IMG/VR virus record: IMGVR_UViG_3300005805_000058
Location: 1-64,000 of that record
Reading direction: 5' to 3' (one strand)
Length of the DNA: 64,000 nt
Origin: a virus
How positions within the stretch are numbered: the first letter of the stretch is position 1; every line of letters starts with the position of its first letter. Below are positions 1-64,000 of this stretch, one piece after another. Below the pieces are notes generated by a model. It was not told the DNA's origin. It searched no databases and worked only from the letters and a program-made list of their open reading frames with translations. The translations under genes and the position numbers were made by a program.

Positions 1-1
1 T

Positions 2-169
2 TGGGGATATATTGATGGAACTCGTCACCACTTAGGCTTTGCTAAGTCTCAGGGTATGAGCTCTGCTAACAAGTTCCCTGGTTATGAGATTTGGATGAAA
101 GATCGTTGCGATGTATTCATTGAGGATTTGTCTCGCACAGTTCTTATTGAGGAAATCCCACAGTTCTAA
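2..169 (+). CDS. Major capsid protein, C-terminal end (5'-truncated by the window)
   Basis: Open frame from position 2 reads WGYIDGTRHHLGFAKSQGMSSANKFPGYEIWMKDRCDVFIEDLSRTVLIEEIPQF* and is not in the ORF track. The ending (GY.IWM.D.C..FIED.SR..LIE) and its position ahead of the conserved crAss head/tail block fit a crAss-like HK97-fold MCP. Confidence 0.75.
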   Translation, partial: WGYIDGTRHHLGFAKSQGMSSANKFPGYEIWMKDRCDVFIEDLSRTVLIEEIPQF

Positions 170-176
170 TAACCTC

Positions 177-317
177 TCTAGAGATAGCATCTCTAGACAA
201 TTCCTACCGAGAAGAGCCCTCCTCCCTACCTCCCACCTTTGGAGGGCTCTCCTCAAACTACAGATGGATGGATTGATGCAAGTGCACAATCGCATACCCT
301 TCGATGGGAGCCATCTG
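177..317 (+). other. Structured intergenic region after the MCP (two hairpins and a possible three-way junction)
   Basis: TCTAGAGAT-AGC-ATCTCTAGA at 177-197; GAGAAGAGCCCTCC (209-222) pairs with GGAGGGCTCTCCTC (241-254); CAGATGG (261-267) pairs with CCATCTG (311-317) and encloses two inner stems. Confidence 0.55.
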
Positions 318-348
318 CAAATTAAAACCAAGTTAAAATAAACTACAT

Positions 349-1317
349 ATGGGTAAGACAGGAAAAATCTCCACTATTAAGAAGGAGTATAATAGCTCAC
401 AGTTGCAGACAATGCAAAGCGGTTTGGCTCAAAAAGGTCTAACAAGAATCCCTGGTACAGGCGTATTCAAGTATCCTTACAAAGAACTTGATGGTCAGTA
501 TAGAACAGGATTAGATCCACAAGCTGCGTACATCAGAAGAATTGGTGATTCCACTGAAAGAGAAATTGAGGTGGAACGTGTAACAGCTCTTCGTGACAAG
601 CTTCAGAATGCCCTTGGGGGTATTGATCTTGGACCACGTTCTAAGTTCTGGAACTACGGACTCTCAACTTCTACAGATGATGTATTGCATGTGCAGCCTG
701 TAAAACTTGTAGATGGTGATAATTATTTCGATCTTTCTGTTCCTCTACAGGAACTAGCTTTTGCCTGGTTACGTGTTCACCCAACTATCGCAAGCTCTTA
801 TCAAGCTTGGGAGCGTGGTGAGTTTCCAGCAGATACACAGTTCTATGTAGCTGATGAGGATATTGAAAACGCAGTGATGTTTAAGAAGAAACAACTTATC
901 AATAAAGCTATTGTTAAGTTTGATTCTATGACTCCTGAGAAGAAAAGAAAGGTTGCTCGTTTACTAGGTTTACCAGTTACAGAGGATACGAAAGAAGAAT
1001 CTGTATACAACCAAGTGGACAATCTCCTCAAACAAACAGAATTCAAGAATGGTAAATACCAGGGTTTGAATCCAGTTGAGATATTTGGAAGATTTGCAGA
1101 CATGAAGGAAAACTTACTCCATATTAAAGACTTAGTTAAGCAAGCTCTATCACATTCCGTTTACAGGGTTAAACCTAATGGAAGGATATATGAAGGTGAA
1201 TACGAAGTGGCAATTGATGAAGAGGAATTGGTAAAGTTCCTTGCAGATGAGGATAATCAAGATGAACTACTCACCCTAGAACAAAAATTAAAAAGTAAAA
1301 AATTAGCTTCTGTATGA
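349..1317 (+). CDS. Conserved crAss-like protein downstream of the MCP (assembly/structural, function unknown)
   Basis: 322-aa ORF with an A-rich upstream region, in the slot right after the MCP in Crassvirales gene order; it overlaps the next gene (ATGA). Confidence 0.65.
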   Translation: MGKTGKISTIKKEYNSSQLQTMQSGLAQKGLTRIPGTGVFKYPYKELDGQYRTGLDPQAAYIRRIGDSTEREIEVERVTALRDKLQNALGGIDLGPRSKFWNYGLSTSTDDVLHVQPVKLVDGDNYFDLSVPLQELAFAWLRVHPTIASSYQAWERGEFPADTQFYVADEDIENAVMFKKKQLINKAIVKFDSMTPEKKRKVARLLGLPVTEDTKEESVYNQVDNLLKQTEFKNGKYQGLNPVEIFGRFADMKENLLHIKDLVKQALSHSVYRVKPNGRIYEGEYEVAIDEEELVKFLADEDNQDELLTLEQKLKSKKLASV

Positions 1318-2045
1318 TACCTGTAGATAGTTTGTTGTACAAGATAGATCAGAAACTAAATAAGCTATCAACCAACGAACATCAGCAGATAGTACTAGAA
1401 GATAAGATCTTGGCTTTGAATGAAGCTCAGATTAAATTAATAAAGCAAAAGGTTGATGGTATAAGTACTGTTTCTGGTTTAGGATTGGATGCCTTTAAGA
1501 AAAGGTATGAAGATCTCCAGAGCTTGGTCGAATCTTATAATCATCAACCTCTTGATCTCACCCTACTGAATGAAGAGGTTCACCAATATGCAGCACCACT
1601 GCATATATTGGCTCCTAAGTATATGTTCTATTTAGATAGCTACATATTGGCTGATAAAGGAAGATGTAAGGATAGGGTGATATGGGTGAATAGAGATTTG
1701 GCAAAACATGGTGATTTGCAATTCATTTTGAATAACGATCATTATAAGCCATCTTTCGAATACCAAGAAACATTCAACTTCTTATCATCTGATCAGATAA
1801 GCATCTTCACAGATGGTACGTTCACACCAACTAAAATTTACATAATGTACATGAGGTATCCTCAGTACATTAACAAAGAGGGATACATCATGCTTGATGG
1901 TCTACCATCATTCAATCAAGACTGTGAGCTTGAAACATATCTAGAGGATGAACTTCTAGACTTGACAGTTCAAAACCTTGCAATGTACACCGAAAACCAG
2001 TCTGCTGTCCAGAGTTCAATCTACAGGATACAGACAAACGAATAA
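1314..2045 (+). CDS. Tail ring / head-tail adaptor protein (crAss ring-protein type)
   Basis: 243 aa. The LNEAQ N-terminal helix, Y.RYP and C-terminal CEL...L.DELLDL.V pattern are typical of crAss ring proteins; gene order agrees. Confidence 0.65.
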   Translation: MIPVDSLLYKIDQKLNKLSTNEHQQIVLEDKILALNEAQIKLIKQKVDGISTVSGLGLDAFKKRYEDLQSLVESYNHQPLDLTLLNEEVHQYAAPLHILAPKYMFYLDSYILADKGRCKDRVIWVNRDLAKHGDLQFILNNDHYKPSFEYQETFNFLSSDQISIFTDGTFTPTKIYIMYMRYPQYINKEGYIMLDGLPSFNQDCELETYLEDELLDLTVQNLAMYTENQSAVQSSIYRIQTNE

Positions 2046-2072
2046 GTTTTTTAATCATTAAAATAGCACAAA

Positions 2073-3230
2073 ATGGCTGATTTTTCATTAACTACGCTCT
2101 TCGTAGTTCCAGTAGGAAACACTCTACCTAGCTCTGGTTCTACGCAAGACTTGACCGCAGGTCAATTTGGTATCTTTAGAAGCGATTACAGTGTTGCAAA
2201 CGCTGGTAATATTGCTGCTAAACCATACTTCTATTTAGCTCAAGGTAGAACAAACACATATCTTCAAGGTTCAAAGCGTTCTGATAAGATCGCTGGTTGT
2301 ATTGATGGTACTTGTAAATCTAACGTTACTGAGTGGTACAAGGTAAGTGGTTGTCCTCTTCCTGCTACTCAAGTAACAGATGTATCTGGTTGGAATGTAC
2401 AGTGTGGTGATATCGTAACACTTACACTTCGTGCACACTCTTCTTACCTAGATACTTTGTATTTCAATGGTTTCACTCGCTCTGTAACAGTTCAAGCTCC
2501 TTGTTGTGAGTGTGGTGGTGACCCTTGTGTTAATGTTGATGTACCTGCATTGATTGATCAGTTCATCTATCAATTGACTCTTCAGGCTCCTGGTAACAAC
2601 CCAGACAACATCAACTTCAACGATTTCTATCAATTCCAAAGAATTGGTAACGATGCAAACGCTATTCTCCGTATTTCTGGTAAGCCTCTTACCAAGTATG
2701 GTCAGCCTTGTGATGTTGCTGCATTCCCTTGGGAGTATGACAGAATGTGGTTCCGTACTTTCGTGTACAGTGGACCAGCTACTACTGCTGACTTCATCGT
2801 AGCAGATGCTTGTAACATTGTTGCTGATGCTCAAGTTGTTCAGCGTGCTTCTTATCCTTCAGGTACTTCTGATGAGATTAAGCAGCTCGAGAAGAACTTC
2901 TATAGCTATCAAGCAGGTTACTTGAAGCATCTTTACAGAATGGTAGGTTACAACGAGAACTTTGAGTCTTGGGTTTCTGATGGTACCACCTATGATACCT
3001 ACTACATCAAGTTCAACGAATATGACAAATCTGCTTATTCTTGGGGTGACTACATCAAAGAAGACAGCATGGTGATCATTGCTGCTCCTCAAGCTTTGAG
3101 TGCTGCAATTCAAGCTGTTCTTGAAGCTGGTCTTGGTTCTGTTGCTGATGATAATGCTTGTGTAAGCACTACATCTACAACTACCACTGTATGGCCTACA
3201 ACTTCAAGCACTACCACTCTTATTCCTTAA
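2073..3230 (+). CDS. Auxiliary capsid (decoration) protein-like structural protein with a C-terminal Thr-rich tail
   Basis: 385 aa with highly-expressed-type codon bias (GCT/ACT/TTC/AAC), followed by a terminator-like hairpin. Position matches the crAss auxiliary capsid protein. It ends STTSTTTTVWPTTSSTTTLIP. Confidence 0.6.
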   Translation: MADFSLTTLFVVPVGNTLPSSGSTQDLTAGQFGIFRSDYSVANAGNIAAKPYFYLAQGRTNTYLQGSKRSDKIAGCIDGTCKSNVTEWYKVSGCPLPATQVTDVSGWNVQCGDIVTLTLRAHSSYLDTLYFNGFTRSVTVQAPCCECGGDPCVNVDVPALIDQFIYQLTLQAPGNNPDNINFNDFYQFQRIGNDANAILRISGKPLTKYGQPCDVAAFPWEYDRMWFRTFVYSGPATTADFIVADACNIVADAQVVQRASYPSGTSDEIKQLEKNFYSYQAGYLKHLYRMVGYNENFESWVSDGTTYDTYYIKFNEYDKSAYSWGDYIKEDSMVIIAAPQALSAAIQAVLEAGLGSVADDNACVSTTSTTTTVWPTTSSTTTLIP

Positions 3231-3258
3231 TAAGCGGTAGAAACAATATCATATAACC

Positions 3259-3307
3259 TAAGCCAGAGGGTGAGAGGATCTTCTCAAATCCTCTGGCTTA
3301 TTTATTT
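3259..3307 (+). terminator. Intrinsic terminator-like hairpin
   Basis: TAAGCCAGAGG (3259-3269) pairs with CCTCTGGCTTA (3290-3300), with an inner TGAGA/TCTCA stem, followed by TTTATTT. Confidence 0.6.
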
Positions 3308-3315
3308 AGAAGAAC

Positions 3316-3879
3316 ATGGCAGACTTGAAATTAGATTTTTTAGTAATTCCTACATACAATGTACAAACGTTGGGTATTGCTGATGCATCAACTTACCCAC
3401 CAGCTCCTCCTGTTAGTGCTCCTACAATAGAGATAGATGTTCCAGGATTTGGTTTAGTCAGCCTTCCGTTTAACATAAATGATTTCAACATTTACACTTC
3501 TGCTTCATTAGGAATCACTGCAGTGGGTGATCCATTGCTACCAATTCCTGATGGGGTTTATTATATTAAATATTCTGTTGCTCCTGCATATCAGAACTTT
3601 GTACAGAAAACAATCATGCGTGTTGATCAACTTCAAGAGAAGTTTGACAGTGCGTTTATGAAGCTCGATATGATGGAATGTGATGCAGCTATTAGAAAAC
3701 AACAGATGGTGGATCTAAACAGCATCTATTATTTCATACAAGGATCTATTGCTGCTGCAAACAACTGTGCTGTTGATACAGCCAATAAGCTGTACAATCA
3801 AGCAAATAAGATGTTAAACCAATTCATAGCAAATAGATGTAATTGCTATGGTAACAATTATGTAAACAATTTCTATTAA
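3316..3879 (+). CDS. Tail hub-like structural protein
   Basis: 187 aa with an IPDGVYYIKYSV motif and a Cys-containing helical C-terminus; located in the crAss tail-hub slot. Confidence 0.5.
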   Translation: MADLKLDFLVIPTYNVQTLGIADASTYPPAPPVSAPTIEIDVPGFGLVSLPFNINDFNIYTSASLGITAVGDPLLPIPDGVYYIKYSVAPAYQNFVQKTIMRVDQLQEKFDSAFMKLDMMECDAAIRKQQMVDLNSIYYFIQGSIAAANNCAVDTANKLYNQANKMLNQFIANRCNCYGNNYVNNFY

Positions 3880-3880
3880 T

Positions 3881-4024
3881 ATGGCAAACTGTAGAAACTG
3901 CGGTGTTAAGGTGGGATGTGGCTGTCAGTTGATAAACGGATTATGCTCAGCCTGTAACAACGCTATTAAACAAGCTAATAAAAGAATAAAGAATGTTATA
4001 TCCAAGGCTTACAAATTGCGTTGA
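3881..4024 (+). CDS. Small Cys-rich protein (47 aa), possibly Zn-binding
   Basis: Not in the ORF track. ATG lies 1 nt after the preceding stop; reads MANCRNCGVKVGCGCQLINGLCSACNNAIKQANKRIKNVISKAYKLR* (CxxC, CxC, CxxC) and fills the gap. Confidence 0.7.
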   Translation: MANCRNCGVKVGCGCQLINGLCSACNNAIKQANKRIKNVISKAYKLR

Positions 4025-4259
4025 TTGTTCTAGCATACCTGTACTACTTGCAGACATTGATTGCAAGCTTACAGAGTTGGCTAATAACGAATATAACAAT
4101 ATTGTGTTTCAATTAAACTGGCCTGTTCCAGGAACAGTGATTTGGGATCTTCTGAACTACAAGAGAATACTCACTTACAAGTATTGTAGCCCAGAATATG
4201 CTGCATCATATTCCGTGGAAAGAATAGCTAGTAGAGTTAAAATATTAATCAATAAATAA
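3993..4259 (+). CDS. Small structural/hypothetical protein
   Basis: 88-aa ORF in the operon with CxxC near the N-terminus. Confidence 0.6.
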   Translation: MLYPRLTNCVDCSSIPVLLADIDCKLTELANNEYNNIVFQLNWPVPGTVIWDLLNYKRILTYKYCSPEYAASYSVERIASRVKILINK

Positions 4260-4268
4260 ATTATACAA

Positions 4269-5408
4269 ATGTCTTGTTCAAACTGTTACAATGGATGTAC
4301 TGAGATTGTCTCAGATAAATGTGTGAGATACACAGGATTAGATGTTCCTGCACTAGGGATACAAAACGGAGATTCTCTCAACTTTGTAGAGGCATCTTTG
4401 ATTGAGTTTCTTACATCCACTTTAAATGGTGTAGGAATTAAACCTATTGTTGATCCTCTAATCATCTGCAACCTCGTTCAACAATATCTTCCTGAGTGTG
4501 GTGAGTTTACATTAAATGACTACATTACAGCTCTCATCAGAGCTGCTTGTGATCTACAGGTGCAGGTTGACGCTATAGCTGCTGATCTACTTGTATTAAA
4601 TGCTGATTATGATGTAGACTGTTTAACAGGCGTTATATCTTCTTCAGACACACACGCTGTTCTTCAGGCTGTTATTACAAAGCTCTGTGACATAGATGTA
4701 GACCTTGCAGCTCTTGCTCTAGATGTTGATACCAACTATGTAAAGCTTGCAGACCTTAACAGTTTGATTGCTGCTTACATTGCTAGTACAACTGTATCTA
4801 GCACTAAGAATTTTACTAAAATGGTTCCTTATACAGTGGTTGAATATTATGGATCACTCACAGGAAACTTTGATGTAACAGGTGCTGGTATTGTTGGAAC
4901 TGACTGGGAAAAAATCTACCTCTGTAATGGATTAAATGGCACTCCTGATAAGCGTGGTAGAGTGGGTGTTGGTGCTATTGTTGGTGTAGGTGGTGGAGCT
5001 ATGAATCCAGTGGTGGATCCAGCAACTCCTACAAACCCCAACTATGCTCTTAACACCACAGCTGGTGCAAACACTGTAACCCTTAACACTTCTCAAATAC
5101 CTTCACACACGCACGTAGCTAGTGTGACAGATCCTGGACATGATCACTTTGTTTTAGCAAATGACAACGCTGCAGCAATACCTTTTACAGCTGGCCCAAC
5201 TTCTACAGCACCTGTTTCTTCTTATGTAGACCTATCTGGAAACTTTAGCTATAGAACAGGAACAAGTGCTTTAACAGCTGCAACAGTTGGTTTATCTAGT
5301 ACTGACACTACAGGAATTAGTGTTACTAATGCTACTGCTGGTAGTGGTGGTGCACACAGCAACATTCAGCCTGTTCTTGCTTGCTACTACATAATGTACA
5401 TTCCTTAA
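4269..5408 (+). CDS. Tail fibre with a phage tail-collar domain
   Basis: Cys-rich N-terminal module (CVRYTG...GDSL), a coiled coil, then LCNG.NGTPD.RGRV.VG, L...QIPSHTH and HSNIQP.LA..YIM, the tail-collar/short-fibre signature. Confidence 0.8.
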   Translation: MSCSNCYNGCTEIVSDKCVRYTGLDVPALGIQNGDSLNFVEASLIEFLTSTLNGVGIKPIVDPLIICNLVQQYLPECGEFTLNDYITALIRAACDLQVQVDAIAADLLVLNADYDVDCLTGVISSSDTHAVLQAVITKLCDIDVDLAALALDVDTNYVKLADLNSLIAAYIASTTVSSTKNFTKMVPYTVVEYYGSLTGNFDVTGAGIVGTDWEKIYLCNGLNGTPDKRGRVGVGAIVGVGGGAMNPVVDPATPTNPNYALNTTAGANTVTLNTSQIPSHTHVASVTDPGHDHFVLANDNAAAIPFTAGPTSTAPVSSYVDLSGNFSYRTGTSALTAATVGLSSTDTTGISVTNATAGSGGAHSNIQPVLACYYIMYIP

Positions 5409-5426
5409 CAAATAAACTCTAAATAA

Positions 5427-5756
5427 ATGGCATGTGTTCCAGGTTCACCATGTAATCCATTGGTTGTCAACACTGTATATCCAAAAAAGTGTAACAACGG
5501 ATGGTTTGCTGGCTATCCAATATCAACAAATCTAATCTGTTACAATGGTCCTACACTACCTAATTCAGGAGTGGAAACTGGTGACGATTTGAATGTTGTT
5601 CTAGAAAAGCTCGATAATGAGCTAGATCCTCTTATTTTAGCTCAAACCTTATTACAAACAATTGCAACAAATGTTTCTCTCCTTACAGCTTTCTGTGAGA
5701 TTGCAAACGGTTGTCTAGCTTATACAACAACCACCACAACCACTGTTGCTCCATAA
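5427..5756 (+). CDS. Short fibre-like protein: Cys attachment module plus poly-Thr tail
   Basis: 109 aa; ICYNGPTL...GVETGDDLNVVLEKLD; ends YTTTTTTTVAP. Confidence 0.65.
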   Translation: MACVPGSPCNPLVVNTVYPKKCNNGWFAGYPISTNLICYNGPTLPNSGVETGDDLNVVLEKLDNELDPLILAQTLLQTIATNVSLLTAFCEIANGCLAYTTTTTTTVAP

Positions 5757-5793
5757 ATTATCAAAAACCCTGTTTTGTTGGTTTTACAGGGTA

Positions 5794-5827
5794 TCTCCTG
5801 GGGTTTTTACCCTGGGAGTTTTTGTTT
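5794..5827 (+). terminator. Intrinsic terminator
   Basis: CTCCTGGGGT-TTTT-ACCCTGGGAG hairpin (with G-U pairs) followed by TTTTTGTTT; a second stem, ACCCTGT/ACAGGGT, lies just upstream. Confidence 0.7.
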
Positions 5828-5833
5828 AAATTA

Positions 5834-5909
5834 TAACCAAGTTGGTTATTACAGATAATCTATTTGGTTAAATAAATTTGGAGAATTTCAAAAATTGTTC
5901 GTACCTTTA
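5834..5909 (+). promoter_or_regulatory. Bacteroidota-type housekeeping promoter with tandem palindromic boxes upstream
   Basis: TTTG (5877-5880), 21 nt, TACCTTTA (5902-5909), close to the TTTG-N19-21-TAnnTTTG consensus. Boxes TAACCAAGTTGGTTA (5834-5848) and TAATCTATTTGGTTA (5856-5870) lie upstream. Confidence 0.55.
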
Positions 5910-5936
5910 CTGTAATTTTAACTAAAATCTAGTCCA

Positions 5937-7187
5937 ATGGTAGGAAACCAGCATCTCTTAGAACAGTTGCAACAAATGCTAAACTGGAAGAAAGGTAAGA
6001 AGTTTTACGCAGAGAAATTAGGAATTACAGAAGATGAGGTGGATGCGTTATTAAAGGAAATTAGAAAAAGTGAGGTGGTGAGGAATGAGGCAGAAGTTTC
6101 ACATTACATCGATCAGCTTGAAGAAGCTGTTGTAAGGTTTGAAGAAGATTTAATTAAGGGCACAGGTGAGATAGTGTTCAATAGCCCAGAAGAGATTCGT
6201 TCTCTGGAGGATCTCATTGAAAAGTGTAAGATTGACACAAACAAATGGGAAATAACTAAATACGTCCAGAACTACTGGGGTAATGGTGAAAACCCACATT
6301 GGCAAGTGAAAGCTTGGCTTGGTAAGAAAACTGATGGTCAAGTGTTTCAAAATGCTTTTGTAGATTTCTTAAATGAATACAAACCATGTTCTCCAGACAT
6401 TGTTGCTCCTAAATATAATGCTGGAAAAGACAACGCATGTCTTGTGATTAACAAGCAAGACTCACACCTTAACAAGTATGACGTTTATGGTGATAACAAC
6501 ATAAACAATAGATTTGGTGGCATCCTTGAGAAGGTGGAAATAATTTTGAACCAAGCTACTCTGTCAAATAATCTCGATAAGGTAATTTACATCATTGGAT
6601 CGGATGAGTTCAATAGTGAGTTTACAAACACCACAACAAAAGGAACTCCACAAACTAACATCCTACCGTATCATGAATCCTTCCAAAGGATCTGTGAATA
6701 TGAAGTTCAAATGATCTCTCTCCTCTTACAAAACGCATCTGAAATAGATGTTGTATATGTAGCAGGAAATCACGATGAGTATGTAGGATGGCACCTAATA
6801 ACATGGTTGCAAACCTACTTCAGAAACACTGATAGACTAACCTTTGATTGTTCTCCTAGATATAGAAAATACATAAGCTTTGGAGAAAGTGCGTTGATGT
6901 TCAACCATGGAGATGCATTAAAGCCAGCAAAACTAGCTGCCATCTTCCCAATGGAATTTAGAGATGAATGGTCCTATCACAACAACTTCTACATATTCAC
7001 AGGAGACAAACATCATGAGTTAAGTCAGGATTTTAATGGAATCAAGTTTTACCAAATTCCAGCTTTCTCTAGTGCTAAGAGTTCATGGGATGAAAAGAAT
7101 GGATACACGTGTGCGAAGGCTGAAGTGACTGCATTTCTTATAGAAGAAGAGAACGGAATGACAAACATATTCAAACAATATTTATAA
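5937..7187 (+). CDS. N-terminal HTH plus calcineurin-like metallophosphoesterase
   Basis: Motifs D.H (QDSHL), GSDEFN, GNHD, HGD and GDKHH; N-terminal AEKLGITEDEV is HTH-like. Confidence 0.85.
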   Translation: MVGNQHLLEQLQQMLNWKKGKKFYAEKLGITEDEVDALLKEIRKSEVVRNEAEVSHYIDQLEEAVVRFEEDLIKGTGEIVFNSPEEIRSLEDLIEKCKIDTNKWEITKYVQNYWGNGENPHWQVKAWLGKKTDGQVFQNAFVDFLNEYKPCSPDIVAPKYNAGKDNACLVINKQDSHLNKYDVYGDNNINNRFGGILEKVEIILNQATLSNNLDKVIYIIGSDEFNSEFTNTTTKGTPQTNILPYHESFQRICEYEVQMISLLLQNASEIDVVYVAGNHDEYVGWHLITWLQTYFRNTDRLTFDCSPRYRKYISFGESALMFNHGDALKPAKLAAIFPMEFRDEWSYHNNFYIFTGDKHHELSQDFNGIKFYQIPAFSSAKSSWDEKNGYTCAKAEVTAFLIEEENGMTNIFKQYL

Positions 7188-7912
7188 TGTCAACATTAAG
7201 AAAATTAGTTTCAGATGTACGCTCAATGCATAAGTTGTTGTCAACAGACACACTTATCACTGACAGAGCTATTGCATCTGAAGTTAAGAACAATGCTCTT
7301 TTATTGATTAAGAGAGAAACAAATCTCAGAAAGCTTTGGGCTACTGACACCTTGTTTACCACCATTCCTTGTTTAGAGATGGTGGAGGTTCCTATTTCTG
7401 AATGTTGTGACTTTGCAGATCCTTGTACTGTCTCAAGGAGCAAGTACAAACTCCCTCGTATAGCAGAAGGTAACTATCAATACATCATTCAAGGTGTATA
7501 TTCTATCAATGCTATGAGTGGAAGAGGAACCAAGTTTAAGGAAATCACAGTGAACAGATATGTTAACTTGATTAAGCTTCCAATTATAAAAAGAGAAACT
7601 TACTACTGGATAATGAATGGATATCTATACGTTAGCAATCCACTTCTTCAGACAGTGAGGATCTCTGCTCTTTTCGAGGAAGATGTTCCTAATGAGATAA
7701 TGTTTCCAGAATGTGATTGTGGAAAAGAATATACAAATGAAGAATGGTGCAAGAATCCATTGGATAAACCATATGCTGTACCTGGGTACTTAGAGAAGCA
7801 AGTTCTAGAACTCACTTCACAAAAATTGTTAGCAACATATTTCAGAATTAAAACAGATATGACCCAGGATGGCGTAGATGGTCAAGCACCAAATGCTAAA
7901 CCAACTAGCTAA
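7187..7912 (+). CDS. Tail ring protein (crAss-like)
   Basis: 241 aa with CLEMVEV...CC, S.YKLP, YLYV.N and ALFE; TAATG-coupled and located just before the IHF-like gene, as in Crassvirales. Confidence 0.65.
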   Translation: MSTLRKLVSDVRSMHKLLSTDTLITDRAIASEVKNNALLLIKRETNLRKLWATDTLFTTIPCLEMVEVPISECCDFADPCTVSRSKYKLPRIAEGNYQYIIQGVYSINAMSGRGTKFKEITVNRYVNLIKLPIIKRETYYWIMNGYLYVSNPLLQTVRISALFEEDVPNEIMFPECDCGKEYTNEEWCKNPLDKPYAVPGYLEKQVLELTSQKLLATYFRIKTDMTQDGVDGQAPNAKPTS

Positions 7913-8388
7913 TGAGAGTAAAAATAGACTGGAGAAGTTCAAGTAGAGAAAACTACAACAACTTCTGTAAGAAGCATCCTGAGATGAAGATATCATTTGA
8001 TGAGTGGAAAAACATTGTTTACACTTTCAACGAGTCTTTCAAGAATTACATATTAGAAACTGGAGAGCGAGCAAAGCTCCCTTTTGGATTTGGTGAGTTT
8101 TCTATCAACAAGAAGAAAAGAAAAAAGATGAAGGATGTTGATGGAAAAGAGTTTGTCAATCTTCCTATAGATTGGCAAAGAACCAAAGAGAAGGGAAAGG
8201 TGATATACAACTTCAACTATCATACAGAAGGTTACTTCTTTGGATGGGTGTGGTTTAAAGAAACAGCTAGGCTCAAGCATACAGATCTTTGGTACTTCAA
8301 ACCATCAAGGACCACCTCCAGACTTCTATCCCACTACATAAAAACCAACGACAAATATCAACATATTTATCGTGAATGGAAAAAATAA
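7912..8388 (+). CDS. IHF/HU-like DNA-binding protein (crAss type)
   Basis: Basic 158-aa protein with KLPFGFGEFSI.K, IDW..T, HT.GY and FKPSR motifs; conserved position before the tail tubular protein. Confidence 0.75.
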   Translation: MRVKIDWRSSSRENYNNFCKKHPEMKISFDEWKNIVYTFNESFKNYILETGERAKLPFGFGEFSINKKKRKKMKDVDGKEFVNLPIDWQRTKEKGKVIYNFNYHTEGYFFGWVWFKETARLKHTDLWYFKPSRTTSRLLSHYIKTNDKYQHIYREWKK

Positions 8389-8393
8389 TATAG

Positions 8394-9362
8394 ATGTCAA
8401 ATTACTATAAGTATAACTTTATCAGCCCTGAACCAGTTTATTCCACTGTTAAGGAGGAACTTAAATCCTACTTCGATACAGGAGCAATAGATGACTTGAT
8501 GTTCCCCACCTATCTAGACAAATGTCTTAGAAAGTTGGGAAGAGCAACTTATGTAATTAGCGAGCAAATCTTGTACATTGAAGACTTTGAAGCTAGGCTT
8601 CCAGATAACTTCTTTGCTGCAAGAGAAGCGTGGATGTGTACAGAGATTCCTCAAGATCCTTACAGAACACCAAACTCTTTTTATTCTCAAGCAGCAGACC
8701 AAACCACTATTCAGGTGAGTCCTGTTATTTCTGGAGGTCAGCCTTGTACCAATTTAAATTGTACAACAGGATGCCCTGAATGTATGCCTGAACTCATACA
8801 AGCTGTATATAAGACTAATCAACAAATGACAAGATCTTTCCAAAGATCATATTTGTTGAAACCAGGAACAATATCTGCACAAGGTAATTGTGACGTTAGT
8901 TATACAGATGCTTGGGAGTTCGTGAGTGCTCCTGCACCATTACATGAATTCACTCCTGGATCTGCAGGATATGATTCATTTGACATCAGAGGTAACAAGT
9001 TTGTTACCAACTTCAGAAATGGTGTTGTACATCTCATATTCTATTCTACAGCATACGATGGTGTTGGTAATCAAATGATTCCAGATAACTATCGTATCAG
9101 AGAGTATGTAGAAGCATTCATAAAATATAAAGTTTTTGAAACTCTAGCAAATCAAATAAACGATGAAACGTTTGATCAAATTCAAAAGAAGTTAGGTTAC
9201 TATAAGAACCTCTCTGACGAAGCTTTCATAATGGCAGACATTGAGATTAAGAAACAAGATGCCTGGACTAAGCAACGCAGAATTAAGAATGACCTTAACA
9301 GGTTTAATATGTATGAACTTCCAAACAGAGTAGGTAGATATGGCTGGAGAAGGAACAACTAA
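8394..9362 (+). CDS. Tail tubular protein (P22 gp4-like ring protein)
   Basis: 322 aa with A.LP.NF, TNF..G.V...Y and G..MIPD motifs, lying between the IHF-like and muzzle genes. Confidence 0.7.
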   Translation: MSNYYKYNFISPEPVYSTVKEELKSYFDTGAIDDLMFPTYLDKCLRKLGRATYVISEQILYIEDFEARLPDNFFAAREAWMCTEIPQDPYRTPNSFYSQAADQTTIQVSPVISGGQPCTNLNCTTGCPECMPELIQAVYKTNQQMTRSFQRSYLLKPGTISAQGNCDVSYTDAWEFVSAPAPLHEFTPGSAGYDSFDIRGNKFVTNFRNGVVHLIFYSTAYDGVGNQMIPDNYRIREYVEAFIKYKVFETLANQINDETFDQIQKKLGYYKNLSDEAFIMADIEIKKQDAWTKQRRIKNDLNRFNMYELPNRVGRYGWRRNN

Positions 9363-12300
9363 TATAATTCAGGAGAGAAACGCTGCTCAAACGGGTTTGA
9401 ACCTTGATAGGTCTGTCAATCAGATTCCTAAAGGTCAGCTCACTTATGCATTGAATGCAGCTGTAGAAAACTTTGACTCTAACTCTGTTAACTATCAGAA
9501 TGAGCCAGGTAATGAGCTATGTCTAAACTTTCCTGAAGACTATCATCTCATAGGCACCCACTTCATCAATGAACAAAGCAAGCATATATTCTTCCTCACT
9601 AACCCTTCTACAGGAGATAGTGAGATTGGTTATATGGATAACAATGACTGTGTCTATCGCAAATACATAGGTGGTAAATGTCTCAACTTTAATATTGACT
9701 ATCCAATACATAAAGCTGTACACAAGATTACAAACTGTACAACAGAAGTGTATTGGACAGATGGTTTGAATCCACGTAGATTCCTTGACCTAAACAACCT
9801 TCCTTACATCACTTCTCCAGGACTTACAGGTTGTGATCCTATTGTTACACCTGAAATTGATTGTAACAAGCTCAAGGTGCAACCAAACTTTGAGATTCCT
9901 CAAATAAGTATTGCTGGTGTAAACAATACAGGAAACCTGACAGCAGGCACCTATCAGTTTGCTATTCAATATGGTGATGCTTCAGGAGATCCTTATACAT
10001 CTTATTATTCAGTGACTAACCCCACTGCTATAGGAAATGTAGAAATCACCACTCCTGATTTTAACTATCCTGTAGGACAGGCTATTGAATTATTAATTAG
10101 TAATCTAGACACCACTGGATATTTCCAGTATTTCAATCTAGCTGTAATAAAGACAGTTAATGCAATCTCCTCAGTGGAGCTTGTTGGAACATATTTCATT
10201 GATCAGGCTTCCAGAAGCATAACTTACACTGGTCAGAATCAAACTCAAATAAGACTCACTCTCAACGATGTGTTTGAGAAGTTTCCTTATTATGATATTG
10301 CTCAAGACCTTACATCTGTTCAGGATGTATTAGTTTGGGACAATCTTACATCAATAGATAGAGTTAATTATCAAAGGATAGCTAACGGTATAACATTAAA
10401 CTGGCAGACTTATAAGCTTCCTGCAGATGAGAATTATGCAGATGGTGCAAACTCTGCTAATCTAAGAGGCTACCTTCGTGACGAAGTGTATGCTTTTGAG
10501 ATAGTGTTTTTATTAGGAAACGGTAAACAAACTGATGGTTTTCATATTCCTGGTAGAGCTAAGAACTTTACAGAACTTTCTCAACCAGATGTTCCTAACA
10601 CCAATCCTGACTTTGTTGGGGATGGTACAAGTGCTCCTTATTGGAAGATATATAACACAGCTTCTGTATCAGGAGTTGGTGCAGGAGAACCAATTGGTAA
10701 CGCAACACCATATCAGTATGGTGAGTTTGCATATTGGGAATCAACAGAAACCTATCCTTGTGATGAGGAAGTGTGGGGAGATTTAGCCAACCAACCAATT
10801 AGACACCATAAATTTCCTGATGTATTAGTTAGTCCAATATTTGAAAGTGGTACACCTACGATTGAATATGATGGAACATACAGTGGATTAAAGATTGAAA
10901 ACAGAGCAACGTTCCCAATAGGTGTTAGATTTGATGCTAACCAAATAAAACAATTAATCGAGTTCTCTAATCTTACAGAGGAAGAAAAGAACAACATTGT
11001 TGGATTCAAGATTGTAAGAGGAAACAGAAATACAAATAAGTCTGTTGTAGCAAAAGGTATATTGAGAAATGTTGGTGAGTATGAAAGAGAAGGAACTTCC
11101 TACTACTTCCCTAACTATCCATACAATGACCTTAGAGTTGACCCATTTCTTTTACAAGAGAACAATGCATACGATTCTGTATGTAGAGAATACAAGGTGA
11201 CTGTAACTAATCCAGCTGGTACAGATATTATATACTTTGATTGTGATAATAATGAACAACAAACATTAAACGTACCTTCTCCACAAGTTGTTAATGTATG
11301 TTCTACAGCTTTTCCAACCCTTACTCTCCCTGCAGATGGTACAGTGGAGGTAACAAATTATGGTGTTTGGAGACTTTGTTCTAAATGGAAGTATCAACTA
11401 ATTACTGGTGGACTTTTCACTGGAAACAGATTTTCCTATCTTCCTCCAAACCAAAAGGATGAAGTAACAGTGTACATAGAAGCTCCATTCCTTGGTCAAG
11501 ATTGTATAGTTGTAAATTCTGTTACAAGACCTGTATTTGTTAGTGGTAATGGTAATTTTACAATCACACTATTGAGTGAGGTGAATGGAGGAACAAAAAA
11601 TTGTACATTTAGTGCTGACAACTTAGATGCATTTAATAACACTAATTCTCCATACAGATATGTATTCAACTCACCAGACACATCGTTTGGTAATCCTTTC
11701 TTAGGAAATGTTCTTAAGCTTGAGAATGCAATATATGGAAAAGGTGATGCACATTTTGTACAAGTTAAAAATAATGCAAACTATAAATTAATTAGTGCAG
11801 AAGCTCAACAGGATGCTTTAACTGCAAGTGAAAAGGTTGCTAAAATTACAACTCCTTTTGATATGACAGCAATGTTTGCTGCATATCAAGCTTATTTGAC
11901 TATTTATATCAATGGTATAACTAGAAAGAACTACGCCAAGTCTTACAACTCAATAGCAGGATATGACTATTCTATTGCTATTGATAACAACTTGGGTGTT
12001 AAACAAAGACAAATTGATGTAGCTCAATACTTGATTCCTGGTGTTCAGAATGTTGGAGACAATCTAAACATTAACAACTTTAACAGAGAATCCTCTGTAT
12101 ACGTTAAGACAATAGACACTAGGGATGGCAATTCTGTATCAAGTCTACCCTATCCTGATAGAACACCAAATGCATTGATAGGAGGAGTCACTCCTGTTAT
12201 TCAGGACAAATCAAGGTATACACTATCTGAAATAGGAAACTGTATAGATCCAGAAAAACAGTTTGAGATATCCACTATAACTTATTATGGATCAATTAAA

Positions 12301-14775
12301 AACATATTTGACAACCAATGGGGTCAGATTTATTCTTATGAAACAATTGACACTGGTTGTCAGGTGATGTTTAATTCTCCAAACTCTGCAATTGTTACAG
12401 CTTTTGGAGGAGATACATTTATTAATAAGTTTTCTTTCAAAACAAAACTTCCATTCTTTATAGACAACAGGGTGGGTGCTCCTGATGATAGTGATATATT
12501 CTATGATGAGATTGGTAATGTAGCCTATCCAAAATACTGGCATTCAGGCAGATCAATTCTTTCAAACTACATCATTAATAAGGATACACCTAATGAAGTT
12601 GAATTAACAAACATTATATCAATCAAAGCTCACAACTTTGATTGTCCTAATTCACAAGCTGTAGATAACCCAGGAAGAACTTTTTATGATGGAAGTTTCT
12701 ATCTGTTTGCTTATGGCGTTCCTACATTCTATTGTGAATCAAATGTTAACGTAGATTTACGTCAAGCATTTAACAATAGAGAGGGTGATTTCTTCCCACA
12801 CGTGAGCACAGGTATTCCTGATCAGTGGCTACAAGAAAGTAATGTTCCTATTGCATTTGACAACACATATTATTACAACCCAACATATTCTAAACAGAAT
12901 ACAGAAAATGTGTTTACACATCTTCCTGTAAACTGGGACAACAACCAATGTTATACAAACTTCCCATTCAGAGCTATTTATTCTGATAGACAACAGAGCT
13001 TTGTTGATAATGAAGTGAACAATTGGTTGATTTACAGACCTATAAGCTTCTTTGATTTTCCACAAAACTTTGGAAATCTTACAAGCTTGGATGGTATTCA
13101 GAACAGAGCAGTTCTTGCTAGATTTGAGAACAAGTCATTGTTATACAACACAATGTTAACAATTGACACAAGCAATCCTCAAGCAGCTTATGTAGGAAAT
13201 GATACATTGTTCAGAAGCGCACCTCCAATAGACTTTGCAGAAACAGACTTGGGATATGTAGGAAGCCAGAACAAGATGCTTCTAAAAATACCACAAGGAC
13301 AAGTCACCGTTGATGCTAAGAGAGGTCAGGTGTTCCTAATCACTGGTAACAGAGCTATGGATTTGTCAGGCTTTGGTTCAGGATTGAACAGGTTCTTTAC
13401 AGATCATTTAGCATTTGAAATACTTAGATATTTTCCTAATGTTCCTACAGATAACCATTTCAATGCTATAGGTTTACATGGCGTGTATGACAGCAAGTTT
13501 GATAGAGTGATTATCACCAAGCTTGACTATATTCCTTTAAGAAATGACATTAAGTATGATGCTGTAGCTAATGAGTTTTATATTGAGAATGTATTTCCTC
13601 AAAACCCTGCTACAACTACTACCACTACAACTCTTCCTCCAACATGTTTCTGTTATGAAGTTGTTATAACTTCTGATGGAGGTGGAGAATCTTTCTCAGG
13701 AGGAATTGTATATAACGATTGTGACACTGGTGAAATGATATACAGGACATTCTTAAATCCTGGAACATATTATCAGTGTGCTGTAGAAGGAACTGTGCAT
13801 TTTTCTTTTGGTGATGGTTCTATAACATTAACTGGAACTTGTGAAGGTTGTGGTGGTACAACAACTACAACTAGTAGTACAACTAGTACAACAACTACAA
13901 CTTATCCAATAATCACTCGTACTGTTGTTGATTTGACAGATGTTAACTATTTCTGTAACAAGTCTTGGTCACTATCATTCAACTTCAATACAATGAGTTG
14001 GATAAGTTTCCATAGCTACATTCCTAACTTCTACATAGCTGAAAACAACTTCTTCTATTCTGGATTGAATGGTAGCTGTGACATAGAAGCACTTGCTGCT
14101 GAGATTGTTCCTACCACTACAACAACTAGTACAACTACAATAGCACCACCTACAACCACTACAACAACTACAGTTCCTCCTCCTGATTGTGCTCTAGCAG
14201 GAACATTGCAGTTGTTAATTTGTGAACTAGCTGGTACAGCAGAACGTATTAGTCCTTTAGATTGTGATTTAGCAGGAACAGCTGAAAAAATATATCCAAC
14301 AACTACAACCACCACAACTGTTCCTCCACTTGATTGTGAATTGGCTGGTACTGCTGAGAGAATAGAACCTGAACCAACTACAACAACCACAACCACAACT
14401 CTACCTCCTGAGTTCTTTTTCTTAGCATTCACTGCTGAAGGAACTGATCAAAGATGTTCTGATTTAGGTGAAGGATGCACAAGTTGTGGCCCTTATTATG
14501 GAGCAAATGGATCAACTCTATCTGAAGGACTTGCTTTATACCAAGATGAAGCATTAACAATTCCTGCAGTGAATGGTTACTACAATGATTGTTGTAACTA
14601 TTGGATTTGTATAGATGGTGTTCTTGGTAGCGGAGGTACATGTGATTGTTATTTTGAAGGAACTGCTGAGAAGATAGAACCTACAACAACAACCACTACT
14701 ACCACTGTTCTTGATTGTGACTTAGCTGGTAGTGCTGAACAAACTAATCCTCCACCCCCTCCTCCTACACCTTAA
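9340..14775 (+). CDS. Tail stabilisation / muzzle protein (P22 gp10-like), N-terminal major part, with Thr/Cys-rich insertions and extension
   Basis: 1811 aa. Motifs GLN.D, YALNA, YWTDG.NP.R, GY.RDEVYAF.I, IRHHKFPD, FGGDTFI, G.YD..FDR.IITK and WISFHSY.P; poly-Thr tracts and DC.LAGTAE repeats at the C-terminus. Confidence 0.8.
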   Translation: MAGEGTTNIIQERNAAQTGLNLDRSVNQIPKGQLTYALNAAVENFDSNSVNYQNEPGNELCLNFPEDYHLIGTHFINEQSKHIFFLTNPSTGDSEIGYMDNNDCVYRKYIGGKCLNFNIDYPIHKAVHKITNCTTEVYWTDGLNPRRFLDLNNLPYITSPGLTGCDPIVTPEIDCNKLKVQPNFEIPQISIAGVNNTGNLTAGTYQFAIQYGDASGDPYTSYYSVTNPTAIGNVEITTPDFNYPVGQAIELLISNLDTTGYFQYFNLAVIKTVNAISSVELVGTYFIDQASRSITYTGQNQTQIRLTLNDVFEKFPYYDIAQDLTSVQDVLVWDNLTSIDRVNYQRIANGITLNWQTYKLPADENYADGANSANLRGYLRDEVYAFEIVFLLGNGKQTDGFHIPGRAKNFTELSQPDVPNTNPDFVGDGTSAPYWKIYNTASVSGVGAGEPIGNATPYQYGEFAYWESTETYPCDEEVWGDLANQPIRHHKFPDVLVSPIFESGTPTIEYDGTYSGLKIENRATFPIGVRFDANQIKQLIEFSNLTEEEKNNIVGFKIVRGNRNTNKSVVAKGILRNVGEYEREGTSYYFPNYPYNDLRVDPFLLQENNAYDSVCREYKVTVTNPAGTDIIYFDCDNNEQQTLNVPSPQVVNVCSTAFPTLTLPADGTVEVTNYGVWRLCSKWKYQLITGGLFTGNRFSYLPPNQKDEVTVYIEAPFLGQDCIVVNSVTRPVFVSGNGNFTITLLSEVNGGTKNCTFSADNLDAFNNTNSPYRYVFNSPDTSFGNPFLGNVLKLENAIYGKGDAHFVQVKNNANYKLISAEAQQDALTASEKVAKITTPFDMTAMFAAYQAYLTIYINGITRKNYAKSYNSIAGYDYSIAIDNNLGVKQRQIDVAQYLIPGVQNVGDNLNINNFNRESSVYVKTIDTRDGNSVSSLPYPDRTPNALIGGVTPVIQDKSRYTLSEIGNCIDPEKQFEISTITYYGSIKNIFDNQWGQIYSYETIDTGCQVMFNSPNSAIVTAFGGDTFINKFSFKTKLPFFIDNRVGAPDDSDIFYDEIGNVAYPKYWHSGRSILSNYIINKDTPNEVELTNIISIKAHNFDCPNSQAVDNPGRTFYDGSFYLFAYGVPTFYCESNVNVDLRQAFNNREGDFFPHVSTGIPDQWLQESNVPIAFDNTYYYNPTYSKQNTENVFTHLPVNWDNNQCYTNFPFRAIYSDRQQSFVDNEVNNWLIYRPISFFDFPQNFGNLTSLDGIQNRAVLARFENKSLLYNTMLTIDTSNPQAAYVGNDTLFRSAPPIDFAETDLGYVGSQNKMLLKIPQGQVTVDAKRGQVFLITGNRAMDLSGFGSGLNRFFTDHLAFEILRYFPNVPTDNHFNAIGLHGVYDSKFDRVIITKLDYIPLRNDIKYDAVANEFYIENVFPQNPATTTTTTTLPPTCFCYEVVITSDGGGESFSGGIVYNDCDTGEMIYRTFLNPGTYYQCAVEGTVHFSFGDGSITLTGTCEGCGGTTTTTSSTTSTTTTTYPIITRTVVDLTDVNYFCNKSWSLSFNFNTMSWISFHSYIPNFYIAENNFFYSGLNGSCDIEALAAEIVPTTTTTSTTTIAPPTTTTTTTVPPPDCALAGTLQLLICELAGTAERISPLDCDLAGTAEKIYPTTTTTTTVPPLDCELAGTAERIEPEPTTTTTTTTLPPEFFFLAFTAEGTDQRCSDLGEGCTSCGPYYGANGSTLSEGLALYQDEALTIPAVNGYYNDCCNYWICIDGVLGSGGTCDCYFEGTAEKIEPTTTTTTTTVLDCDLAGSAEQTNPPPPPPTP

Positions 14776-14805
14776 TAACATTTTTAATATATAAAATAAA
14801 AAAAT

Positions 14806-15309
14806 ATGGCACAAACAGTATTAATAACACTAACCACCGCAGGAACTGATACAGGACCTTTTGATCTGTATTCTGATGCTGATAGTTATGTTACACCATT
14901 TGAAAATGATGTACCAAAAGCATCATTAGTTTCAGGATACACATCAAACTTAGTTCCTGATCTTGCTACAATTATTAGAGTGCAATCTGATAGTCTTTGT
15001 ACCAATTACATTGATCTAACTATTGTTACCACCACCACTACAACAACAACAGCAGCACCTGTGTATGCATTCTCAGGATCTGGATATAGCAACATCAATG
15101 AAAATGATGCTTGTTCTGATGCAATTGCAAATAACAGAACACTCACTTCTGATTGTGCAGTGATTGCTCCAGGTTGTGTAATCTTTACAAATCCTTTGGG
15201 AACTAATCCACTTCTTGGCAACTCCTTTGTACTAATAGGTGGTCAAGGAAACTTTGATTTAGATCCTCTAACTGGTGTTGTATTAGGTGCTTCAGCAATT
15301 CAATGTTAA
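14806..15309 (+). CDS. Two-domain Thr-linker virion decoration protein
   Basis: 167 aa; N-terminal beta module (ITLTTAG.DTGPFDLYSD...VPKASL..G), a TTTTTTTT linker and a Cys-bounded C-terminal domain. Confidence 0.65.
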   Translation: MAQTVLITLTTAGTDTGPFDLYSDADSYVTPFENDVPKASLVSGYTSNLVPDLATIIRVQSDSLCTNYIDLTIVTTTTTTTTAAPVYAFSGSGYSNINENDACSDAIANNRTLTSDCAVIAPGCVIFTNPLGTNPLLGNSFVLIGGQGNFDLDPLTGVVLGASAIQC

Positions 15310-15315
15310 TAATAA

Positions 15316-16188
15316 ATGGCTAAAACAATTGTCATAAGGCTAACTAAGTCTGGCAGCAGAACAAGTACATTCTCCATTTCTGATGATTTGGGGAATGTGC
15401 TTGCATCTGATGTTCCAAAAGAACAACTCATCACTGGGCTAGCTCTCAGTGTTGCAGATTCTGTGAAGGTGGTTATATTGTCTTCTACAGGAATAAACTG
15501 TTGTAACAAGCAATGGAACATTCCTGTAACAACAATCACCACACCAGAACTTGCTGCTATTAACTATCAAGAAGTTAATACAGCATCTATTTGGACACAT
15601 CTGAAGAACCCTGTGATATACAATACATTCTATGGCTGTATCAACCCATACATCATAGAATATCCTTTTGCATATCAATACTATGATGAGATTCTTCAGA
15701 ATGTAAAAGACTACACAAAAGCCTACAAGTATCTACCTAGTGAGTTTGGTGTGTTTGATGACAGCAGAAAGGTGGAGACAGACAATCATTATTTCAACAA
15801 AGCTATTCTATATAACGGTCAGCAGTGTTCTGGTGTATTGGAGCTTGTTCCAAAACCAATGAACAATCTAAAGGAATACATGAAGTATCCTGTGTACAAT
15901 GCTGAGAGTAAGACAATTACATTCACCAAGAGTGATAACTTCTATCAGTATAATACATTCTGGTCGTTAGTTAAAAATAAATCTATACCTTTGTTTACAG
16001 CTAGCTGTGAATCAATGTCAATAGACAAGATTGTAAACCAGTCTAATATGGACTACGGAAAGAGATCCTTTAAGAAGGAGCCTCTAAGAGCAAAAGAACT
16101 GAAGGTGAGACATATTCTAGACAACAAGTCTGACGCACATTTAGTAAGTCAGTTTATCTTTACACCTGCTCAAATCTCTTACAAATAA
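15316..16188 (+). CDS. Muzzle/stabilisation protein C-terminal part fused to an N-terminal beta module
   Basis: After about 85 aa it reads SIWTH...YNTFYG...PYIIE, FNKAILYN.QQCSG.L.L, YNTFW and LR.K...VR..LDN, the motifs I recall following WISFHSY.P in unsplit crAss-like muzzles. Confidence 0.6.
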   Translation: MAKTIVIRLTKSGSRTSTFSISDDLGNVLASDVPKEQLITGLALSVADSVKVVILSSTGINCCNKQWNIPVTTITTPELAAINYQEVNTASIWTHLKNPVIYNTFYGCINPYIIEYPFAYQYYDEILQNVKDYTKAYKYLPSEFGVFDDSRKVETDNHYFNKAILYNGQQCSGVLELVPKPMNNLKEYMKYPVYNAESKTITFTKSDNFYQYNTFWSLVKNKSIPLFTASCESMSIDKIVNQSNMDYGKRSFKKEPLRAKELKVRHILDNKSDAHLVSQFIFTPAQISYK

Positions 16189-19100
16189 TGGCAAAGAAGA
16201 AACTTACATCCAAGAAAGCTAAGAATGGCATTGAAGGAACAATGGGTGGATTGACAGACATTGGATTCAATTACAATGGTGCATGGGGTGGAACAATGCA
16301 AGATGGTGGATTAACATTTCTTGAACCTACAAGTAGAAAGTTACCAAAAGGATATGTTATTCCATATAACACTCCTAGTACAGAGTTAGCAATGTCTATA
16401 GGTGGAGTGGGTAATGAACCAGCTTATTTGATTCCTTCATTTAAGTATGGTAGACTTTTAGAAGATCCTATATCTGAGTTTAGAAAAACAGGAGAACATC
16501 TTGGTGGTCCATTTAAAACATATCAAGAAGCTGATGAATGGGAAAGAACAGTGAGACATCCTTATGTTGAGAAAGGTCAGTCTATTCCTACACCTCTTAA
16601 AAGATGGGGAAAAGACTTTGCAATGGGAGGATCTCTTCCTGGTGCTGTAGGATTCACGTACGCACGTGTAGCAGGAGCTGCTCCTGACAATGGTCCATAT
16701 GCTAAGAAGACAAAGGCTAGTGCACAAGATGGTACATATGTAAAGAAACCAAGAACAGATATGCTCACAATGGATGAGTATAGATTACAACAAGCCCTTG
16801 CAAATCAGCCACAAGTTGCACCATCTTCTAAACCTATAGATATAGAAGAGCGTAATAGAAAGAATAAAGCTTATGCTCAGAAGTATGGTAGAAAATATAA
16901 TGAACGTACAGGAGCTGTAGAACCATTAGTTTCTCCTAGCACAGAGAGAACAATGAACAGGGTTATGGAGAATATAGTAGCTCCATCACTTCTTACTGCA
17001 GATGTAATGTTGGCAGCACCAATAGCTTCTTCTGCTGTAAAAAGTTTAGGTAAAAGTGCGTTAACTAAAATTGGTAAGAAAGCAGTTACATCTCCAAATA
17101 AAGGAATACTAGGAGCCCCTCCTAATGAAATAAGAGTGTCTGAATCTATATTTGGAATGACTCCAGAGCAATTTGCTGAATACAATGCAAGTGAACGACT
17201 ACCAGATGTTGATCCAACAGTACGTATTGGAAGTATTAGAGAGTTTGAAAGAGCTATAGAGGATTGGGGATCTAGAAGCAATATATCAGGGGGTGATCTT
17301 CCTTCTAGATATATTGAAAGATTTCAAGACATAGGAAGTAGATACAATATAAATCTTTCAAATTTTGATATTGAACAGAAGATAAGAAGTCTTTCTCCAA
17401 TTGATAAATCTAAGTTTCTCACTGATATATATCGTGAGTTTCCTACTCGTACAACTCTAAGTGAACTAACTAGAGAAAGAGCAGGGAGAACAGGAGGTTC
17501 AGAAATTTTACCAGAGAGTTATGGAAGAGCAACAGCTTCACAAAGTGTAGGTGCTAGAAATATATCTGGTTTAACAAAAGAAGAAGTTTTAAAAATAGCT
17601 CCTCCTAAAGATAAAGAAGTTATTTCTAAGATGACTGAGGATGAGTTTAGAAAAACTGTAACAAAACCTACAGGTGAAGTGGTTCCTTATTATCAAGGAG
17701 ATTTAATGCCTCAGTTTACAGGTAAACAAAATGTTGAAGCTATTTCTCCCAACCAGTATACAGATTTGTTTAATGCGAATGTAAACAGACTTAATGAAAT
17801 AATAGCAGGAAGAAACAAATCAGGAGTTGAGTATAGAGTTAAAGAATTATCACCAAGTGGTCAGTTGATTTTTGAAACACCTGAACAAGTTATAGTTAAT
17901 GCAAACAGACCTATACCTCAACATTATTTAGACGCTTTTAATAAAATAGATAAACCTGGTTTTTTATATAAAGGTTATGGAGATAAACTTTATTTTTCTA
18001 ACATGGATGGTAGTCCTGGGTTTACATCAAAACAAGAAGCTAAAGAATGGATCACTGATATTATAGAAAAAGAAAGAGGAACAAAAATAAAAAGTGGAGA
18101 GAGTACATGGAGTGTAGGTATAAATCCTGGGAAATGGGAAGGTGAGGTGGAAGATATTGCTAGTTCTATGTATTATAGATCTATACCTGGATTGGATATG
18201 AGAAACACTGGAGCTAGTGTTTTTTCTGATAGAACTCCAAGAAGGGGTACAGGTGCATATGAAAGTATAAATGAATATTTAAAAGAATTAGGATTAGGTA
18301 GGGTTAAACCAGGATTTAATTCTCAAACAGAATATTCTAGAGGTCTTTGGGAAAATGCTGTAAAGAAGGGAAAAGCTTTTGGTTTTTATAATGATCCAAG
18401 AGTTGTATATGGATCAATGAGAAGTTTATTACCATATGCAGGACTAGGAGCTTTAGGAGCAGGAGCAATAGAACAAAAGAGAGACGGTGGTGAAATGAAA
18501 TACTACCAAGAAGGATTGGATTTTAAACCTAAGACAATTAGTAAAGATGGTTCTATTCTCACTCCTTACGGACAATGGGAATATCCTGGTGAGATAACAA
18601 CCATCCCATCTAATGAAATAACAATGCAAGGAGTGCCTTATCCTGTTCTTGGTATATCAGATGAGGGAGATGTGCAAATGATGTATCCTGGAGAGGATTA
18701 CACATTTGATGGTAAAAGCGTGACAGAATATCCTATGATGCAGGGAGGTGGTTCACTTCCTACAAGAGGCGATAGTTTAAGAGTGTACAATGCTCAACTT
18801 GCACTTAATAATTTTTACAATAAGGAAGTTAAGGCTGGTAGATTGAAAAAAAGCACTCAGCTACCTTTTGATGTATATCCAAAGATTTTTGATAATGAAT
18901 TAACTTCTAGAAACCTAGAGTTCTATCGTGAAACGATATCAGACAGAAAAAGAAGACATCAACGTGGTGGTGGATATTTTGATGATCAGTATAAAAAGTA
19001 TTTTAACCTAACTCCTGAACAAGTTAAAAAGTTAGAAAATCAAGGACTTGGTATAACTAAAAGTAGCACTCCAAATGTAGAATATTATAGAGATCTAATA

Positions 19101-22100
19101 ACGCCTATGCAAAATTTAGCATCTCCTTTTGCAATATTTGATAAACGTATAAAACCGCAAAGAGTAATTGGATATTCTCCTGCTTCTGGTGATGTAGGAG
19201 ATTACCCAGGAGGAGAGGTGAGTGTTTATGACTATGACCCTCTTGCTGTAAAACCTTATGACTTAAGAACTCCCCAAGAAAAAATTGAATGGGAGAAGAA
19301 ATATGGAAAACCTAAAAAAGAAAAACCTAAACCTACATCTACACCAGTTAAGAAAACTGAACCATCTAAACCAGCAGAACCTGTTAAAATAGTAGAACAA
19401 CCAAAACCTGTTGAAAAGAAACAGAATGTATACGAAGGAACTCCTGTATACTCTGCAACAGTTGGATCTGGTGGACCAAGTGCTCTTGTAGGATTTGCTA
19501 ATCAGAAAGGTGATACAACATTCATTAAACCTGAAGACTATGAAAGGTTTGGTGTTCCTAAATATGGTAGGGAGTATATAGAAAAAGCAACTAAGAAGTT
19601 TAAAGATGGTGGTGTTAGCGTTAATGAAGCTGATGCACAACCAATAAAGAAATTAGACCAACTACTCAATTTTACAAATTATAATGACATGGCAAAAGCT
19701 AAAAAGGGTAAGAAATTATCAAAAGCTGACCTAGGGCAATCCTTAAGTAGCATCAACACTGACCTCAGCGGTATGGGAGGAATTGGAGGAGCATCTACAC
19801 AACTGTTAGGTGGTATACAACAGTTGATAGAAGAAAAGAAACAAAGGCAGAAAACCAAACAGTTTGCTGCACTTAGTGATGTTGCTGTACAAGCTGCTAC
19901 ATCTAGACCTGTAGGCATGCAACGTAAGTATGTTCGTCCAGAGGATATGTTAGTTAATCCTGGTGAGACAGGTTCTCCTTATGGAACAGGATATGATTTC
20001 CTTCAGATGGAATATGGAGGAATGATTGGTGGTAATCCTACAGAGATACAGAACATGTACAATCCTGGTGATTTATATTCAGACTTAGGATTTGAACCTC
20101 TTAGTGATAGCAGTAAGGTGAAGCAATTCAAGCAAGGAGGAAAGGCTTTCTATGGTATGGAAACAACAGGAACCACTACAACTGCTTCTCCTTTTAATAC
20201 ATCAAGCTTTGGTGCACTTGGTCAAACTCTAGGTAGTTTTGCTGGTGGAGGTGGTGGACAACAATCAGGTGCTGGTCAAGTTGGTAGTGCTGTTGGTGGT
20301 ATTGCTGGAAACATTTTGCTTCCAGGAGTTGGTGGTGTTATTGGTAGTGCTTTAGGTGGTGCCATTGGTGGTGTTATTGGTGGGCAGTCTCAGAAGAAGA
20401 TGGAACAATTGCAAAGAAGAGCTCAAGGTAACTTGGGATCAGCAGCAATGCAACAATCTTTACAAGGACAATTCTCTGGATATATGGAGCACGGTGGTGA
20501 GCTTAAATACTTAAGCCGTGAGTGGCAGCCACAAGTGATCACTAAGTTTGGTGAATACGATATGAAGGATCTACTAAAAGCTCCAAAGGATGCAGACATG
20601 CTTAGAGCTGGTGGTCATCTTAAGAGTTACACTCCACCAAGTGAAAGGGCTATGCAAACATATGCAATGGGTGGAGAACTTCAAACTCATTGGGGTGGCT
20701 ATGCAGAACCTATTTCTGAAAATCCATATCTACCAGATGGTGGTGAAACTGTAATGTTCAGAGGACAATCTCACGAAGAATCTGATAGTAAAGGAAGAAC
20801 AGGTATTGGTGTTACGTACGGTGATAATCCTGTAGAAGTGGAAAGAGGTGAACCTGCCATAAAACTTAAAGATGGTGGAACAGGAGAAGATAGTATGGTG
20901 GTATTTGGCAATATGATTATTCCTTCATACGGAGTGTCTGAGCTTAATGATCCAAAAGCTAAAGGCATGAAGTTTAAAAGATATGCTGCAGAATTGAGTA
21001 AGCTTGAGAATAAAGCTAATAAGGTGAGTGATAAAGCATTAAAACTAATTGATGAAACTGATGGAGATGATCAGTTTGGTTTACTTTCTCTTTCTACAGC
21101 TAACGCTATGTTGAAAGGATCTGACATGAAACTTAAAGATGCAGCTATGAAAAAACAACTTGCTGCTGGTATCCAGAGTGCTATTCTAGATACAGCAGAA
21201 GAACTAGGATTAGAGAACGATGCTCTAGCTAAGGGTAAGATTAAACCTGCCAAGGGTGGGGGTAAATTCACTTCTGCTCAGATGGGAACAGCTCTTCCAA
21301 ACTCATACACAGATATAATGTTTAATAAATTTGGTCCATTCAATCCTCTTGAAGAAGTGGTGGTACAAGGAGTGAAACCCAAAGGTGCAAGTTCTAAAAG
21401 TAAGGTTGCTAAAGCTGCTGCTACAGCAGCTCCTATAAAAAGACAAATGGCAACATTAGACTTTACACCTAGAGAACTACCAGCTGACATGAGCCCTATT
21501 GTAGAAATAGATTCTTTGAAAACTACAACTCCTGGTATAGAGAAACTTAAATCGTTCAAAGCAATTCAACCAGAAGAAGATAAGTTTAATGTAATGGATT
21601 TTGCAAACCAACTAAACCCTTACATTAGACCACTCTTAAGAAATCCTCTTGACCCAGGTCAACTTGCTCCAGAGATGATGGCTTTAGCAACTAATGTTGT
21701 AGAACCTGTTCAGGCTCAACAATATATGCCTATGTTGGAACAAACCCCAACTGTGTCTTTCCAAGATCAGTTGAACGAAATACAGGCTGAAGTAAATGCT
21801 ACCAGAAGACTACTAGGAAATAATCCAGCAGCACAAGCCGCTTTATTTGCTCAAGCAGCTGCTGCTAAAAACAAGGTGTTGGGAGAACAGATGAAAACTA
21901 ACCAGATGTTCCAACTGGAGTCTCGCAGAAGAAACTTAGATGAATTGAGGAAAGCTGGTGCTTTGAACATTGATATTCTTGATAGACAAGCAACTAGACA
22001 ATCTCAAGCTAGATCTGCTACAAAAGCACAAGCTCAGCTGGCTCTTAGTTCAATTGCTGACAAAATTGCTAGAAACAGAGCTGAAACGTTACAGGCTAAC

Positions 22101-22307
22101 GTTATGTCAAATATGTATCCACAATACACATTTGGTCCTAAGGGTAGGGTGTTTAACACTGGGCTTACAACCTTTAATACTCCTCAGTTGCTCTCACAAT
22201 ATAGTTCTGATGAGCTACAAAAGTTTGTAGACGCTAAGAAAGTGGAAGAGAGTAAGAAAAAAACTGGTAGAAATGGCTCTATTGTTAAAGCTATAAAAAA
22301 CCTCTAA
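16188..22307 (+). CDS. Cargo/ejection protein 1, a modular polyprotein with repeated x-x-x-GG motifs
   Basis: 2039 aa directly after the muzzle. Contains G.SHE..G...VEVE.GE, GQW..PG...IPSN.ITM.GV.YPV, a glycine-zipper hydrophobic segment and more than 10 (M/F/Y/K/A)xxGG motifs. Confidence 0.75.
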   Translation: MAKKKLTSKKAKNGIEGTMGGLTDIGFNYNGAWGGTMQDGGLTFLEPTSRKLPKGYVIPYNTPSTELAMSIGGVGNEPAYLIPSFKYGRLLEDPISEFRKTGEHLGGPFKTYQEADEWERTVRHPYVEKGQSIPTPLKRWGKDFAMGGSLPGAVGFTYARVAGAAPDNGPYAKKTKASAQDGTYVKKPRTDMLTMDEYRLQQALANQPQVAPSSKPIDIEERNRKNKAYAQKYGRKYNERTGAVEPLVSPSTERTMNRVMENIVAPSLLTADVMLAAPIASSAVKSLGKSALTKIGKKAVTSPNKGILGAPPNEIRVSESIFGMTPEQFAEYNASERLPDVDPTVRIGSIREFERAIEDWGSRSNISGGDLPSRYIERFQDIGSRYNINLSNFDIEQKIRSLSPIDKSKFLTDIYREFPTRTTLSELTRERAGRTGGSEILPESYGRATASQSVGARNISGLTKEEVLKIAPPKDKEVISKMTEDEFRKTVTKPTGEVVPYYQGDLMPQFTGKQNVEAISPNQYTDLFNANVNRLNEIIAGRNKSGVEYRVKELSPSGQLIFETPEQVIVNANRPIPQHYLDAFNKIDKPGFLYKGYGDKLYFSNMDGSPGFTSKQEAKEWITDIIEKERGTKIKSGESTWSVGINPGKWEGEVEDIASSMYYRSIPGLDMRNTGASVFSDRTPRRGTGAYESINEYLKELGLGRVKPGFNSQTEYSRGLWENAVKKGKAFGFYNDPRVVYGSMRSLLPYAGLGALGAGAIEQKRDGGEMKYYQEGLDFKPKTISKDGSILTPYGQWEYPGEITTIPSNEITMQGVPYPVLGISDEGDVQMMYPGEDYTFDGKSVTEYPMMQGGGSLPTRGDSLRVYNAQLALNNFYNKEVKAGRLKKSTQLPFDVYPKIFDNELTSRNLEFYRETISDRKRRHQRGGGYFDDQYKKYFNLTPEQVKKLENQGLGITKSSTPNVEYYRDLITPMQNLASPFAIFDKRIKPQRVIGYSPASGDVGDYPGGEVSVYDYDPLAVKPYDLRTPQEKIEWEKKYGKPKKEKPKPTSTPVKKTEPSKPAEPVKIVEQPKPVEKKQNVYEGTPVYSATVGSGGPSALVGFANQKGDTTFIKPEDYERFGVPKYGREYIEKATKKFKDGGVSVNEADAQPIKKLDQLLNFTNYNDMAKAKKGKKLSKADLGQSLSSINTDLSGMGGIGGASTQLLGGIQQLIEEKKQRQKTKQFAALSDVAVQAATSRPVGMQRKYVRPEDMLVNPGETGSPYGTGYDFLQMEYGGMIGGNPTEIQNMYNPGDLYSDLGFEPLSDSSKVKQFKQGGKAFYGMETTGTTTTASPFNTSSFGALGQTLGSFAGGGGGQQSGAGQVGSAVGGIAGNILLPGVGGVIGSALGGAIGGVIGGQSQKKMEQLQRRAQGNLGSAAMQQSLQGQFSGYMEHGGELKYLSREWQPQVITKFGEYDMKDLLKAPKDADMLRAGGHLKSYTPPSERAMQTYAMGGELQTHWGGYAEPISENPYLPDGGETVMFRGQSHEESDSKGRTGIGVTYGDNPVEVERGEPAIKLKDGGTGEDSMVVFGNMIIPSYGVSELNDPKAKGMKFKRYAAELSKLENKANKVSDKALKLIDETDGDDQFGLLSLSTANAMLKGSDMKLKDAAMKKQLAAGIQSAILDTAEELGLENDALAKGKIKPAKGGGKFTSAQMGTALPNSYTDIMFNKFGPFNPLEEVVVQGVKPKGASSKSKVAKAAATAAPIKRQMATLDFTPRELPADMSPIVEIDSLKTTTPGIEKLKSFKAIQPEEDKFNVMDFANQLNPYIRPLLRNPLDPGQLAPEMMALATNVVEPVQAQQYMPMLEQTPTVSFQDQLNEIQAEVNATRRLLGNNPAAQAALFAQAAAAKNKVLGEQMKTNQMFQLESRRRNLDELRKAGALNIDILDRQATRQSQARSATKAQAQLALSSIADKIARNRAETLQANVMSNMYPQYTFGPKGRVFNTGLTTFNTPQLLSQYSSDELQKFVDAKKVEESKKKTGRNGSIVKAIKNL

Positions 22308-22379
22308 CTAATTCAGTTATACCAACTTATGAAAACTCGTTAGAGCTCTTGGTTGTTATAATATTTTAAATTAAATTTG
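22305..22379 (+). promoter_or_regulatory. Bacteroidota-type promoter with an upstream palindromic box
   Basis: CTTG (22348-22351), 20 nt, TAAATTTG (22372-22379); box TAACTAATTCAGTTA at 22305-22319. Confidence 0.6.
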
Positions 22380-22394
22380 CTAACTTAATCTATC

Positions 22395-25121
22395 ATGGCT
22401 TCATTTACTGACCAAATAATGCAATTTAACCCCTACGTTCAGCAATTGCCTGTTGAGGCAATGGCTCAGGTGGGTATGTACAAACAGCAGAAGTATGAAG
22501 AGGGAGTACAGAAAGTACAGAGCTATATTGACAATATAGCTGGATTAGACGTTATTAGAGATGTTGATAAACAATATCTTCAGTCTAAACTCAATCAGCT
22601 TGGCAGCAAACTTAAAAGTGTAGCTGCTGGTGACTTCTCAAACTTCCAATTGGTTAACTCTGTAGGGGGTATGGCAACACAAATTGTCAAAGATCCTACA
22701 GTGCAAAGTGCTGTACAGTCTACAGCCTGGTATAGAAATCAGCTTAGTAAAATACAAAAAGCTATTGATGACGGTAAATCTAGCCCAGACAACATATACA
22801 ACTTCAATAAAAGAGCTGAAAGTTGGTTAAACTCAGGTAAGGTTGGTGAGAAGTTTAATTCTTCTTACACTCCTTTCTTTGATGTATTCAAGTTTGCAAA
22901 AGAAACATTTGATGCTGTATTACCTGACGGATATTCATACGATCAGGTTTATGTTACAAATCCAGATGGTAGTATAAAAACCGATGCTAAAGGAAACCCT
23001 ATCTATTCTCCTGTAATGGTTAGATTGGAAAAAGAAGGAAAGTTTCCTGAAAAAGTTAGACAAACAATAGAACAAATCTTTTCAGATCCTAGAGTTGGTC
23101 AACAGCTTGGTATAAGTGGAGAATATAACTACAGAGGATTTTCTCCTGAACAGCTTGCTCAGAGAGCAGAAATTCAGAAACAATCTCTTCTAGAAGGGTT
23201 GAATGATAAACTTGCTCTACTTACATTAGAAAGGAACACAGGTAAAGATGTTCAAGATAAGATAGACGAAGTTAACTTACAGATAGAAAATGTCACAAAT
23301 AAGTATGACCAGTACAAAAGCCTAGCATTGGAAAACCCAGATGCTATAAGAGGCATTATGTACAAGGACGATGTTTCTTCTAGATACACTACAATGTTTG
23401 GTGGTGTAAAAACCAAAACTCAAACAGTTGACAATCCTGGATGGAAAGCTAACTTTGAGCTAATGAAGGAAGCAAATGTCACTGCTAGGTTTAGAGAAAC
23501 AATGGATTTTAATTATGAAAAGGAGAGATGGGATAGAGGATTTAAAATGCTAGAACTTCAAACAAAGGCAATTAAGAAAATTGGGCTTGGTGAAGTTGGT
23601 ACAATACAAGACTTTCAAGCTTCTGATCCCACTTTGTACATTGCTCAGTTTGAACAAACATATGCAAACGCTGCTGATAGATACAGCGGTTCTGCAAATG
23701 AATTGATTTTCTCAACTGCATTAAACACTCCAGCCAATCAAGATAAGCTAAACAAATTGATTAGTGGAGGTATGCCAAAAGAACAAGCAATGAATGTTCT
23801 AATTGGAAATGCAGCTAAAGCTAATGGTGAGGATGCAGATCAATTTAGATCTAGATGGGTACAGAAGTCTATGGAAAAGATAAACCAAATGTCCCCAGCA
23901 CAGTTGCAAAAAGATCCAATGTTGCAGAACACTTACAATAGTTTCAGTGCTGCAAAAAATGATTTTATAAATCTTAATAACACTAAGAAGCAAATCGAAT
24001 CAAGACTTGACAAAGGTGTTCTAGAAATCCTTGATGATAAAGGAATGGGTAAAGGTTTACAGAGTACAACAGTTACAATTGAAGGTAGACCTGTTACAAT
24101 CACTGGAGAGGATTTGTTCAATGCAGCTATTTATGCAAAAGGAAATCAAAGTTCATTTGGATTTTTAAATAGTCCAGAACTGAGAGAACAAGCTAAACTA
24201 GCAGAAGCTAAACTTACACAAGCAGGAAAAGGATTTCTTCTTAACTATGCTCTTGAAAGAGCAATTGTTCCAGAGGGTGCGCCTCCAATCACCACTTTAC
24301 TAAGAGGTGTAAGAGGTGTTGGTAGAAAGATTTTTGGAGACACAATTACAGGAGATCAAACATTAGTTACACAACTTAACAAAGCGTATAAGTCTCTAGA
24401 CGATGCTGTATTGATGAAAGCTGTACAAGCTAAGTCAGATGCAATTAAATCTTCTGGATTCTCTGTATCTCCAAATCTAAGAATGGATATTTTAACTGGT
24501 GATGCTGAAGCAGATAGGTCATTGATTAACTTTATTGGAAACACTGTAGGTAACTACGGCACTAATAAACAGAATCTTTCTGCTGACTTTGATGGAGAAA
24601 CAATTAGTACAATCCTTGCTGACAAGAACAACTTCAAACCTTTTGAATTAAAAACCTCAAGGAATGATGCCACTGGTGAAGTGTTCCCTGAACTTGTATT
24701 CTATAACAGTGCAGGTCAGAGAGCTGCTGGTATGTCAATCACTGCAGAGGAAGCTAAAGGTATGGGAGTTAATGTCAACTCATTATACGAAGCTCCTGAG
24801 ATAAGAAACATCAGAAGCAGGATTAATTCAAACCCTATCAGAAGTACATCCTTTGGAGATCCTAGAAGTGAAAGCACTTATTTACAAGGAGATGTGCTTT
24901 TTGAAAAGGCTAATCTTCCACAGCTAGCAGGCCTTCCATATGATGTTAAAGCTAACATTCAGGAAGTGAATGGTTTAAACTACGGAATCATTTATGTAAG
25001 TGATGGTAAGTCTAAACCAAAAATTAGAGTGCTTCCTCCAACTCAAGATGTTGCAGAAACTGTACAAAAGATTGTTGCAACTCCTCCAAATCTAATCACT
25101 GCAATACTAAATGATAAATAA
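22395..25121 (+). CDS. Cargo/ejection protein 2
   Basis: 908 aa, mostly helical; N-terminal F.PYV.Q.P......G...QQ.Y; located between cargo protein 1 and the virion RNAP. Confidence 0.7.
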   Translation: MASFTDQIMQFNPYVQQLPVEAMAQVGMYKQQKYEEGVQKVQSYIDNIAGLDVIRDVDKQYLQSKLNQLGSKLKSVAAGDFSNFQLVNSVGGMATQIVKDPTVQSAVQSTAWYRNQLSKIQKAIDDGKSSPDNIYNFNKRAESWLNSGKVGEKFNSSYTPFFDVFKFAKETFDAVLPDGYSYDQVYVTNPDGSIKTDAKGNPIYSPVMVRLEKEGKFPEKVRQTIEQIFSDPRVGQQLGISGEYNYRGFSPEQLAQRAEIQKQSLLEGLNDKLALLTLERNTGKDVQDKIDEVNLQIENVTNKYDQYKSLALENPDAIRGIMYKDDVSSRYTTMFGGVKTKTQTVDNPGWKANFELMKEANVTARFRETMDFNYEKERWDRGFKMLELQTKAIKKIGLGEVGTIQDFQASDPTLYIAQFEQTYANAADRYSGSANELIFSTALNTPANQDKLNKLISGGMPKEQAMNVLIGNAAKANGEDADQFRSRWVQKSMEKINQMSPAQLQKDPMLQNTYNSFSAAKNDFINLNNTKKQIESRLDKGVLEILDDKGMGKGLQSTTVTIEGRPVTITGEDLFNAAIYAKGNQSSFGFLNSPELREQAKLAEAKLTQAGKGFLLNYALERAIVPEGAPPITTLLRGVRGVGRKIFGDTITGDQTLVTQLNKAYKSLDDAVLMKAVQAKSDAIKSSGFSVSPNLRMDILTGDAEADRSLINFIGNTVGNYGTNKQNLSADFDGETISTILADKNNFKPFELKTSRNDATGEVFPELVFYNSAGQRAAGMSITAEEAKGMGVNVNSLYEAPEIRNIRSRINSNPIRSTSFGDPRSESTYLQGDVLFEKANLPQLAGLPYDVKANIQEVNGLNYGIIYVSDGKSKPKIRVLPPTQDVAETVQKIVATPPNLITAILNDK

Positions 25122-28100
25122 TGCCTGAAGAAAAAATCATTAATTTAGGTGGCACAATAGAAGGATTTCCTGTACAAGAGACTGGAAGTTTCAATGGTGG
25201 CAATGGTGTACCAGCAAGTCTTTCTGTTAATGATATATACAATTCTATAGGTACAAAGCCTGTAGGTAGACCTTCTATTTCCATTGATTCATTCTACACT
25301 GGTGATAGATATTTAGCTTCTCTCCCTGGAACAGACACAGAAGAAATGGCTGCTCAACAGCAGTCTTCTGGTGCTAAGTGGGTGAATGCTATTGGTAAAA
25401 TGGTGGGCACTGCTACAGGTTCTTTTGTATCAGGTACAGCAGGTTTAGTTTATGGAATAGGTAAAGCAGCATATGATGGAAAGTTTTCTTCATTGTACAA
25501 TAATGAAGTGACTCAATCTATGGATGAAATGTCAAAGTATCTAGAAGATGCTTTGCCAAACTATTATACAGCAAAGGAAAGAGATGCTGATTGGTGGGCA
25601 CCAGATAATCTACTTACAGCAAACTTCTGGGCAGATAAGGTGCTTAAGAATCTAGGATATTCTGCAGGAGCAATTGGTGGTGGTCTTGCTTGGGGAAGTT
25701 TGTTCAAAGCAATAGGATTAACAAATAAACTTGTAAAAGCTGGAAGAGCATTAGAGCTTGTTACAGAAACTGAGAAAGCAATGACTGCTGTACCTCGTGT
25801 GCAGCAATTTGCCACAATGCAAAACACATTAACTTCTCTAGGTAAGAAGTTTTTACAAGGACCAGCTTCTTCTATTCTAAAGTCTTCTGATAGAATACTC
25901 ACATCAGCAATGGGAACATTTGGTGAGGCTTCTCTTGAGGGCTTAATGAACATGAATGACTTCAGACAAAAAGCTATTGAAGATTACAAAGCTACATATG
26001 GTGTAGCTCCTACAGGAGCAGCACTTGATGAGATAAATGAATACTCAGAGAAGGTTGGTAACTTCACATGGGGATTCAACACATTGCTTCTTACAGGAAC
26101 CAACTACATTCAACTTCCTAAAATACTAGGATCCTCTAGAAAGAATGATAAGATGTTGCTTGGTGATATTGAGAGAGATTTATCAAAACCTATTGGTTCT
26201 CAATGGTATACACCAAGACCTGGACTTTTGCAAAAGACAAAAGGTGCAGCTGGTTTGTTTTTCTCTAAGACTGAAGCTTTTGAAGAAGGTGCACAGTTTG
26301 CAATTCAAACTGGAACAGATGCTTTCTTTAACAGAGCATATGAGAACAGAGAAGACATATCTAGCTTCTGGAGTAATCTTGCTAGTGTGTTTGAAGGAAC
26401 AATGAACGAAGGTATTGAGAAAACTCTTGATACAAAAGAAGGAATGGAAAGTATTCTTATTGGAGGTTTGTCTGGTGGAATACAACAGATTAGAGGAAAC
26501 GTTAAACAAGAAGGATTTTTTGGAACAGGAGGTGAGCGTGCAAGAAATACAGAAATTGCTCTATCTGCGTTAAATAAAACAGGAACTCAGAAAGTTCTAA
26601 AGGATCAAGTGAACTTCTCTGCAATTGCAATTAACTCTCAAAGACTTAGACAAGAAGCAATTGCAAACAATGATATCCTTTCTGAAAAGGATTATGAAAG
26701 AGACTATGCTCTTTCCTACATCATGCCTCGTGTGAAGTATGGTAAAACTGATTCAATTTATGAAGAGGTTGATAACTATGTTCAACAAGCAATGTCTGAT
26801 GAAGGATTCAATGAACTTAAGAGTGAGGGAATCATTGCTGAAGATGAAACTAGAGAATCATTTATTAAGAGAGCAAGTGGTGTAAAAGAACTGGCAAAGA
26901 ACACAGAGAAACTATATTCACAAATAAACGACAGATATTCTGCTTATGTAGACAGTAATGGTGATCGTATATTTTCTGATGCTGTAGTTGATAGAATGGT
27001 GTATGCTGCTAGCAAGGTGAGTGATTATGATGTGAGAATACCAGATTTGAATGCCTCTCTCATAACTGCTGGTATAGATACACAATCTGTCTTAGAAGGA
27101 ATCATTGAAAACAATGAACCTTCAGTGGAAGCAACAAAAGCTGCTTTAGACAAGATAAACGCTATGAATATTATATCTGAAGAGAAGGACACTCTTAAGA
27201 GAGATCTTCAGGATATAATTGAACTGTCTTTGCGTAGAAAGCTCTTTATTGATGATTATGAAGGGATTAGAAGAAATCCCACTGCATACAAAGAAGTTGA
27301 TAAGATAGTAGATACAGAAGAACCTGTTGTTGTAAAACAATCAGTTGTATCAGAAGAAACCAAAAGAAAGAAAACTGTAGAGAAAGAACTTGAGCTTGGT
27401 AAGGAATATTCCTTGAAACAAGTTGCAAAGGTTGAGAAGGGTAAGTTACAGCTTGCTCCAAAGATTACAGTGATGTCTAAAACTCTTGGTGGAGAATATG
27501 AGGTGAGACTTCCTGATGGAACAGAAACATTTCTTAAACCAGAAGAGTTTAAGCAATACCAAGTAACAGAACAAGAGATTGATCCTAAGCAGATTGAAAG
27601 TATTGTAGATGAAGCTATAGACACTGTTCTAGCAAAGAAGAAATATAAGAACATTGATAAGCCAACAGAGAATAAACTTTCATATGTTAACTCTCTTGGT
27701 AATCAAGAACTTCTTAACGATATTGAGAAAGAAGTTGAGAGAAGGTCTGAAGAGCTTATTGCAGAGATTACAAAAGAAGATGAACTTGCTGAGCAAGCTA
27801 GTTTAACAAAAGCTCTTGAAGAAACATCTGACATTGGTATTCAAACAACTGATATTAATACAGGATCATTTGAACCAGATGCTAAGAAAACAGATCAAGA
27901 AGTTTTAGATAGTACAAAGCCTCCCGTTGAAGGTTATTCTCAGAAGGAGTCTCTTGCAGAACATCATGTTCGTGCTAATAGATTTGGAGCTAACTACTAT
28001 TCTTTCCCTAACAATGAGAACTTCCGTGGTGTTATTGTAACACAGAAGAACGAAGCTCAGGTGGGTGTGCCTGGACTAATGCAGCATTTGAAGGATAAAG

Positions 28101-31100
28101 GTAAAGCAGGTGCTCCTGTAGATCCTACAAAAACAATAGCATTAGTGGTAATGGGTATTGATCCTATCACTAATGAGAAGTATTTTGTAGGTGTTGATGG
28201 TAAAAAACTTGATAAACCCACGCTTGATAACACTATATACCAAACATTTCCTGAAAACCTAACATGGTCTGGTGGTGATTCTATGTTTAGAGAAGGCACT
28301 TCTGAGGATGTTAGAAAAGCTCTTATACAAGATTTTAACAAGTGGAGAGAGAATACATTACTGAATCCTTCAATAGACTTGTACAAGATACAAGCATCAT
28401 TTGGTGTTCCTCAATATGAAGGTGAGCTTGATCAAAAGAATGTTTTCCAATTTGACTACACAGCAACTGTTCCTGTAGAAGATTCTGCACTTATTACAGA
28501 AACAGACTTAAGAACTAGAAGAGTGGTGGGTGTTCCCACTACAGACGGTGCTGTTGTGTATGGAACTTCTACATTTAATGATGTAAAAGGTGTTCCGTTG
28601 TTATACACTAAGAATGGACTTGTTAGACTTAACAATAGACAGATTAGCAAGAACGAAGCTTCATTGATATATGATGCAATAGTTAAACTATCTGACAACT
28701 TATTCAGAGATGGTAATCTCAAGAGCAACGAATCTGTAATGCTCTACAACTGGCTTAAGTCAGTTATATACTGGGGTACTCCTAAAGATGCACAAGGTAA
28801 TAGAAAGCGTGCTAGATTTAGCAGTGTGTTCTTTGAGAATATGGAACTTATCATGGGTAAGGAAGAAAAGAAGTTTTCTCTTAAACCCACTGAGCTCAAG
28901 AAGAACAAAGCTGCTATTATTGAGGAGCTACAGAAAATGTATAATAACGTAAATTCCACTCTTGTATCTGGAGGACAGACAAAAGATTGGAACAAGAAAT
29001 ATACAGAAATCACAGCAATCACTCCTGAAGGAATACAAACAAAAGAATGGAAGAACTATCAAACGTTCCTTCTTTCTGCAAAGAATCCTGATGGTAGTGC
29101 AAGAAATGCAAAGACTATTCCTCTCACAACTAGGATTAGACCTTTAAAGAATGCTGAAGATACAAACAGAAAGGGTATTTATTTCACAGTGATAGATAAG
29201 AAGGGTAACACTTCTCAAGAGGTGACACCCACTACCCCTGAGAAAAAGGTGGTTGTAAAACCTGCCACACCTGAAGAAGCTAAGAAGGAACAACCTGTAA
29301 AGCAGTTTGATTTAACAACAAAAGATGCTGAGAATATTTTACCTTCAAAGCTTGGAAATATTCCATTCAAAGTGGATATTGAAAAGTTCAAAGAAACAGA
29401 TGGTACACAAGGTATATCTCTTCTTGATCCAGCAACAGATCCTGCATACAAGATAGTGCTAGATAGCGCAGTTGCAAAACTTGCAACAATACCTAACAGT
29501 GGTATTACAGAGGAAACTTCTGATGAAGATGCTATTAAAATAGCTGAGAACATCTTTAGAAACATTGTTAGAAATGAGGTGAAGAAGCAATTAGCTCCTG
29601 CTCCAGCAGTTGAAGGAACTAATTTACAAAACATGGCGCAAGCAGCATCTGCTATAGGAAATGCGCTTGTTGATAAGTTAATTGAAGAGATTGAAAAAGG
29701 AAGTTATTTCTCCAGTAAAAAAGAAGTAGTTGATGAATTATTAGAAGATGCTAGATTAAAAGATTACGAAGCTGTTCAAACTAGTAAACAGTTTGGAAAA
29801 AATACTGTACAAGGATATACTATAGTAAAAAAGAAAAAAGCTCCTGTTGTTACAGATGCTAAAGCTGATATAGAAAGAAGAAGGCAAGAAGAACTTAAAA
29901 AAGAATTTGGTAGAAATTTAGAACTTGTTAAATCTGAACGAAAACCTGTTATATCAAGAACACCTGATTTAGTTAAATTGTCTTCTGATCCAGAAATAGC
30001 AGATGCAAGAGCACAAGAAGTTATTGATAAATATAATGCAATCAATGCTAAATATGATGCAGAACTAGCTGCTTTAGAAGAAACTAAACCTACAGAAGTT
30101 AAAGTTGGATCAGAAGTAACTATTAATACTACAGAAAGTTCATTTAAAGTAACATTAAAAACATTTACTCAAAAAGGAGATGCTGTTGAACTTTCCTATG
30201 TAAATAGATACAATGTACAAATAGGATATAGAGGTAAAGTTAAAGATGGTATTTTATATCCAACAGAAAGCTTTAATCCTAAGTCTGGATGGAAATCTTT
30301 ATCTACAGCAACTTATGTTGATATCAATCTTGGCCAAGTGCCTGCAGCAAAACCTGCTGTTGCTCCTAGTTTACAAGATAGGATTAATCAAAGGAAACAA
30401 GCTGGACCTACCAAAAGAGGTAGTGATTTCAGAATGATGCTAGCTCAGGATATGAAGAAGTTCAAACCTGAGAACTGGAATGATGTTGAAAGATTCCTTA
30501 AAGCAACCTATCCAAACATCCCTGTATATAGAGTTAAGAATTACATTGTAGCTGCTAATGGAAGAAGAGCACACGGTATGTTCCAAGATGGTGCCATCTA
30601 TCTATCTGAAACTGCAGAAGTGGGTACAGTGTACCATGAGGTGTTCCATGCTATATGGCAAACTCTTACTAGTCCTGAAGAACGTGCTAACATTGCTGAT
30701 GAATTCAGAAGCAGAGAAGGAATGTTCTTTGACAGAGCTAGTTTAAAGAATGTTAAATACTCTGAAGCTACAGATAAGCAAATAGAAGAAAAGCTTGCTG
30801 AAGAACTTAGAGATTATTTCCAAGAGGGTAAGGTTCCACAGAAACCAGCAAAAGCTAAACAATCATGGATAGCTAGATTGTTTTCTGACATAGCTAACTT
30901 CTTCAAGACATTCTTCACTGGGGAGAATGCTAAATCAAATACAGAGAAACTATTTGCTAAAATAGGTTCTGGTTATTTCAAACAAGCCACTCCACATGAC
31001 TCACCTCTATCCTTTGCTAAGAAAGGATTCATTGATGTAGAGAATGTTGTTGGTGGTGAGCTAGCTGATTATAGCTTAGATGTATTCACAGGTGAGCAGG

Positions 31101-34100
31101 TGCATGACTTAGTGCAGCACATGACTTACATCACTGTAAGAGATTTGTTTGAAGAGAACGAAGGATTGTTTGAGATAACAAAAGAAAAGAAATCTGAGAG
31201 ATTCAAAAAGCTCCAAGATGAACTTGGTGACTTGATGGCTGATAACATTACAGAGTTGGAAAGAATGGTAACTGAAGGAGAAACCACTGCTTCAGAAGCT
31301 GATATACTGATTGGTCATTATAACAATCTCTATGAGAACATAATAAACGAGTGGGAAGGTTTAACAGAGAAATTTGAAGAAAATCTCAAAACTTATTCAA
31401 TTGAGTTTGATGAGAATGATGATATTAACCTAGCTAGTGATGAGAAAGAAAAGGATGGTCCTGGTACAGATGCTAGAAAGATAGACACAATGAGGAAAAC
31501 TAACGCTGCTGTAAAGCTGTTGTTAGCTAGTCTTCCTGTTATTAGTCCTAATGGAAGTGAAGCACTTTCATCTATAGGTGGATATACATTGCTTCCTATG
31601 AGTGAAATATTCATGGGTGTTATGAACAATGTTCATAATTCTAGAAGCATGACAGAAATGTTAAATAGGATTAAGGCTATGGCAGCTGATGATCCTAAAT
31701 ACAGAAAACTGTACAACCGCCTCTCTAAGCTCAAGAATATAAATGAATTAACAGATGAGCATGACTTACAACTTCTTGCTGCATTCTGGAGATCATTCAA
31801 AAAGCAAAGCCCTGATGTAAAAACTGTATACATCCTTGATAATGGAGACATTGTTGTAGGTGATGCCAACTTCACCACTGCGTCTAGACAGGTGAAGGAA
31901 GAGTTCTTGAATAGCATAAAAGAAACAATCAGTAAGGGAAGTAAGTATTTTAAGAAAGCTGAGAACGGTAAGTCTTACATAGGAAATGAGGAAGCTATAA
32001 AGGGTGATGTTAAACTTGCTAAGGACAATCTTGCTGCACAAGTTTCCTTTATGAAGGAACTTGGAATTGAGTTTGATCTAGACAAACTTTCTATTATACC
32101 AGAAAGAACAAAGTTTGCTGAGGCGGTGAATGGTATTAGAACCAGTATTGCTGGTGCTAAATCTATAGTGAGTGTTGGTGGTAGATCATTGAGCATAGAC
32201 GGACGCTTGCGTGAGCTTGCTGAGATTAAAGCTAAGATGGACAATCCTGAGTTCAGCAGTACATATTACAATGTTAATGGTGAACTTACACAAACATTTA
32301 TTGGTACAAACGCAGCTAGTGATTTGTATGACATGCTTTCTCAGATAAAGAATCTAAGTGAGCTTGAGAATACACAATACTCATACCTACTTACAGACAG
32401 CTTTGCGAAGAACTCTGTGTTCTTGTATAAGATGTTTGACAGAGAATCAGGTGATCGTATTGCTGATACAGAGAACTTGATGAAAACAGGTTATGCTGAT
32501 GGTATTGTAGATCAAAAGAAAGGTAAACAAATAGAGTCTTCTAGACTTAACCAAAAGCAAAGACTTGTACAAGAGCTCAATCTTAATACAGCAGGATACT
32601 ATCTAAACCTAATTCCTGGAGATGCGTCTATTGGATGGATGCAATACACAGGTAACACTATAGATAAGTCAGACATCTTAACAAGCTATAAGACTGTACA
32701 TGACATCTTCAAAGGTTATCTAGAGGATGAGATTGCTCTTGCTAGGGAAAATCGTCCTGTTGTTGAAGGTAGAAAGTCTGATGAACTTCGTTTCTTCAAG
32801 GGCATTCTTGGTGATAAGTTGCAAGCTGACGTATTAGCTCAAGACACTATAAAGGATGTTTATGATGCTTATGAAAAAGAAATCAATGATGCAATTGATG
32901 CATTTATTAACAGACAAGTAGAAAGATTAAAGACAGACTTGTTAGAATATGGTGCATTGGTTCTTGAAGATAATAAGTATAAGACACAAGAACTTGCTTT
33001 TGGTAAAGAAGCAATGAGTGAAGAAGAGCTTAACACAGAACTTGCTGCTCTTTCCATCAACTTTGCCATCAACAATATAGAGCTCCACAAACTCCTCTAT
33101 TCTGATCCATATCAGTATAAGGATGAGCTTAAGCGTACAAAGAGCTTTAACTCTCCACGTCAGTCTATTATAAATAGTTCTGATGAGATGAACACTGCAC
33201 TTAATGTTACGTGGAACAAGTCTTTCAAAGAAGGGGACCCTGGTCATACAAACTTTGATAGAGATTATTTTAGAGGTGCAACACTAGAAGACGCAAGTGC
33301 TACTAGCGATCTAAAGGATTATAAAATCTTTGAGGAAACAGATGGTGGTGGTATTATTTTACTTAAAGCACTTCGTAACTTTAAGCTAAGAGCTGGTGAG
33401 TGGGATAGTGACCAAGAAAAGCAATACAAATATGATATTGCTTGGGAGAAAAGAGATAAGAAACAAAAGCTCACAAACTCAGACAAGAATGCACTTAAGA
33501 AAGGAAACCCTGGTGTAAAACGTACATACACTCCAATTAAGCCTATTGTTTCTGGTAACAAAGCTAATGGTAGATCTTATAATGATGTTGTCCTAGACAA
33601 GTTCGCTCTTTATCCATTCTCCTACAGAATCCTAAAAGAGATTAATCCTACATCAAATGCTGTTAAGTTATATGACAAGATGCAGAAAGAGGATGTTGAT
33701 TATGCAGTGTTTGCTAGTGGTAGAAAGGTGGGTGCTGAGAATGTATTCCCTCTATACAAAGATGGTAAGTTTAATGAGGATGATTTTGTTTCTGAAGAGG
33801 AAAAGGAAAACCCTCTAGGTCCACAGACAGTGTTGAACATACCATTTGCAATAATGAGTATTCAGTCTGATGTTCCTTCTAAAGATGAGTCTCTTGTAAC
33901 CAGAGGTAGTCAGATGACCAAGCTTGTCACTCTTGATATGATGGAAGCTGGTGTACCTATTGATTTCAAATCTGGAGAAGATTTCAATGCTAGATATGTA
34001 GCTTGGAATGCTTTGGATGAGGATGAGAAGATAGCAACATCTGAGCTATATAAAGAAATAAAGAACAACCAAGATATTCTTGAAGCATTAGTTGAAGAAG

Positions 34101-37054
34101 GTGTTAATGAACTCACCAGTGAGTTTGGTCTTACAAAAACTCCTGAAGGATATAAGATTGACAGTATTGAGAAGGTTGCTGATGCACTTAGAAAAGAAAT
34201 CACTAAGAGAGAGGTGAATGATAACATCAGTGCTGCTCTCAAAGGATTCAAGAATGGTGATACATTCCTTGAAGCCACTCCTGCATACCAGCAGATAAGA
34301 AACATTCTCTACTCAATTGCTGATAGAGCTGTAATGTCTCCAAAGATGAGTGGTGGTATGAAGGTACAGATTCCTTCTACCCTTCTTGAAAGTGGTGATA
34401 GGATTGTAGCTAAGAACGGTGCTCTTACATCAGATGTTCTTAAGTTCTATGAAAAAGATGGTGAACGTGTAGCTGAGATTATGGTGGGTAGATGGTTTGA
34501 AAGTGATATGTCTGATGAAGAATTATTAACCTACTTGAATGAAACTGAGGAAGGACAAAAGCTTCTTAAGGGTGTGGCATTCCGTATTCCTACACAGAAA
34601 CAAAACTCTATTGATGTATTTAAGATAAAAAAGTTCCTTCCTGAGGAATATGGTGATTCTGTGGTGATTCCTTCTGCTTTGGTTAAGAAGGTGGGATCTG
34701 ACTTTGATATTGATAAACTCAACATCTATCTCAAGAATGTAGATGATTCTGGAGCAACACCAAGACTTATTCCTTTCCAAGGAACATCAGAAGATGTAAG
34801 AAAGAGATTTAAAAATAGAAGAGATTTCAAGAAGTCTCTTGAGAATGGATATATTGAGTCTTTGGAGAAACTAGTTTCAAATCCTCTCAACTTTGAGAAT
34901 CTAGTTAAACCTAACTCTGCAGATGATTTAAAAAAGATATCTAAGGATATTGTAAATAAACTTGGACTGGGTACGTTTGATTACAACGATCCTATTAACA
35001 TGCTTGACAGAAGATTCATGTCTAGATTACGTCATGCGTTTGTAACAGGTAAGTATGCAATTGGTATTGCAGCTGTAAACCAAACCAACCACTCTCTGAA
35101 TCAGCGTCAGCCTATTTATATTGATGTTAATAGAGCTGACTTGTCAAGACAGGATGCAGAATGGCTTGGTGATGGTTCAATTAAGTTTAGAGAATACAAC
35201 ACAATAGATGTTGATGGTAAGGCTAGACCTACAGTGTCAATGATTAAGAATAAGGCTGGAGATAACATCTCAGATATTCTTGGTCAGATGATTGATGGAT
35301 ATGTGGATATCTCTAAGGATACATGGATTATTGAGATGGGTATCACTCCTAACGTAGCATCTACGTGGATGCTTCTTGTAAAGCTAGGCGTACCTGCTGA
35401 AAGTGTATCTTATTTCATGAACCAACCTATCATTCGTGATTTCCTTCGTGAGCTTGAGAAGAAAGGATCTACGTGGTTGTTTGATGTGAAGTTGATGAAG
35501 AGGATGATAATGAAGTATAAGGGTACAGGAATAAGAATCACTGAGATTCCTTCTGACAAAGAGATGCTTGAGATGATTGGTAAGAAGACTCTCACTGCTG
35601 TTGAAAAGACAGAACAGCAATTCATCCTTCGTGAGTTCCTTAAATACGCAAAGATGGGTCAACAGTTGTTCTATGTAACACAAGGAACCAACTTTGACAC
35701 TAGCTCATTTAACGATCCATTCTTGTTATCTAAGAAGTTGTATATGCTAGACAAAGCTAGAAATACAATATTCTCTTCAGCAGATGGACTACTTGACAAC
35801 TCCTTCTTAGGAAAACTAAAAGATGGTATTGTTGATGTTAGAGAAGCTATTGCTGAAATCCTTAAAATGGATAAGGGTAATGTTAGACAGCTTCTATTAG
35901 ATGTACTTGCTCCATACTTTGATCAAAACGATAGAGACTTCATAAGAACATCTCAGAGAGCTGTAACAACACTTATAGACTGGGCTGTACAAACAGAGAA
36001 GAATCTAAATGAGAAGATTGAAGAGTTCCTTCTTTCAAAAGAAAAGAACGTAGCTAAGAGAATCACTGACTTCATAAACTCAATCAAGCCTGAAGATCCT
36101 ATAGCTAACAACCCTGTTGTTAAGAATCTGAAGCCAAACTTTGCTGATCCTCTTGTAGCAGGCGAGGTTAACAATCTCTATCTGAAGAACAAGACTAACA
36201 AGGTGTATGATCAAAACCAGATTATATATGGATTCAAAGAACTTAAGAACTACTTAAAGAGCCAGAACAATATTGAGCTATACAATGATTTAGTTACATT
36301 GTCTATTCTACAATCTGGTTTGTCACAATCTACAGTATCCTTTACATCTATTCTTCCTTACGATGATGTAAAAGAAACATACAATGATGTAATTGGTAAC
36401 TTGTCAGCTAAGGCTAACCTCCAAGATTTCAAGAAATTGAATGTGTTCGAAAGGACATTCTGGAACTATGATGATGTAGTTCCTCACAAGGAGGCTGAAC
36501 GCAGAGTTGATTGGCAGACAGGATTCCCTACATACAATGAGAACATGCTGTTCAGACTAGACATCTATAATGCAATGAAGAAGAAAGAACTTCCTATTCT
36601 TCTTAGAATACCTGAGAATAGCAAAGAAGCAAACTATGATGTCATTGTATACACATATGAAAAACAACTAACTCCTGCAAAGAAAAGAGAAATGAGGCAG
36701 GCTGGTGACTATTCATACATAAACAAAGGACTGTTCAAGAAGGTGGGAATGGTTGGTAACAATTTCATCTACAAAGCTATTAATGCTTGGGGAGATGGTA
36801 TATATGCCAAGGAGTTCTACTCTGTTCCACAGAAATCTAAAATAGACAATGGTATATTTAAATCTGATGAAACTATCACAGATGCAAAAATAATGTCTTA
36901 TTTTGGCGTAACTTTGGAAGAACCAATACTAGAAGAAGATGTACCTTTGGAAGAACCTAGTGAGATTGTTCCTGAGCAAGCTGCAGAACAAAAAACTATA
37001 AAACCAGAAGGACTTCCTTCTATTGATGACACTAACAAAAACAATTGTGGATAA
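25121..37054 (+). CDS. Virion-packaged DNA-dependent RNA polymerase (phi14:2 gp66-like) with N-terminal membrane-like segments and a zincin domain
   Basis: 3977 aa; RIPTQ..NS (from about 34583) and GSDFDIDKL (DFDIDK at 34700-34717), the catalytic motif of crAss-type RNAPs; HEVFH (30635-30649) followed by EEKLAE. Confidence 0.92.
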   Translation: MPEEKIINLGGTIEGFPVQETGSFNGGNGVPASLSVNDIYNSIGTKPVGRPSISIDSFYTGDRYLASLPGTDTEEMAAQQQSSGAKWVNAIGKMVGTATGSFVSGTAGLVYGIGKAAYDGKFSSLYNNEVTQSMDEMSKYLEDALPNYYTAKERDADWWAPDNLLTANFWADKVLKNLGYSAGAIGGGLAWGSLFKAIGLTNKLVKAGRALELVTETEKAMTAVPRVQQFATMQNTLTSLGKKFLQGPASSILKSSDRILTSAMGTFGEASLEGLMNMNDFRQKAIEDYKATYGVAPTGAALDEINEYSEKVGNFTWGFNTLLLTGTNYIQLPKILGSSRKNDKMLLGDIERDLSKPIGSQWYTPRPGLLQKTKGAAGLFFSKTEAFEEGAQFAIQTGTDAFFNRAYENREDISSFWSNLASVFEGTMNEGIEKTLDTKEGMESILIGGLSGGIQQIRGNVKQEGFFGTGGERARNTEIALSALNKTGTQKVLKDQVNFSAIAINSQRLRQEAIANNDILSEKDYERDYALSYIMPRVKYGKTDSIYEEVDNYVQQAMSDEGFNELKSEGIIAEDETRESFIKRASGVKELAKNTEKLYSQINDRYSAYVDSNGDRIFSDAVVDRMVYAASKVSDYDVRIPDLNASLITAGIDTQSVLEGIIENNEPSVEATKAALDKINAMNIISEEKDTLKRDLQDIIELSLRRKLFIDDYEGIRRNPTAYKEVDKIVDTEEPVVVKQSVVSEETKRKKTVEKELELGKEYSLKQVAKVEKGKLQLAPKITVMSKTLGGEYEVRLPDGTETFLKPEEFKQYQVTEQEIDPKQIESIVDEAIDTVLAKKKYKNIDKPTENKLSYVNSLGNQELLNDIEKEVERRSEELIAEITKEDELAEQASLTKALEETSDIGIQTTDINTGSFEPDAKKTDQEVLDSTKPPVEGYSQKESLAEHHVRANRFGANYYSFPNNENFRGVIVTQKNEAQVGVPGLMQHLKDKGKAGAPVDPTKTIALVVMGIDPITNEKYFVGVDGKKLDKPTLDNTIYQTFPENLTWSGGDSMFREGTSEDVRKALIQDFNKWRENTLLNPSIDLYKIQASFGVPQYEGELDQKNVFQFDYTATVPVEDSALITETDLRTRRVVGVPTTDGAVVYGTSTFNDVKGVPLLYTKNGLVRLNNRQISKNEASLIYDAIVKLSDNLFRDGNLKSNESVMLYNWLKSVIYWGTPKDAQGNRKRARFSSVFFENMELIMGKEEKKFSLKPTELKKNKAAIIEELQKMYNNVNSTLVSGGQTKDWNKKYTEITAITPEGIQTKEWKNYQTFLLSAKNPDGSARNAKTIPLTTRIRPLKNAEDTNRKGIYFTVIDKKGNTSQEVTPTTPEKKVVVKPATPEEAKKEQPVKQFDLTTKDAENILPSKLGNIPFKVDIEKFKETDGTQGISLLDPATDPAYKIVLDSAVAKLATIPNSGITEETSDEDAIKIAENIFRNIVRNEVKKQLAPAPAVEGTNLQNMAQAASAIGNALVDKLIEEIEKGSYFSSKKEVVDELLEDARLKDYEAVQTSKQFGKNTVQGYTIVKKKKAPVVTDAKADIERRRQEELKKEFGRNLELVKSERKPVISRTPDLVKLSSDPEIADARAQEVIDKYNAINAKYDAELAALEETKPTEVKVGSEVTINTTESSFKVTLKTFTQKGDAVELSYVNRYNVQIGYRGKVKDGILYPTESFNPKSGWKSLSTATYVDINLGQVPAAKPAVAPSLQDRINQRKQAGPTKRGSDFRMMLAQDMKKFKPENWNDVERFLKATYPNIPVYRVKNYIVAANGRRAHGMFQDGAIYLSETAEVGTVYHEVFHAIWQTLTSPEERANIADEFRSREGMFFDRASLKNVKYSEATDKQIEEKLAEELRDYFQEGKVPQKPAKAKQSWIARLFSDIANFFKTFFTGENAKSNTEKLFAKIGSGYFKQATPHDSPLSFAKKGFIDVENVVGGELADYSLDVFTGEQVHDLVQHMTYITVRDLFEENEGLFEITKEKKSERFKKLQDELGDLMADNITELERMVTEGETTASEADILIGHYNNLYENIINEWEGLTEKFEENLKTYSIEFDENDDINLASDEKEKDGPGTDARKIDTMRKTNAAVKLLLASLPVISPNGSEALSSIGGYTLLPMSEIFMGVMNNVHNSRSMTEMLNRIKAMAADDPKYRKLYNRLSKLKNINELTDEHDLQLLAAFWRSFKKQSPDVKTVYILDNGDIVVGDANFTTASRQVKEEFLNSIKETISKGSKYFKKAENGKSYIGNEEAIKGDVKLAKDNLAAQVSFMKELGIEFDLDKLSIIPERTKFAEAVNGIRTSIAGAKSIVSVGGRSLSIDGRLRELAEIKAKMDNPEFSSTYYNVNGELTQTFIGTNAASDLYDMLSQIKNLSELENTQYSYLLTDSFAKNSVFLYKMFDRESGDRIADTENLMKTGYADGIVDQKKGKQIESSRLNQKQRLVQELNLNTAGYYLNLIPGDASIGWMQYTGNTIDKSDILTSYKTVHDIFKGYLEDEIALARENRPVVEGRKSDELRFFKGILGDKLQADVLAQDTIKDVYDAYEKEINDAIDAFINRQVERLKTDLLEYGALVLEDNKYKTQELAFGKEAMSEEELNTELAALSINFAINNIELHKLLYSDPYQYKDELKRTKSFNSPRQSIINSSDEMNTALNVTWNKSFKEGDPGHTNFDRDYFRGATLEDASATSDLKDYKIFEETDGGGIILLKALRNFKLRAGEWDSDQEKQYKYDIAWEKRDKKQKLTNSDKNALKKGNPGVKRTYTPIKPIVSGNKANGRSYNDVVLDKFALYPFSYRILKEINPTSNAVKLYDKMQKEDVDYAVFASGRKVGAENVFPLYKDGKFNEDDFVSEEEKENPLGPQTVLNIPFAIMSIQSDVPSKDESLVTRGSQMTKLVTLDMMEAGVPIDFKSGEDFNARYVAWNALDEDEKIATSELYKEIKNNQDILEALVEEGVNELTSEFGLTKTPEGYKIDSIEKVADALRKEITKREVNDNISAALKGFKNGDTFLEATPAYQQIRNILYSIADRAVMSPKMSGGMKVQIPSTLLESGDRIVAKNGALTSDVLKFYEKDGERVAEIMVGRWFESDMSDEELLTYLNETEEGQKLLKGVAFRIPTQKQNSIDVFKIKKFLPEEYGDSVVIPSALVKKVGSDFDIDKLNIYLKNVDDSGATPRLIPFQGTSEDVRKRFKNRRDFKKSLENGYIESLEKLVSNPLNFENLVKPNSADDLKKISKDIVNKLGLGTFDYNDPINMLDRRFMSRLRHAFVTGKYAIGIAAVNQTNHSLNQRQPIYIDVNRADLSRQDAEWLGDGSIKFREYNTIDVDGKARPTVSMIKNKAGDNISDILGQMIDGYVDISKDTWIIEMGITPNVASTWMLLVKLGVPAESVSYFMNQPIIRDFLRELEKKGSTWLFDVKLMKRMIMKYKGTGIRITEIPSDKEMLEMIGKKTLTAVEKTEQQFILREFLKYAKMGQQLFYVTQGTNFDTSSFNDPFLLSKKLYMLDKARNTIFSSADGLLDNSFLGKLKDGIVDVREAIAEILKMDKGNVRQLLLDVLAPYFDQNDRDFIRTSQRAVTTLIDWAVQTEKNLNEKIEEFLLSKEKNVAKRITDFINSIKPEDPIANNPVVKNLKPNFADPLVAGEVNNLYLKNKTNKVYDQNQIIYGFKELKNYLKSQNNIELYNDLVTLSILQSGLSQSTVSFTSILPYDDVKETYNDVIGNLSAKANLQDFKKLNVFERTFWNYDDVVPHKEAERRVDWQTGFPTYNENMLFRLDIYNAMKKKELPILLRIPENSKEANYDVIVYTYEKQLTPAKKREMRQAGDYSYINKGLFKKVGMVGNNFIYKAINAWGDGIYAKEFYSVPQKSKIDNGIFKSDETITDAKIMSYFGVTLEEPILEEDVPLEEPSEIVPEQAAEQKTIKPEGLPSIDDTNKNNCG

Positions 37055-40000
37055 TGAGTAAATGTTCACTTGATATAAGAAAAGACATTATTGATGCAGC
37101 AGGTAAAAAACTTGTTGACAAAGGAGCAATTGTTGATGGGAATGTTGGATACTTTCCTAACCCTAACAAATCTTCTGATGCAATTCTTTCTGTAAATAAA
37201 GAATTCAATGATCTTGTTGTAAAAGAAAGTGAAAAAGGTTCTTTCTTTATAGATCCTTCTAATGCTCTTGTGGACATTTATTTTGAGGAATATAAAAGAA
37301 ATCTTCCACCAGATGTTTCTCTACAGATTGAAACATTACCAGCACCTGTAGCATCTAAGGAAACTATTTCTAAGATGAAAGAGGCTGCTAAGCAGATGGG
37401 TATTAGCATTGAGGACTTAGCTGATTATGCTAAGAAGACAGGACTAGATATCAACTCTGTAAACGGTGTGGCTGATTTGGCTAGAGGATCTGTAGCTATA
37501 GCTCTTGGTAGAGAAGATGTAGCTCTTACAGAGGAGATTGTGCACATAGCTAGTGCTATTATAGAGCAAGTGAATCCAACTCTGATGACTAAGATGATTG
37601 CAGAGATTGGTAAATACGATGTATACAAACAAGTATTTGATCAGTATAAAGACAACAAATACTATCAACTTCCTGATGGCAGACCAAACATTCGTAAGAT
37701 TAAGAAGGAAGCTGTAGACAGATTAATTGTAGAAAAGATTATTGAGCAGTCTGAAGGAAACGCAGAGTTCCCTAGTAAGAAAGAAGTTGAAGAAAGAAAC
37801 CTAGCTCAAAGATTATGGGATGCTATTCTAGACTTCATCAAATCTTTATACAACAAAACAAATGTTGATCTATTTGGAGAAGCTGCTACAGCAATCTCTG
37901 AAGGAGCTGTAGGAGGTACAACAGCTGATATTATTGGAGCTGAAGTGTTCTTACAGATTGATAATGAGCAAGTTAACAAGATCTATGATACAATTGTAGA
38001 CAGAGATAGTAGATTAGTCTTGAATCCAAAAACTGCTGGAGACAAAAGACACTACTTGTTTGATGGTAAAAGAGTGGCTCTATCTGTTACAGAAAAGACA
38101 AAGGGTAAAGATCACAATGAGCGTAGTGAGTTTGATAAGAAACAAGATGATTATAAACAAGAATGGGGACTGGCTGGACATGGGTTTATTGAAAACACGC
38201 TTATCAATGATATGTTTGATAAGGATGGTTATGCTAAAGCTGAGTTCACAAACACTTCTTTAGATACACCTTTAAATGAAACTATACAGAAAGGCATCAG
38301 ATCTTATCTAGAGGAACTAGTTAGATCTTATGCTCCAGGTACAAGATTCCTTGTAGAAAGAAAGGCTGTGAATGATAAGGTGAAAGGAATGATTGCTTCC
38401 ACAATAGACTTGATAGCTATTGAGCCTGTTGTTAAAGAAGATGGTACAAAGGATATGAAGGTGGATGTGTACGATTGGAAGTTTACCAACTTTGACAAAA
38501 CTACCAACGAAGATATTCCTTTCTATAAGCAGAACGAATGGAAAGCACAGATGGGTGAATACACCAAGATGTTGTACAACTATGGTGTTAAACCAAACCA
38601 GCTCAGAAGAACAAGAATGATTCCTTTTATTGCCAATTATGACAGAGCAATTAAAGGAGATAAGAACAGTAAGCTCATGCTTAAGTCTTTAGAGATTGGT
38701 AAGTTTGATAGCTTGAAAGAAACTAAACTCTATCTACTTCCTGTTGCATTAGATACAGAGTCTACAAATGTAAAGAAGGTGGATGAGCTTAAAGCTTCAT
38801 TACAAAATCAATGGGAGAAGCTTTACAAGAAGCCTGTTAGTCCTGAAGAGAAGTTCCAAAAGAACATACAATTGAACGAGCTTTCTAAAGCTATACGTTC
38901 ATTACATATGAAGCTTGACTTTGCTCCTTTGTATAATGTAGGAGCTACTTTCCTTGACAGAGCTAAGAAAGCATTTGAAGAGTTTGAGAACATAGACTAC
39001 TCAGGTCTTACACAAGATGATATAGCCACTAAGCTTGGAGAACTCCTTGAGTTCAAAGCAAGTGCTGAGAAGTTTGCCAATCTAGATGATACATATCTTT
39101 TTGTCACTCCAAAGGATAAGATGAATGACGAAGAGAAAAAGGTGTTTGATAATCTATCAAAGCTGTCTGATTCTACAGACAGAATGATTGATAGAATTGA
39201 GGAGCTTCAAAAAGACTTTGTTGTACAATATGCTCTTAAACAAGGAGTTACAACAGAGAAAACTAAAATGAATATTCTCAACGCTGAGAGAGAACTTGAC
39301 TTCATTGCTAAAACATTCCTTGAAGGATCTAAGCTTTCTTCTAGAGTGATAAGACTTGCGTCTAATACAATCCTCAAAGCAAGAAACCTTGTAGCATTGA
39401 AAACCAGTGAGATGGTGGCTGAGCTAAGTCCTTTATTGATAGATCTTGAGAAAGAAGCATCTACCAAAGGTGTGAAAGCTTTTGACATGATTGGTAAGGT
39501 GGAAGGAGATCAATTGTCTCTTGTTAAGAAGATAGACAAGAGTTTCTGGAACGAGATATCAAAAGCAAAGGCTGACAACAATAAGAAGTTCTTCCTTGAT
39601 AACATGGATGTTGAGGAGTATAGAAAGCGTGCAAAGGAAGCTATAGCTGCAGGAACAAGAGAACTAGAACTTACAAAGTTCTCATCTGATCCTGAGAAAG
39701 ATTCTGATATAAGAGAATACAGAATCAAAAAACTTAGAGATTCTTTAGACATTGATAGTGAAAGCTTTAATGGATATGATGGGTATCAGTTTGCCTATCT
39801 ATTCAATAGGTCTATGAATGAAGAACAACATTATTCAAAAGACTATGAGGAACTTAAAAAGAATCCAGCAGCATTTAAAGTGTGGCAGTTCTTCACTAGA
39901 CTAAATGAGATGGGTAGAGAAATGGGCTACCTTGATCAAAAAGGATTATCGTTCTTCCCACTTGTAGAAGCCACTATGGTGGATAAGCTTGCTCAAACTA

Positions 40001-41934
40001 AAGACTTTGCAGGTGAGTTAAAAGACTTGTACAAAGACTTGTACACTACAAAGGATTATGAAGACATTTCATTTTCAAAGATTGATCCAGAAACAGGTAA
40101 GCTCAAGAAAACTATTCCTAGATATTTCACTAGAACAGAAAGAAGTGTAGAGCAATTGTCTAAAGACCTCACTAAGATTGGACCATTGTGGATAAAGTCT
40201 TTGTTAGAATATGATGCAAGACAGAGCATGGAAGCTATGCTTCTTACAATGCATGCTGTTGAGAAAGCAAAAGGTCACATTATTCTTGAGAACAACAAGA
40301 TTGTTTATGACCAGAGTGGTGATCCTAGAGTGAGTAAAGATTCTAATAAGAATGCTGACATACTTGAGAAGATAAATGATGACTACCTATATGGACTAGG
40401 AGAGAACCTTGATTCAATAGGAAACATTGCTATTGGTAAGGTGGGAGAGCTTTCAGGAAAAACAGCAGAACAACGAGAGAAAAGAACAGTGAATATAAAA
40501 AAAGGATTGGAGAACTCAAACGCTCTAATGCAAGCTCTTGCTGTAGGTTTAAAGTTTGCTGTAGCTATTCCTAACTACTTTGGTGTAAACTTCCACGCAT
40601 TCATCAATGCTGGTAACTTCTACACCTTTAAAGAGTTCCAGAAAAAGAACATGCAAGTCACTACTGGTGTAGGACTAAGTACAACTGATAAAGCTCTTCT
40701 AGATACGTTAGTTCCAATTAATGAGGATATTGCTAAAGAGGAACAAAGAAAGCTAGCCAAGAAGCAAGGATATTTGAAATATCTAAGTACATGGTCATTA
40801 ATTGATGTTGCCATGATTACTAACTCTTGGCCAGAGAGAAAGCTTCAGTATGCTAATGCATTGGCTTTCAATGAGAACTCTATGGTGGTGGATGGTAAGA
40901 TTGTTAACATCCGTCAGTATCTAAGAACTAAGGATAGAGCTGATAAATATAAAATGTCTGTAGAAGAAAGACGTAATCTTGAGGACACATTTGAAAATAG
41001 AGTGAAAGAACTACAGGAAACCAAGTCTCTTTCTAAGGTGGCTAAGGTGGAGAATGACAGACTTGTAATCCCTGATGTTAGTCAAGAGGAACTTGCTGCC
41101 TATCGTACAAAGGTGATTGAGTTTGGTAGAACCTTGAACGGTCAGATGAGCTTGGATAACAGAGCTGATTATAGAAGAGATACTATTCTGAAGTCATTTA
41201 TGATGTTCAAGAACTGGATACCTAAACAAGTTTCTCAACGTACATTAGACATCCAAAAGAACAATGAACTTGATGAGTGGGAGTACGGTAGAATGAGGGT
41301 GTTCTTCAAGACATGGTCAAGACTTGCTAACTATAACATATTCAAAATCAAGCACATACTAGCAGGTGATGAGGAAGGATTGAGAATATTGGATGAGATA
41401 TTAGAGGAGAAAAGAAGAACATATAAAGAGAAAACTGGTCAGGAGTTAGAAATAACAGACGAGGAGTTTTATGATTTGATGAGAGGAGAACTCTCTAGAG
41501 CTGTGAAGGAACTAGGATTGTTATTTGCAACAATGGCATTGATTATAGCTGCAAAAGCTGCCATTCCTCCAGAGGACGAAGATCCTATCACTGCCAACAA
41601 ATATAAGTTCTACATAAAGCTTATGACAAAGATAGAGGATGAACTTGCTTTCTATTACAGCCCTCTTTCTTTTGAGAGTGTAACAAAGGGAAGTATTTTC
41701 CCAGCACTTGGTATTGCTACAAAAGCATCAAAAGCAGTGAAAGATCTTGGTAGAGAGGTGCAGGGAACCATTACAGGTGATGAACAGCTTACAGAAAAAG
41801 CTCATCCAGTTAGAAGATTCCTTGATCTTATTCCTGGTCCTTCTCAGTTCCAACAGGAGATCTTACCACTGATTGATCCAGAGCTAGCTAAGGAAATGGG
41901 CATCAGAGTGACAGCTGAACCAAGGAGACAATAA
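37054..41934 (+). CDS. Large cargo/ejection protein with a degenerate zincin motif and a PD-(D/E)xK nuclease-like domain
   Basis: Likely start is ATG 37054 (TAATG overlap with the RNAP stop). Contains EEIVH (37531-37545), TIDLIAI...VDVYDWKF (38401-38484) and a C-terminal MMFK.W...G region with a hydrophobic helix. Confidence 0.75.
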   Translation: MSKCSLDIRKDIIDAAGKKLVDKGAIVDGNVGYFPNPNKSSDAILSVNKEFNDLVVKESEKGSFFIDPSNALVDIYFEEYKRNLPPDVSLQIETLPAPVASKETISKMKEAAKQMGISIEDLADYAKKTGLDINSVNGVADLARGSVAIALGREDVALTEEIVHIASAIIEQVNPTLMTKMIAEIGKYDVYKQVFDQYKDNKYYQLPDGRPNIRKIKKEAVDRLIVEKIIEQSEGNAEFPSKKEVEERNLAQRLWDAILDFIKSLYNKTNVDLFGEAATAISEGAVGGTTADIIGAEVFLQIDNEQVNKIYDTIVDRDSRLVLNPKTAGDKRHYLFDGKRVALSVTEKTKGKDHNERSEFDKKQDDYKQEWGLAGHGFIENTLINDMFDKDGYAKAEFTNTSLDTPLNETIQKGIRSYLEELVRSYAPGTRFLVERKAVNDKVKGMIASTIDLIAIEPVVKEDGTKDMKVDVYDWKFTNFDKTTNEDIPFYKQNEWKAQMGEYTKMLYNYGVKPNQLRRTRMIPFIANYDRAIKGDKNSKLMLKSLEIGKFDSLKETKLYLLPVALDTESTNVKKVDELKASLQNQWEKLYKKPVSPEEKFQKNIQLNELSKAIRSLHMKLDFAPLYNVGATFLDRAKKAFEEFENIDYSGLTQDDIATKLGELLEFKASAEKFANLDDTYLFVTPKDKMNDEEKKVFDNLSKLSDSTDRMIDRIEELQKDFVVQYALKQGVTTEKTKMNILNAERELDFIAKTFLEGSKLSSRVIRLASNTILKARNLVALKTSEMVAELSPLLIDLEKEASTKGVKAFDMIGKVEGDQLSLVKKIDKSFWNEISKAKADNNKKFFLDNMDVEEYRKRAKEAIAAGTRELELTKFSSDPEKDSDIREYRIKKLRDSLDIDSESFNGYDGYQFAYLFNRSMNEEQHYSKDYEELKKNPAAFKVWQFFTRLNEMGREMGYLDQKGLSFFPLVEATMVDKLAQTKDFAGELKDLYKDLYTTKDYEDISFSKIDPETGKLKKTIPRYFTRTERSVEQLSKDLTKIGPLWIKSLLEYDARQSMEAMLLTMHAVEKAKGHIILENNKIVYDQSGDPRVSKDSNKNADILEKINDDYLYGLGENLDSIGNIAIGKVGELSGKTAEQREKRTVNIKKGLENSNALMQALAVGLKFAVAIPNYFGVNFHAFINAGNFYTFKEFQKKNMQVTTGVGLSTTDKALLDTLVPINEDIAKEEQRKLAKKQGYLKYLSTWSLIDVAMITNSWPERKLQYANALAFNENSMVVDGKIVNIRQYLRTKDRADKYKMSVEERRNLEDTFENRVKELQETKSLSKVAKVENDRLVIPDVSQEELAAYRTKVIEFGRTLNGQMSLDNRADYRRDTILKSFMMFKNWIPKQVSQRTLDIQKNNELDEWEYGRMRVFFKTWSRLANYNIFKIKHILAGDEEGLRILDEILEEKRRTYKEKTGQELEITDEEFYDLMRGELSRAVKELGLLFATMALIIAAKAAIPPEDEDPITANKYKFYIKLMTKIEDELAFYYSPLSFESVTKGSIFPALGIATKASKAVKDLGREVQGTITGDEQLTEKAHPVRRFLDLIPGPSQFQQEILPLIDPELAKEMGIRVTAEPRRQ

Positions 41935-41979
41935 ACTGGTTTCTATAGCTATATTATGTCTAAAACTTTCTTCTAAGTC

Positions 41980-42009
41980 ATTGAAAATCATTTAAAACAA
42001 TTAACTTTG
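41980..42009 (+). promoter_or_regulatory. Bacteroidota-type promoter for the fibre genes
   Basis: ATTG (41980-41983), 18 nt, TAACTTTG (42002-42009), 5 nt before ATG 42015. Confidence 0.55.
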
Positions 42010-42014
42010 TAACT

Positions 42015-42224
42015 ATGCGTATTGCCACAATTTGCCCAACGTGTGCCACACAGATTAACTCTGTGTGCGTAATTTATGATGGTGAATATCTTGCTAACAT
42101 AGATGTAGCTCCAGGAGATACCCTTGAGGAGATCCTAGCTAAAATCAATGGTAGCTGTGCTTGCACAACTACTACTACAACTAGCAGTTCAACCACCACA
42201 ACAACTACTACTATAGCACCATAA
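42015..42224 (+). CDS. Mini fibre: Cys attachment module plus poly-Thr tail
   Basis: 69 aa; CPTC...CVIYDG..L...V.PGD.LEEIL.KI, then TTTTTTSSSTTTTTTTIAP. Confidence 0.75.
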   Translation: MRIATICPTCATQINSVCVIYDGEYLANIDVAPGDTLEEILAKINGSCACTTTTTTSSSTTTTTTTIAP

Positions 42225-42234
42225 CTTAATATAC

Positions 42235-45200
42235 ATGGAAGTTACTTGCGGAGCCACCCCCTGTCCAGTTATACTGAATAGCACCTGCGTATTTTACGAA
42301 GGTGCTAATCTCGTTTATACAGGCATTAACACTAATGACAATCTTCAAACTGCTCTACAGAAAATAGATGCTAAGTTTCAAGATGCTGGTATAGGTTATA
42401 TATTTCAGAACGGTATTATTCAAACAGCACCTGGTCAACCTGTAAAGTTGGGAGGATCGTTGGTTGAGAACACCATAATCAACAGTGCTGGCTACACATT
42501 TGAACTTACAGGTACTATTGAGTCTGCTGCATTCATCACCTCTGGAGGAACCTCAAGTGACTTTGTTAAGGGTGATGGTTCGTTAGATTCCACATCATAT
42601 CAGCCTGCTGGTAACTACATCACAGGTTTGACAGGTGATGGTACAGCATCTGGTCCAGGTAATGTTCCTTTTACATTAGCTACAGTTAATGCTAATCCAG
42701 GAACTTATGGATCATCTACACTAATCCCTGTTGTAACAGTTAATGGTAAGGGATTGGTAACCAATGTCACCACTACAGCTATAAGTGTTCCTTCTGGAAC
42801 CATCATCTTACAGGGTGATGTGTCAGGTGTTGGCACTACAGGTGTGCCCCTAACAACCACGTTAGCAACAGTTAATGCTAACGTTTATGGTGTTAACACT
42901 CCTCTTAAGTTTGCTGTAAATGCTAAAGGACTAGTTACATCAGCTGCTCCTCTTACAGCTGCTGACATAATAACTATTCTTGGTTACACCCCTGTGCCTA
43001 GCACTAGGACAATAACCATCAATGGTGTTACATATGATTTGTCAGCTAACAGAACATGGAGCGTAGGAACTGTAACAAGCGTTCAGCTTTCTCTTCCTTC
43101 AGCATTCTCAGTGACCACCCCTCCAATCACTTCCTCAGGAACAATAAACGTTGTTGCTACAGGTACCTCTGCTCAATACATCAGAGGTGATGGTACTATT
43201 GGTAACTTCTCAGTGGGCACCTCAGGAACCAGTGGTACGAGTGGTACATCCGCTACAAGTGGCACAAGTGGCACTACAGGAACCAGTGGATCTTCTGGTA
43301 CATCTGGTACGAGTGCTACATCTGGTACATCAGGTTTATCTGGTGACAGATTTGCTACAACCTCCTCAGACACCTTCACACTTGGAAATGCTGGAACATT
43401 AACAGTGGATCCAGCATTGTCTTACACAGTGGGACAATCTATTGTTGTTGCATTTGATGCAACCAACTATCAAGAGTGTGTGGTGATATCTTACAACTCA
43501 ATCACAGGAGCATTACAATTTGGTGCTCCAAGCCTCACAGTTGGATCAGGAACTTATTCAGCTTGGGTTGTAAACTTGGATGGTGCAACTGGTGGTGATG
43601 GTTCTAGTGGTACATCTGGTACTACAGGAACTTCAGGCACTAGTGGAACAAGCGGTACATCAGCAACAAGTGGTACTTCTGGAACCTCTGGTACAACAGG
43701 TACGAGTGGTAGCAGTGGTACTAGTGCTACAGATGGTACATCAGGAACTAGTGGTACAACAGGAACTAGCGGTACAACTGGTACAAGTGGTACAACAGGT
43801 ACCTCTGGAACCAGTGGTAGCAGTGGTTCTTCTGGATCATCAGGCTCTAGTGGAACAAGTGCAACTGATGGTACAGGAGGAACCTCTGGTACTTCTGGCA
43901 CAACAGGTAGTTCTGGAACAAGTGGAACTACAGGCACTAGTGGTACGTCTGGATCTTCTGGAACTGATGGTACATCTGGTACAAGTGGTACAAGTGCCAC
44001 TAGTGGTACGTCAGGCACAACAGGAACATCTGGAACTAGTGGTAGTACAGGTACATCAGGTACATCAGGAACATCAGGAAGTAGTGGTACCTCTGCAACA
44101 GATGGTACTGGTGGTACAAGTGGTACTAGCGGAACTTCAGGAAGTAGTGGAACTACAGGTACATCAGGTACTAGTGGTTCGTCAGGTACAAGTGCCACAG
44201 ATGGAACTTCAGGTACATCAGGCAGTACAGGAACTAGCGGCACAAGTGGAACTAGTGGAACTAGCGGAACAACAGGTACTTCAGGTACATCTGGTTTGTC
44301 AGGGGATAGGTATGCCACTACATCAAGCACAACATATACATTACAAAACCCTGGTAATACAGGTACAATCACTGTAGATCCATATTTGGCATATACAGTG
44401 GGTCAGTCTATTATAATTGCCTACGATGCAACTAACTATCAGGAAGCTGAGGTGACCTCATACAACTCTGGTACAGGTAGTTTGTCATTCACCACTGTTA
44501 CAAAGGTGGGAAGTGGAACTTATTCTTCATGGCAGGTAAACCTTGACGGTGCTACAGGTGGTAATGGTACAGATGGTACCTCAGGTACTAGCGGTACCTC
44601 TGCTACATCAGGCACTTCAGGTACGTCTGGTTCTAGTGGCACAAGTGGAACAACTGGTACTTCAGGTAGCAGTGGTACATCAGCTACTAGTGGAACTTCT
44701 GCAACATCTGGTACTTCTGGAACTACAGGAACTTCTGGAACCACTGGTACAAGTGGAACTAGTGGCACAACAGGTACTAGTGGTACGACAGGAACATCTG
44801 GTTCCTCAGGTACTAGTGCTACATCAGGAACTTCAGGAACAAGTGCTACGGATGGCACTGGAGGAACAAGTGGAACGAGTGGTACTACAGGAACCTCAGG
44901 TAGTAGTGGTACATCAGCCACATCTGGTTCATCAGGTACATCTGCAACTTCTGGCACCAGTGGAACATCTGGAACAAATGGTAGTGCAGGTACTAGTGGC
45001 ACCAGTGGTACTACAGGTACTAGTGGCACGTCAGGAACTAGTGGTACAGCAGGTAGCCCAGGTACATCAGGTACGTCAGGTACAAGCGGAACTACAGGTA
45101 CAAGTGGAACATCTGGTACTAATGGATCAGCAGGTACTAGTGGAACAAGTGGAACAAGTGGAAGTAGTGGTACAAGTGGTACAAACGGAACAGGTGGCAC

Positions 45201-48200
45201 TTCAGGTACTACAGGTACTAGCGGTACGAGTGGAACAACTGGTACAAGTGGTACTAGTGGAACATCTGGTACTAATGGTACAGGTGGAACCAGTGGTACT
45301 ACAGGTACATCAGGAAGCTCTGGTACAAGTGGTTCAAGTGGAACCTCAGGTACAACAGGCACCTCAGGTACATCTGCTACCAGTGGAACAAGTGGTACGA
45401 CAGGAACTAGTGGAACTAGTGGTGCAAATGGAACAAACGGTACAAGTGGAACAAGTGCTACATCTGGAACTAGTGGTTCGAGTGCAACCTCTGGCACAAG
45501 TGGTACAACAGGAACAAGTGGTACGAGTGGCACTAGTGCTACAAGTGGCACGTCTGGTACTAGCGGCACTACAGGTACTAGTGGTTCAAGTGGTAGCTCT
45601 GGCACATCTGCAACTAGTGGTACATCAGGCACCACAGGTACAAGTGGCTCATCAGGAACATCTGGCACCACTGGTACATCAGGATCTTCTGGTTTGAGTG
45701 GAGATAGATTTGCTACAACATCTTCTTCTACATACACACTACAAGCTGCAGGAAATACAGGAACAATCACTGTGGGAACAGGACTTGCCTACACTGTAGG
45801 TCAGTCTATCATCATAGTGTATGATATAAATAATTACCAAGAAGCAGAGGTGACATCTTACAATCCTGGTACAGGATCTCTTAGCTTTAATACTATTACA
45901 CAAGTGGGTTCAGGAACTTATAGTTCTTGGACAGTGAACCTAGATGGTGCTACAGGAGGTGATGGATCAAGTGGTACAAGCGGTACAACTGGTACATCTG
46001 GAACTTCAGGCACATCAGGTACAACAGGCACTAGTGGGTCTAGTGGTACAAGTGGAACCACTGGCACATCTGGAAGTTCTGGATCTAGTGGTACATCTGC
46101 TACATCAGGAACATCTGCTACATCAGGTACTTCTGGCACTAACGGAACAGGAGGAACAAGTGGTACATCTGGTACAGCTGGAACATCTGGTACATCAGGA
46201 ACCACAGGAACTAGTGGCACAAGCGGAAGCAGTGGTGTGAATGGTACAAATGGTACGAGTGGAACTTCTGGCTCTAGTGGTACAACAGGTACGTCTGGTA
46301 CAACAGGTACAAGCGGATCAAGTGGTACAGCTGGAACAAGCGGTACTAGTGGCACTACAGGCACAAGTGGTACAAGTGGTACTAATGGAAGTGCTGGTAC
46401 ATCAGGTACAAGTGGTACAACAGGCACTTCTGGTACTTCTGGAACTAGTGGTACTAATGGCACAGGTGGTACATCTGGCACATCAGGCACTAGTGGAACC
46501 ACTGGAACTAGTGGTTCATCAGGAACCAGTGGCACTTCTGGAACTACAGGTACATCTGGCACTAGCGGTTCTAGTGGAAGTTCTGGTTCTTCAGGTACAT
46601 CAGTAGCTGTAGCAGGAACACAAGAATACATTGTTAAGTTTACATCAGCTACAACAATTGGTGACAGTCTCACTTGTCAGAAAGCCAATGGTGATCTTTG
46701 TGTTAACTTAACAGGTGGAGTTGGTGTAGATGTTGGTAAAGGTGGTGGATCTGTTGCTACAAATACAGCTATTGGTAATAGTGCATTAGTTAATAATACA
46801 ACAGGTACAAGTAACTTAGCCGTAGGATATAAAGCACTTTGTTCAAACACAATAGGAGGTGCAAACACAGCAATAGGTGTCTCTAGCTTAACAAGTAATA
46901 CAACAGGAGCTAGTAACACTAGTGTTGGTGTAAGCTCAATGACTGGTAATACAACTGGTACACAAAACTCAGCATTTGGTGCAAATGCTCTTAGATGCAA
47001 TATTACAGGTATACTGAATGTAGCTGTAGGATTTAATGCTTTATTTGCCAATACAGGAGGTATTAGAAATGTAGCAGTAGGTAACAGTGCTTTAGGAAAT
47101 AACACAATTGGTACTAACAACACTGCAGTAGGAGATTATGCTTTATTAGCAAACACAACTTCAAATAATACTGCAGTTGGAAATAACGCATTGAGATGTA
47201 ACACTATAGGTACACGTAATGTTGCCGTGGGTGTTAATGCTTTACTTTCAAACACTACAGGAAATAACAACACGGCAATAGGATATCAAACCATGTGTGC
47301 AAACACATATGGTTTTAACAATACATCTATAGGACATGGTGCTTTACGTAATAACACAACAGGCACTCAAAATACAGCTGTAGGTTTACATGCTTTACAA
47401 TGTAGCACAACAGCAAACTGTAACACAGCTTTAGGTTTCTATGCACTTAGAGTGAATACAACAGGTAGTCAGAACACTGCTGTAGGGTGGTGTGCCTTAG
47501 TGTCTAACCTTGGTGGTACACACAACGTAGCTGTTGGTATCAATGCACTAAGAAGTAACACTTATGGTTTAAGAAACGTAGCTGTTGGTGAAGGTGCATT
47601 AACTTCTAACTTAGGATCTTATAACGTGGGTGTAGGTAGAGCAGCTCTTTCTGCAAACACCACAGGTAGTGGTAACGTAGCGGTGGGTAGAAATGCAGCA
47701 GCTTCTAACACAATAGGGTTTGGTAATGTGGCTGTGGGTGATCAATCATTGGCAAATGCAACTACAGCTTGCTATAACACAGCTGTAGGTTCTACAGCAC
47801 TACAAGCAACAACAACTGGTGCAAACAATACAGCTGTAGGATTCTGTTCACTTAGAAATAACACTACAGGAGCTGGTAATGCAGCAGTTGGTAGAAGTTC
47901 ATTACAATCAAACACAATTGGTTTTAGTAATGCGGCTTTAGGTTCCTACTCATTATACAAAAACACAACAGGTCAAAGTAACACAGCCGTTGGAGCAAGT
48001 TCTTTAGAAAATAATACAACAGGTATTAGAAACGTTGCTGTAGGTAGTTTAGCATTACAACAGAACATAATAGGTAGCAGTAATACTGCTTTAGGTTTTT
48101 CAGCTTTACAATGTAACACAACTTCAAACAACACTGCAGTTGGTTTCTGTACACTTAGATCAAATACCACTGGTACACAAAACGTATCTGTAGGTTCTGA

Positions 48201-51200
48201 AACATTAAGAGACAACACAATTGGTAGTTATAACGTAGCTTTTGGTATAGGTGCACTAAGATATAACATTTCAGGGTGTAGGAATACAGCTCTAGGTCAT
48301 TTAGCTTTACAAAATAACACTGTATCAAATAACACAGCAGTTGGTACTTGTGCTTTAAGAGCGAATACAACAGGTGTTAACAACACAGCAGTTGGTCATC
48401 AGTCCTTAGCAGTAAACACAACAGGTACAACCAACTCAGCCTTTGGTACTAATGCTTTATTGTATAACACAACGGGTACAGCAAACGCAGCTTTTGGTTC
48501 TTCAGCATTATGTAAAAATACTATAGGTGGATGTAATACAGCAGTGGGTGTTGGTAGTTTAGGTAACAATAGTACAGGTATTGTTAATACTGCTGTTGGT
48601 GCTAATGCGCTTCTTAATAACACAATAGGTATAGAAAATACTGCATTAGGCTTTGATGCATTGAGAGCTAATACCACTGCAAATGATAATACTGCAGTGG
48701 GCGTATGTGCATTAAGAGCAACAACAACAGGAGGTCTTAACACTGCTTTGGGTGCTAATGCACTCCTAGTTAACACAACAGGTTGTCAAAATGTAGCAGT
48801 GGGTGTTAACGCACTTGGAAACAATATAACTGGCATTAATAGTACTGCCGTAGGTACAAGTGCTTTACAATTTAACACAGTATCAAACAACACGGCACTT
48901 GGTTTCAGTGCATTATGCTCTAATACAACAGGTACTGGTAATACAGCAGTAGGTGCAGTGTCTTTACTTTCAAACACAACAGGATATAACAACACTGCAA
49001 TAGGCTGGTGTTCACTAAGATTAAATACTATTGGAAGTAGTAATACAGCTCTTGGTGTTGGTACACTGAGAACTAATACAACAGGTAATTGTAATTTAGC
49101 AGTTGGAAACTATAGTATGCAAGCTAATACTACAGGCTTTAGAAACGTGGCTTTAGGTCTATTTAGCTTGTTCTGTAACAGAACTGGTGCTGCAAACGTA
49201 GCAGTAGGATTGTGTTCTCAGTTTAGTGGTTATTCTAGTGTAGACAACGTAGCACTAGGTAATTACACTTTACAAAGTAACGTAACAGGTATAAGGAATA
49301 CAGCAGTAGGTAATGCAGCACTCTTTGGTAACTTAGCAAGCAATAACACTGCTGTTGGTTACAATGCAATGAGATGTAACACTACAGGAGGTTTTAATAC
49401 AGCTTTAGGACTCTGCACACTCAGAGCTAATACAATAGGTATATCTAACGTAGCAATAGGACACGCAGCTTTAAGAGACGGTACTGTAGTATCTAATAAC
49501 ATTGCTATAGGACAATACTCTCAAGTATTTAGTACAGCATGTAATAATACATCTGTTGGTCATAGAACATTGTATGCAAATACAACAGGATGTTATAATG
49601 TAGCAGTAGGTAGGTGTTCATTAGCTAGCAATACTATAGGCGTTCTTAATACTTCAGTAGGAGCAAATTCACTTCAATTTAATACTACTGGAGCTAGTAA
49701 TACTGCAGTAGGTACCTCTACACTTACTTTTAATACTACAGGTACACTTAATACAGCCGTAGGTAGGAGTGCTTTACAACAAAATACGATAGGGTTTGGA
49801 AACACAGCGGTAGGTACTTATTCATTATTTAATAACACCACTGGTAACTGTAATACAGCTGTAGGTTTACAAGCTCTATGTGTTAACACTACAGGTCAAC
49901 AAAATACAGCTGTTGGACAAGGAGCTCTTAGGTTAAACACAATAGGAGATAGTAACGTAGCTGTAGGTACTGTTGCTTTATTTAATAATACAACAGGACA
50001 GAGCAATACAGCCGTAGGTGCTTTAACACTCTGTTTAAACACAATAGGTAGAAGTAACGTTGCAGTGGGTACATTAGCACTTCGTGCTAATACAGCATCT
50101 TATAACACTGCTGTAGGATATTCAGCTTTAAGATCTAATACAACAGGAAACGTAAATACGGCAGTTGGACTTTGTGCATTAGTAGCTAATACAATAGGTA
50201 TAAGAAACACAGCAGTCGGTTCATTAGCTTTAAATGCAAATACTACAGGTAATTTTAACACTGCAACAGGATATAAAGCATTAAATGCTAATACAACAGG
50301 GTATGGAAACATTGCCATAGGCTCAGGTGCAATGAGAGATGGAAATGGTGGAAATCAGAATGTTGCTATTGGTAGATATTCAATGCTTAGTAACACAGGA
50401 TATAATAACACGGCTGTTGGTACAAGAACTTTGTATTTGAATACAACAGGTAATAGAAACACGGCTGTAGGTTTCTGTGCGTTAAGAAGTAACACGACAG
50501 GAATAAGAAACGTAGCTATTGGCTATAATGCTCTAGGTACAAATACAGCAGGAACATGTAACACTGCTATTGGCGAAAGCACTTTAATAGCAAATACCAC
50601 TGGTATTAGAAACATTGCTATTGGTACTAGAGCAGGTGCAGGTGTAACTGTAAATAGTACTATTGCAATAGGTGAAGCTTCGATGGGTTCAGCTGCAGGT
50701 GCAATAAATACTATCGGTATAGGTACGGATACTTTGAGATATAACACTGGAGCAGGTAATGTTGCAATTGGTCATTTAGCTCTTGCACCTAATACTACTG
50801 GAAATAGTAATACTGCTATTGGTACTTGCGCATTAAGGTGTAACACAATAGGTACAGAAAATACATCACTAGGTTTCTGTACATTATTCTCCAACACAAC
50901 AGGCAATTGTAACACTGCAATTGGTAGTTTAACTTTAAGATGTAACACAACAGGAGCTAACAACACAGCTGTTGGTAGAGCTGCACTAGCCGCAAATATA
51001 ACAGGTATTGGAAACACTGCTATTGGATACAAATCATCACAAAGTAATACAGCTGGATTATATAACACATCAGTAGGTAACTACTCATTAGCTAATAACT
51101 TAGCGTCATATAACACAGCAGTTGGTAATAGGGCTCTAAGAACCAATACAACAGGTTCAGTTAACGTTGCTGTTGGCTTTTGTGCTATGGCAGCTAACAC

Positions 51201-54200
51201 AATAGGTACTAGAAACGTTTCTGTAGGTGCAGGTGCACTTCAAACTAATACAACAGGTAATGATAACGTTGCTGTAGGTAATTATGCTTTGTTAATTAAT
51301 TCAGTAGGTGGTCAGAACGTAGCAGTGGGTAGAGGTGCTTTGAGATATAATACAGTTTCTACTAACACAGCAGTGGGTAGTAGAGCTTTATATTGTAATA
51401 CAACAGGTAATGGTGTTGCTATTGGATATAAAGCTTTGTTTAATAATACAATTGGTACTTCAAATACAGCAGTCGGTTTTTGTGCATTAACAGCTAACAC
51501 TACAGGTCGTCAAAATGCAGCAGTAGGATTTAATGTACTATTGGCTAATACAACAGGTGTCTACAATACAGGATTAGGAAATTGTGCTTTAGTATGTAAC
51601 ACAATTGGTGGTAGTAACACTGGTGTAGGCTTTAGAGCTTTGTTTAACAACTTAACAGGTTGTTACAACATGGGCTTTGGTGAAGATGCTTTAAATGCCA
51701 ACACAGCAGGATCTAACAACGTAGCTATTGGTAAATCCGCTTTAGGAACTAATACAGTATCAAACTTAACAGCAGTTGGATCTAGTGCTTTAAGAGCAAA
51801 CACTACAGGTACAAACAATACAGCCGTAGGTTTTGAAGCTTTGAGATATAACACAACAGGTAATCAAAACACTGCTCTAGGCAATCTAGCTCTAAGACAG
51901 AACACTACAGGTTCTTACAACATATCTATAGGTACTTGTTCAATGAGGAACAACACTGTTGGTCAATCAAACGTAGCTATAGGTAGACTTGCTTTGTATG
52001 GAAATACAATTGGTAATGGTAACATAGCTATTGGTTGTAGAGCTCTAACATCAAACACAACAGCAGAAAACAATACAGCTGTTGGTGCAAACGCATTAAG
52101 AACTAATACCACAGGTGTATTTAACATAGCTATTGGTTCATCTGCATTATGTCTCAATGATGTAGGTGGTCGTAATGTTGCTGTTGGATATGGTTCATTA
52201 CAAGTTAATACAGCAACTGGTAATACTGCTCTTGGTTTTAGAAGTTTAGTTGGTAATACTACAGGTACTGGTAACACAGCAGTAGGATACTGTTCATTAG
52301 GAGCAAATACAATAGGTACTAATAACACAGCAGTTGGCGTTAGAGCTCTTCTTGCAAATACGACAGGAGAGCATAACACAGCAATTGGTCAGTGTGCTTT
52401 ATTGTCAAATACAATTGGAAACAGTAATGTAGCAGTAGGTCATAGAGCATTAATGTGTAATACTACAGGCGCGAGTAACGTAGCAGTAGGTAGGTATAGC
52501 TCATACTCAAATACAGTAGGTACAAATAATACTTCATTAGGTCATTTTAGTCTATTATGTAACACAGCATCAAACAACACAGCAATAGGTTTCTGTACTT
52601 TAAGGACTAATACCACTGGTACATATAATGTGGCAATAGGACACCGTTCTTTAGGCTTAAACACTACAGGAACTAGTAATAACTCTCTTGGTGCATTTTC
52701 TTTATTTAGAAATACTACAGGTGTAGGTAATGTAGCAATAGGTACTAGTGCATTAGAATTTAATACAGTTGGAGTTTGTAATATTGCTATTGGAAATGCT
52801 GCTCTATATTCAAATGATTCAGGAAATAACAACACTGCTATTGGAATATTTGCACTACGAGCTAACACAGCATCTAACAATACAGCAGTAGGCTTTTGTG
52901 CGTTGAGATTTAATACTACTGGTACATACAACGTAGCAGTTGGTAGAAATGCTTTACGAGATAATACGACAGGTGTTCGAAATACTGCATTAGGAAGTAG
53001 TGCGTTAGCTCCTAACACAACAGCGTCTGATAACGTTGCGTTAGGATTTCAAACGTTAGTAAGTTCAGTAACTGGAGGATGTAATGTAGCAGTAGGATCA
53101 AATTCTCTTGTATATAATACAGGAGGTTCAAATAATACAGCTGTAGGTCATCAATCACTATTCTGCAACACAGCATCAAATAACACAGCAGTCGGTTTTT
53201 GTGCATTAAGAAGTAATACAACAGGATGTAGAAACACAGCTGTAGGATACCGTACGTTAACAACAAATACAATAGGCTATAGAAACGTTGGTGTAGGTGA
53301 TAGAGCACTTTTTGCAAATACAACAGGTAATGACAACAATGCAGTAGGTGTTTATGCTCTATTCTGTAATACAACAGGTATAAGAAACGTAGCAATAGGA
53401 ACTGGAGCCATGTTTAACAACATAGGCGGTAGTTTTAATATGGCAATGGGCTTTAACTCGCTATGTACAAACACAGCAGGTAGTAATAATATAGGAATAG
53501 GTTTCTATGCTTTAGGTTCTAACACAGCATCTAACAACGTAGCTGTAGGATTTTGTGCATTAAGAAACAATACAACTGGTACAAGTAATGTAGCGGTAGG
53601 ATTTAGAGCATTAATAAATAATACAACAGGTCTTGTAAACACTGCTTTAGGTAATAATGCAGCCCAAGGAAATACTACAGGTTACAACAACACTGCTTTA
53701 GGTAGTGAAGCTTTAAAATACAATTCAGTAGGTCTTAGTAACACCGCTGTAGGTTCTTCTGCTTTGTTAAATAATACCGCTTCTAATAATACAGCTATTG
53801 GTGCTAGTGCATTAGCATGTAACACTACAGGTACTTGTAATACAGCTGTTGGTATAGCAGCATTAAGAAGTAATACCACTGGTATTGTAAATTCAGCTTT
53901 TGGTTCTCAAGCTCTATATAGTAATACAACAGGATATTCAAACTCAGCATTTGGACAAGGTGCTTTAAGATGTAACGCTACAGGTGTCAACAACACAGCT
54001 GTAGGTAGAGAAGCAATGCAGTGTAATGTAAACGGTAGGTGTAATGTAGCTGTAGGTAATCTTGCGCTAAGTTGTAATATTACAGGATGTAACAATACAG
54101 CTATAGGAGTTTATTCTTTATTCTTAAATACAGCATCTAATAACACGGCAGTTGGTTTCTGTTCATTGAGAAATAATACTACTGGAACATTTAATACCGC

Positions 54201-57200
54201 TGTAGGACATTTAGCATTACGCTCTAATACAACAGGTGCTTGTAATACAGGTGTTGGATATTTAACTTTATTATATAATACTGGAAATAACAATACAGGA
54301 CTAGGAACTTCAGTATTAAGATATAATACAACAGGGATAAACAATACAGCAGTAGGTACAGCTGCGTTATTTTCTAATACCTTTGGAGAAAGAAACACTG
54401 CAGTAGGGTATGCTACTTTAGCTTGCAATACAACAGGTATTTCTAATGTAGCTGTAGGTTCTAGTGCTCTTCGTTTAAATACAATAGGAATTGATAACGT
54501 AGCTGTGGGTAGTGGTGCTCTCAACTGTAACACTACTGGTAATTGTAATATAGCAGTTGGAGGTGGTGCTTTATACTTTAACACTACAGGTACTAATAAC
54601 ATTGGTGTAGGTAGAGCTGCTCTTTCAAGAAACACGTACGGTAACTTCAATACAGCGTTAGGTTATCTTGCAATGTTCTGTAACACAACTGGTGTTAATA
54701 ACGTAGCTATTGGACGTGCTGCTATGAGAGTAAACCTCAATGGTTGTAATAACGTTGCGTTAGGTAACGTAGCATTATGTAGTAACACCACTGGTAATTA
54801 TAACGTTGCAATTGGTAGCTGTGCATTATTTTCTTCTAACTTTGGTTCAACATCTGCAAGCGCAAATGTTGCTGTTGGTTATAGATCATTAGCAACTAAC
54901 ACTACAGGTGGATGTAACACAGGTTTGGGTACAAGAACTCTTGAATCAAACAGCACAGGTACAAGTAATACGGCTATTGGTATATGTTCTTTGAGACTCA
55001 ACTCAATTGGTTTCAATAACACTAGTGTTGGTGCTAACTCAATGGTGTTTAATACGACAGGTGCTGGTAATACAGCAGTGGGTGTATCTGCTCTTAGGAC
55101 TAATACAATAGGTGCAGGTAATACAGCAGTGGGAGTTACAGCATTGTTTGGTAATACAACTGGTGGTTGTAATGTAGCTATTGGTAACAATGCAATGAGA
55201 CTAAACACTGTAGGTACTAGTAACGTTGCAGTGGGTTATCTTTCTCTTTATGCTAACACAGCCTCAAATAATACAGCTATTGGTTTCTGTTCTTTAAGGA
55301 ATAACACAACAGGTACAGATAACATAGCTGTAGGCTGTGGTGCTTTAGCAACAAACACAACAGGTGTATCAAACACAGCTGTAGGTCTAAATGCATTAAG
55401 ATATTCAACAGCCTCAAATAATACAGCAATTGGTCATAGATCTTTGTGGTCTAATACCACAGGTACCAATAACACAGGTGTTGGTTTTTGTTCATTAGGA
55501 AGCAACACAATAGGAGTTAATAACACATCAGTAGGACAAAGTGCTCTAAGAAGTAACACAACAGGAAACTTTAACACAGCTATTGGTGATCAAGCATTAT
55601 GTAAAAATACTACTGCTTCAAACAATACAGCTTTAGGAGCAGCAGCATTATATACTAATACAACTGGATGCAAAAATACAGGACTTGGTAGAGCTGCATT
55701 AGAACAAAATATTGTAGGTAATTATAACACAGCAGTAGGTCATTATTCTTTGCAACTCAATATAGCATCAAACAACACAGCAGTTGGTTTTTGTGCTTTA
55801 AGAAATAACACTACAGGTACACTTAACGTTGCAATAGGAGTTAATTCTTTATGTGCTAATACTACAGGTTATCAAATAACTGCTGTAGGTGTTAATGCTT
55901 TAAAAAACAATACAGTATCATATTCAACTGCTTTTGGTTGGGGTGCTTTAGCAGCTAATTCGATAGGTACAAACAATACAGGTATTGGTAGAGCAGCTTT
56001 ATATGCTAACACTTCAGGTGCTTGTAACACAGCAGTTGGTAATAATACATTACTTTGCAATACAATTGGAGTAAATAATACAGCATTAGGTACATTTGCT
56101 CTTTGTACTAACACAGTATCTAATAACACAGCTATAGGTTTTAGTTCATTAAGACTTAACACTACAGGTACCAATAATACAGCAATTGGTAGTCAGGCAG
56201 GAGGTGGTAATACTACAGGTAACAGTAACGTATCTCTAGGTTACAAAGCACTCACTTCAAATCAAGTGGGTAACAATAACGTAGCTATAGGTGCTTGTTC
56301 TCTAGCATTAAATACTGCTACAAATAACACTGCTATAGGCTACTTTAGTTTAAGAGCTAATACAACAGGTACAAATAACACTGCTTTAGGTATAAATGCA
56401 TTATGTGCTAATACAAGTGCTACTGATAACACAGGTATTGGATTTGGAGCATTAAGAAATGCTACTACAGGTTGTCGTAATGTGGCAGTAGGTGCTTATT
56501 CTCTTGGAACAAATGTAACAGGTATCTATAATGTTGCTGTAGGTAGAGCAGCTTTGTTTAATAGTACCGTAAGTGGGTTAGTGGCAGTGGGTGGTAATGC
56601 ACTTAGATCTAATACCACAGGAGTTGCAAATACTGCTATAGGTAGTGATGCTTTGTATTCAAATGTGGTAGGAGTAAATAATACAGCATTAGGATATAAT
56701 TCATTAAGATCAAATACAGCATCTAATAATACGGCTATTGGATTCTGTTCTCTCAGAGCTAATACAACAGCAATAGCTAATACGGCTGTAGGTGCTTGTG
56801 CTCTACTTAGCACCACTACAGGATCTAATAACGTAGCGTTAGGTACAAGTGCTCTTAGACTGAACACCACTGGTGAACGTAACATTGCAATTGGTGTAAA
56901 TGCACATTGTACAAGTACAATAAACTACAACAACGTAGCTATTGGTCATGCTTCTCTAAGATCTAATTACGGTACATACGCAAATAATAACACAGCTGTA
57001 GGTGCTTACACGTTGTATGCAAACACTACAAATTCATCAAACTCAGCGTTTGGTGCTAGTGTTTTGAAATGTAACACAGCTTTTGGTAACTCAGGCTTTG
57101 GTAGTGCAACGCTTCTTGCTAACACAACAGGTACATGTAACTCAGGATTTGGTCTAGCAGCTCTTAGATTTAACACCACTGGTGGAGATAACACGGCTAT

Positions 57201-57867
57201 GGGTGCGTGTGCTTTGTATTGTAACACAACAGGGGGCCTTAATACAGCACTAGGTGGTTGGGCATTAAGATGTAATACTACAGGGGGACAAAATACAGCT
57301 GTAGGATTTAGTGCTCTTTTAACAAATGTTACAGGAATAAACAACGTAGCTGTTGGTTTTAATGCACAATGTAGTGTAAACGCAAGTCTTGTAAATACAA
57401 TAGCTGTTGGTTGTGGTGCAAACACTAGTGCTAATAACAATCACACTGTTTGGGGTAACTCAGGACACACATGTCATTGTATTTGGGGAACTTGGACAGA
57501 CCAATCTGACTGCAGGGATAAAACAAACATCAAGACTCTTCCTGATTCACTTGGTTTACAGTTTGTTAAGAAACTCAGACCAGTTGTATTTAACTGGGAT
57601 TTCAGAGATAGATATGTTAGAGAGTGTGGATTTGAATATGGTAAGAAAGACGGAACACTTGTAGGTGATAAAGAACAATACGGACTTATTGCTCAAGAAG
57701 TTAAGTCAGTTATTGAGGAATTAGATGTTAAGTTTGATGCTCTTGGATACACTGAAGAACATGATGCTTACAGATTAGCTTACGATCACTTCATTCCATC
57801 TTTGATTAAAGCTGTACAAGAGTTAGAAAAAAGAGTGAGTGATCTAGAAGAAAAGTTGGATAGTTAA
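42235..57867 (+). CDS. Giant trimeric tail fibre/adhesin (5210 aa) with a C-terminal intramolecular chaperone (peptidase S74)
   Basis: N-terminal attachment module and fibre repeats (LTGD, VTV..KG.VT, TINGV.YDLSANR.W); G-T-S triplet repeats; 14-aa N(T/V)A(V/I/L)G..(A/S)L..NT.G YadA-head-like repeats; SD.R.K.NI...L..V.KLRPV.F.W...GLIAQEV...LIKAVQEL at the end. Confidence 0.9.
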   Translation: MEVTCGATPCPVILNSTCVFYEGANLVYTGINTNDNLQTALQKIDAKFQDAGIGYIFQNGIIQTAPGQPVKLGGSLVENTIINSAGYTFELTGTIESAAFITSGGTSSDFVKGDGSLDSTSYQPAGNYITGLTGDGTASGPGNVPFTLATVNANPGTYGSSTLIPVVTVNGKGLVTNVTTTAISVPSGTIILQGDVSGVGTTGVPLTTTLATVNANVYGVNTPLKFAVNAKGLVTSAAPLTAADIITILGYTPVPSTRTITINGVTYDLSANRTWSVGTVTSVQLSLPSAFSVTTPPITSSGTINVVATGTSAQYIRGDGTIGNFSVGTSGTSGTSGTSATSGTSGTTGTSGSSGTSGTSATSGTSGLSGDRFATTSSDTFTLGNAGTLTVDPALSYTVGQSIVVAFDATNYQECVVISYNSITGALQFGAPSLTVGSGTYSAWVVNLDGATGGDGSSGTSGTTGTSGTSGTSGTSATSGTSGTSGTTGTSGSSGTSATDGTSGTSGTTGTSGTTGTSGTTGTSGTSGSSGSSGSSGSSGTSATDGTGGTSGTSGTTGSSGTSGTTGTSGTSGSSGTDGTSGTSGTSATSGTSGTTGTSGTSGSTGTSGTSGTSGSSGTSATDGTGGTSGTSGTSGSSGTTGTSGTSGSSGTSATDGTSGTSGSTGTSGTSGTSGTSGTTGTSGTSGLSGDRYATTSSTTYTLQNPGNTGTITVDPYLAYTVGQSIIIAYDATNYQEAEVTSYNSGTGSLSFTTVTKVGSGTYSSWQVNLDGATGGNGTDGTSGTSGTSATSGTSGTSGSSGTSGTTGTSGSSGTSATSGTSATSGTSGTTGTSGTTGTSGTSGTTGTSGTTGTSGSSGTSATSGTSGTSATDGTGGTSGTSGTTGTSGSSGTSATSGSSGTSATSGTSGTSGTNGSAGTSGTSGTTGTSGTSGTSGTAGSPGTSGTSGTSGTTGTSGTSGTNGSAGTSGTSGTSGSSGTSGTNGTGGTSGTTGTSGTSGTTGTSGTSGTSGTNGTGGTSGTTGTSGSSGTSGSSGTSGTTGTSGTSATSGTSGTTGTSGTSGANGTNGTSGTSATSGTSGSSATSGTSGTTGTSGTSGTSATSGTSGTSGTTGTSGSSGSSGTSATSGTSGTTGTSGSSGTSGTTGTSGSSGLSGDRFATTSSSTYTLQAAGNTGTITVGTGLAYTVGQSIIIVYDINNYQEAEVTSYNPGTGSLSFNTITQVGSGTYSSWTVNLDGATGGDGSSGTSGTTGTSGTSGTSGTTGTSGSSGTSGTTGTSGSSGSSGTSATSGTSATSGTSGTNGTGGTSGTSGTAGTSGTSGTTGTSGTSGSSGVNGTNGTSGTSGSSGTTGTSGTTGTSGSSGTAGTSGTSGTTGTSGTSGTNGSAGTSGTSGTTGTSGTSGTSGTNGTGGTSGTSGTSGTTGTSGSSGTSGTSGTTGTSGTSGSSGSSGSSGTSVAVAGTQEYIVKFTSATTIGDSLTCQKANGDLCVNLTGGVGVDVGKGGGSVATNTAIGNSALVNNTTGTSNLAVGYKALCSNTIGGANTAIGVSSLTSNTTGASNTSVGVSSMTGNTTGTQNSAFGANALRCNITGILNVAVGFNALFANTGGIRNVAVGNSALGNNTIGTNNTAVGDYALLANTTSNNTAVGNNALRCNTIGTRNVAVGVNALLSNTTGNNNTAIGYQTMCANTYGFNNTSIGHGALRNNTTGTQNTAVGLHALQCSTTANCNTALGFYALRVNTTGSQNTAVGWCALVSNLGGTHNVAVGINALRSNTYGLRNVAVGEGALTSNLGSYNVGVGRAALSANTTGSGNVAVGRNAAASNTIGFGNVAVGDQSLANATTACYNTAVGSTALQATTTGANNTAVGFCSLRNNTTGAGNAAVGRSSLQSNTIGFSNAALGSYSLYKNTTGQSNTAVGASSLENNTTGIRNVAVGSLALQQNIIGSSNTALGFSALQCNTTSNNTAVGFCTLRSNTTGTQNVSVGSETLRDNTIGSYNVAFGIGALRYNISGCRNTALGHLALQNNTVSNNTAVGTCALRANTTGVNNTAVGHQSLAVNTTGTTNSAFGTNALLYNTTGTANAAFGSSALCKNTIGGCNTAVGVGSLGNNSTGIVNTAVGANALLNNTIGIENTALGFDALRANTTANDNTAVGVCALRATTTGGLNTALGANALLVNTTGCQNVAVGVNALGNNITGINSTAVGTSALQFNTVSNNTALGFSALCSNTTGTGNTAVGAVSLLSNTTGYNNTAIGWCSLRLNTIGSSNTALGVGTLRTNTTGNCNLAVGNYSMQANTTGFRNVALGLFSLFCNRTGAANVAVGLCSQFSGYSSVDNVALGNYTLQSNVTGIRNTAVGNAALFGNLASNNTAVGYNAMRCNTTGGFNTALGLCTLRANTIGISNVAIGHAALRDGTVVSNNIAIGQYSQVFSTACNNTSVGHRTLYANTTGCYNVAVGRCSLASNTIGVLNTSVGANSLQFNTTGASNTAVGTSTLTFNTTGTLNTAVGRSALQQNTIGFGNTAVGTYSLFNNTTGNCNTAVGLQALCVNTTGQQNTAVGQGALRLNTIGDSNVAVGTVALFNNTTGQSNTAVGALTLCLNTIGRSNVAVGTLALRANTASYNTAVGYSALRSNTTGNVNTAVGLCALVANTIGIRNTAVGSLALNANTTGNFNTATGYKALNANTTGYGNIAIGSGAMRDGNGGNQNVAIGRYSMLSNTGYNNTAVGTRTLYLNTTGNRNTAVGFCALRSNTTGIRNVAIGYNALGTNTAGTCNTAIGESTLIANTTGIRNIAIGTRAGAGVTVNSTIAIGEASMGSAAGAINTIGIGTDTLRYNTGAGNVAIGHLALAPNTTGNSNTAIGTCALRCNTIGTENTSLGFCTLFSNTTGNCNTAIGSLTLRCNTTGANNTAVGRAALAANITGIGNTAIGYKSSQSNTAGLYNTSVGNYSLANNLASYNTAVGNRALRTNTTGSVNVAVGFCAMAANTIGTRNVSVGAGALQTNTTGNDNVAVGNYALLINSVGGQNVAVGRGALRYNTVSTNTAVGSRALYCNTTGNGVAIGYKALFNNTIGTSNTAVGFCALTANTTGRQNAAVGFNVLLANTTGVYNTGLGNCALVCNTIGGSNTGVGFRALFNNLTGCYNMGFGEDALNANTAGSNNVAIGKSALGTNTVSNLTAVGSSALRANTTGTNNTAVGFEALRYNTTGNQNTALGNLALRQNTTGSYNISIGTCSMRNNTVGQSNVAIGRLALYGNTIGNGNIAIGCRALTSNTTAENNTAVGANALRTNTTGVFNIAIGSSALCLNDVGGRNVAVGYGSLQVNTATGNTALGFRSLVGNTTGTGNTAVGYCSLGANTIGTNNTAVGVRALLANTTGEHNTAIGQCALLSNTIGNSNVAVGHRALMCNTTGASNVAVGRYSSYSNTVGTNNTSLGHFSLLCNTASNNTAIGFCTLRTNTTGTYNVAIGHRSLGLNTTGTSNNSLGAFSLFRNTTGVGNVAIGTSALEFNTVGVCNIAIGNAALYSNDSGNNNTAIGIFALRANTASNNTAVGFCALRFNTTGTYNVAVGRNALRDNTTGVRNTALGSSALAPNTTASDNVALGFQTLVSSVTGGCNVAVGSNSLVYNTGGSNNTAVGHQSLFCNTASNNTAVGFCALRSNTTGCRNTAVGYRTLTTNTIGYRNVGVGDRALFANTTGNDNNAVGVYALFCNTTGIRNVAIGTGAMFNNIGGSFNMAMGFNSLCTNTAGSNNIGIGFYALGSNTASNNVAVGFCALRNNTTGTSNVAVGFRALINNTTGLVNTALGNNAAQGNTTGYNNTALGSEALKYNSVGLSNTAVGSSALLNNTASNNTAIGASALACNTTGTCNTAVGIAALRSNTTGIVNSAFGSQALYSNTTGYSNSAFGQGALRCNATGVNNTAVGREAMQCNVNGRCNVAVGNLALSCNITGCNNTAIGVYSLFLNTASNNTAVGFCSLRNNTTGTFNTAVGHLALRSNTTGACNTGVGYLTLLYNTGNNNTGLGTSVLRYNTTGINNTAVGTAALFSNTFGERNTAVGYATLACNTTGISNVAVGSSALRLNTIGIDNVAVGSGALNCNTTGNCNIAVGGGALYFNTTGTNNIGVGRAALSRNTYGNFNTALGYLAMFCNTTGVNNVAIGRAAMRVNLNGCNNVALGNVALCSNTTGNYNVAIGSCALFSSNFGSTSASANVAVGYRSLATNTTGGCNTGLGTRTLESNSTGTSNTAIGICSLRLNSIGFNNTSVGANSMVFNTTGAGNTAVGVSALRTNTIGAGNTAVGVTALFGNTTGGCNVAIGNNAMRLNTVGTSNVAVGYLSLYANTASNNTAIGFCSLRNNTTGTDNIAVGCGALATNTTGVSNTAVGLNALRYSTASNNTAIGHRSLWSNTTGTNNTGVGFCSLGSNTIGVNNTSVGQSALRSNTTGNFNTAIGDQALCKNTTASNNTALGAAALYTNTTGCKNTGLGRAALEQNIVGNYNTAVGHYSLQLNIASNNTAVGFCALRNNTTGTLNVAIGVNSLCANTTGYQITAVGVNALKNNTVSYSTAFGWGALAANSIGTNNTGIGRAALYANTSGACNTAVGNNTLLCNTIGVNNTALGTFALCTNTVSNNTAIGFSSLRLNTTGTNNTAIGSQAGGGNTTGNSNVSLGYKALTSNQVGNNNVAIGACSLALNTATNNTAIGYFSLRANTTGTNNTALGINALCANTSATDNTGIGFGALRNATTGCRNVAVGAYSLGTNVTGIYNVAVGRAALFNSTVSGLVAVGGNALRSNTTGVANTAIGSDALYSNVVGVNNTALGYNSLRSNTASNNTAIGFCSLRANTTAIANTAVGACALLSTTTGSNNVALGTSALRLNTTGERNIAIGVNAHCTSTINYNNVAIGHASLRSNYGTYANNNTAVGAYTLYANTTNSSNSAFGASVLKCNTAFGNSGFGSATLLANTTGTCNSGFGLAALRFNTTGGDNTAMGACALYCNTTGGLNTALGGWALRCNTTGGQNTAVGFSALLTNVTGINNVAVGFNAQCSVNASLVNTIAVGCGANTSANNNHTVWGNSGHTCHCIWGTWTDQSDCRDKTNIKTLPDSLGLQFVKKLRPVVFNWDFRDRYVRECGFEYGKKDGTLVGDKEQYGLIAQEVKSVIEELDVKFDALGYTEEHDAYRLAYDHFIPSLIKAVQELEKRVSDLEEKLDS
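43216..46600 (+). repeat. Gly-X-Y (GTS/GTT/GSS) triplet repeat region interrupted by three copies of an ~85-aa domain
   Basis: Degenerate 9-nt GGN-ACN-(AGT/TCN) repeats. Domain copies SGDR(F/Y)ATTSS...LAYTVGQSI...NYQE..V.SYN..TG.L.F...GSGTYS.W.VNLDGATG lie at about 43339-43593, 44299-44560 and 45697-45957. Confidence 0.9.
46760..57450 (+). repeat. ~42-nt (14-aa) degenerate YadA-head-like repeat array, about 10.7 kb
   Basis: Recurring AAY-ACW-GCW-GTW-GGT and AAY-ACW-ACA-GGT; translation NTAVGxxALxxNTTG with frequent Cys. Confidence 0.9.
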
Positions 57868-57886
57868 TTAAAAGTTGGTAGTTTTG
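57855..57886 (+). promoter_or_regulatory. Bacteroidota-type promoter for the modification cluster
   Basis: GTTG (57855-57858), 20 nt, TAGTTTTG (57879-57886), 4 nt before ATG 57891. Confidence 0.5.
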
Positions 57887-57890
57887 CAGA

Positions 57891-58547
57891 ATGCGTAAAG
57901 TATTGATAGGCACTCCTTCATACGATGGGAGAATAGATGTTTGGTTTGCAAACAGCTTGGTTTCTACAGTGAAAATGTCCTATGAAAAGGACATACATGT
58001 TCACGCTATATACACAAGCTATGATTCTCTCATACAAAGAGCTAGGAACTCTCTCTTTAGACTTGCTCTACAGGGGGGATATGATGACCTATTCTTTATA
58101 GATAGTGATGTTGAATGGGAACCTGAATGGTTCTTTAGGCTTCTTGAAAGACCAGAACCTATTGTGGGATGTGCTCTCATCAAAAAGGCTGAGAATGAAG
58201 GATATACAGTGAAGCTAGTGAACAAAAACTTGAAGTGGTCTAATGATAAAAAGCTCTTAGAAGTGGATGGTGTGGGCACAGGCTTTATGAAGGTGAGTAG
58301 ATTTGCTTTGGAAAAGCTATGGGAGATGAGTGATAAGTATATGTCAGAAGGTGAGGAGCACAGAATGATTTGTGACATTCGTGTAGAGAATGGAGATTTG
58401 ATTAGTGAGGATTATATTGTGTGCAGGAAGTGGCAAGACTTAGGATATAAGATATGGCTTGATCCAACAATCACCATCAACCATATTGGTATTAAGAAAT
58501 ACAAAGGTGATTTTAATGCGTTCATAAAAAAGAACGGATATGTTTGA
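57891..58547 (+). CDS. GT-A fold (GT2-like) glycosyltransferase
   Basis: GTP.YDG, SLI.RARN, LFFIDSD (DxD), GTGFM, SED..C..W...G.KIW.DP...H.G. Confidence 0.85.
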   Translation: MRKVLIGTPSYDGRIDVWFANSLVSTVKMSYEKDIHVHAIYTSYDSLIQRARNSLFRLALQGGYDDLFFIDSDVEWEPEWFFRLLERPEPIVGCALIKKAENEGYTVKLVNKNLKWSNDKKLLEVDGVGTGFMKVSRFALEKLWEMSDKYMSEGEEHRMICDIRVENGDLISEDYIVCRKWQDLGYKIWLDPTITINHIGIKKYKGDFNAFIKKNGYV

Positions 58548-59445
58548 CAAACCAATGGGAGGCACAGAGCTCATGTACAATGAGCTAATGCGCAGATTAC
58601 CAGATAGTTACAAAGAGAAGTTTTCTATATTTAACTACATATCACAGGCAGACTTTTCTAAAACCACAGTGTATTGGAACCAGTTGTCATATGATCAACA
58701 GGGTGTACAGTGGTTGTCAGACAAGAAGAACATAGACATGATTGATCATTTTGTCTTTGTTAGCTACTGGCAAGCTGAGAAGTACAGACAGATATTTGGC
58801 ATTCCTGGATACAAAACAACTGTTATACAGAATGCTTGTATTGGTGTTCCTGATGTCACACGTAACAATGATGTTATTAGGATGTGTTATACATCCACTC
58901 CATACAGAGGACTAGATGTTCTCATAGAGGCTTGGGATAAGTTAAACCCCAAGAACTGTGAGCTGCACGTGTTCTCGAGCTGTAAGATATACGGTCCTGA
59001 TTTTGCTCATACAGAGGAACCTAAATACACTGACCTGTACAATAGGTGTCTCAATACAAAAGGGATTGTATACAGAGGATCAATAGCTAATGATGAGCTT
59101 AGGAAAGAACTTCCTACGTTTGACATATTAGCCTATCCAAACACCTTTGAAGAAACCTCATGCATAGCTGTTATAGAAGCTTTGAGTGCAGGGTTGAGAG
59201 TGGTGACTAGCTCCTTGGGAGCATTACCAGAAACTTCAGAAGGTTGGGCTCGCATCTATCCCTATCTAATGGATAAGGACAAACACGCTGAAGTGTTTGC
59301 TTCTGTTCTAAAGGAGGAGATGGAAGCTGTAGGAACCATCAACCTACAACTACAAAAAGAAATCTATGCTCCAAGATGGAGCTGGGATGCAAGAATAAAC
59401 CAATGGATAAACTTTTTAGACACATTAACCCCAAAACAGCTCTAG
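58540..59445 (+). CDS. GT-B fold (GT4-like) glycosyltransferase
   Basis: GGTE, FVS.WQ, YTS.P.RGL..L, and YP..FEETSCI...EA..AG (Ex7E motif). Confidence 0.88.
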   Translation: MFDKPMGGTELMYNELMRRLPDSYKEKFSIFNYISQADFSKTTVYWNQLSYDQQGVQWLSDKKNIDMIDHFVFVSYWQAEKYRQIFGIPGYKTTVIQNACIGVPDVTRNNDVIRMCYTSTPYRGLDVLIEAWDKLNPKNCELHVFSSCKIYGPDFAHTEEPKYTDLYNRCLNTKGIVYRGSIANDELRKELPTFDILAYPNTFEETSCIAVIEALSAGLRVVTSSLGALPETSEGWARIYPYLMDKDKHAEVFASVLKEEMEAVGTINLQLQKEIYAPRWSWDARINQWINFLDTLTPKQL

Positions 59446-60005
59446 ATATTGGAGCACATGTAGGACAATTTACAAGGAGCTTGTTGAAACAGTTTCCTAA
59501 TTGTCAGGTGATTATGGTGGAGGCTAACCCAAAGTGTGAACCACACCTACAGAACACAGGGGTGAAATATGAAATGGTGGCACTCTCTGATTTTAATGGA
59601 GTGGCTAACCTATATATAGAGAACAATGATGAATTAGGAACTGGTGCTTCCTTATACAAGGAAAACACAAATTGGTACAGTGAGGGTAAGAAACAAACTG
59701 TAACAACAAAACGCCTAGATGATTGTAATTATTTTGATGGAGCCCCAATAGATTTGATAAAGATGGATGTGCAGGGTTCTGAATTAGATGTAGTGAGAGG
59801 TGGTTTAAATACAATAAAAAATGCTACCTTTGTGATGATGGAAACTTCTCTTCTACAATACAACCAAGGAGCTCCTTTGATTGATGCTGTAGTGGAGAGA
59901 ATGATTAGTTTAAACTTCTGCATGTGGGATATTGTTGAATATCACAAGCTTTCAGACGGAACAATTTTCCAATTAGATATATTATTTAAAAACTTAAAAC
60001 AATAA
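59403..60005 (+). CDS. FkbM-family SAM-dependent methyltransferase
   Basis: LDIGAHVG, EANP, RLDD, IKMDVQGSEL.V..G, Q.D..F. Start is probably ATG 59403 (the ORF track uses 59376). Confidence 0.88.
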   Translation: MDKLFRHINPKTALDIGAHVGQFTRSLLKQFPNCQVIMVEANPKCEPHLQNTGVKYEMVALSDFNGVANLYIENNDELGTGASLYKENTNWYSEGKKQTVTTKRLDDCNYFDGAPIDLIKMDVQGSELDVVRGGLNTIKNATFVMMETSLLQYNQGAPLIDAVVERMISLNFCMWDIVEYHKLSDGTIFQLDILFKNLKQ

Positions 60006-60012
60006 TAGAGCC

Positions 60013-60363
60013 ATGAAAATGCTATTTGCTAAGATTAATCCAGTTGCTGAGATCCCTGAGATGGAATCTCCTTTCGAGTATGTTGTAAAACAAGCTGACT
60101 ACCTTACAGCTGTTGCTTCTCCCTATCGCTTAGGTGCTGAAGAAGTGAACTTCAGTCTCATCTATGGAACAGCTACATTTGATGCTGAAGGAAACATGGA
60201 AACATTTACACGTTTGCTTGGTGGATCACTTACACTTGGTGCTCCTTACATTCAAGAATGGGGTATTGATGATTCTGTAATCCTTGAAACAATCTGTGAA
60301 CAAGTGGGTACAGAAGCTATTGAGTTCATCGAGGGTGATCCAAAGGACTTCAATCCATTCTAA
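60013..60363 (+). CDS. Acidic hypothetical protein (WGxDD motif)
   Basis: 116-aa ORF with structural-gene-like codon usage; C-terminal WGIDDSVI. Confidence 0.65.
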   Translation: MKMLFAKINPVAEIPEMESPFEYVVKQADYLTAVASPYRLGAEEVNFSLIYGTATFDAEGNMETFTRLLGGSLTLGAPYIQEWGIDDSVILETICEQVGTEAIEFIEGDPKDFNPF

Positions 60364-60387
60364 TTTACAAACAAAACCAACGACATA

Positions 60388-61209
60388 ATGGTAAAGAAGA
60401 TATTCTACAACAGCTCTCTTCCAAGAGCTGGAAGTACACTTATTCAGAATATTCTAGCACAGAATCCACTAATACACTCTACACCAACCTCTGGTATATT
60501 TGAGCTGTACATGAATGCTCGTAACTATTTCTCTAATGGAATAGAATTCAAAGCACAAGATCAGCAACAAATGGAGAATGGGTTTAAGGGGATGTTGAAA
60601 GATGGACTGTATGGATTTTACAATGCTATAACTGATCGTCCTTATGTCATAGAAAAGTCTAGGGGATGGGGGATGGAGCGTGAGTTCATTCATGCTTTTG
60701 ATCCCAACCCCAAGATTATTTGTATGATTAGGGACATACGTGCTATATATTCATCATTAGAGAAGAAGTATAGACAGAATCCTCTTGTTGACACAAACAT
60801 TGCTAACTGGGGTAACTTAACAGGTACCACCACAGATAAGCGAATGATTGTATGGTCAAACAATCCTCCTATTGGTCCAGCCCTGGACAGGTTATACCAG
60901 ACACTTGTAGCTGGTACACATCAACACATTCTATTTATTAAGTTTGAAGAGCTATGTGCAGATCCTGATACACAATTAAAACGTGTGTATGAGTATCTGG
61001 AGCTCCCTTATTTTGAACATGACTTCAAAAACATCCAACAGTATTCTGTAGAGGATGATAAATGGTATGGTATATTTGGTGACCACATCATCCGTGGAGA
61101 ACTTAAACCTGTAAAGGATGACTATAAAGAAGTGTTAGGTCCTAATGCTTGTAAGATTATAGAGGATAGTTACATGTGGTTCTTTAATGATTTTGGATAT
61201 AAAATTTAA
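60388..61209 (+). CDS. PAPS-dependent sulfotransferase
   Basis: 5'-PSB motif SLPRAGSTL, EKSRGW, 3'-PB motif RD.RAI.SS, and (F/Y)E.L...P...L..VY.YL. Confidence 0.88.
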   Translation: MVKKIFYNSSLPRAGSTLIQNILAQNPLIHSTPTSGIFELYMNARNYFSNGIEFKAQDQQQMENGFKGMLKDGLYGFYNAITDRPYVIEKSRGWGMEREFIHAFDPNPKIICMIRDIRAIYSSLEKKYRQNPLVDTNIANWGNLTGTTTDKRMIVWSNNPPIGPALDRLYQTLVAGTHQHILFIKFEELCADPDTQLKRVYEYLELPYFEHDFKNIQQYSVEDDKWYGIFGDHIIRGELKPVKDDYKEVLGPNACKIIEDSYMWFFNDFGYKI

Positions 61210-61212
61210 CGT

Positions 61213-62166
61213 ATGAACGTAGGATATAAAACCGACACAGAGGTACAGGAAACAGAGAAGTTCACTGTACTAGAAGACAGATCTAAAGAAAGTGATAAGT
61301 ATGTAGTGTGGCACATTGAGGGAGGGCTAGGAAAGAACATAGCTGCCACAGCGTTGATTGAGGATGTTAACAAACGCTATCCTGATAGGAAGCTCGTAAT
61401 GGTGGTATCATACCCAGAGATTTTTCTGAACAATCCCCACATACACAGAGTGTACAGAGTGGGTATGACATCTTATTTCTATGATGACTACATCAATGGT
61501 AAGGACACCATCATATTCAGACATGAGCCTTACTTCCAGAGTGATCACATCATGAAGAAGAAACATCTGATTCACAACTGGTGTGACCTGATGAATTTAG
61601 AATACAAGGAACAACTTCCTATATTCTATCCAAACGCTGTACAGAAAGGAATGGTGCATGCATTCATGCGTGAGAAACCCATCCTACTTATACAGACTAA
61701 CGGTGGTGCTCTTAACAGCAACATGTCCTACTCATGGACAAGAGACATGCCTTTCTATGTAGCTATGGCTATTGCTGAGAGATATGCAAACTCCCATCAC
61801 ATTATACAGGTGACACGTCCTAACACACCTCTAATCCCTGGAGCTGAACAGTTCTTCCATCAGATGACTAACTTTGAGCAGTTCTCAATGATAGCAGCTT
61901 CTGACAAACGTGTATTGATTGATTCTTCTCTACAGCACGCATCTGCAGCCATGGGATTGAGATCTACAGTGTTATGGATAGGAACATCTCCTGTCAACTT
62001 TGGATATAACATACACAATAACATTGTGGCAAATCCTCCAAAGGGTACAAACAAGTTGATTGATTCTTATATATTTGACTATTCGTTTGAAGGTACACCT
62101 CACGAGTGTCCATATAATGACTTGACAGAAATGTTTAATGTGAATGAAATAATAAAATCAATATGA
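61213..62166 (+). CDS. GT-B glycosyltransferase, GT9 (heptosyltransferase)-like
   Basis: GGLGK.IAATA, YPE.FLNNP, IDSSLQH..AA.G..S.VLW..T.P..FGY. Confidence 0.75.
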   Translation: MNVGYKTDTEVQETEKFTVLEDRSKESDKYVVWHIEGGLGKNIAATALIEDVNKRYPDRKLVMVVSYPEIFLNNPHIHRVYRVGMTSYFYDDYINGKDTIIFRHEPYFQSDHIMKKKHLIHNWCDLMNLEYKEQLPIFYPNAVQKGMVHAFMREKPILLIQTNGGALNSNMSYSWTRDMPFYVAMAIAERYANSHHIIQVTRPNTPLIPGAEQFFHQMTNFEQFSMIAASDKRVLIDSSLQHASAAMGLRSTVLWIGTSPVNFGYNIHNNIVANPPKGTNKLIDSYIFDYSFEGTPHECPYNDLTEMFNVNEIIKSI

Positions 62167-62633
62167 TAATAGTGTTGTTTGGGCAGCCACATTGTGGTAA
62201 ATCAACTCTAGCCAAAGAATTAGAAATGTCTAGAGTGTTATATGGAGCAGTGAACATTGATGGTGATGAGCTTAGGAAGTTGTTTGTAAACACAGACTAC
62301 AGCAGAGAAGGAAGACTTAGAAACTTGAATAGGGCTAGTGACATTGCTACATACCTAAACCATATGGGTGATGATGTTATCCTATCTCTTGTCTATCCTT
62401 ACAAAGAAGCTAGAGACTATTTAAACAGTTTATGCAAGGATGTACATTGGATCTATCTCACTTACGAAGGTGAGAGAGGAAGAGAGAACTTTCATGTGAA
62501 AGACTTTGATGTTCCAACAGATGAACGTATATTGCACCTGGATACATCAAAGATGTCTCCATTTGATTGTGTAACTGAAATACTTAAATATGCAAAACTA
62601 TCTAGCAAAAGCAACAGCTCCATCATCTTCTAA
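62163..62633 (+). CDS. cysC: Adenylyl-sulfate (APS) kinase-like P-loop kinase
   Basis: GQPHCGKSTLA, IDGDELR, YS.EGR..N, SLV.PY...R, F.VP; shortened lid region. Confidence 0.75.
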   Translation: MIIVLFGQPHCGKSTLAKELEMSRVLYGAVNIDGDELRKLFVNTDYSREGRLRNLNRASDIATYLNHMGDDVILSLVYPYKEARDYLNSLCKDVHWIYLTYEGERGRENFHVKDFDVPTDERILHLDTSKMSPFDCVTEILKYAKLSSKSNSSIIF

Positions 62634-62988
62634 CTCAAAGAAGTATGCAATGTTTATTGGAAGATGGCAACCTTGGCATTCAGGTCACAGGTGGTTAATT
62701 GACCAAGCCCTTAATGAGGGTAAACATGTTTTGTTATGTATTAGAGAAGTGGAACCAGATGAGAAGAATCCCTGGACACCTGGACAAGTTTTATTAAATT
62801 TAGCAAATGAACTGGAAGAACTGGTGGAATCAGGAAGACTCAGAATTATTACTATTCCTGATATTGAATCTATTAACATTGGTCGTGGTATCGGTTATGA
62901 TGTCATAGAACACATACCACCTCAAGACATACACGATATATCTGCTACAAGAATTAGAGAACAAATGAAAGCAGAGGGTAAGTTATGA
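62590..62988 (+). CDS. HxGH nucleotidyltransferase (cytidyltransferase-like)
   Basis: FIGRWQPWHSGH and C-terminal ISATRIR. Confidence 0.8.
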   Translation: MQNYLAKATAPSSSNSKKYAMFIGRWQPWHSGHRWLIDQALNEGKHVLLCIREVEPDEKNPWTPGQVLLNLANELEELVESGRLRIITIPDIESINIGRGIGYDVIEHIPPQDIHDISATRIREQMKAEGKL

Positions 62989-63209
62989 TAGTAGAAACAA
63001 AAAGACATATAGCCAAAACTATAAGCTACCGCATTATAAGCACACTGATTGGTGTGCTTACTATGTTTGTAGTGACAGGATCTATAAAAGCAGGAGCTGC
63101 ATTTGGTGCAGCTGAGCTTTTATGGAAGCCCATACAATATTACATCCACGAACGTATTTGGTATAAGTGGGTTAGATATGGCCTAAGAGCGCAAAAACAA
63201 CCTGACTAG
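62985..63209 (+). CDS. DUF2061-like small membrane protein
   Basis: RH.AKTISYRI, two hydrophobic helices, K...YY.HER.W. Confidence 0.75.
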   Translation: MIVETKRHIAKTISYRIISTLIGVLTMFVVTGSIKAGAAFGAAELLWKPIQYYIHERIWYKWVRYGLRAQKQPD

Positions 63210-63999
63210 CGTCTATCTTCCTATGGCATTCAAACTGCCTATCTGTTCCTTTGTGAACAGGACACCAATCCCAATCTCCTGCATCAAATCTATATTCAGG
63301 TTTATTCCAGCATCCGTGACACACGTTTGTGTTATCTATTCTGATGCATTTAAACTCATGGTCAGCATCTGTAAAGTTGCTAATCATCACCACCTTTTTG
63401 TTCATAGCCCAAGCTAACCAGCTCAGTCCACTAGATAGTCCTATGAATAGATGACTGTGATGAATGACATTCATGGTGTTCTCCATGGATGTATCTTCTA
63501 TTTGCTCACAGTTGTCAAAAGGATTCTTCTCCTTAGATACATTTATCACTCTGTATCCCTTCTCATGCAGGAAGTTGATTACTGCCTGCCATCCCTCTTT
63601 GGTCCAGAACTTACAGCCAGATGTAGAATTAGTGGCTATTGTAATATACTTACCGTATGGATTATCACTAGCATCAAAATCAATTCTTGGTTTAATCTCT
63701 TGATAATCAACGCCCAAGATGTTTGTTGCTGTTTCTTGTAGGTTAACTGTGTTACAAAGCTTGGGCTCTCTATCACTGTCATAAAACCAACCCACATTGT
63801 ACATACCCATGATGTTGTTAACTACAGATCCTGGATTGACAAATTCAATCTCTGGATAGACATTCTTGAATAGGAAGTTTTTGAATGTGCTCACTATTAC
63901 ATGGCAGTTATGTTTCTTCTGAAACTCTAGAACATATGGCATCCATGCTATTGTATCTCCCAGTGACTTGCTGTCAAAAGCTATGTACACACGCTGGTT
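63172..63999 (-). CDS. TibC/Aah-type (autotransporter strand-loop-strand) protein O-heptosyltransferase, 5'-truncated
   Basis: Frame stays open to the window edge (NQRVYIAFDSKSLGDTIAW.PY). Also K.W....W..V..FL...GY, FIGLSSGLSWLAW, ISNFT...EF and the Cys cluster CHGCWN...WCP.HKGT.RQFEC...I typical of the Fe-binding TibC family. Confidence 0.85.
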   Translation of the reverse strand, partial: NQRVYIAFDSKSLGDTIAWMPYVLEFQKKHNCHVIVSTFKNFLFKNVYPEIEFVNPGSVVNNIMGMYNVGWFYDSDREPKLCNTVNLQETATNILGVDYQEIKPRIDFDASDNPYGKYITIATNSTSGCKFWTKEGWQAVINFLHEKGYRVINVSKEKNPFDNCEQIEDTSMENTMNVIHHSHLFIGLSSGLSWLAWAMNKKVVMISNFTDADHEFKCIRIDNTNVCHGCWNKPEYRFDAGDWDWCPVHKGTDRQFECHRKIDASQVVFALLGHI

Positions 64000-64000
64000 C

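Follow-up and report, generated by a model that had tools for sequence, protein, structure and literature searches.

The source record is a crAss-like phage of 90,268 bp, for which CheckV estimates a completeness of 78%. The window, i.e., the whole stretch of DNA that was analyzed, covers 64,000 nucleotides of this record, and the genes considered here are located at its 3′ end:

60388-61209, plus strand: sulfotransferase, 273 aa; Sulfotransfer_3
61213-62166, plus strand: 317-aa gene between sulfotransferase and kinase, conserved in relatives
62163-62633, plus strand: kinase, 156 aa; Pfam APS_kinase PF01583
62590-62988, plus strand: HxGH nucleotidyltransferase (NTase), 132 aa; Pfam CTP_transf_like PF01467
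62985-63209, plus strand: DUF2061 membrane protein, 74 aa; Pfam PF09834
63172-64000, minus strand: TibC/Aah-like O-heptosyltransferase domain, the C-terminal part of a 1138-aa protein extending beyond the window end

The Locus and Its Neighboring Genes

The genes are tightly packed. The stop of the 317-aa gene and the start of the kinase gene overlap by 4 nt (ATGA), the kinase and NTase genes by 44 nt, and the NTase and DUF2061 genes again by 4 nt (ATGA). Three overlapping genes one gene downstream of a sulfotransferase had been described in the original prediction, and both the coordinates of the open reading frames and the Sulfotransfer_3 match bear this out. The accompanying claim that neither Sat nor CysDN is encoded in the window holds as well and extends to the entire 90,268-bp record: a six-frame search of the whole record with PF01747 (Sat) returned no match, and neither did PF01507 (CysD-type). 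A promoter and terminator scan of positions 57500-64000 yielded 22 promoter-like sites where 22.5 are expected, and its terminator results were uninformative. Nucleotide comparison with known phages retrieved just two records with one 64-nt match each, and we found no description of this module in the literature.

The 273-aa sulfotransferase is the likely consumer of PAPS. It matches Sulfotransfer_3 (E 1.4e-17), Sulfotransfer_1 (E 1e-11) and phrog_27463 (E 1.6e-41), and 41 of the 80 related viral loci contain a close homolog. Among the 43 whole viral records searched, 26 contain a Sulfotransfer_3 match, including five of the six that are at least 90% complete; in one 93%-complete record (G025), neither Sulfotransfer_3 nor Sulfotransfer_1 was found. 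Short "PR(T/S)GST" proteins occur in phage loci without a close sulfotransferase homolog. Four of these were scanned, of which two matched the P-loop of sulfotransferases below threshold (E 0.0078 and 0.001) and two gave no match, and all such proteins were left out of the sulfotransferase counts. The 317-aa gene has no Pfam or NCBIfam match, and a homolog is present in 37 of the 80 viral loci. The convergent protein on the minus strand combines Methyltransf_23, Glycos_transf_1 and Glyco_transf_9 over its full 1138 aa (methyltransferase-GT1-GT9), and its C-terminal domain matches TIGR04414 with an E-value of 1.7e-74 (251 bits, cut-off 200). This TibC/Aah-like protein is genomic context and lies outside the PAPS module.

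The Kinase and the Nucleotidyltransferase

The kinase matches PF01583 with an E-value of 1.2e-11 and 45.3 bits (gathering cut-off 21.1), covering positions 4-99 of the 152-position profile only. APS-kinase models are also its top NCBIfam matches, yet the scores are far under the equivalog cut-offs (TIGR00455, 38.8 vs. 138.7 bits; NF004041, 50.3 vs. 127 bits). APS kinases are likewise the top sequence matches in the PDB (2yvu, E 1.3e-7). Furthermore, all Foldseek PDB matches listed for the AF2 model (pLDDT 88.7; matches to rank 48) are APS kinases or APS-kinase(-like) domains of PAPS synthase/ATP sulfurylase, with TMq values of 0.70-0.83. The P-loop and the residues D33-G34-D35, R38, Y46, R51, and N54 align with the P-loop and D61-G62-D63, R66, F75, R80, and N83 of the P. 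chrysogenum protein. The arginine, asparagine and aromatic residues among them hold APS in the P. chrysogenum structures. In 18 phage-type kinases, the aligned residues, DGD included, are all invariant except for Y46, which is near-invariant. The lid, located between strand 4 and the last strand, is about 19 residues shorter than the canonical one, and the same alignment columns are gapped across the phage subfamily. Judging from sequence and predicted structure, we propose that the gene product is a short-lid APS 3′-kinase that would form PAPS. We speak of a presumed substrate for this trimmed kinase because the canonical lid is absent and the score remains under the equivalog cut-off.

The NTase carries both motifs named in the original prediction, GRWQPWHSGH and ISATRIR, and matches PF01467 (E 3.7e-6, 27.6 bits, gathering cut-off 21). 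Its nearest NCBIfam model is archaeal NMNAT NF002243, with 39.2 bits (cut-off 127) over model positions 3-81 of 175, followed by TIGR01527 with 34.1 bits (cut-off 181.2) over positions 2-82 of 167. Hence, it matches the N-terminal half of the NMNAT models only, and every NMNAT cut-off is far above its score. In a fold search with the AF2 model (pLDDT 88.4), NMNAT ranks ahead of Sat and HldC. The best match is M. jannaschii NMNAT (1f9a; Z 9.6, rmsd 3.1, 110 aligned residues), and PPAT (Z 9.3), NadM (Z 9.1) and NadR are also among the top matches. Thermus ATP sulfurylase follows at rank 11 (1v47; Z 7.3, rmsd 3.9, 115 aligned), with the sulfurylase domains of the PAPS synthase/Sat-CysC class at Z 5.8-7.3, and HldC at rank 25 (5x9q; Z 6.2, rmsd 3.5, 94 aligned). 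Fom1 cytidylyltransferase (Z 7.8) and glycerol-3-phosphate cytidylyltransferase (Z 6.8) are further matches. Foldseek identifies an archaeal-type NMNAT (1m8g, E 3.8e-4, TMq 0.65).

The NTase family comprises 1076 representative clusters at E<=1e-3, and many members bear the JGI product name "nicotinamide mononucleotide adenylyltransferase". Against the PDB, the family profile has an archaeal/NadM-type NMNAT as its closest sequence relative (E 1.4e-11) and detects no Sat chain at E<=1. Residues R25, H30, G32, H33, R52, G98, R99, S118, T120, and R123 are invariant or near-invariant. Within the H30-S-G-H33 motif, H30 is invariant and H33 near-invariant; HxxH on a HUP-class Rossmann-like fold is a feature of the whole superfamily. 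The family retains the NMNAT catalytic motifs HxGH and ISxT..R. Compared to NMNAT, it has about 23 residues fewer between both motif blocks and two extra near-invariant arginines, R52 and R99, for which we predict a role in sulfate binding. By sequence and by the fold of its model, the NTase is a shortened derivative of NadM/archaeal NMNAT. A cut-down Sat domain was considered as well and rejected, given the zero PF01747 matches and the lack of a PDB Sat chain in the profile search at E<=1.

Coupling, Fusions, and Phyletic Pattern

A kinase homolog is present in 76 of the 80 related viral loci, immediately 5′ of the NTase gene in 66 of them, and two of the four misses are cut by the locus edge. 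DUF2061 is present in 62 of the 80 loci, immediately 3′ of the NTase gene in 45, and absent from 18. Because both partners recur at this frequency, the arrangement is not due to chance. Moreover, PHROG 10255 is a profile of the fused kinase and NTase, and nine of the ten fused relatives scanned combine Pfam APS_kinase with this NTase, in both domain orders. Several fusions contain a full-length canonical kinase domain (P0177, 230.7 bits; P0213, 207.2 bits), and P0149, P0243, and P0272 are further fused proteins, P0243 likewise having a canonical kinase. Based on a local HMM, a kinase domain occurs in 28 of the 33 NTase representatives of at least 230 aa among the best 150 representatives. Other fusion partners of the NTase are a methyltransferase (P0251) and DUF6717 (P0193). 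Two complete phage isolates, Xylella phage Bacata and Stenotrophomonas phage DLP_6, encode the fusion and have no Sulfotransfer_3, Sulfotransfer_1 or DUF2061 match; in Bacata, the fusion gene adjoins a gene annotated as COG3236.

The DUF2061 protein matches PF09834 over profile positions 1-51 of 52 (E 5.6e-14, 52.7 bits, cut-off 23.1). It is strongly conserved with a mean column identity of 75%, and residues R7, H8, K11, R16, E44, K48, H55, E56, and R57 are invariant. According to the original prediction, this protein might be an anchor or transporter. A tie to sulfate metabolism is supported by two observations: DUF2061 is located within sulfate-assimilation (cys) operons in three of six Bacteroidota genomes, the copies in the remaining three lying outside such operons, and two protein clusters (P0328 and P0329) combine it with a full APS kinase in one chain. 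In Shewanella and Caulobacter, by contrast, DUF2061 genes have been counted among those that respond to iron/Fur. DUF2061 may be an accessory of the module, either as a membrane tether or in sulfate handling. A structure-based prediction for a kinase-DUF2061 complex gave a score of 0.00 against a mark of 0.32, which is neutral on binding.

In cellular genomes, 37 NTase loci were analyzed, of which 18 have NTase genes of at least 257 aa by the length criterion. The top families among 142 flanking proteins are APS_kinase (16), Sulfotransfer_3 (11) and Sulfotransfer_1 (8), and sulfotransferases are the commonest non-kinase neighbors of the NTase in bacteria and archaea. Sulfotransferase neighbors are seen in phages, Planctomycetota, Marinimicrobia and CPR. 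Marinimicrobia, for example, show the gene order Sulfotransfer_5 - canonical APS kinase - NTase, and Planctomycetota the order NTase-APSK - Sulfotransfer_1. Among 47 NTase-bearing genomes, many of the genomes in these counts being incomplete MAGs or SAGs, APS_kinase is found in 44, Sat in four, and CysD over the cut-off in three (six at E<=1e-10). Ignoring kinship, a known sulfurylase (Sat or CysD) is present in nine of the 44 NTase genomes with APS kinase and absent from 35. In a control phylum sample, again ignoring kinship, 68 APS-kinase genomes lack the NTase, of which 61 have Sat/CysD and seven have neither; of the four with the NTase, none has Sat/CysD. At one Acidobacteriota locus (L106), the NTase-APSK fusion adjoins cysD- and cysN-like genes, recognized by eye from translations, and a second sulfurylase seems unnecessary there. 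Gene calls in L165-L167 and L105-L106 (CysH, CysQ, CysC, CysN, MetK, and others) were likewise made by eye from translations, except for CysD of G045 and G060, which was placed by profile search.

A Putative PAPS-Supply Module and Its Alternatives

The original prediction regarded the small HxGH protein as a stripped-down sulfate adenylyltransferase. Its functional part is the best-supported reading, although putative, given the APS-kinase fusions in both orders, the sulfotransferase neighbors and the scarcity of Sat/CysD. Descent from Sat is not supported; sequence and fold point to NadM/archaeal NMNAT. We slightly favor the view that the three genes form a self-contained PAPS-supply module, with the NTase acting as a small ATP sulfurylase that is pulled by its kinase. 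Gene structure, family and fold assignments, fusions, neighborhoods and phyletic pattern form its basis, whereas we infer what the NTase and the trimmed kinase act on, what is sulfated and what DUF2061 does. Against this view speak the greater proximity of the NTase to NMNATs than to Sat, the missing canonical lid and low equivalog score of the kinase, the cysD- and cysN-like genes at L106, the nine NTase genomes with Sat or CysD, the two isolate phages and record G025 without sulfotransferase matches, the 18 viral loci without DUF2061, and the iron/Fur-responsive and non-cys DUF2061 genes. In such a module, the NMNAT-derived NTase would adenylylate sulfate (ATP + sulfate -> APS + PPi) despite being outside the Sat/CysD families. 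The translationally coupled short-lid kinase would phosphorylate APS to PAPS at once and thereby pull the unfavorable first step forward; we propose that this pull is why NTase and kinase are almost always adjacent or fused. The sulfotransferase encoded one gene upstream would then consume the PAPS, with a glycan assembled by the glycosyl- and methyltransferases encoded nearby as its probable acceptor, and DUF2061 would serve as a membrane accessory of sulfate activation, as a tether or in sulfate handling.

Alternatively, only the kinase might take part in sulfate activation by converting host-made APS to PAPS, and the NTase might activate another small acceptor of the same tailoring pathway, e.g., a phospho-sugar, a phosphonate or a cofactor precursor. 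Several observations are compatible with such a role: the NTase has the generic HxGH nucleotidylyltransferase fold and is close to PPAT, Fom1, and glycerol-3-phosphate cytidylyltransferase, its gene is located in a glycan-tailoring cluster, methyltransferase and DUF6717 fusions occur, and one NTase-APSK fusion adjoins cysD-/cysN-like genes. We nevertheless consider it unlikely, as it accounts neither for the fusion or adjacency of NTase and APS kinase in highly dissimilar gene contexts of phages, bacteria and archaea nor for the lack of any known APS source in most pair-bearing genomes (35/44) compared to the control (7/68).

Kinase and NTase might also resemble NadR and constitute an NAD+ salvage pair of nicotinamide riboside kinase and NMN adenylyltransferase, perhaps countering an NAD-depleting defense. 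Phages often carry NAD salvage genes, archaeal NMNAT, NadM, and NadR are the characterized proteins nearest to the NTase, many family members bear the JGI name given above, and the Bacata fusion adjoins the COG3236 gene in a phage where no sulfotransferase was found. However, sequence and fold place the kinase among the APS kinases and not with the AAA_28/NadR type, the fused partners include full-length canonical APS kinases with more than 200 bits, the NTase falls far below the NMNAT cut-offs with matches confined to the N-terminal half of the models, and the recurrent neighbors are sulfotransferases instead of NAD genes. All this makes NAD salvage improbable. Even less probable, indeed barely so at all, is an HldC-like heptose-1-phosphate adenylyltransferase that provides ADP-heptose for the adjacent TibC-like O-heptosyltransferase. 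This option, raised in the original prediction, draws on the convergently adjacent TibC/Aah-type domain and on the membership of HldC in the same HxGH superfamily and in the fold list, and it found little support. The 17 NCBIfam families with a match at E<=0.1 include none of the HldC/RfaE type, the fold match is at rank 25, and a GT9/TibC-like homolog is present in only 12 of the 80 viral loci compared to 76 for the kinase. In addition, cellular neighbors match 173 families, the 25 most frequent of which include no heptose-pathway family, and the ADP-heptose pathway employs a ribokinase-type and not an APS-kinase-type kinase. Both the NAD-salvage and the ADP-heptose readings are thus weaker than PAPS supply.

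PAPS supply by an adenylyltransferase-kinase pair has known counterparts. In human PAPSS1 (1x6v), Aquifex aeolicus Sat/APS kinase (2gks) and P. chrysogenum ATP sulfurylase (1i2d), an HxxH-type adenylyltransferase likewise joins an APS kinase, as a separate or fused partner and in either order, to supply sulfotransferases. Structures of such PAPS synthases and Sat-CysC fusions match the kinase half of the module, and their sulfurylase domains share the superfamily fold with the NTase. In contrast to their adenylyltransferase of about 400 aa, the NTase has 110-132 aa, lacks PF01747 and is NMNAT- rather than Sat-derived; furthermore, the kinase lid is shortened in the phage subfamily and a DUF2061 membrane protein is attached. 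The archaeal/NadM NMNATs (MJ0541, 1f9a; M. thermoautotrophicum, 1ej2; NadM, 2qjt) are closest to the NTase by sequence and fold and share the motifs GR(F/W)QP.H.GH, NP(F/W)T and IS(G/A)T.IR. They differ by the family cut-offs, the spacing of the blocks and the two arginines described above, and the gene partners of the NTase are APS kinase and sulfotransferases rather than NAD genes. The proposed net chemistry, sulfate to APS to PAPS, equals that of CysDN plus CysC, and DUF2061 occurs in Bacteroidota CysD/CysC operons. However, the fold of CysD, a PAPS-reductase-like ATP pyrophosphatase, is unrelated, and the module has no GTPase subunit, so that coupling would rest on the kinase alone. NadR (NMNAT and ribosylnicotinamide kinase) and CoA synthase (PPAT and dephospho-CoA kinase) also unite an HxGH adenylyltransferase with a P-loop kinase of the same pathway, whereas the kinase of the module is of the APS-kinase type and the substrates presumably differ.

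Beyond this phage, the family might represent a third, minimal class of ATP sulfurylase, a proposal to which we assign an even chance. Such an NMNAT-derived enzyme of about 110 aa would function only alongside APS kinase, in tandem or as a fusion, and would be a source of PAPS for phages and for lineages regarded as lacking sulfate activation (SAR11, small-genome Marinimicrobia, CPR bacteria, DPANN and MGIII archaea), with DUF2061 as a membrane-bound sulfate-handling partner. If the NTase makes APS, genome annotation misses a step of the sulfur cycle. SAR11, many candidate phyla and many phages scored as non-activating could then be capable of PAPS synthesis after all and sulfate their glycans, lipids or metabolites. 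The NTase would be a clear example of NAD metabolism yielding a novel enzyme for a long-known reaction, and would offer biotechnology a compact PAPS synthase of one or two genes. Moreover, it would suggest that crAss-like and other large phages bring their own supply of the sulfate donor and decorate glycans of the virion or the host surface.

Gene neighbourhood in the viral record

Three overlapping genes near a sulfotransferase gene had been claimed in the original prediction, and ORF coordinates, overlaps and Pfam matches bear this out. The features are, in window coordinates:

60388-61209 (+): sulfotransferase (Sulfotransfer_3, E 1.4e-17)
62163-62633 (+): kinase, 156 aa (APS_kinase)
62590-62988 (+): HxGH nucleotidyltransferase (NTase), 132 aa (PF01467)
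62985-63209 (+): DUF2061 protein, 74 aa (DUF2061)
63172-64000, on to genome position 66588 (-); 1173-4589 in locus L003: methyltransferase-GT1-GT9 protein, 1138 aa, with a C-terminal TibC/Aah-type O-heptosyltransferase (TIGR04414, E 1.7e-74)

The kinase, NTase and DUF2061 genes overlap their upstream neighbours by 4, 44 and 4 nt, respectively, an arrangement that on sequence grounds is compatible with one translationally coupled unit. The record is crAss-like, as its tail ring protein matches CrAss_Ring_1, and carries a tailoring block 3' of the gene for a 5210-aa fibre protein. This block comprises a weak GT2-like match, GT1, an FkbM methyltransferase, a 116-aa ORF, the sulfotransferase and a 317-aa gene without a family match, directly after which the three module genes follow; the 1138-aa protein is encoded convergently to them. 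The absence of Sat and CysDN, also part of the original prediction, holds for the whole 90,268-bp record, whose first 64 kb make up the window and in which neither PF01747 (Sat) nor PF01507 (CysD/CysH superfamily) has a match.

In the fibre protein (42235-57867, +), long collagen-like Gly-Thr-Ser tracts give way to hundreds of 'N-T-A-V-G'-type short repeats, which by eye are similar to the strand-loop-strand repeats heptosylated by TibC/Aah enzymes; the neighbouring tailoring enzymes may use this protein as their acceptor.

Kinase and nucleotidyltransferase families

The kinase matches Pfam APS_kinase with 45.3 bits (cut-off 21.1) over profile positions 4-99 of 152 only. Its best NCBIfam matches are APS-kinase models, all far below their cut-offs, and its best PDB sequence matches are APS kinases (2yvu, E 1.3e-7). 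Among the Foldseek matches listed for its AF2 model (pLDDT 88.7; to rank 48), all are APS kinases or APS-kinase(-like) domains of PAPS synthases or ATP sulfurylases (TMq 0.70-0.83). In a HMMER alignment, D33-G34-D35, R38, Y46, R51 and N54 correspond to D61-G62-D63, R66, F75, R80 and N83 of the P. chrysogenum enzyme, which we take to be its Mg/APS-binding residues. Y46 is near-invariant and the other residues are invariant in 18 phage-type kinases. Approximately 19 alignment columns of the lid of canonical kinases are gaps in the phage subfamily, whose P-loop reads 'GQP'. Since the APS-side residues are kept and the lid columns are missing, the protein is an APS-kinase-fold enzyme with a trimmed lid.

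NTase passes the superfamily model PF01467 only. The curated families closest to it are archaeal NMNAT (39.2 bits, cut-off 127) and NadM (34.1 bits, cut-off 181.2), with the match in each case confined to the N-terminal half of the model. A profile of 28 family members matches M. jannaschii NMNAT (E 1.4e-11) and has no Sat match at E≤1. Structure comparison with Sat, NMNAT and HldC, called for in the original prediction, places NMNAT closest: the AF2 model of NTase (pLDDT 88.4) has NMNAT 1m8g as its top Foldseek match (E 3.8e-4) and aligns with NMNAT 1f9a in VIA-align at Z 9.6 (rmsd 3.1, 110 aligned), followed by PPAT (9.3), NadM (9.1), NadR (8.4), Thermus ATP sulfurylase (7.3, rank 11) and HldC (6.2, rank 25). 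The family keeps the motifs GR(W/F)QP.H.GH, NP(W/F)T and IS(A/G)T.IR. The two NMNAT-matching blocks are spaced by approximately 23 positions, compared with approximately 46 in MJ0541. R52 and R99 are near-invariant, the latter within a G-R-x-V-G-Y motif, and we infer that these extra arginines lie at the expected place of the second substrate. NTase thus derives from NMNAT, in shortened form and with added arginines, and is not a cut-down Sat. Of the stripped-down sulfate adenylyltransferase originally proposed, the Sat ancestry is not supported, while an APS-making role is favoured by fusions to kinases and by the scarcity of Sat and CysD in NTase genomes.

Occurrence in viruses and cells

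In a word-index search for NTase relatives, 4882 of 4894 candidate proteins reached E≤0.001; the best 120 span 112-145 aa at 73-100% identity. An exhaustive search of 50%-identity representatives gave 1076 clusters at E≤1e-3. Of 210 IMG/VR pattern matches, 193 passed confirmation; the analysis rests on the best 80 loci. A kinase homologue is found in 76 of these, directly upstream of NTase in 66; of the remaining four, two are cut by the locus edge and two (L062, L073) truly have no kinase within 6 kb. DUF2061 occurs in 62 loci, in 45 of them as the next gene downstream of NTase. The window's sulfotransferase has a close homologue in 41 loci; the 317-aa gene is found in 37 and a GT9/TibC-like protein in 12. 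Within the gene set, conservation is highest for NTase (median identity 72%, versus 57% for the kinase). In searches of 43 whole records, drawn from 42 of the 80 loci and two isolate phages, Sulfotransfer_3 matched 26 records and five of the six that are at least 90% complete. Three viral loci without a close sulfotransferase homologue (L020, L062, L073) encode several 175-196-aa proteins starting with a 'PR(T/S)GST' P-loop; two of four scanned match the first 30 positions of Sulfotransfer_3, below threshold, and these proteins may form a very divergent small sulfotransferase family.

In cells, a scan over 185,579 species genomes gave at least 600 pattern matches, and confirmation succeeded for at least 554. 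The best 80 of the loci listed belong to Marinimicrobia, Flavobacteriales, Pelagibacteraceae (SAR11), Acidobacteriota, Planctomycetota, Omnitrophota, Verrucomicrobiota, Ignavibacteria and CPR bacteria, and to MGIII, Woese- and Nanoarchaeota. Thirty-seven were chosen against redundancy, leaving out 43, mostly further Pelagibacteraceae, and in 18 of the 37 the NTase gene encodes at least 257 aa. Among 142 proteins within two genes either side of NTase, the top Pfam families are APS_kinase (16), Sulfotransfer_3 (11) and AAA_18 (11), then Sulfotransfer_1 (8) and methyltransferases (8). In a Marinimicrobia locus (L098), a Sulfotransfer_5 gene (E 4e-48) is followed by a canonical APS kinase gene and then by NTase; in a planctomycete (L114) an NTase-APSK fusion adjoins Sulfotransfer_1 (E 6e-13), in a verrucomicrobial locus (L096) NTase adjoins a weak Sulfotransfer_1 match, and in a CPR locus (L121) an APSK-NTase fusion adjoins a protein that combines a sub-threshold Sulfotransfer_5 match with NUDIX. 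Two MAG loci (L089, L101) show the phage-like order sulfotransferase, kinase, NTase (and DUF2061) and may be phage DNA.

Two further settings were observed. Six Omnitrophota/Planctomycetota loci (L108, L110, L115, L117, L118, L125) share a recurring cluster of an approximately 470-aa protein, an arginine-deiminase/DDAH-like protein, an NTase-APS-kinase fusion and methyltransferase-like and B12-binding radical-SAM-like proteins, which may represent a novel sulfated natural-product or lipid pathway. In a marine group III euryarchaeote (L105), the kinase-NTase pair lies, by eye, between S-adenosylhomocysteine hydrolase plus SAM synthetase and serine hydroxymethyltransferase, which is a methionine/SAM cycle setting.

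Whole genomes were searched for 47 of the 80 cellular loci. APS_kinase is present in 44 of them, Sat in four and CysD in three above the cut-off (six at E≤1e-10); any known ATP sulfurylase occurs in nine of the 44 with APS kinase. As a control, we used 101 genomes from the phylum of the Marinimicrobia genome holding locus L088 (G044), of which 72 have APS kinase and four NTase. The four NTase holders all encode the kinase but neither Sat nor CysD; of the 68 kinase holders without NTase, 61 have Sat or CysD. Fisher's test gives p = 3e-4 for the phylum sample and 6e-14 when the broad set is compared with the control, values that overstate independence because the genomes are related and many incomplete. 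Among 13 Pelagibacteraceae genomes searched, Sat occurs in two and CysD in none; SAR11 is known to lack assimilatory sulfate reduction. In an Acidobacteriota MAG (L106), an NTase-APS-kinase fusion (P0149) divergently adjoins cysD-like and cysN-like genes. The cysD-like gene is short and scores below the cut-off (223 bits, over model positions 1-205); genes of this type were also seen in ten genomes from the Marinimicrobia-phylum sample, in several cases next to APS kinase.

DUF2061 was found in six of 121 sampled Bacteroidota genomes, in three of them inside a sulfate-assimilation operon (from translations, by eye): Rrf2 regulator, DUF2061, CysH-like, CysD (L165, CysD position confirmed by profile search); CysQ-like, two DUF2061 copies, CysC, CysD (L166); and DUF2061, CysC, CysD (L167). 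In these loci (genomes G045, G179, G195) DUF2061, single or tandem, lies directly upstream of CysC or CysH-CysD. The other three copies adjoin a P-type ATPase, an adenylosuccinate synthetase-like gene or unrelated genes. Among 55 matches in longer DUF2061 proteins, two are 277-aa fusions with APS_kinase (P0328, P0329), and the P0328 kinase is full-length (Pfam, 197 bits). Conservation among phage DUF2061 proteins is very high, and many of their charged residues are invariant. The absence of the gene from 18 of the 80 viral loci speaks against a sulfate-specific role, as does the listing of Shewanella SO_4740 (PMC12442407) and Caulobacter CC_0155 (PMC3751524), both DUF2061 genes, among iron/Fur-responsive genes, which hints at a role beyond sulfate.

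Candidate route to PAPS and its alternatives

Kinase and NTase are also found as one protein. The first part of PHROG 10255 (230 positions) matches the kinase and its last part NTase, and it corresponds to single genes of the Xylella phages Bacata, Salvo and Sano and Stenotrophomonas phage DLP_6. In Bacata, the fused gene adjoins one annotated 'COG3236 / GTP cyclohydrolase II', and a MazG-like gene is found another three genes upstream. Among the best 150 representatives, a kinase HMM built locally from 20 sequences detects a kinase domain in 28 of 33 that are at least 230 aa long and in two of 117 shorter ones; the five long exceptions include P0251 (NTase plus class I methyltransferase) and P0193 (NTase plus DUF6717). 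A Pfam scan of ten long representatives found APS_kinase and NTase in nine, with the kinase first in five and NTase first in four. The highest kinase score is 230.7 bits, across the full profile (P0177), and other scores are 207.2 (P0213), 179.9 (P0181) and 178.9 (P0243). No other single argument that NTase would act one step from APS is as strong as its fusion, in either order, to an unambiguous APS kinase.

Sulfate adenylylation is strongly unfavourable: it needs either APS kinase and pyrophosphatase to pull it forward or, as in CysN, GTP hydrolysis to drive it. A GTPase-less ATP sulfurylase is therefore expected to be tightly tied to APS kinase, and this pattern is seen. NTase would form APS from sulfate and ATP, the kinase would convert APS to PAPS and the sulfotransferase would use PAPS to yield a sulfated product, perhaps destined for the Ser/Thr-rich fibre or the surface of the host, with DUF2061 as a putative membrane accessory. 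Several findings count against such a module: the NTase relatives are NMNATs, the phage kinase lid is trimmed, the L106 fusion lies beside cysD- and cysN-like genes, and Sat or CysD accompanies nine of 44 NTase genomes. In addition, two complete isolate phages with the fused gene, Bacata (L001) and DLP_6 (L002), have no match to Sulfotransfer_1, Sulfotransfer_3 or DUF2061.

The host might instead supply APS while NTase does something else, a reading to which the cysD- and cysN-like genes beside the L106 fusion lend some weight and the two-way fusions do not; we regard it as unlikely. NadR-like NAD salvage would suit the NMNAT ancestry, and again not the kinase fusions, and appears improbable. 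Public annotation names comprise 'adenylyl-sulfate kinase', 'cytidyltransferase-like protein' and 'nicotinamide mononucleotide adenylyltransferase', and searches of the openly available literature yielded no description of the enzyme or module. An HldC-like supply of ADP-heptose, the alternative in the original prediction, has the convergent heptosyltransferase in its favour; with no HldC-type model among the NCBIfam matches at E≤0.1 and few viral loci encoding a TibC-like protein, we give it very little credence. We lean, with moderate confidence, towards a PAPS synthase variant, whose sulfated product is probably a glycan built by the neighbouring enzymes and whose sulfurylase half would represent a new NMNAT-derived enzyme family.
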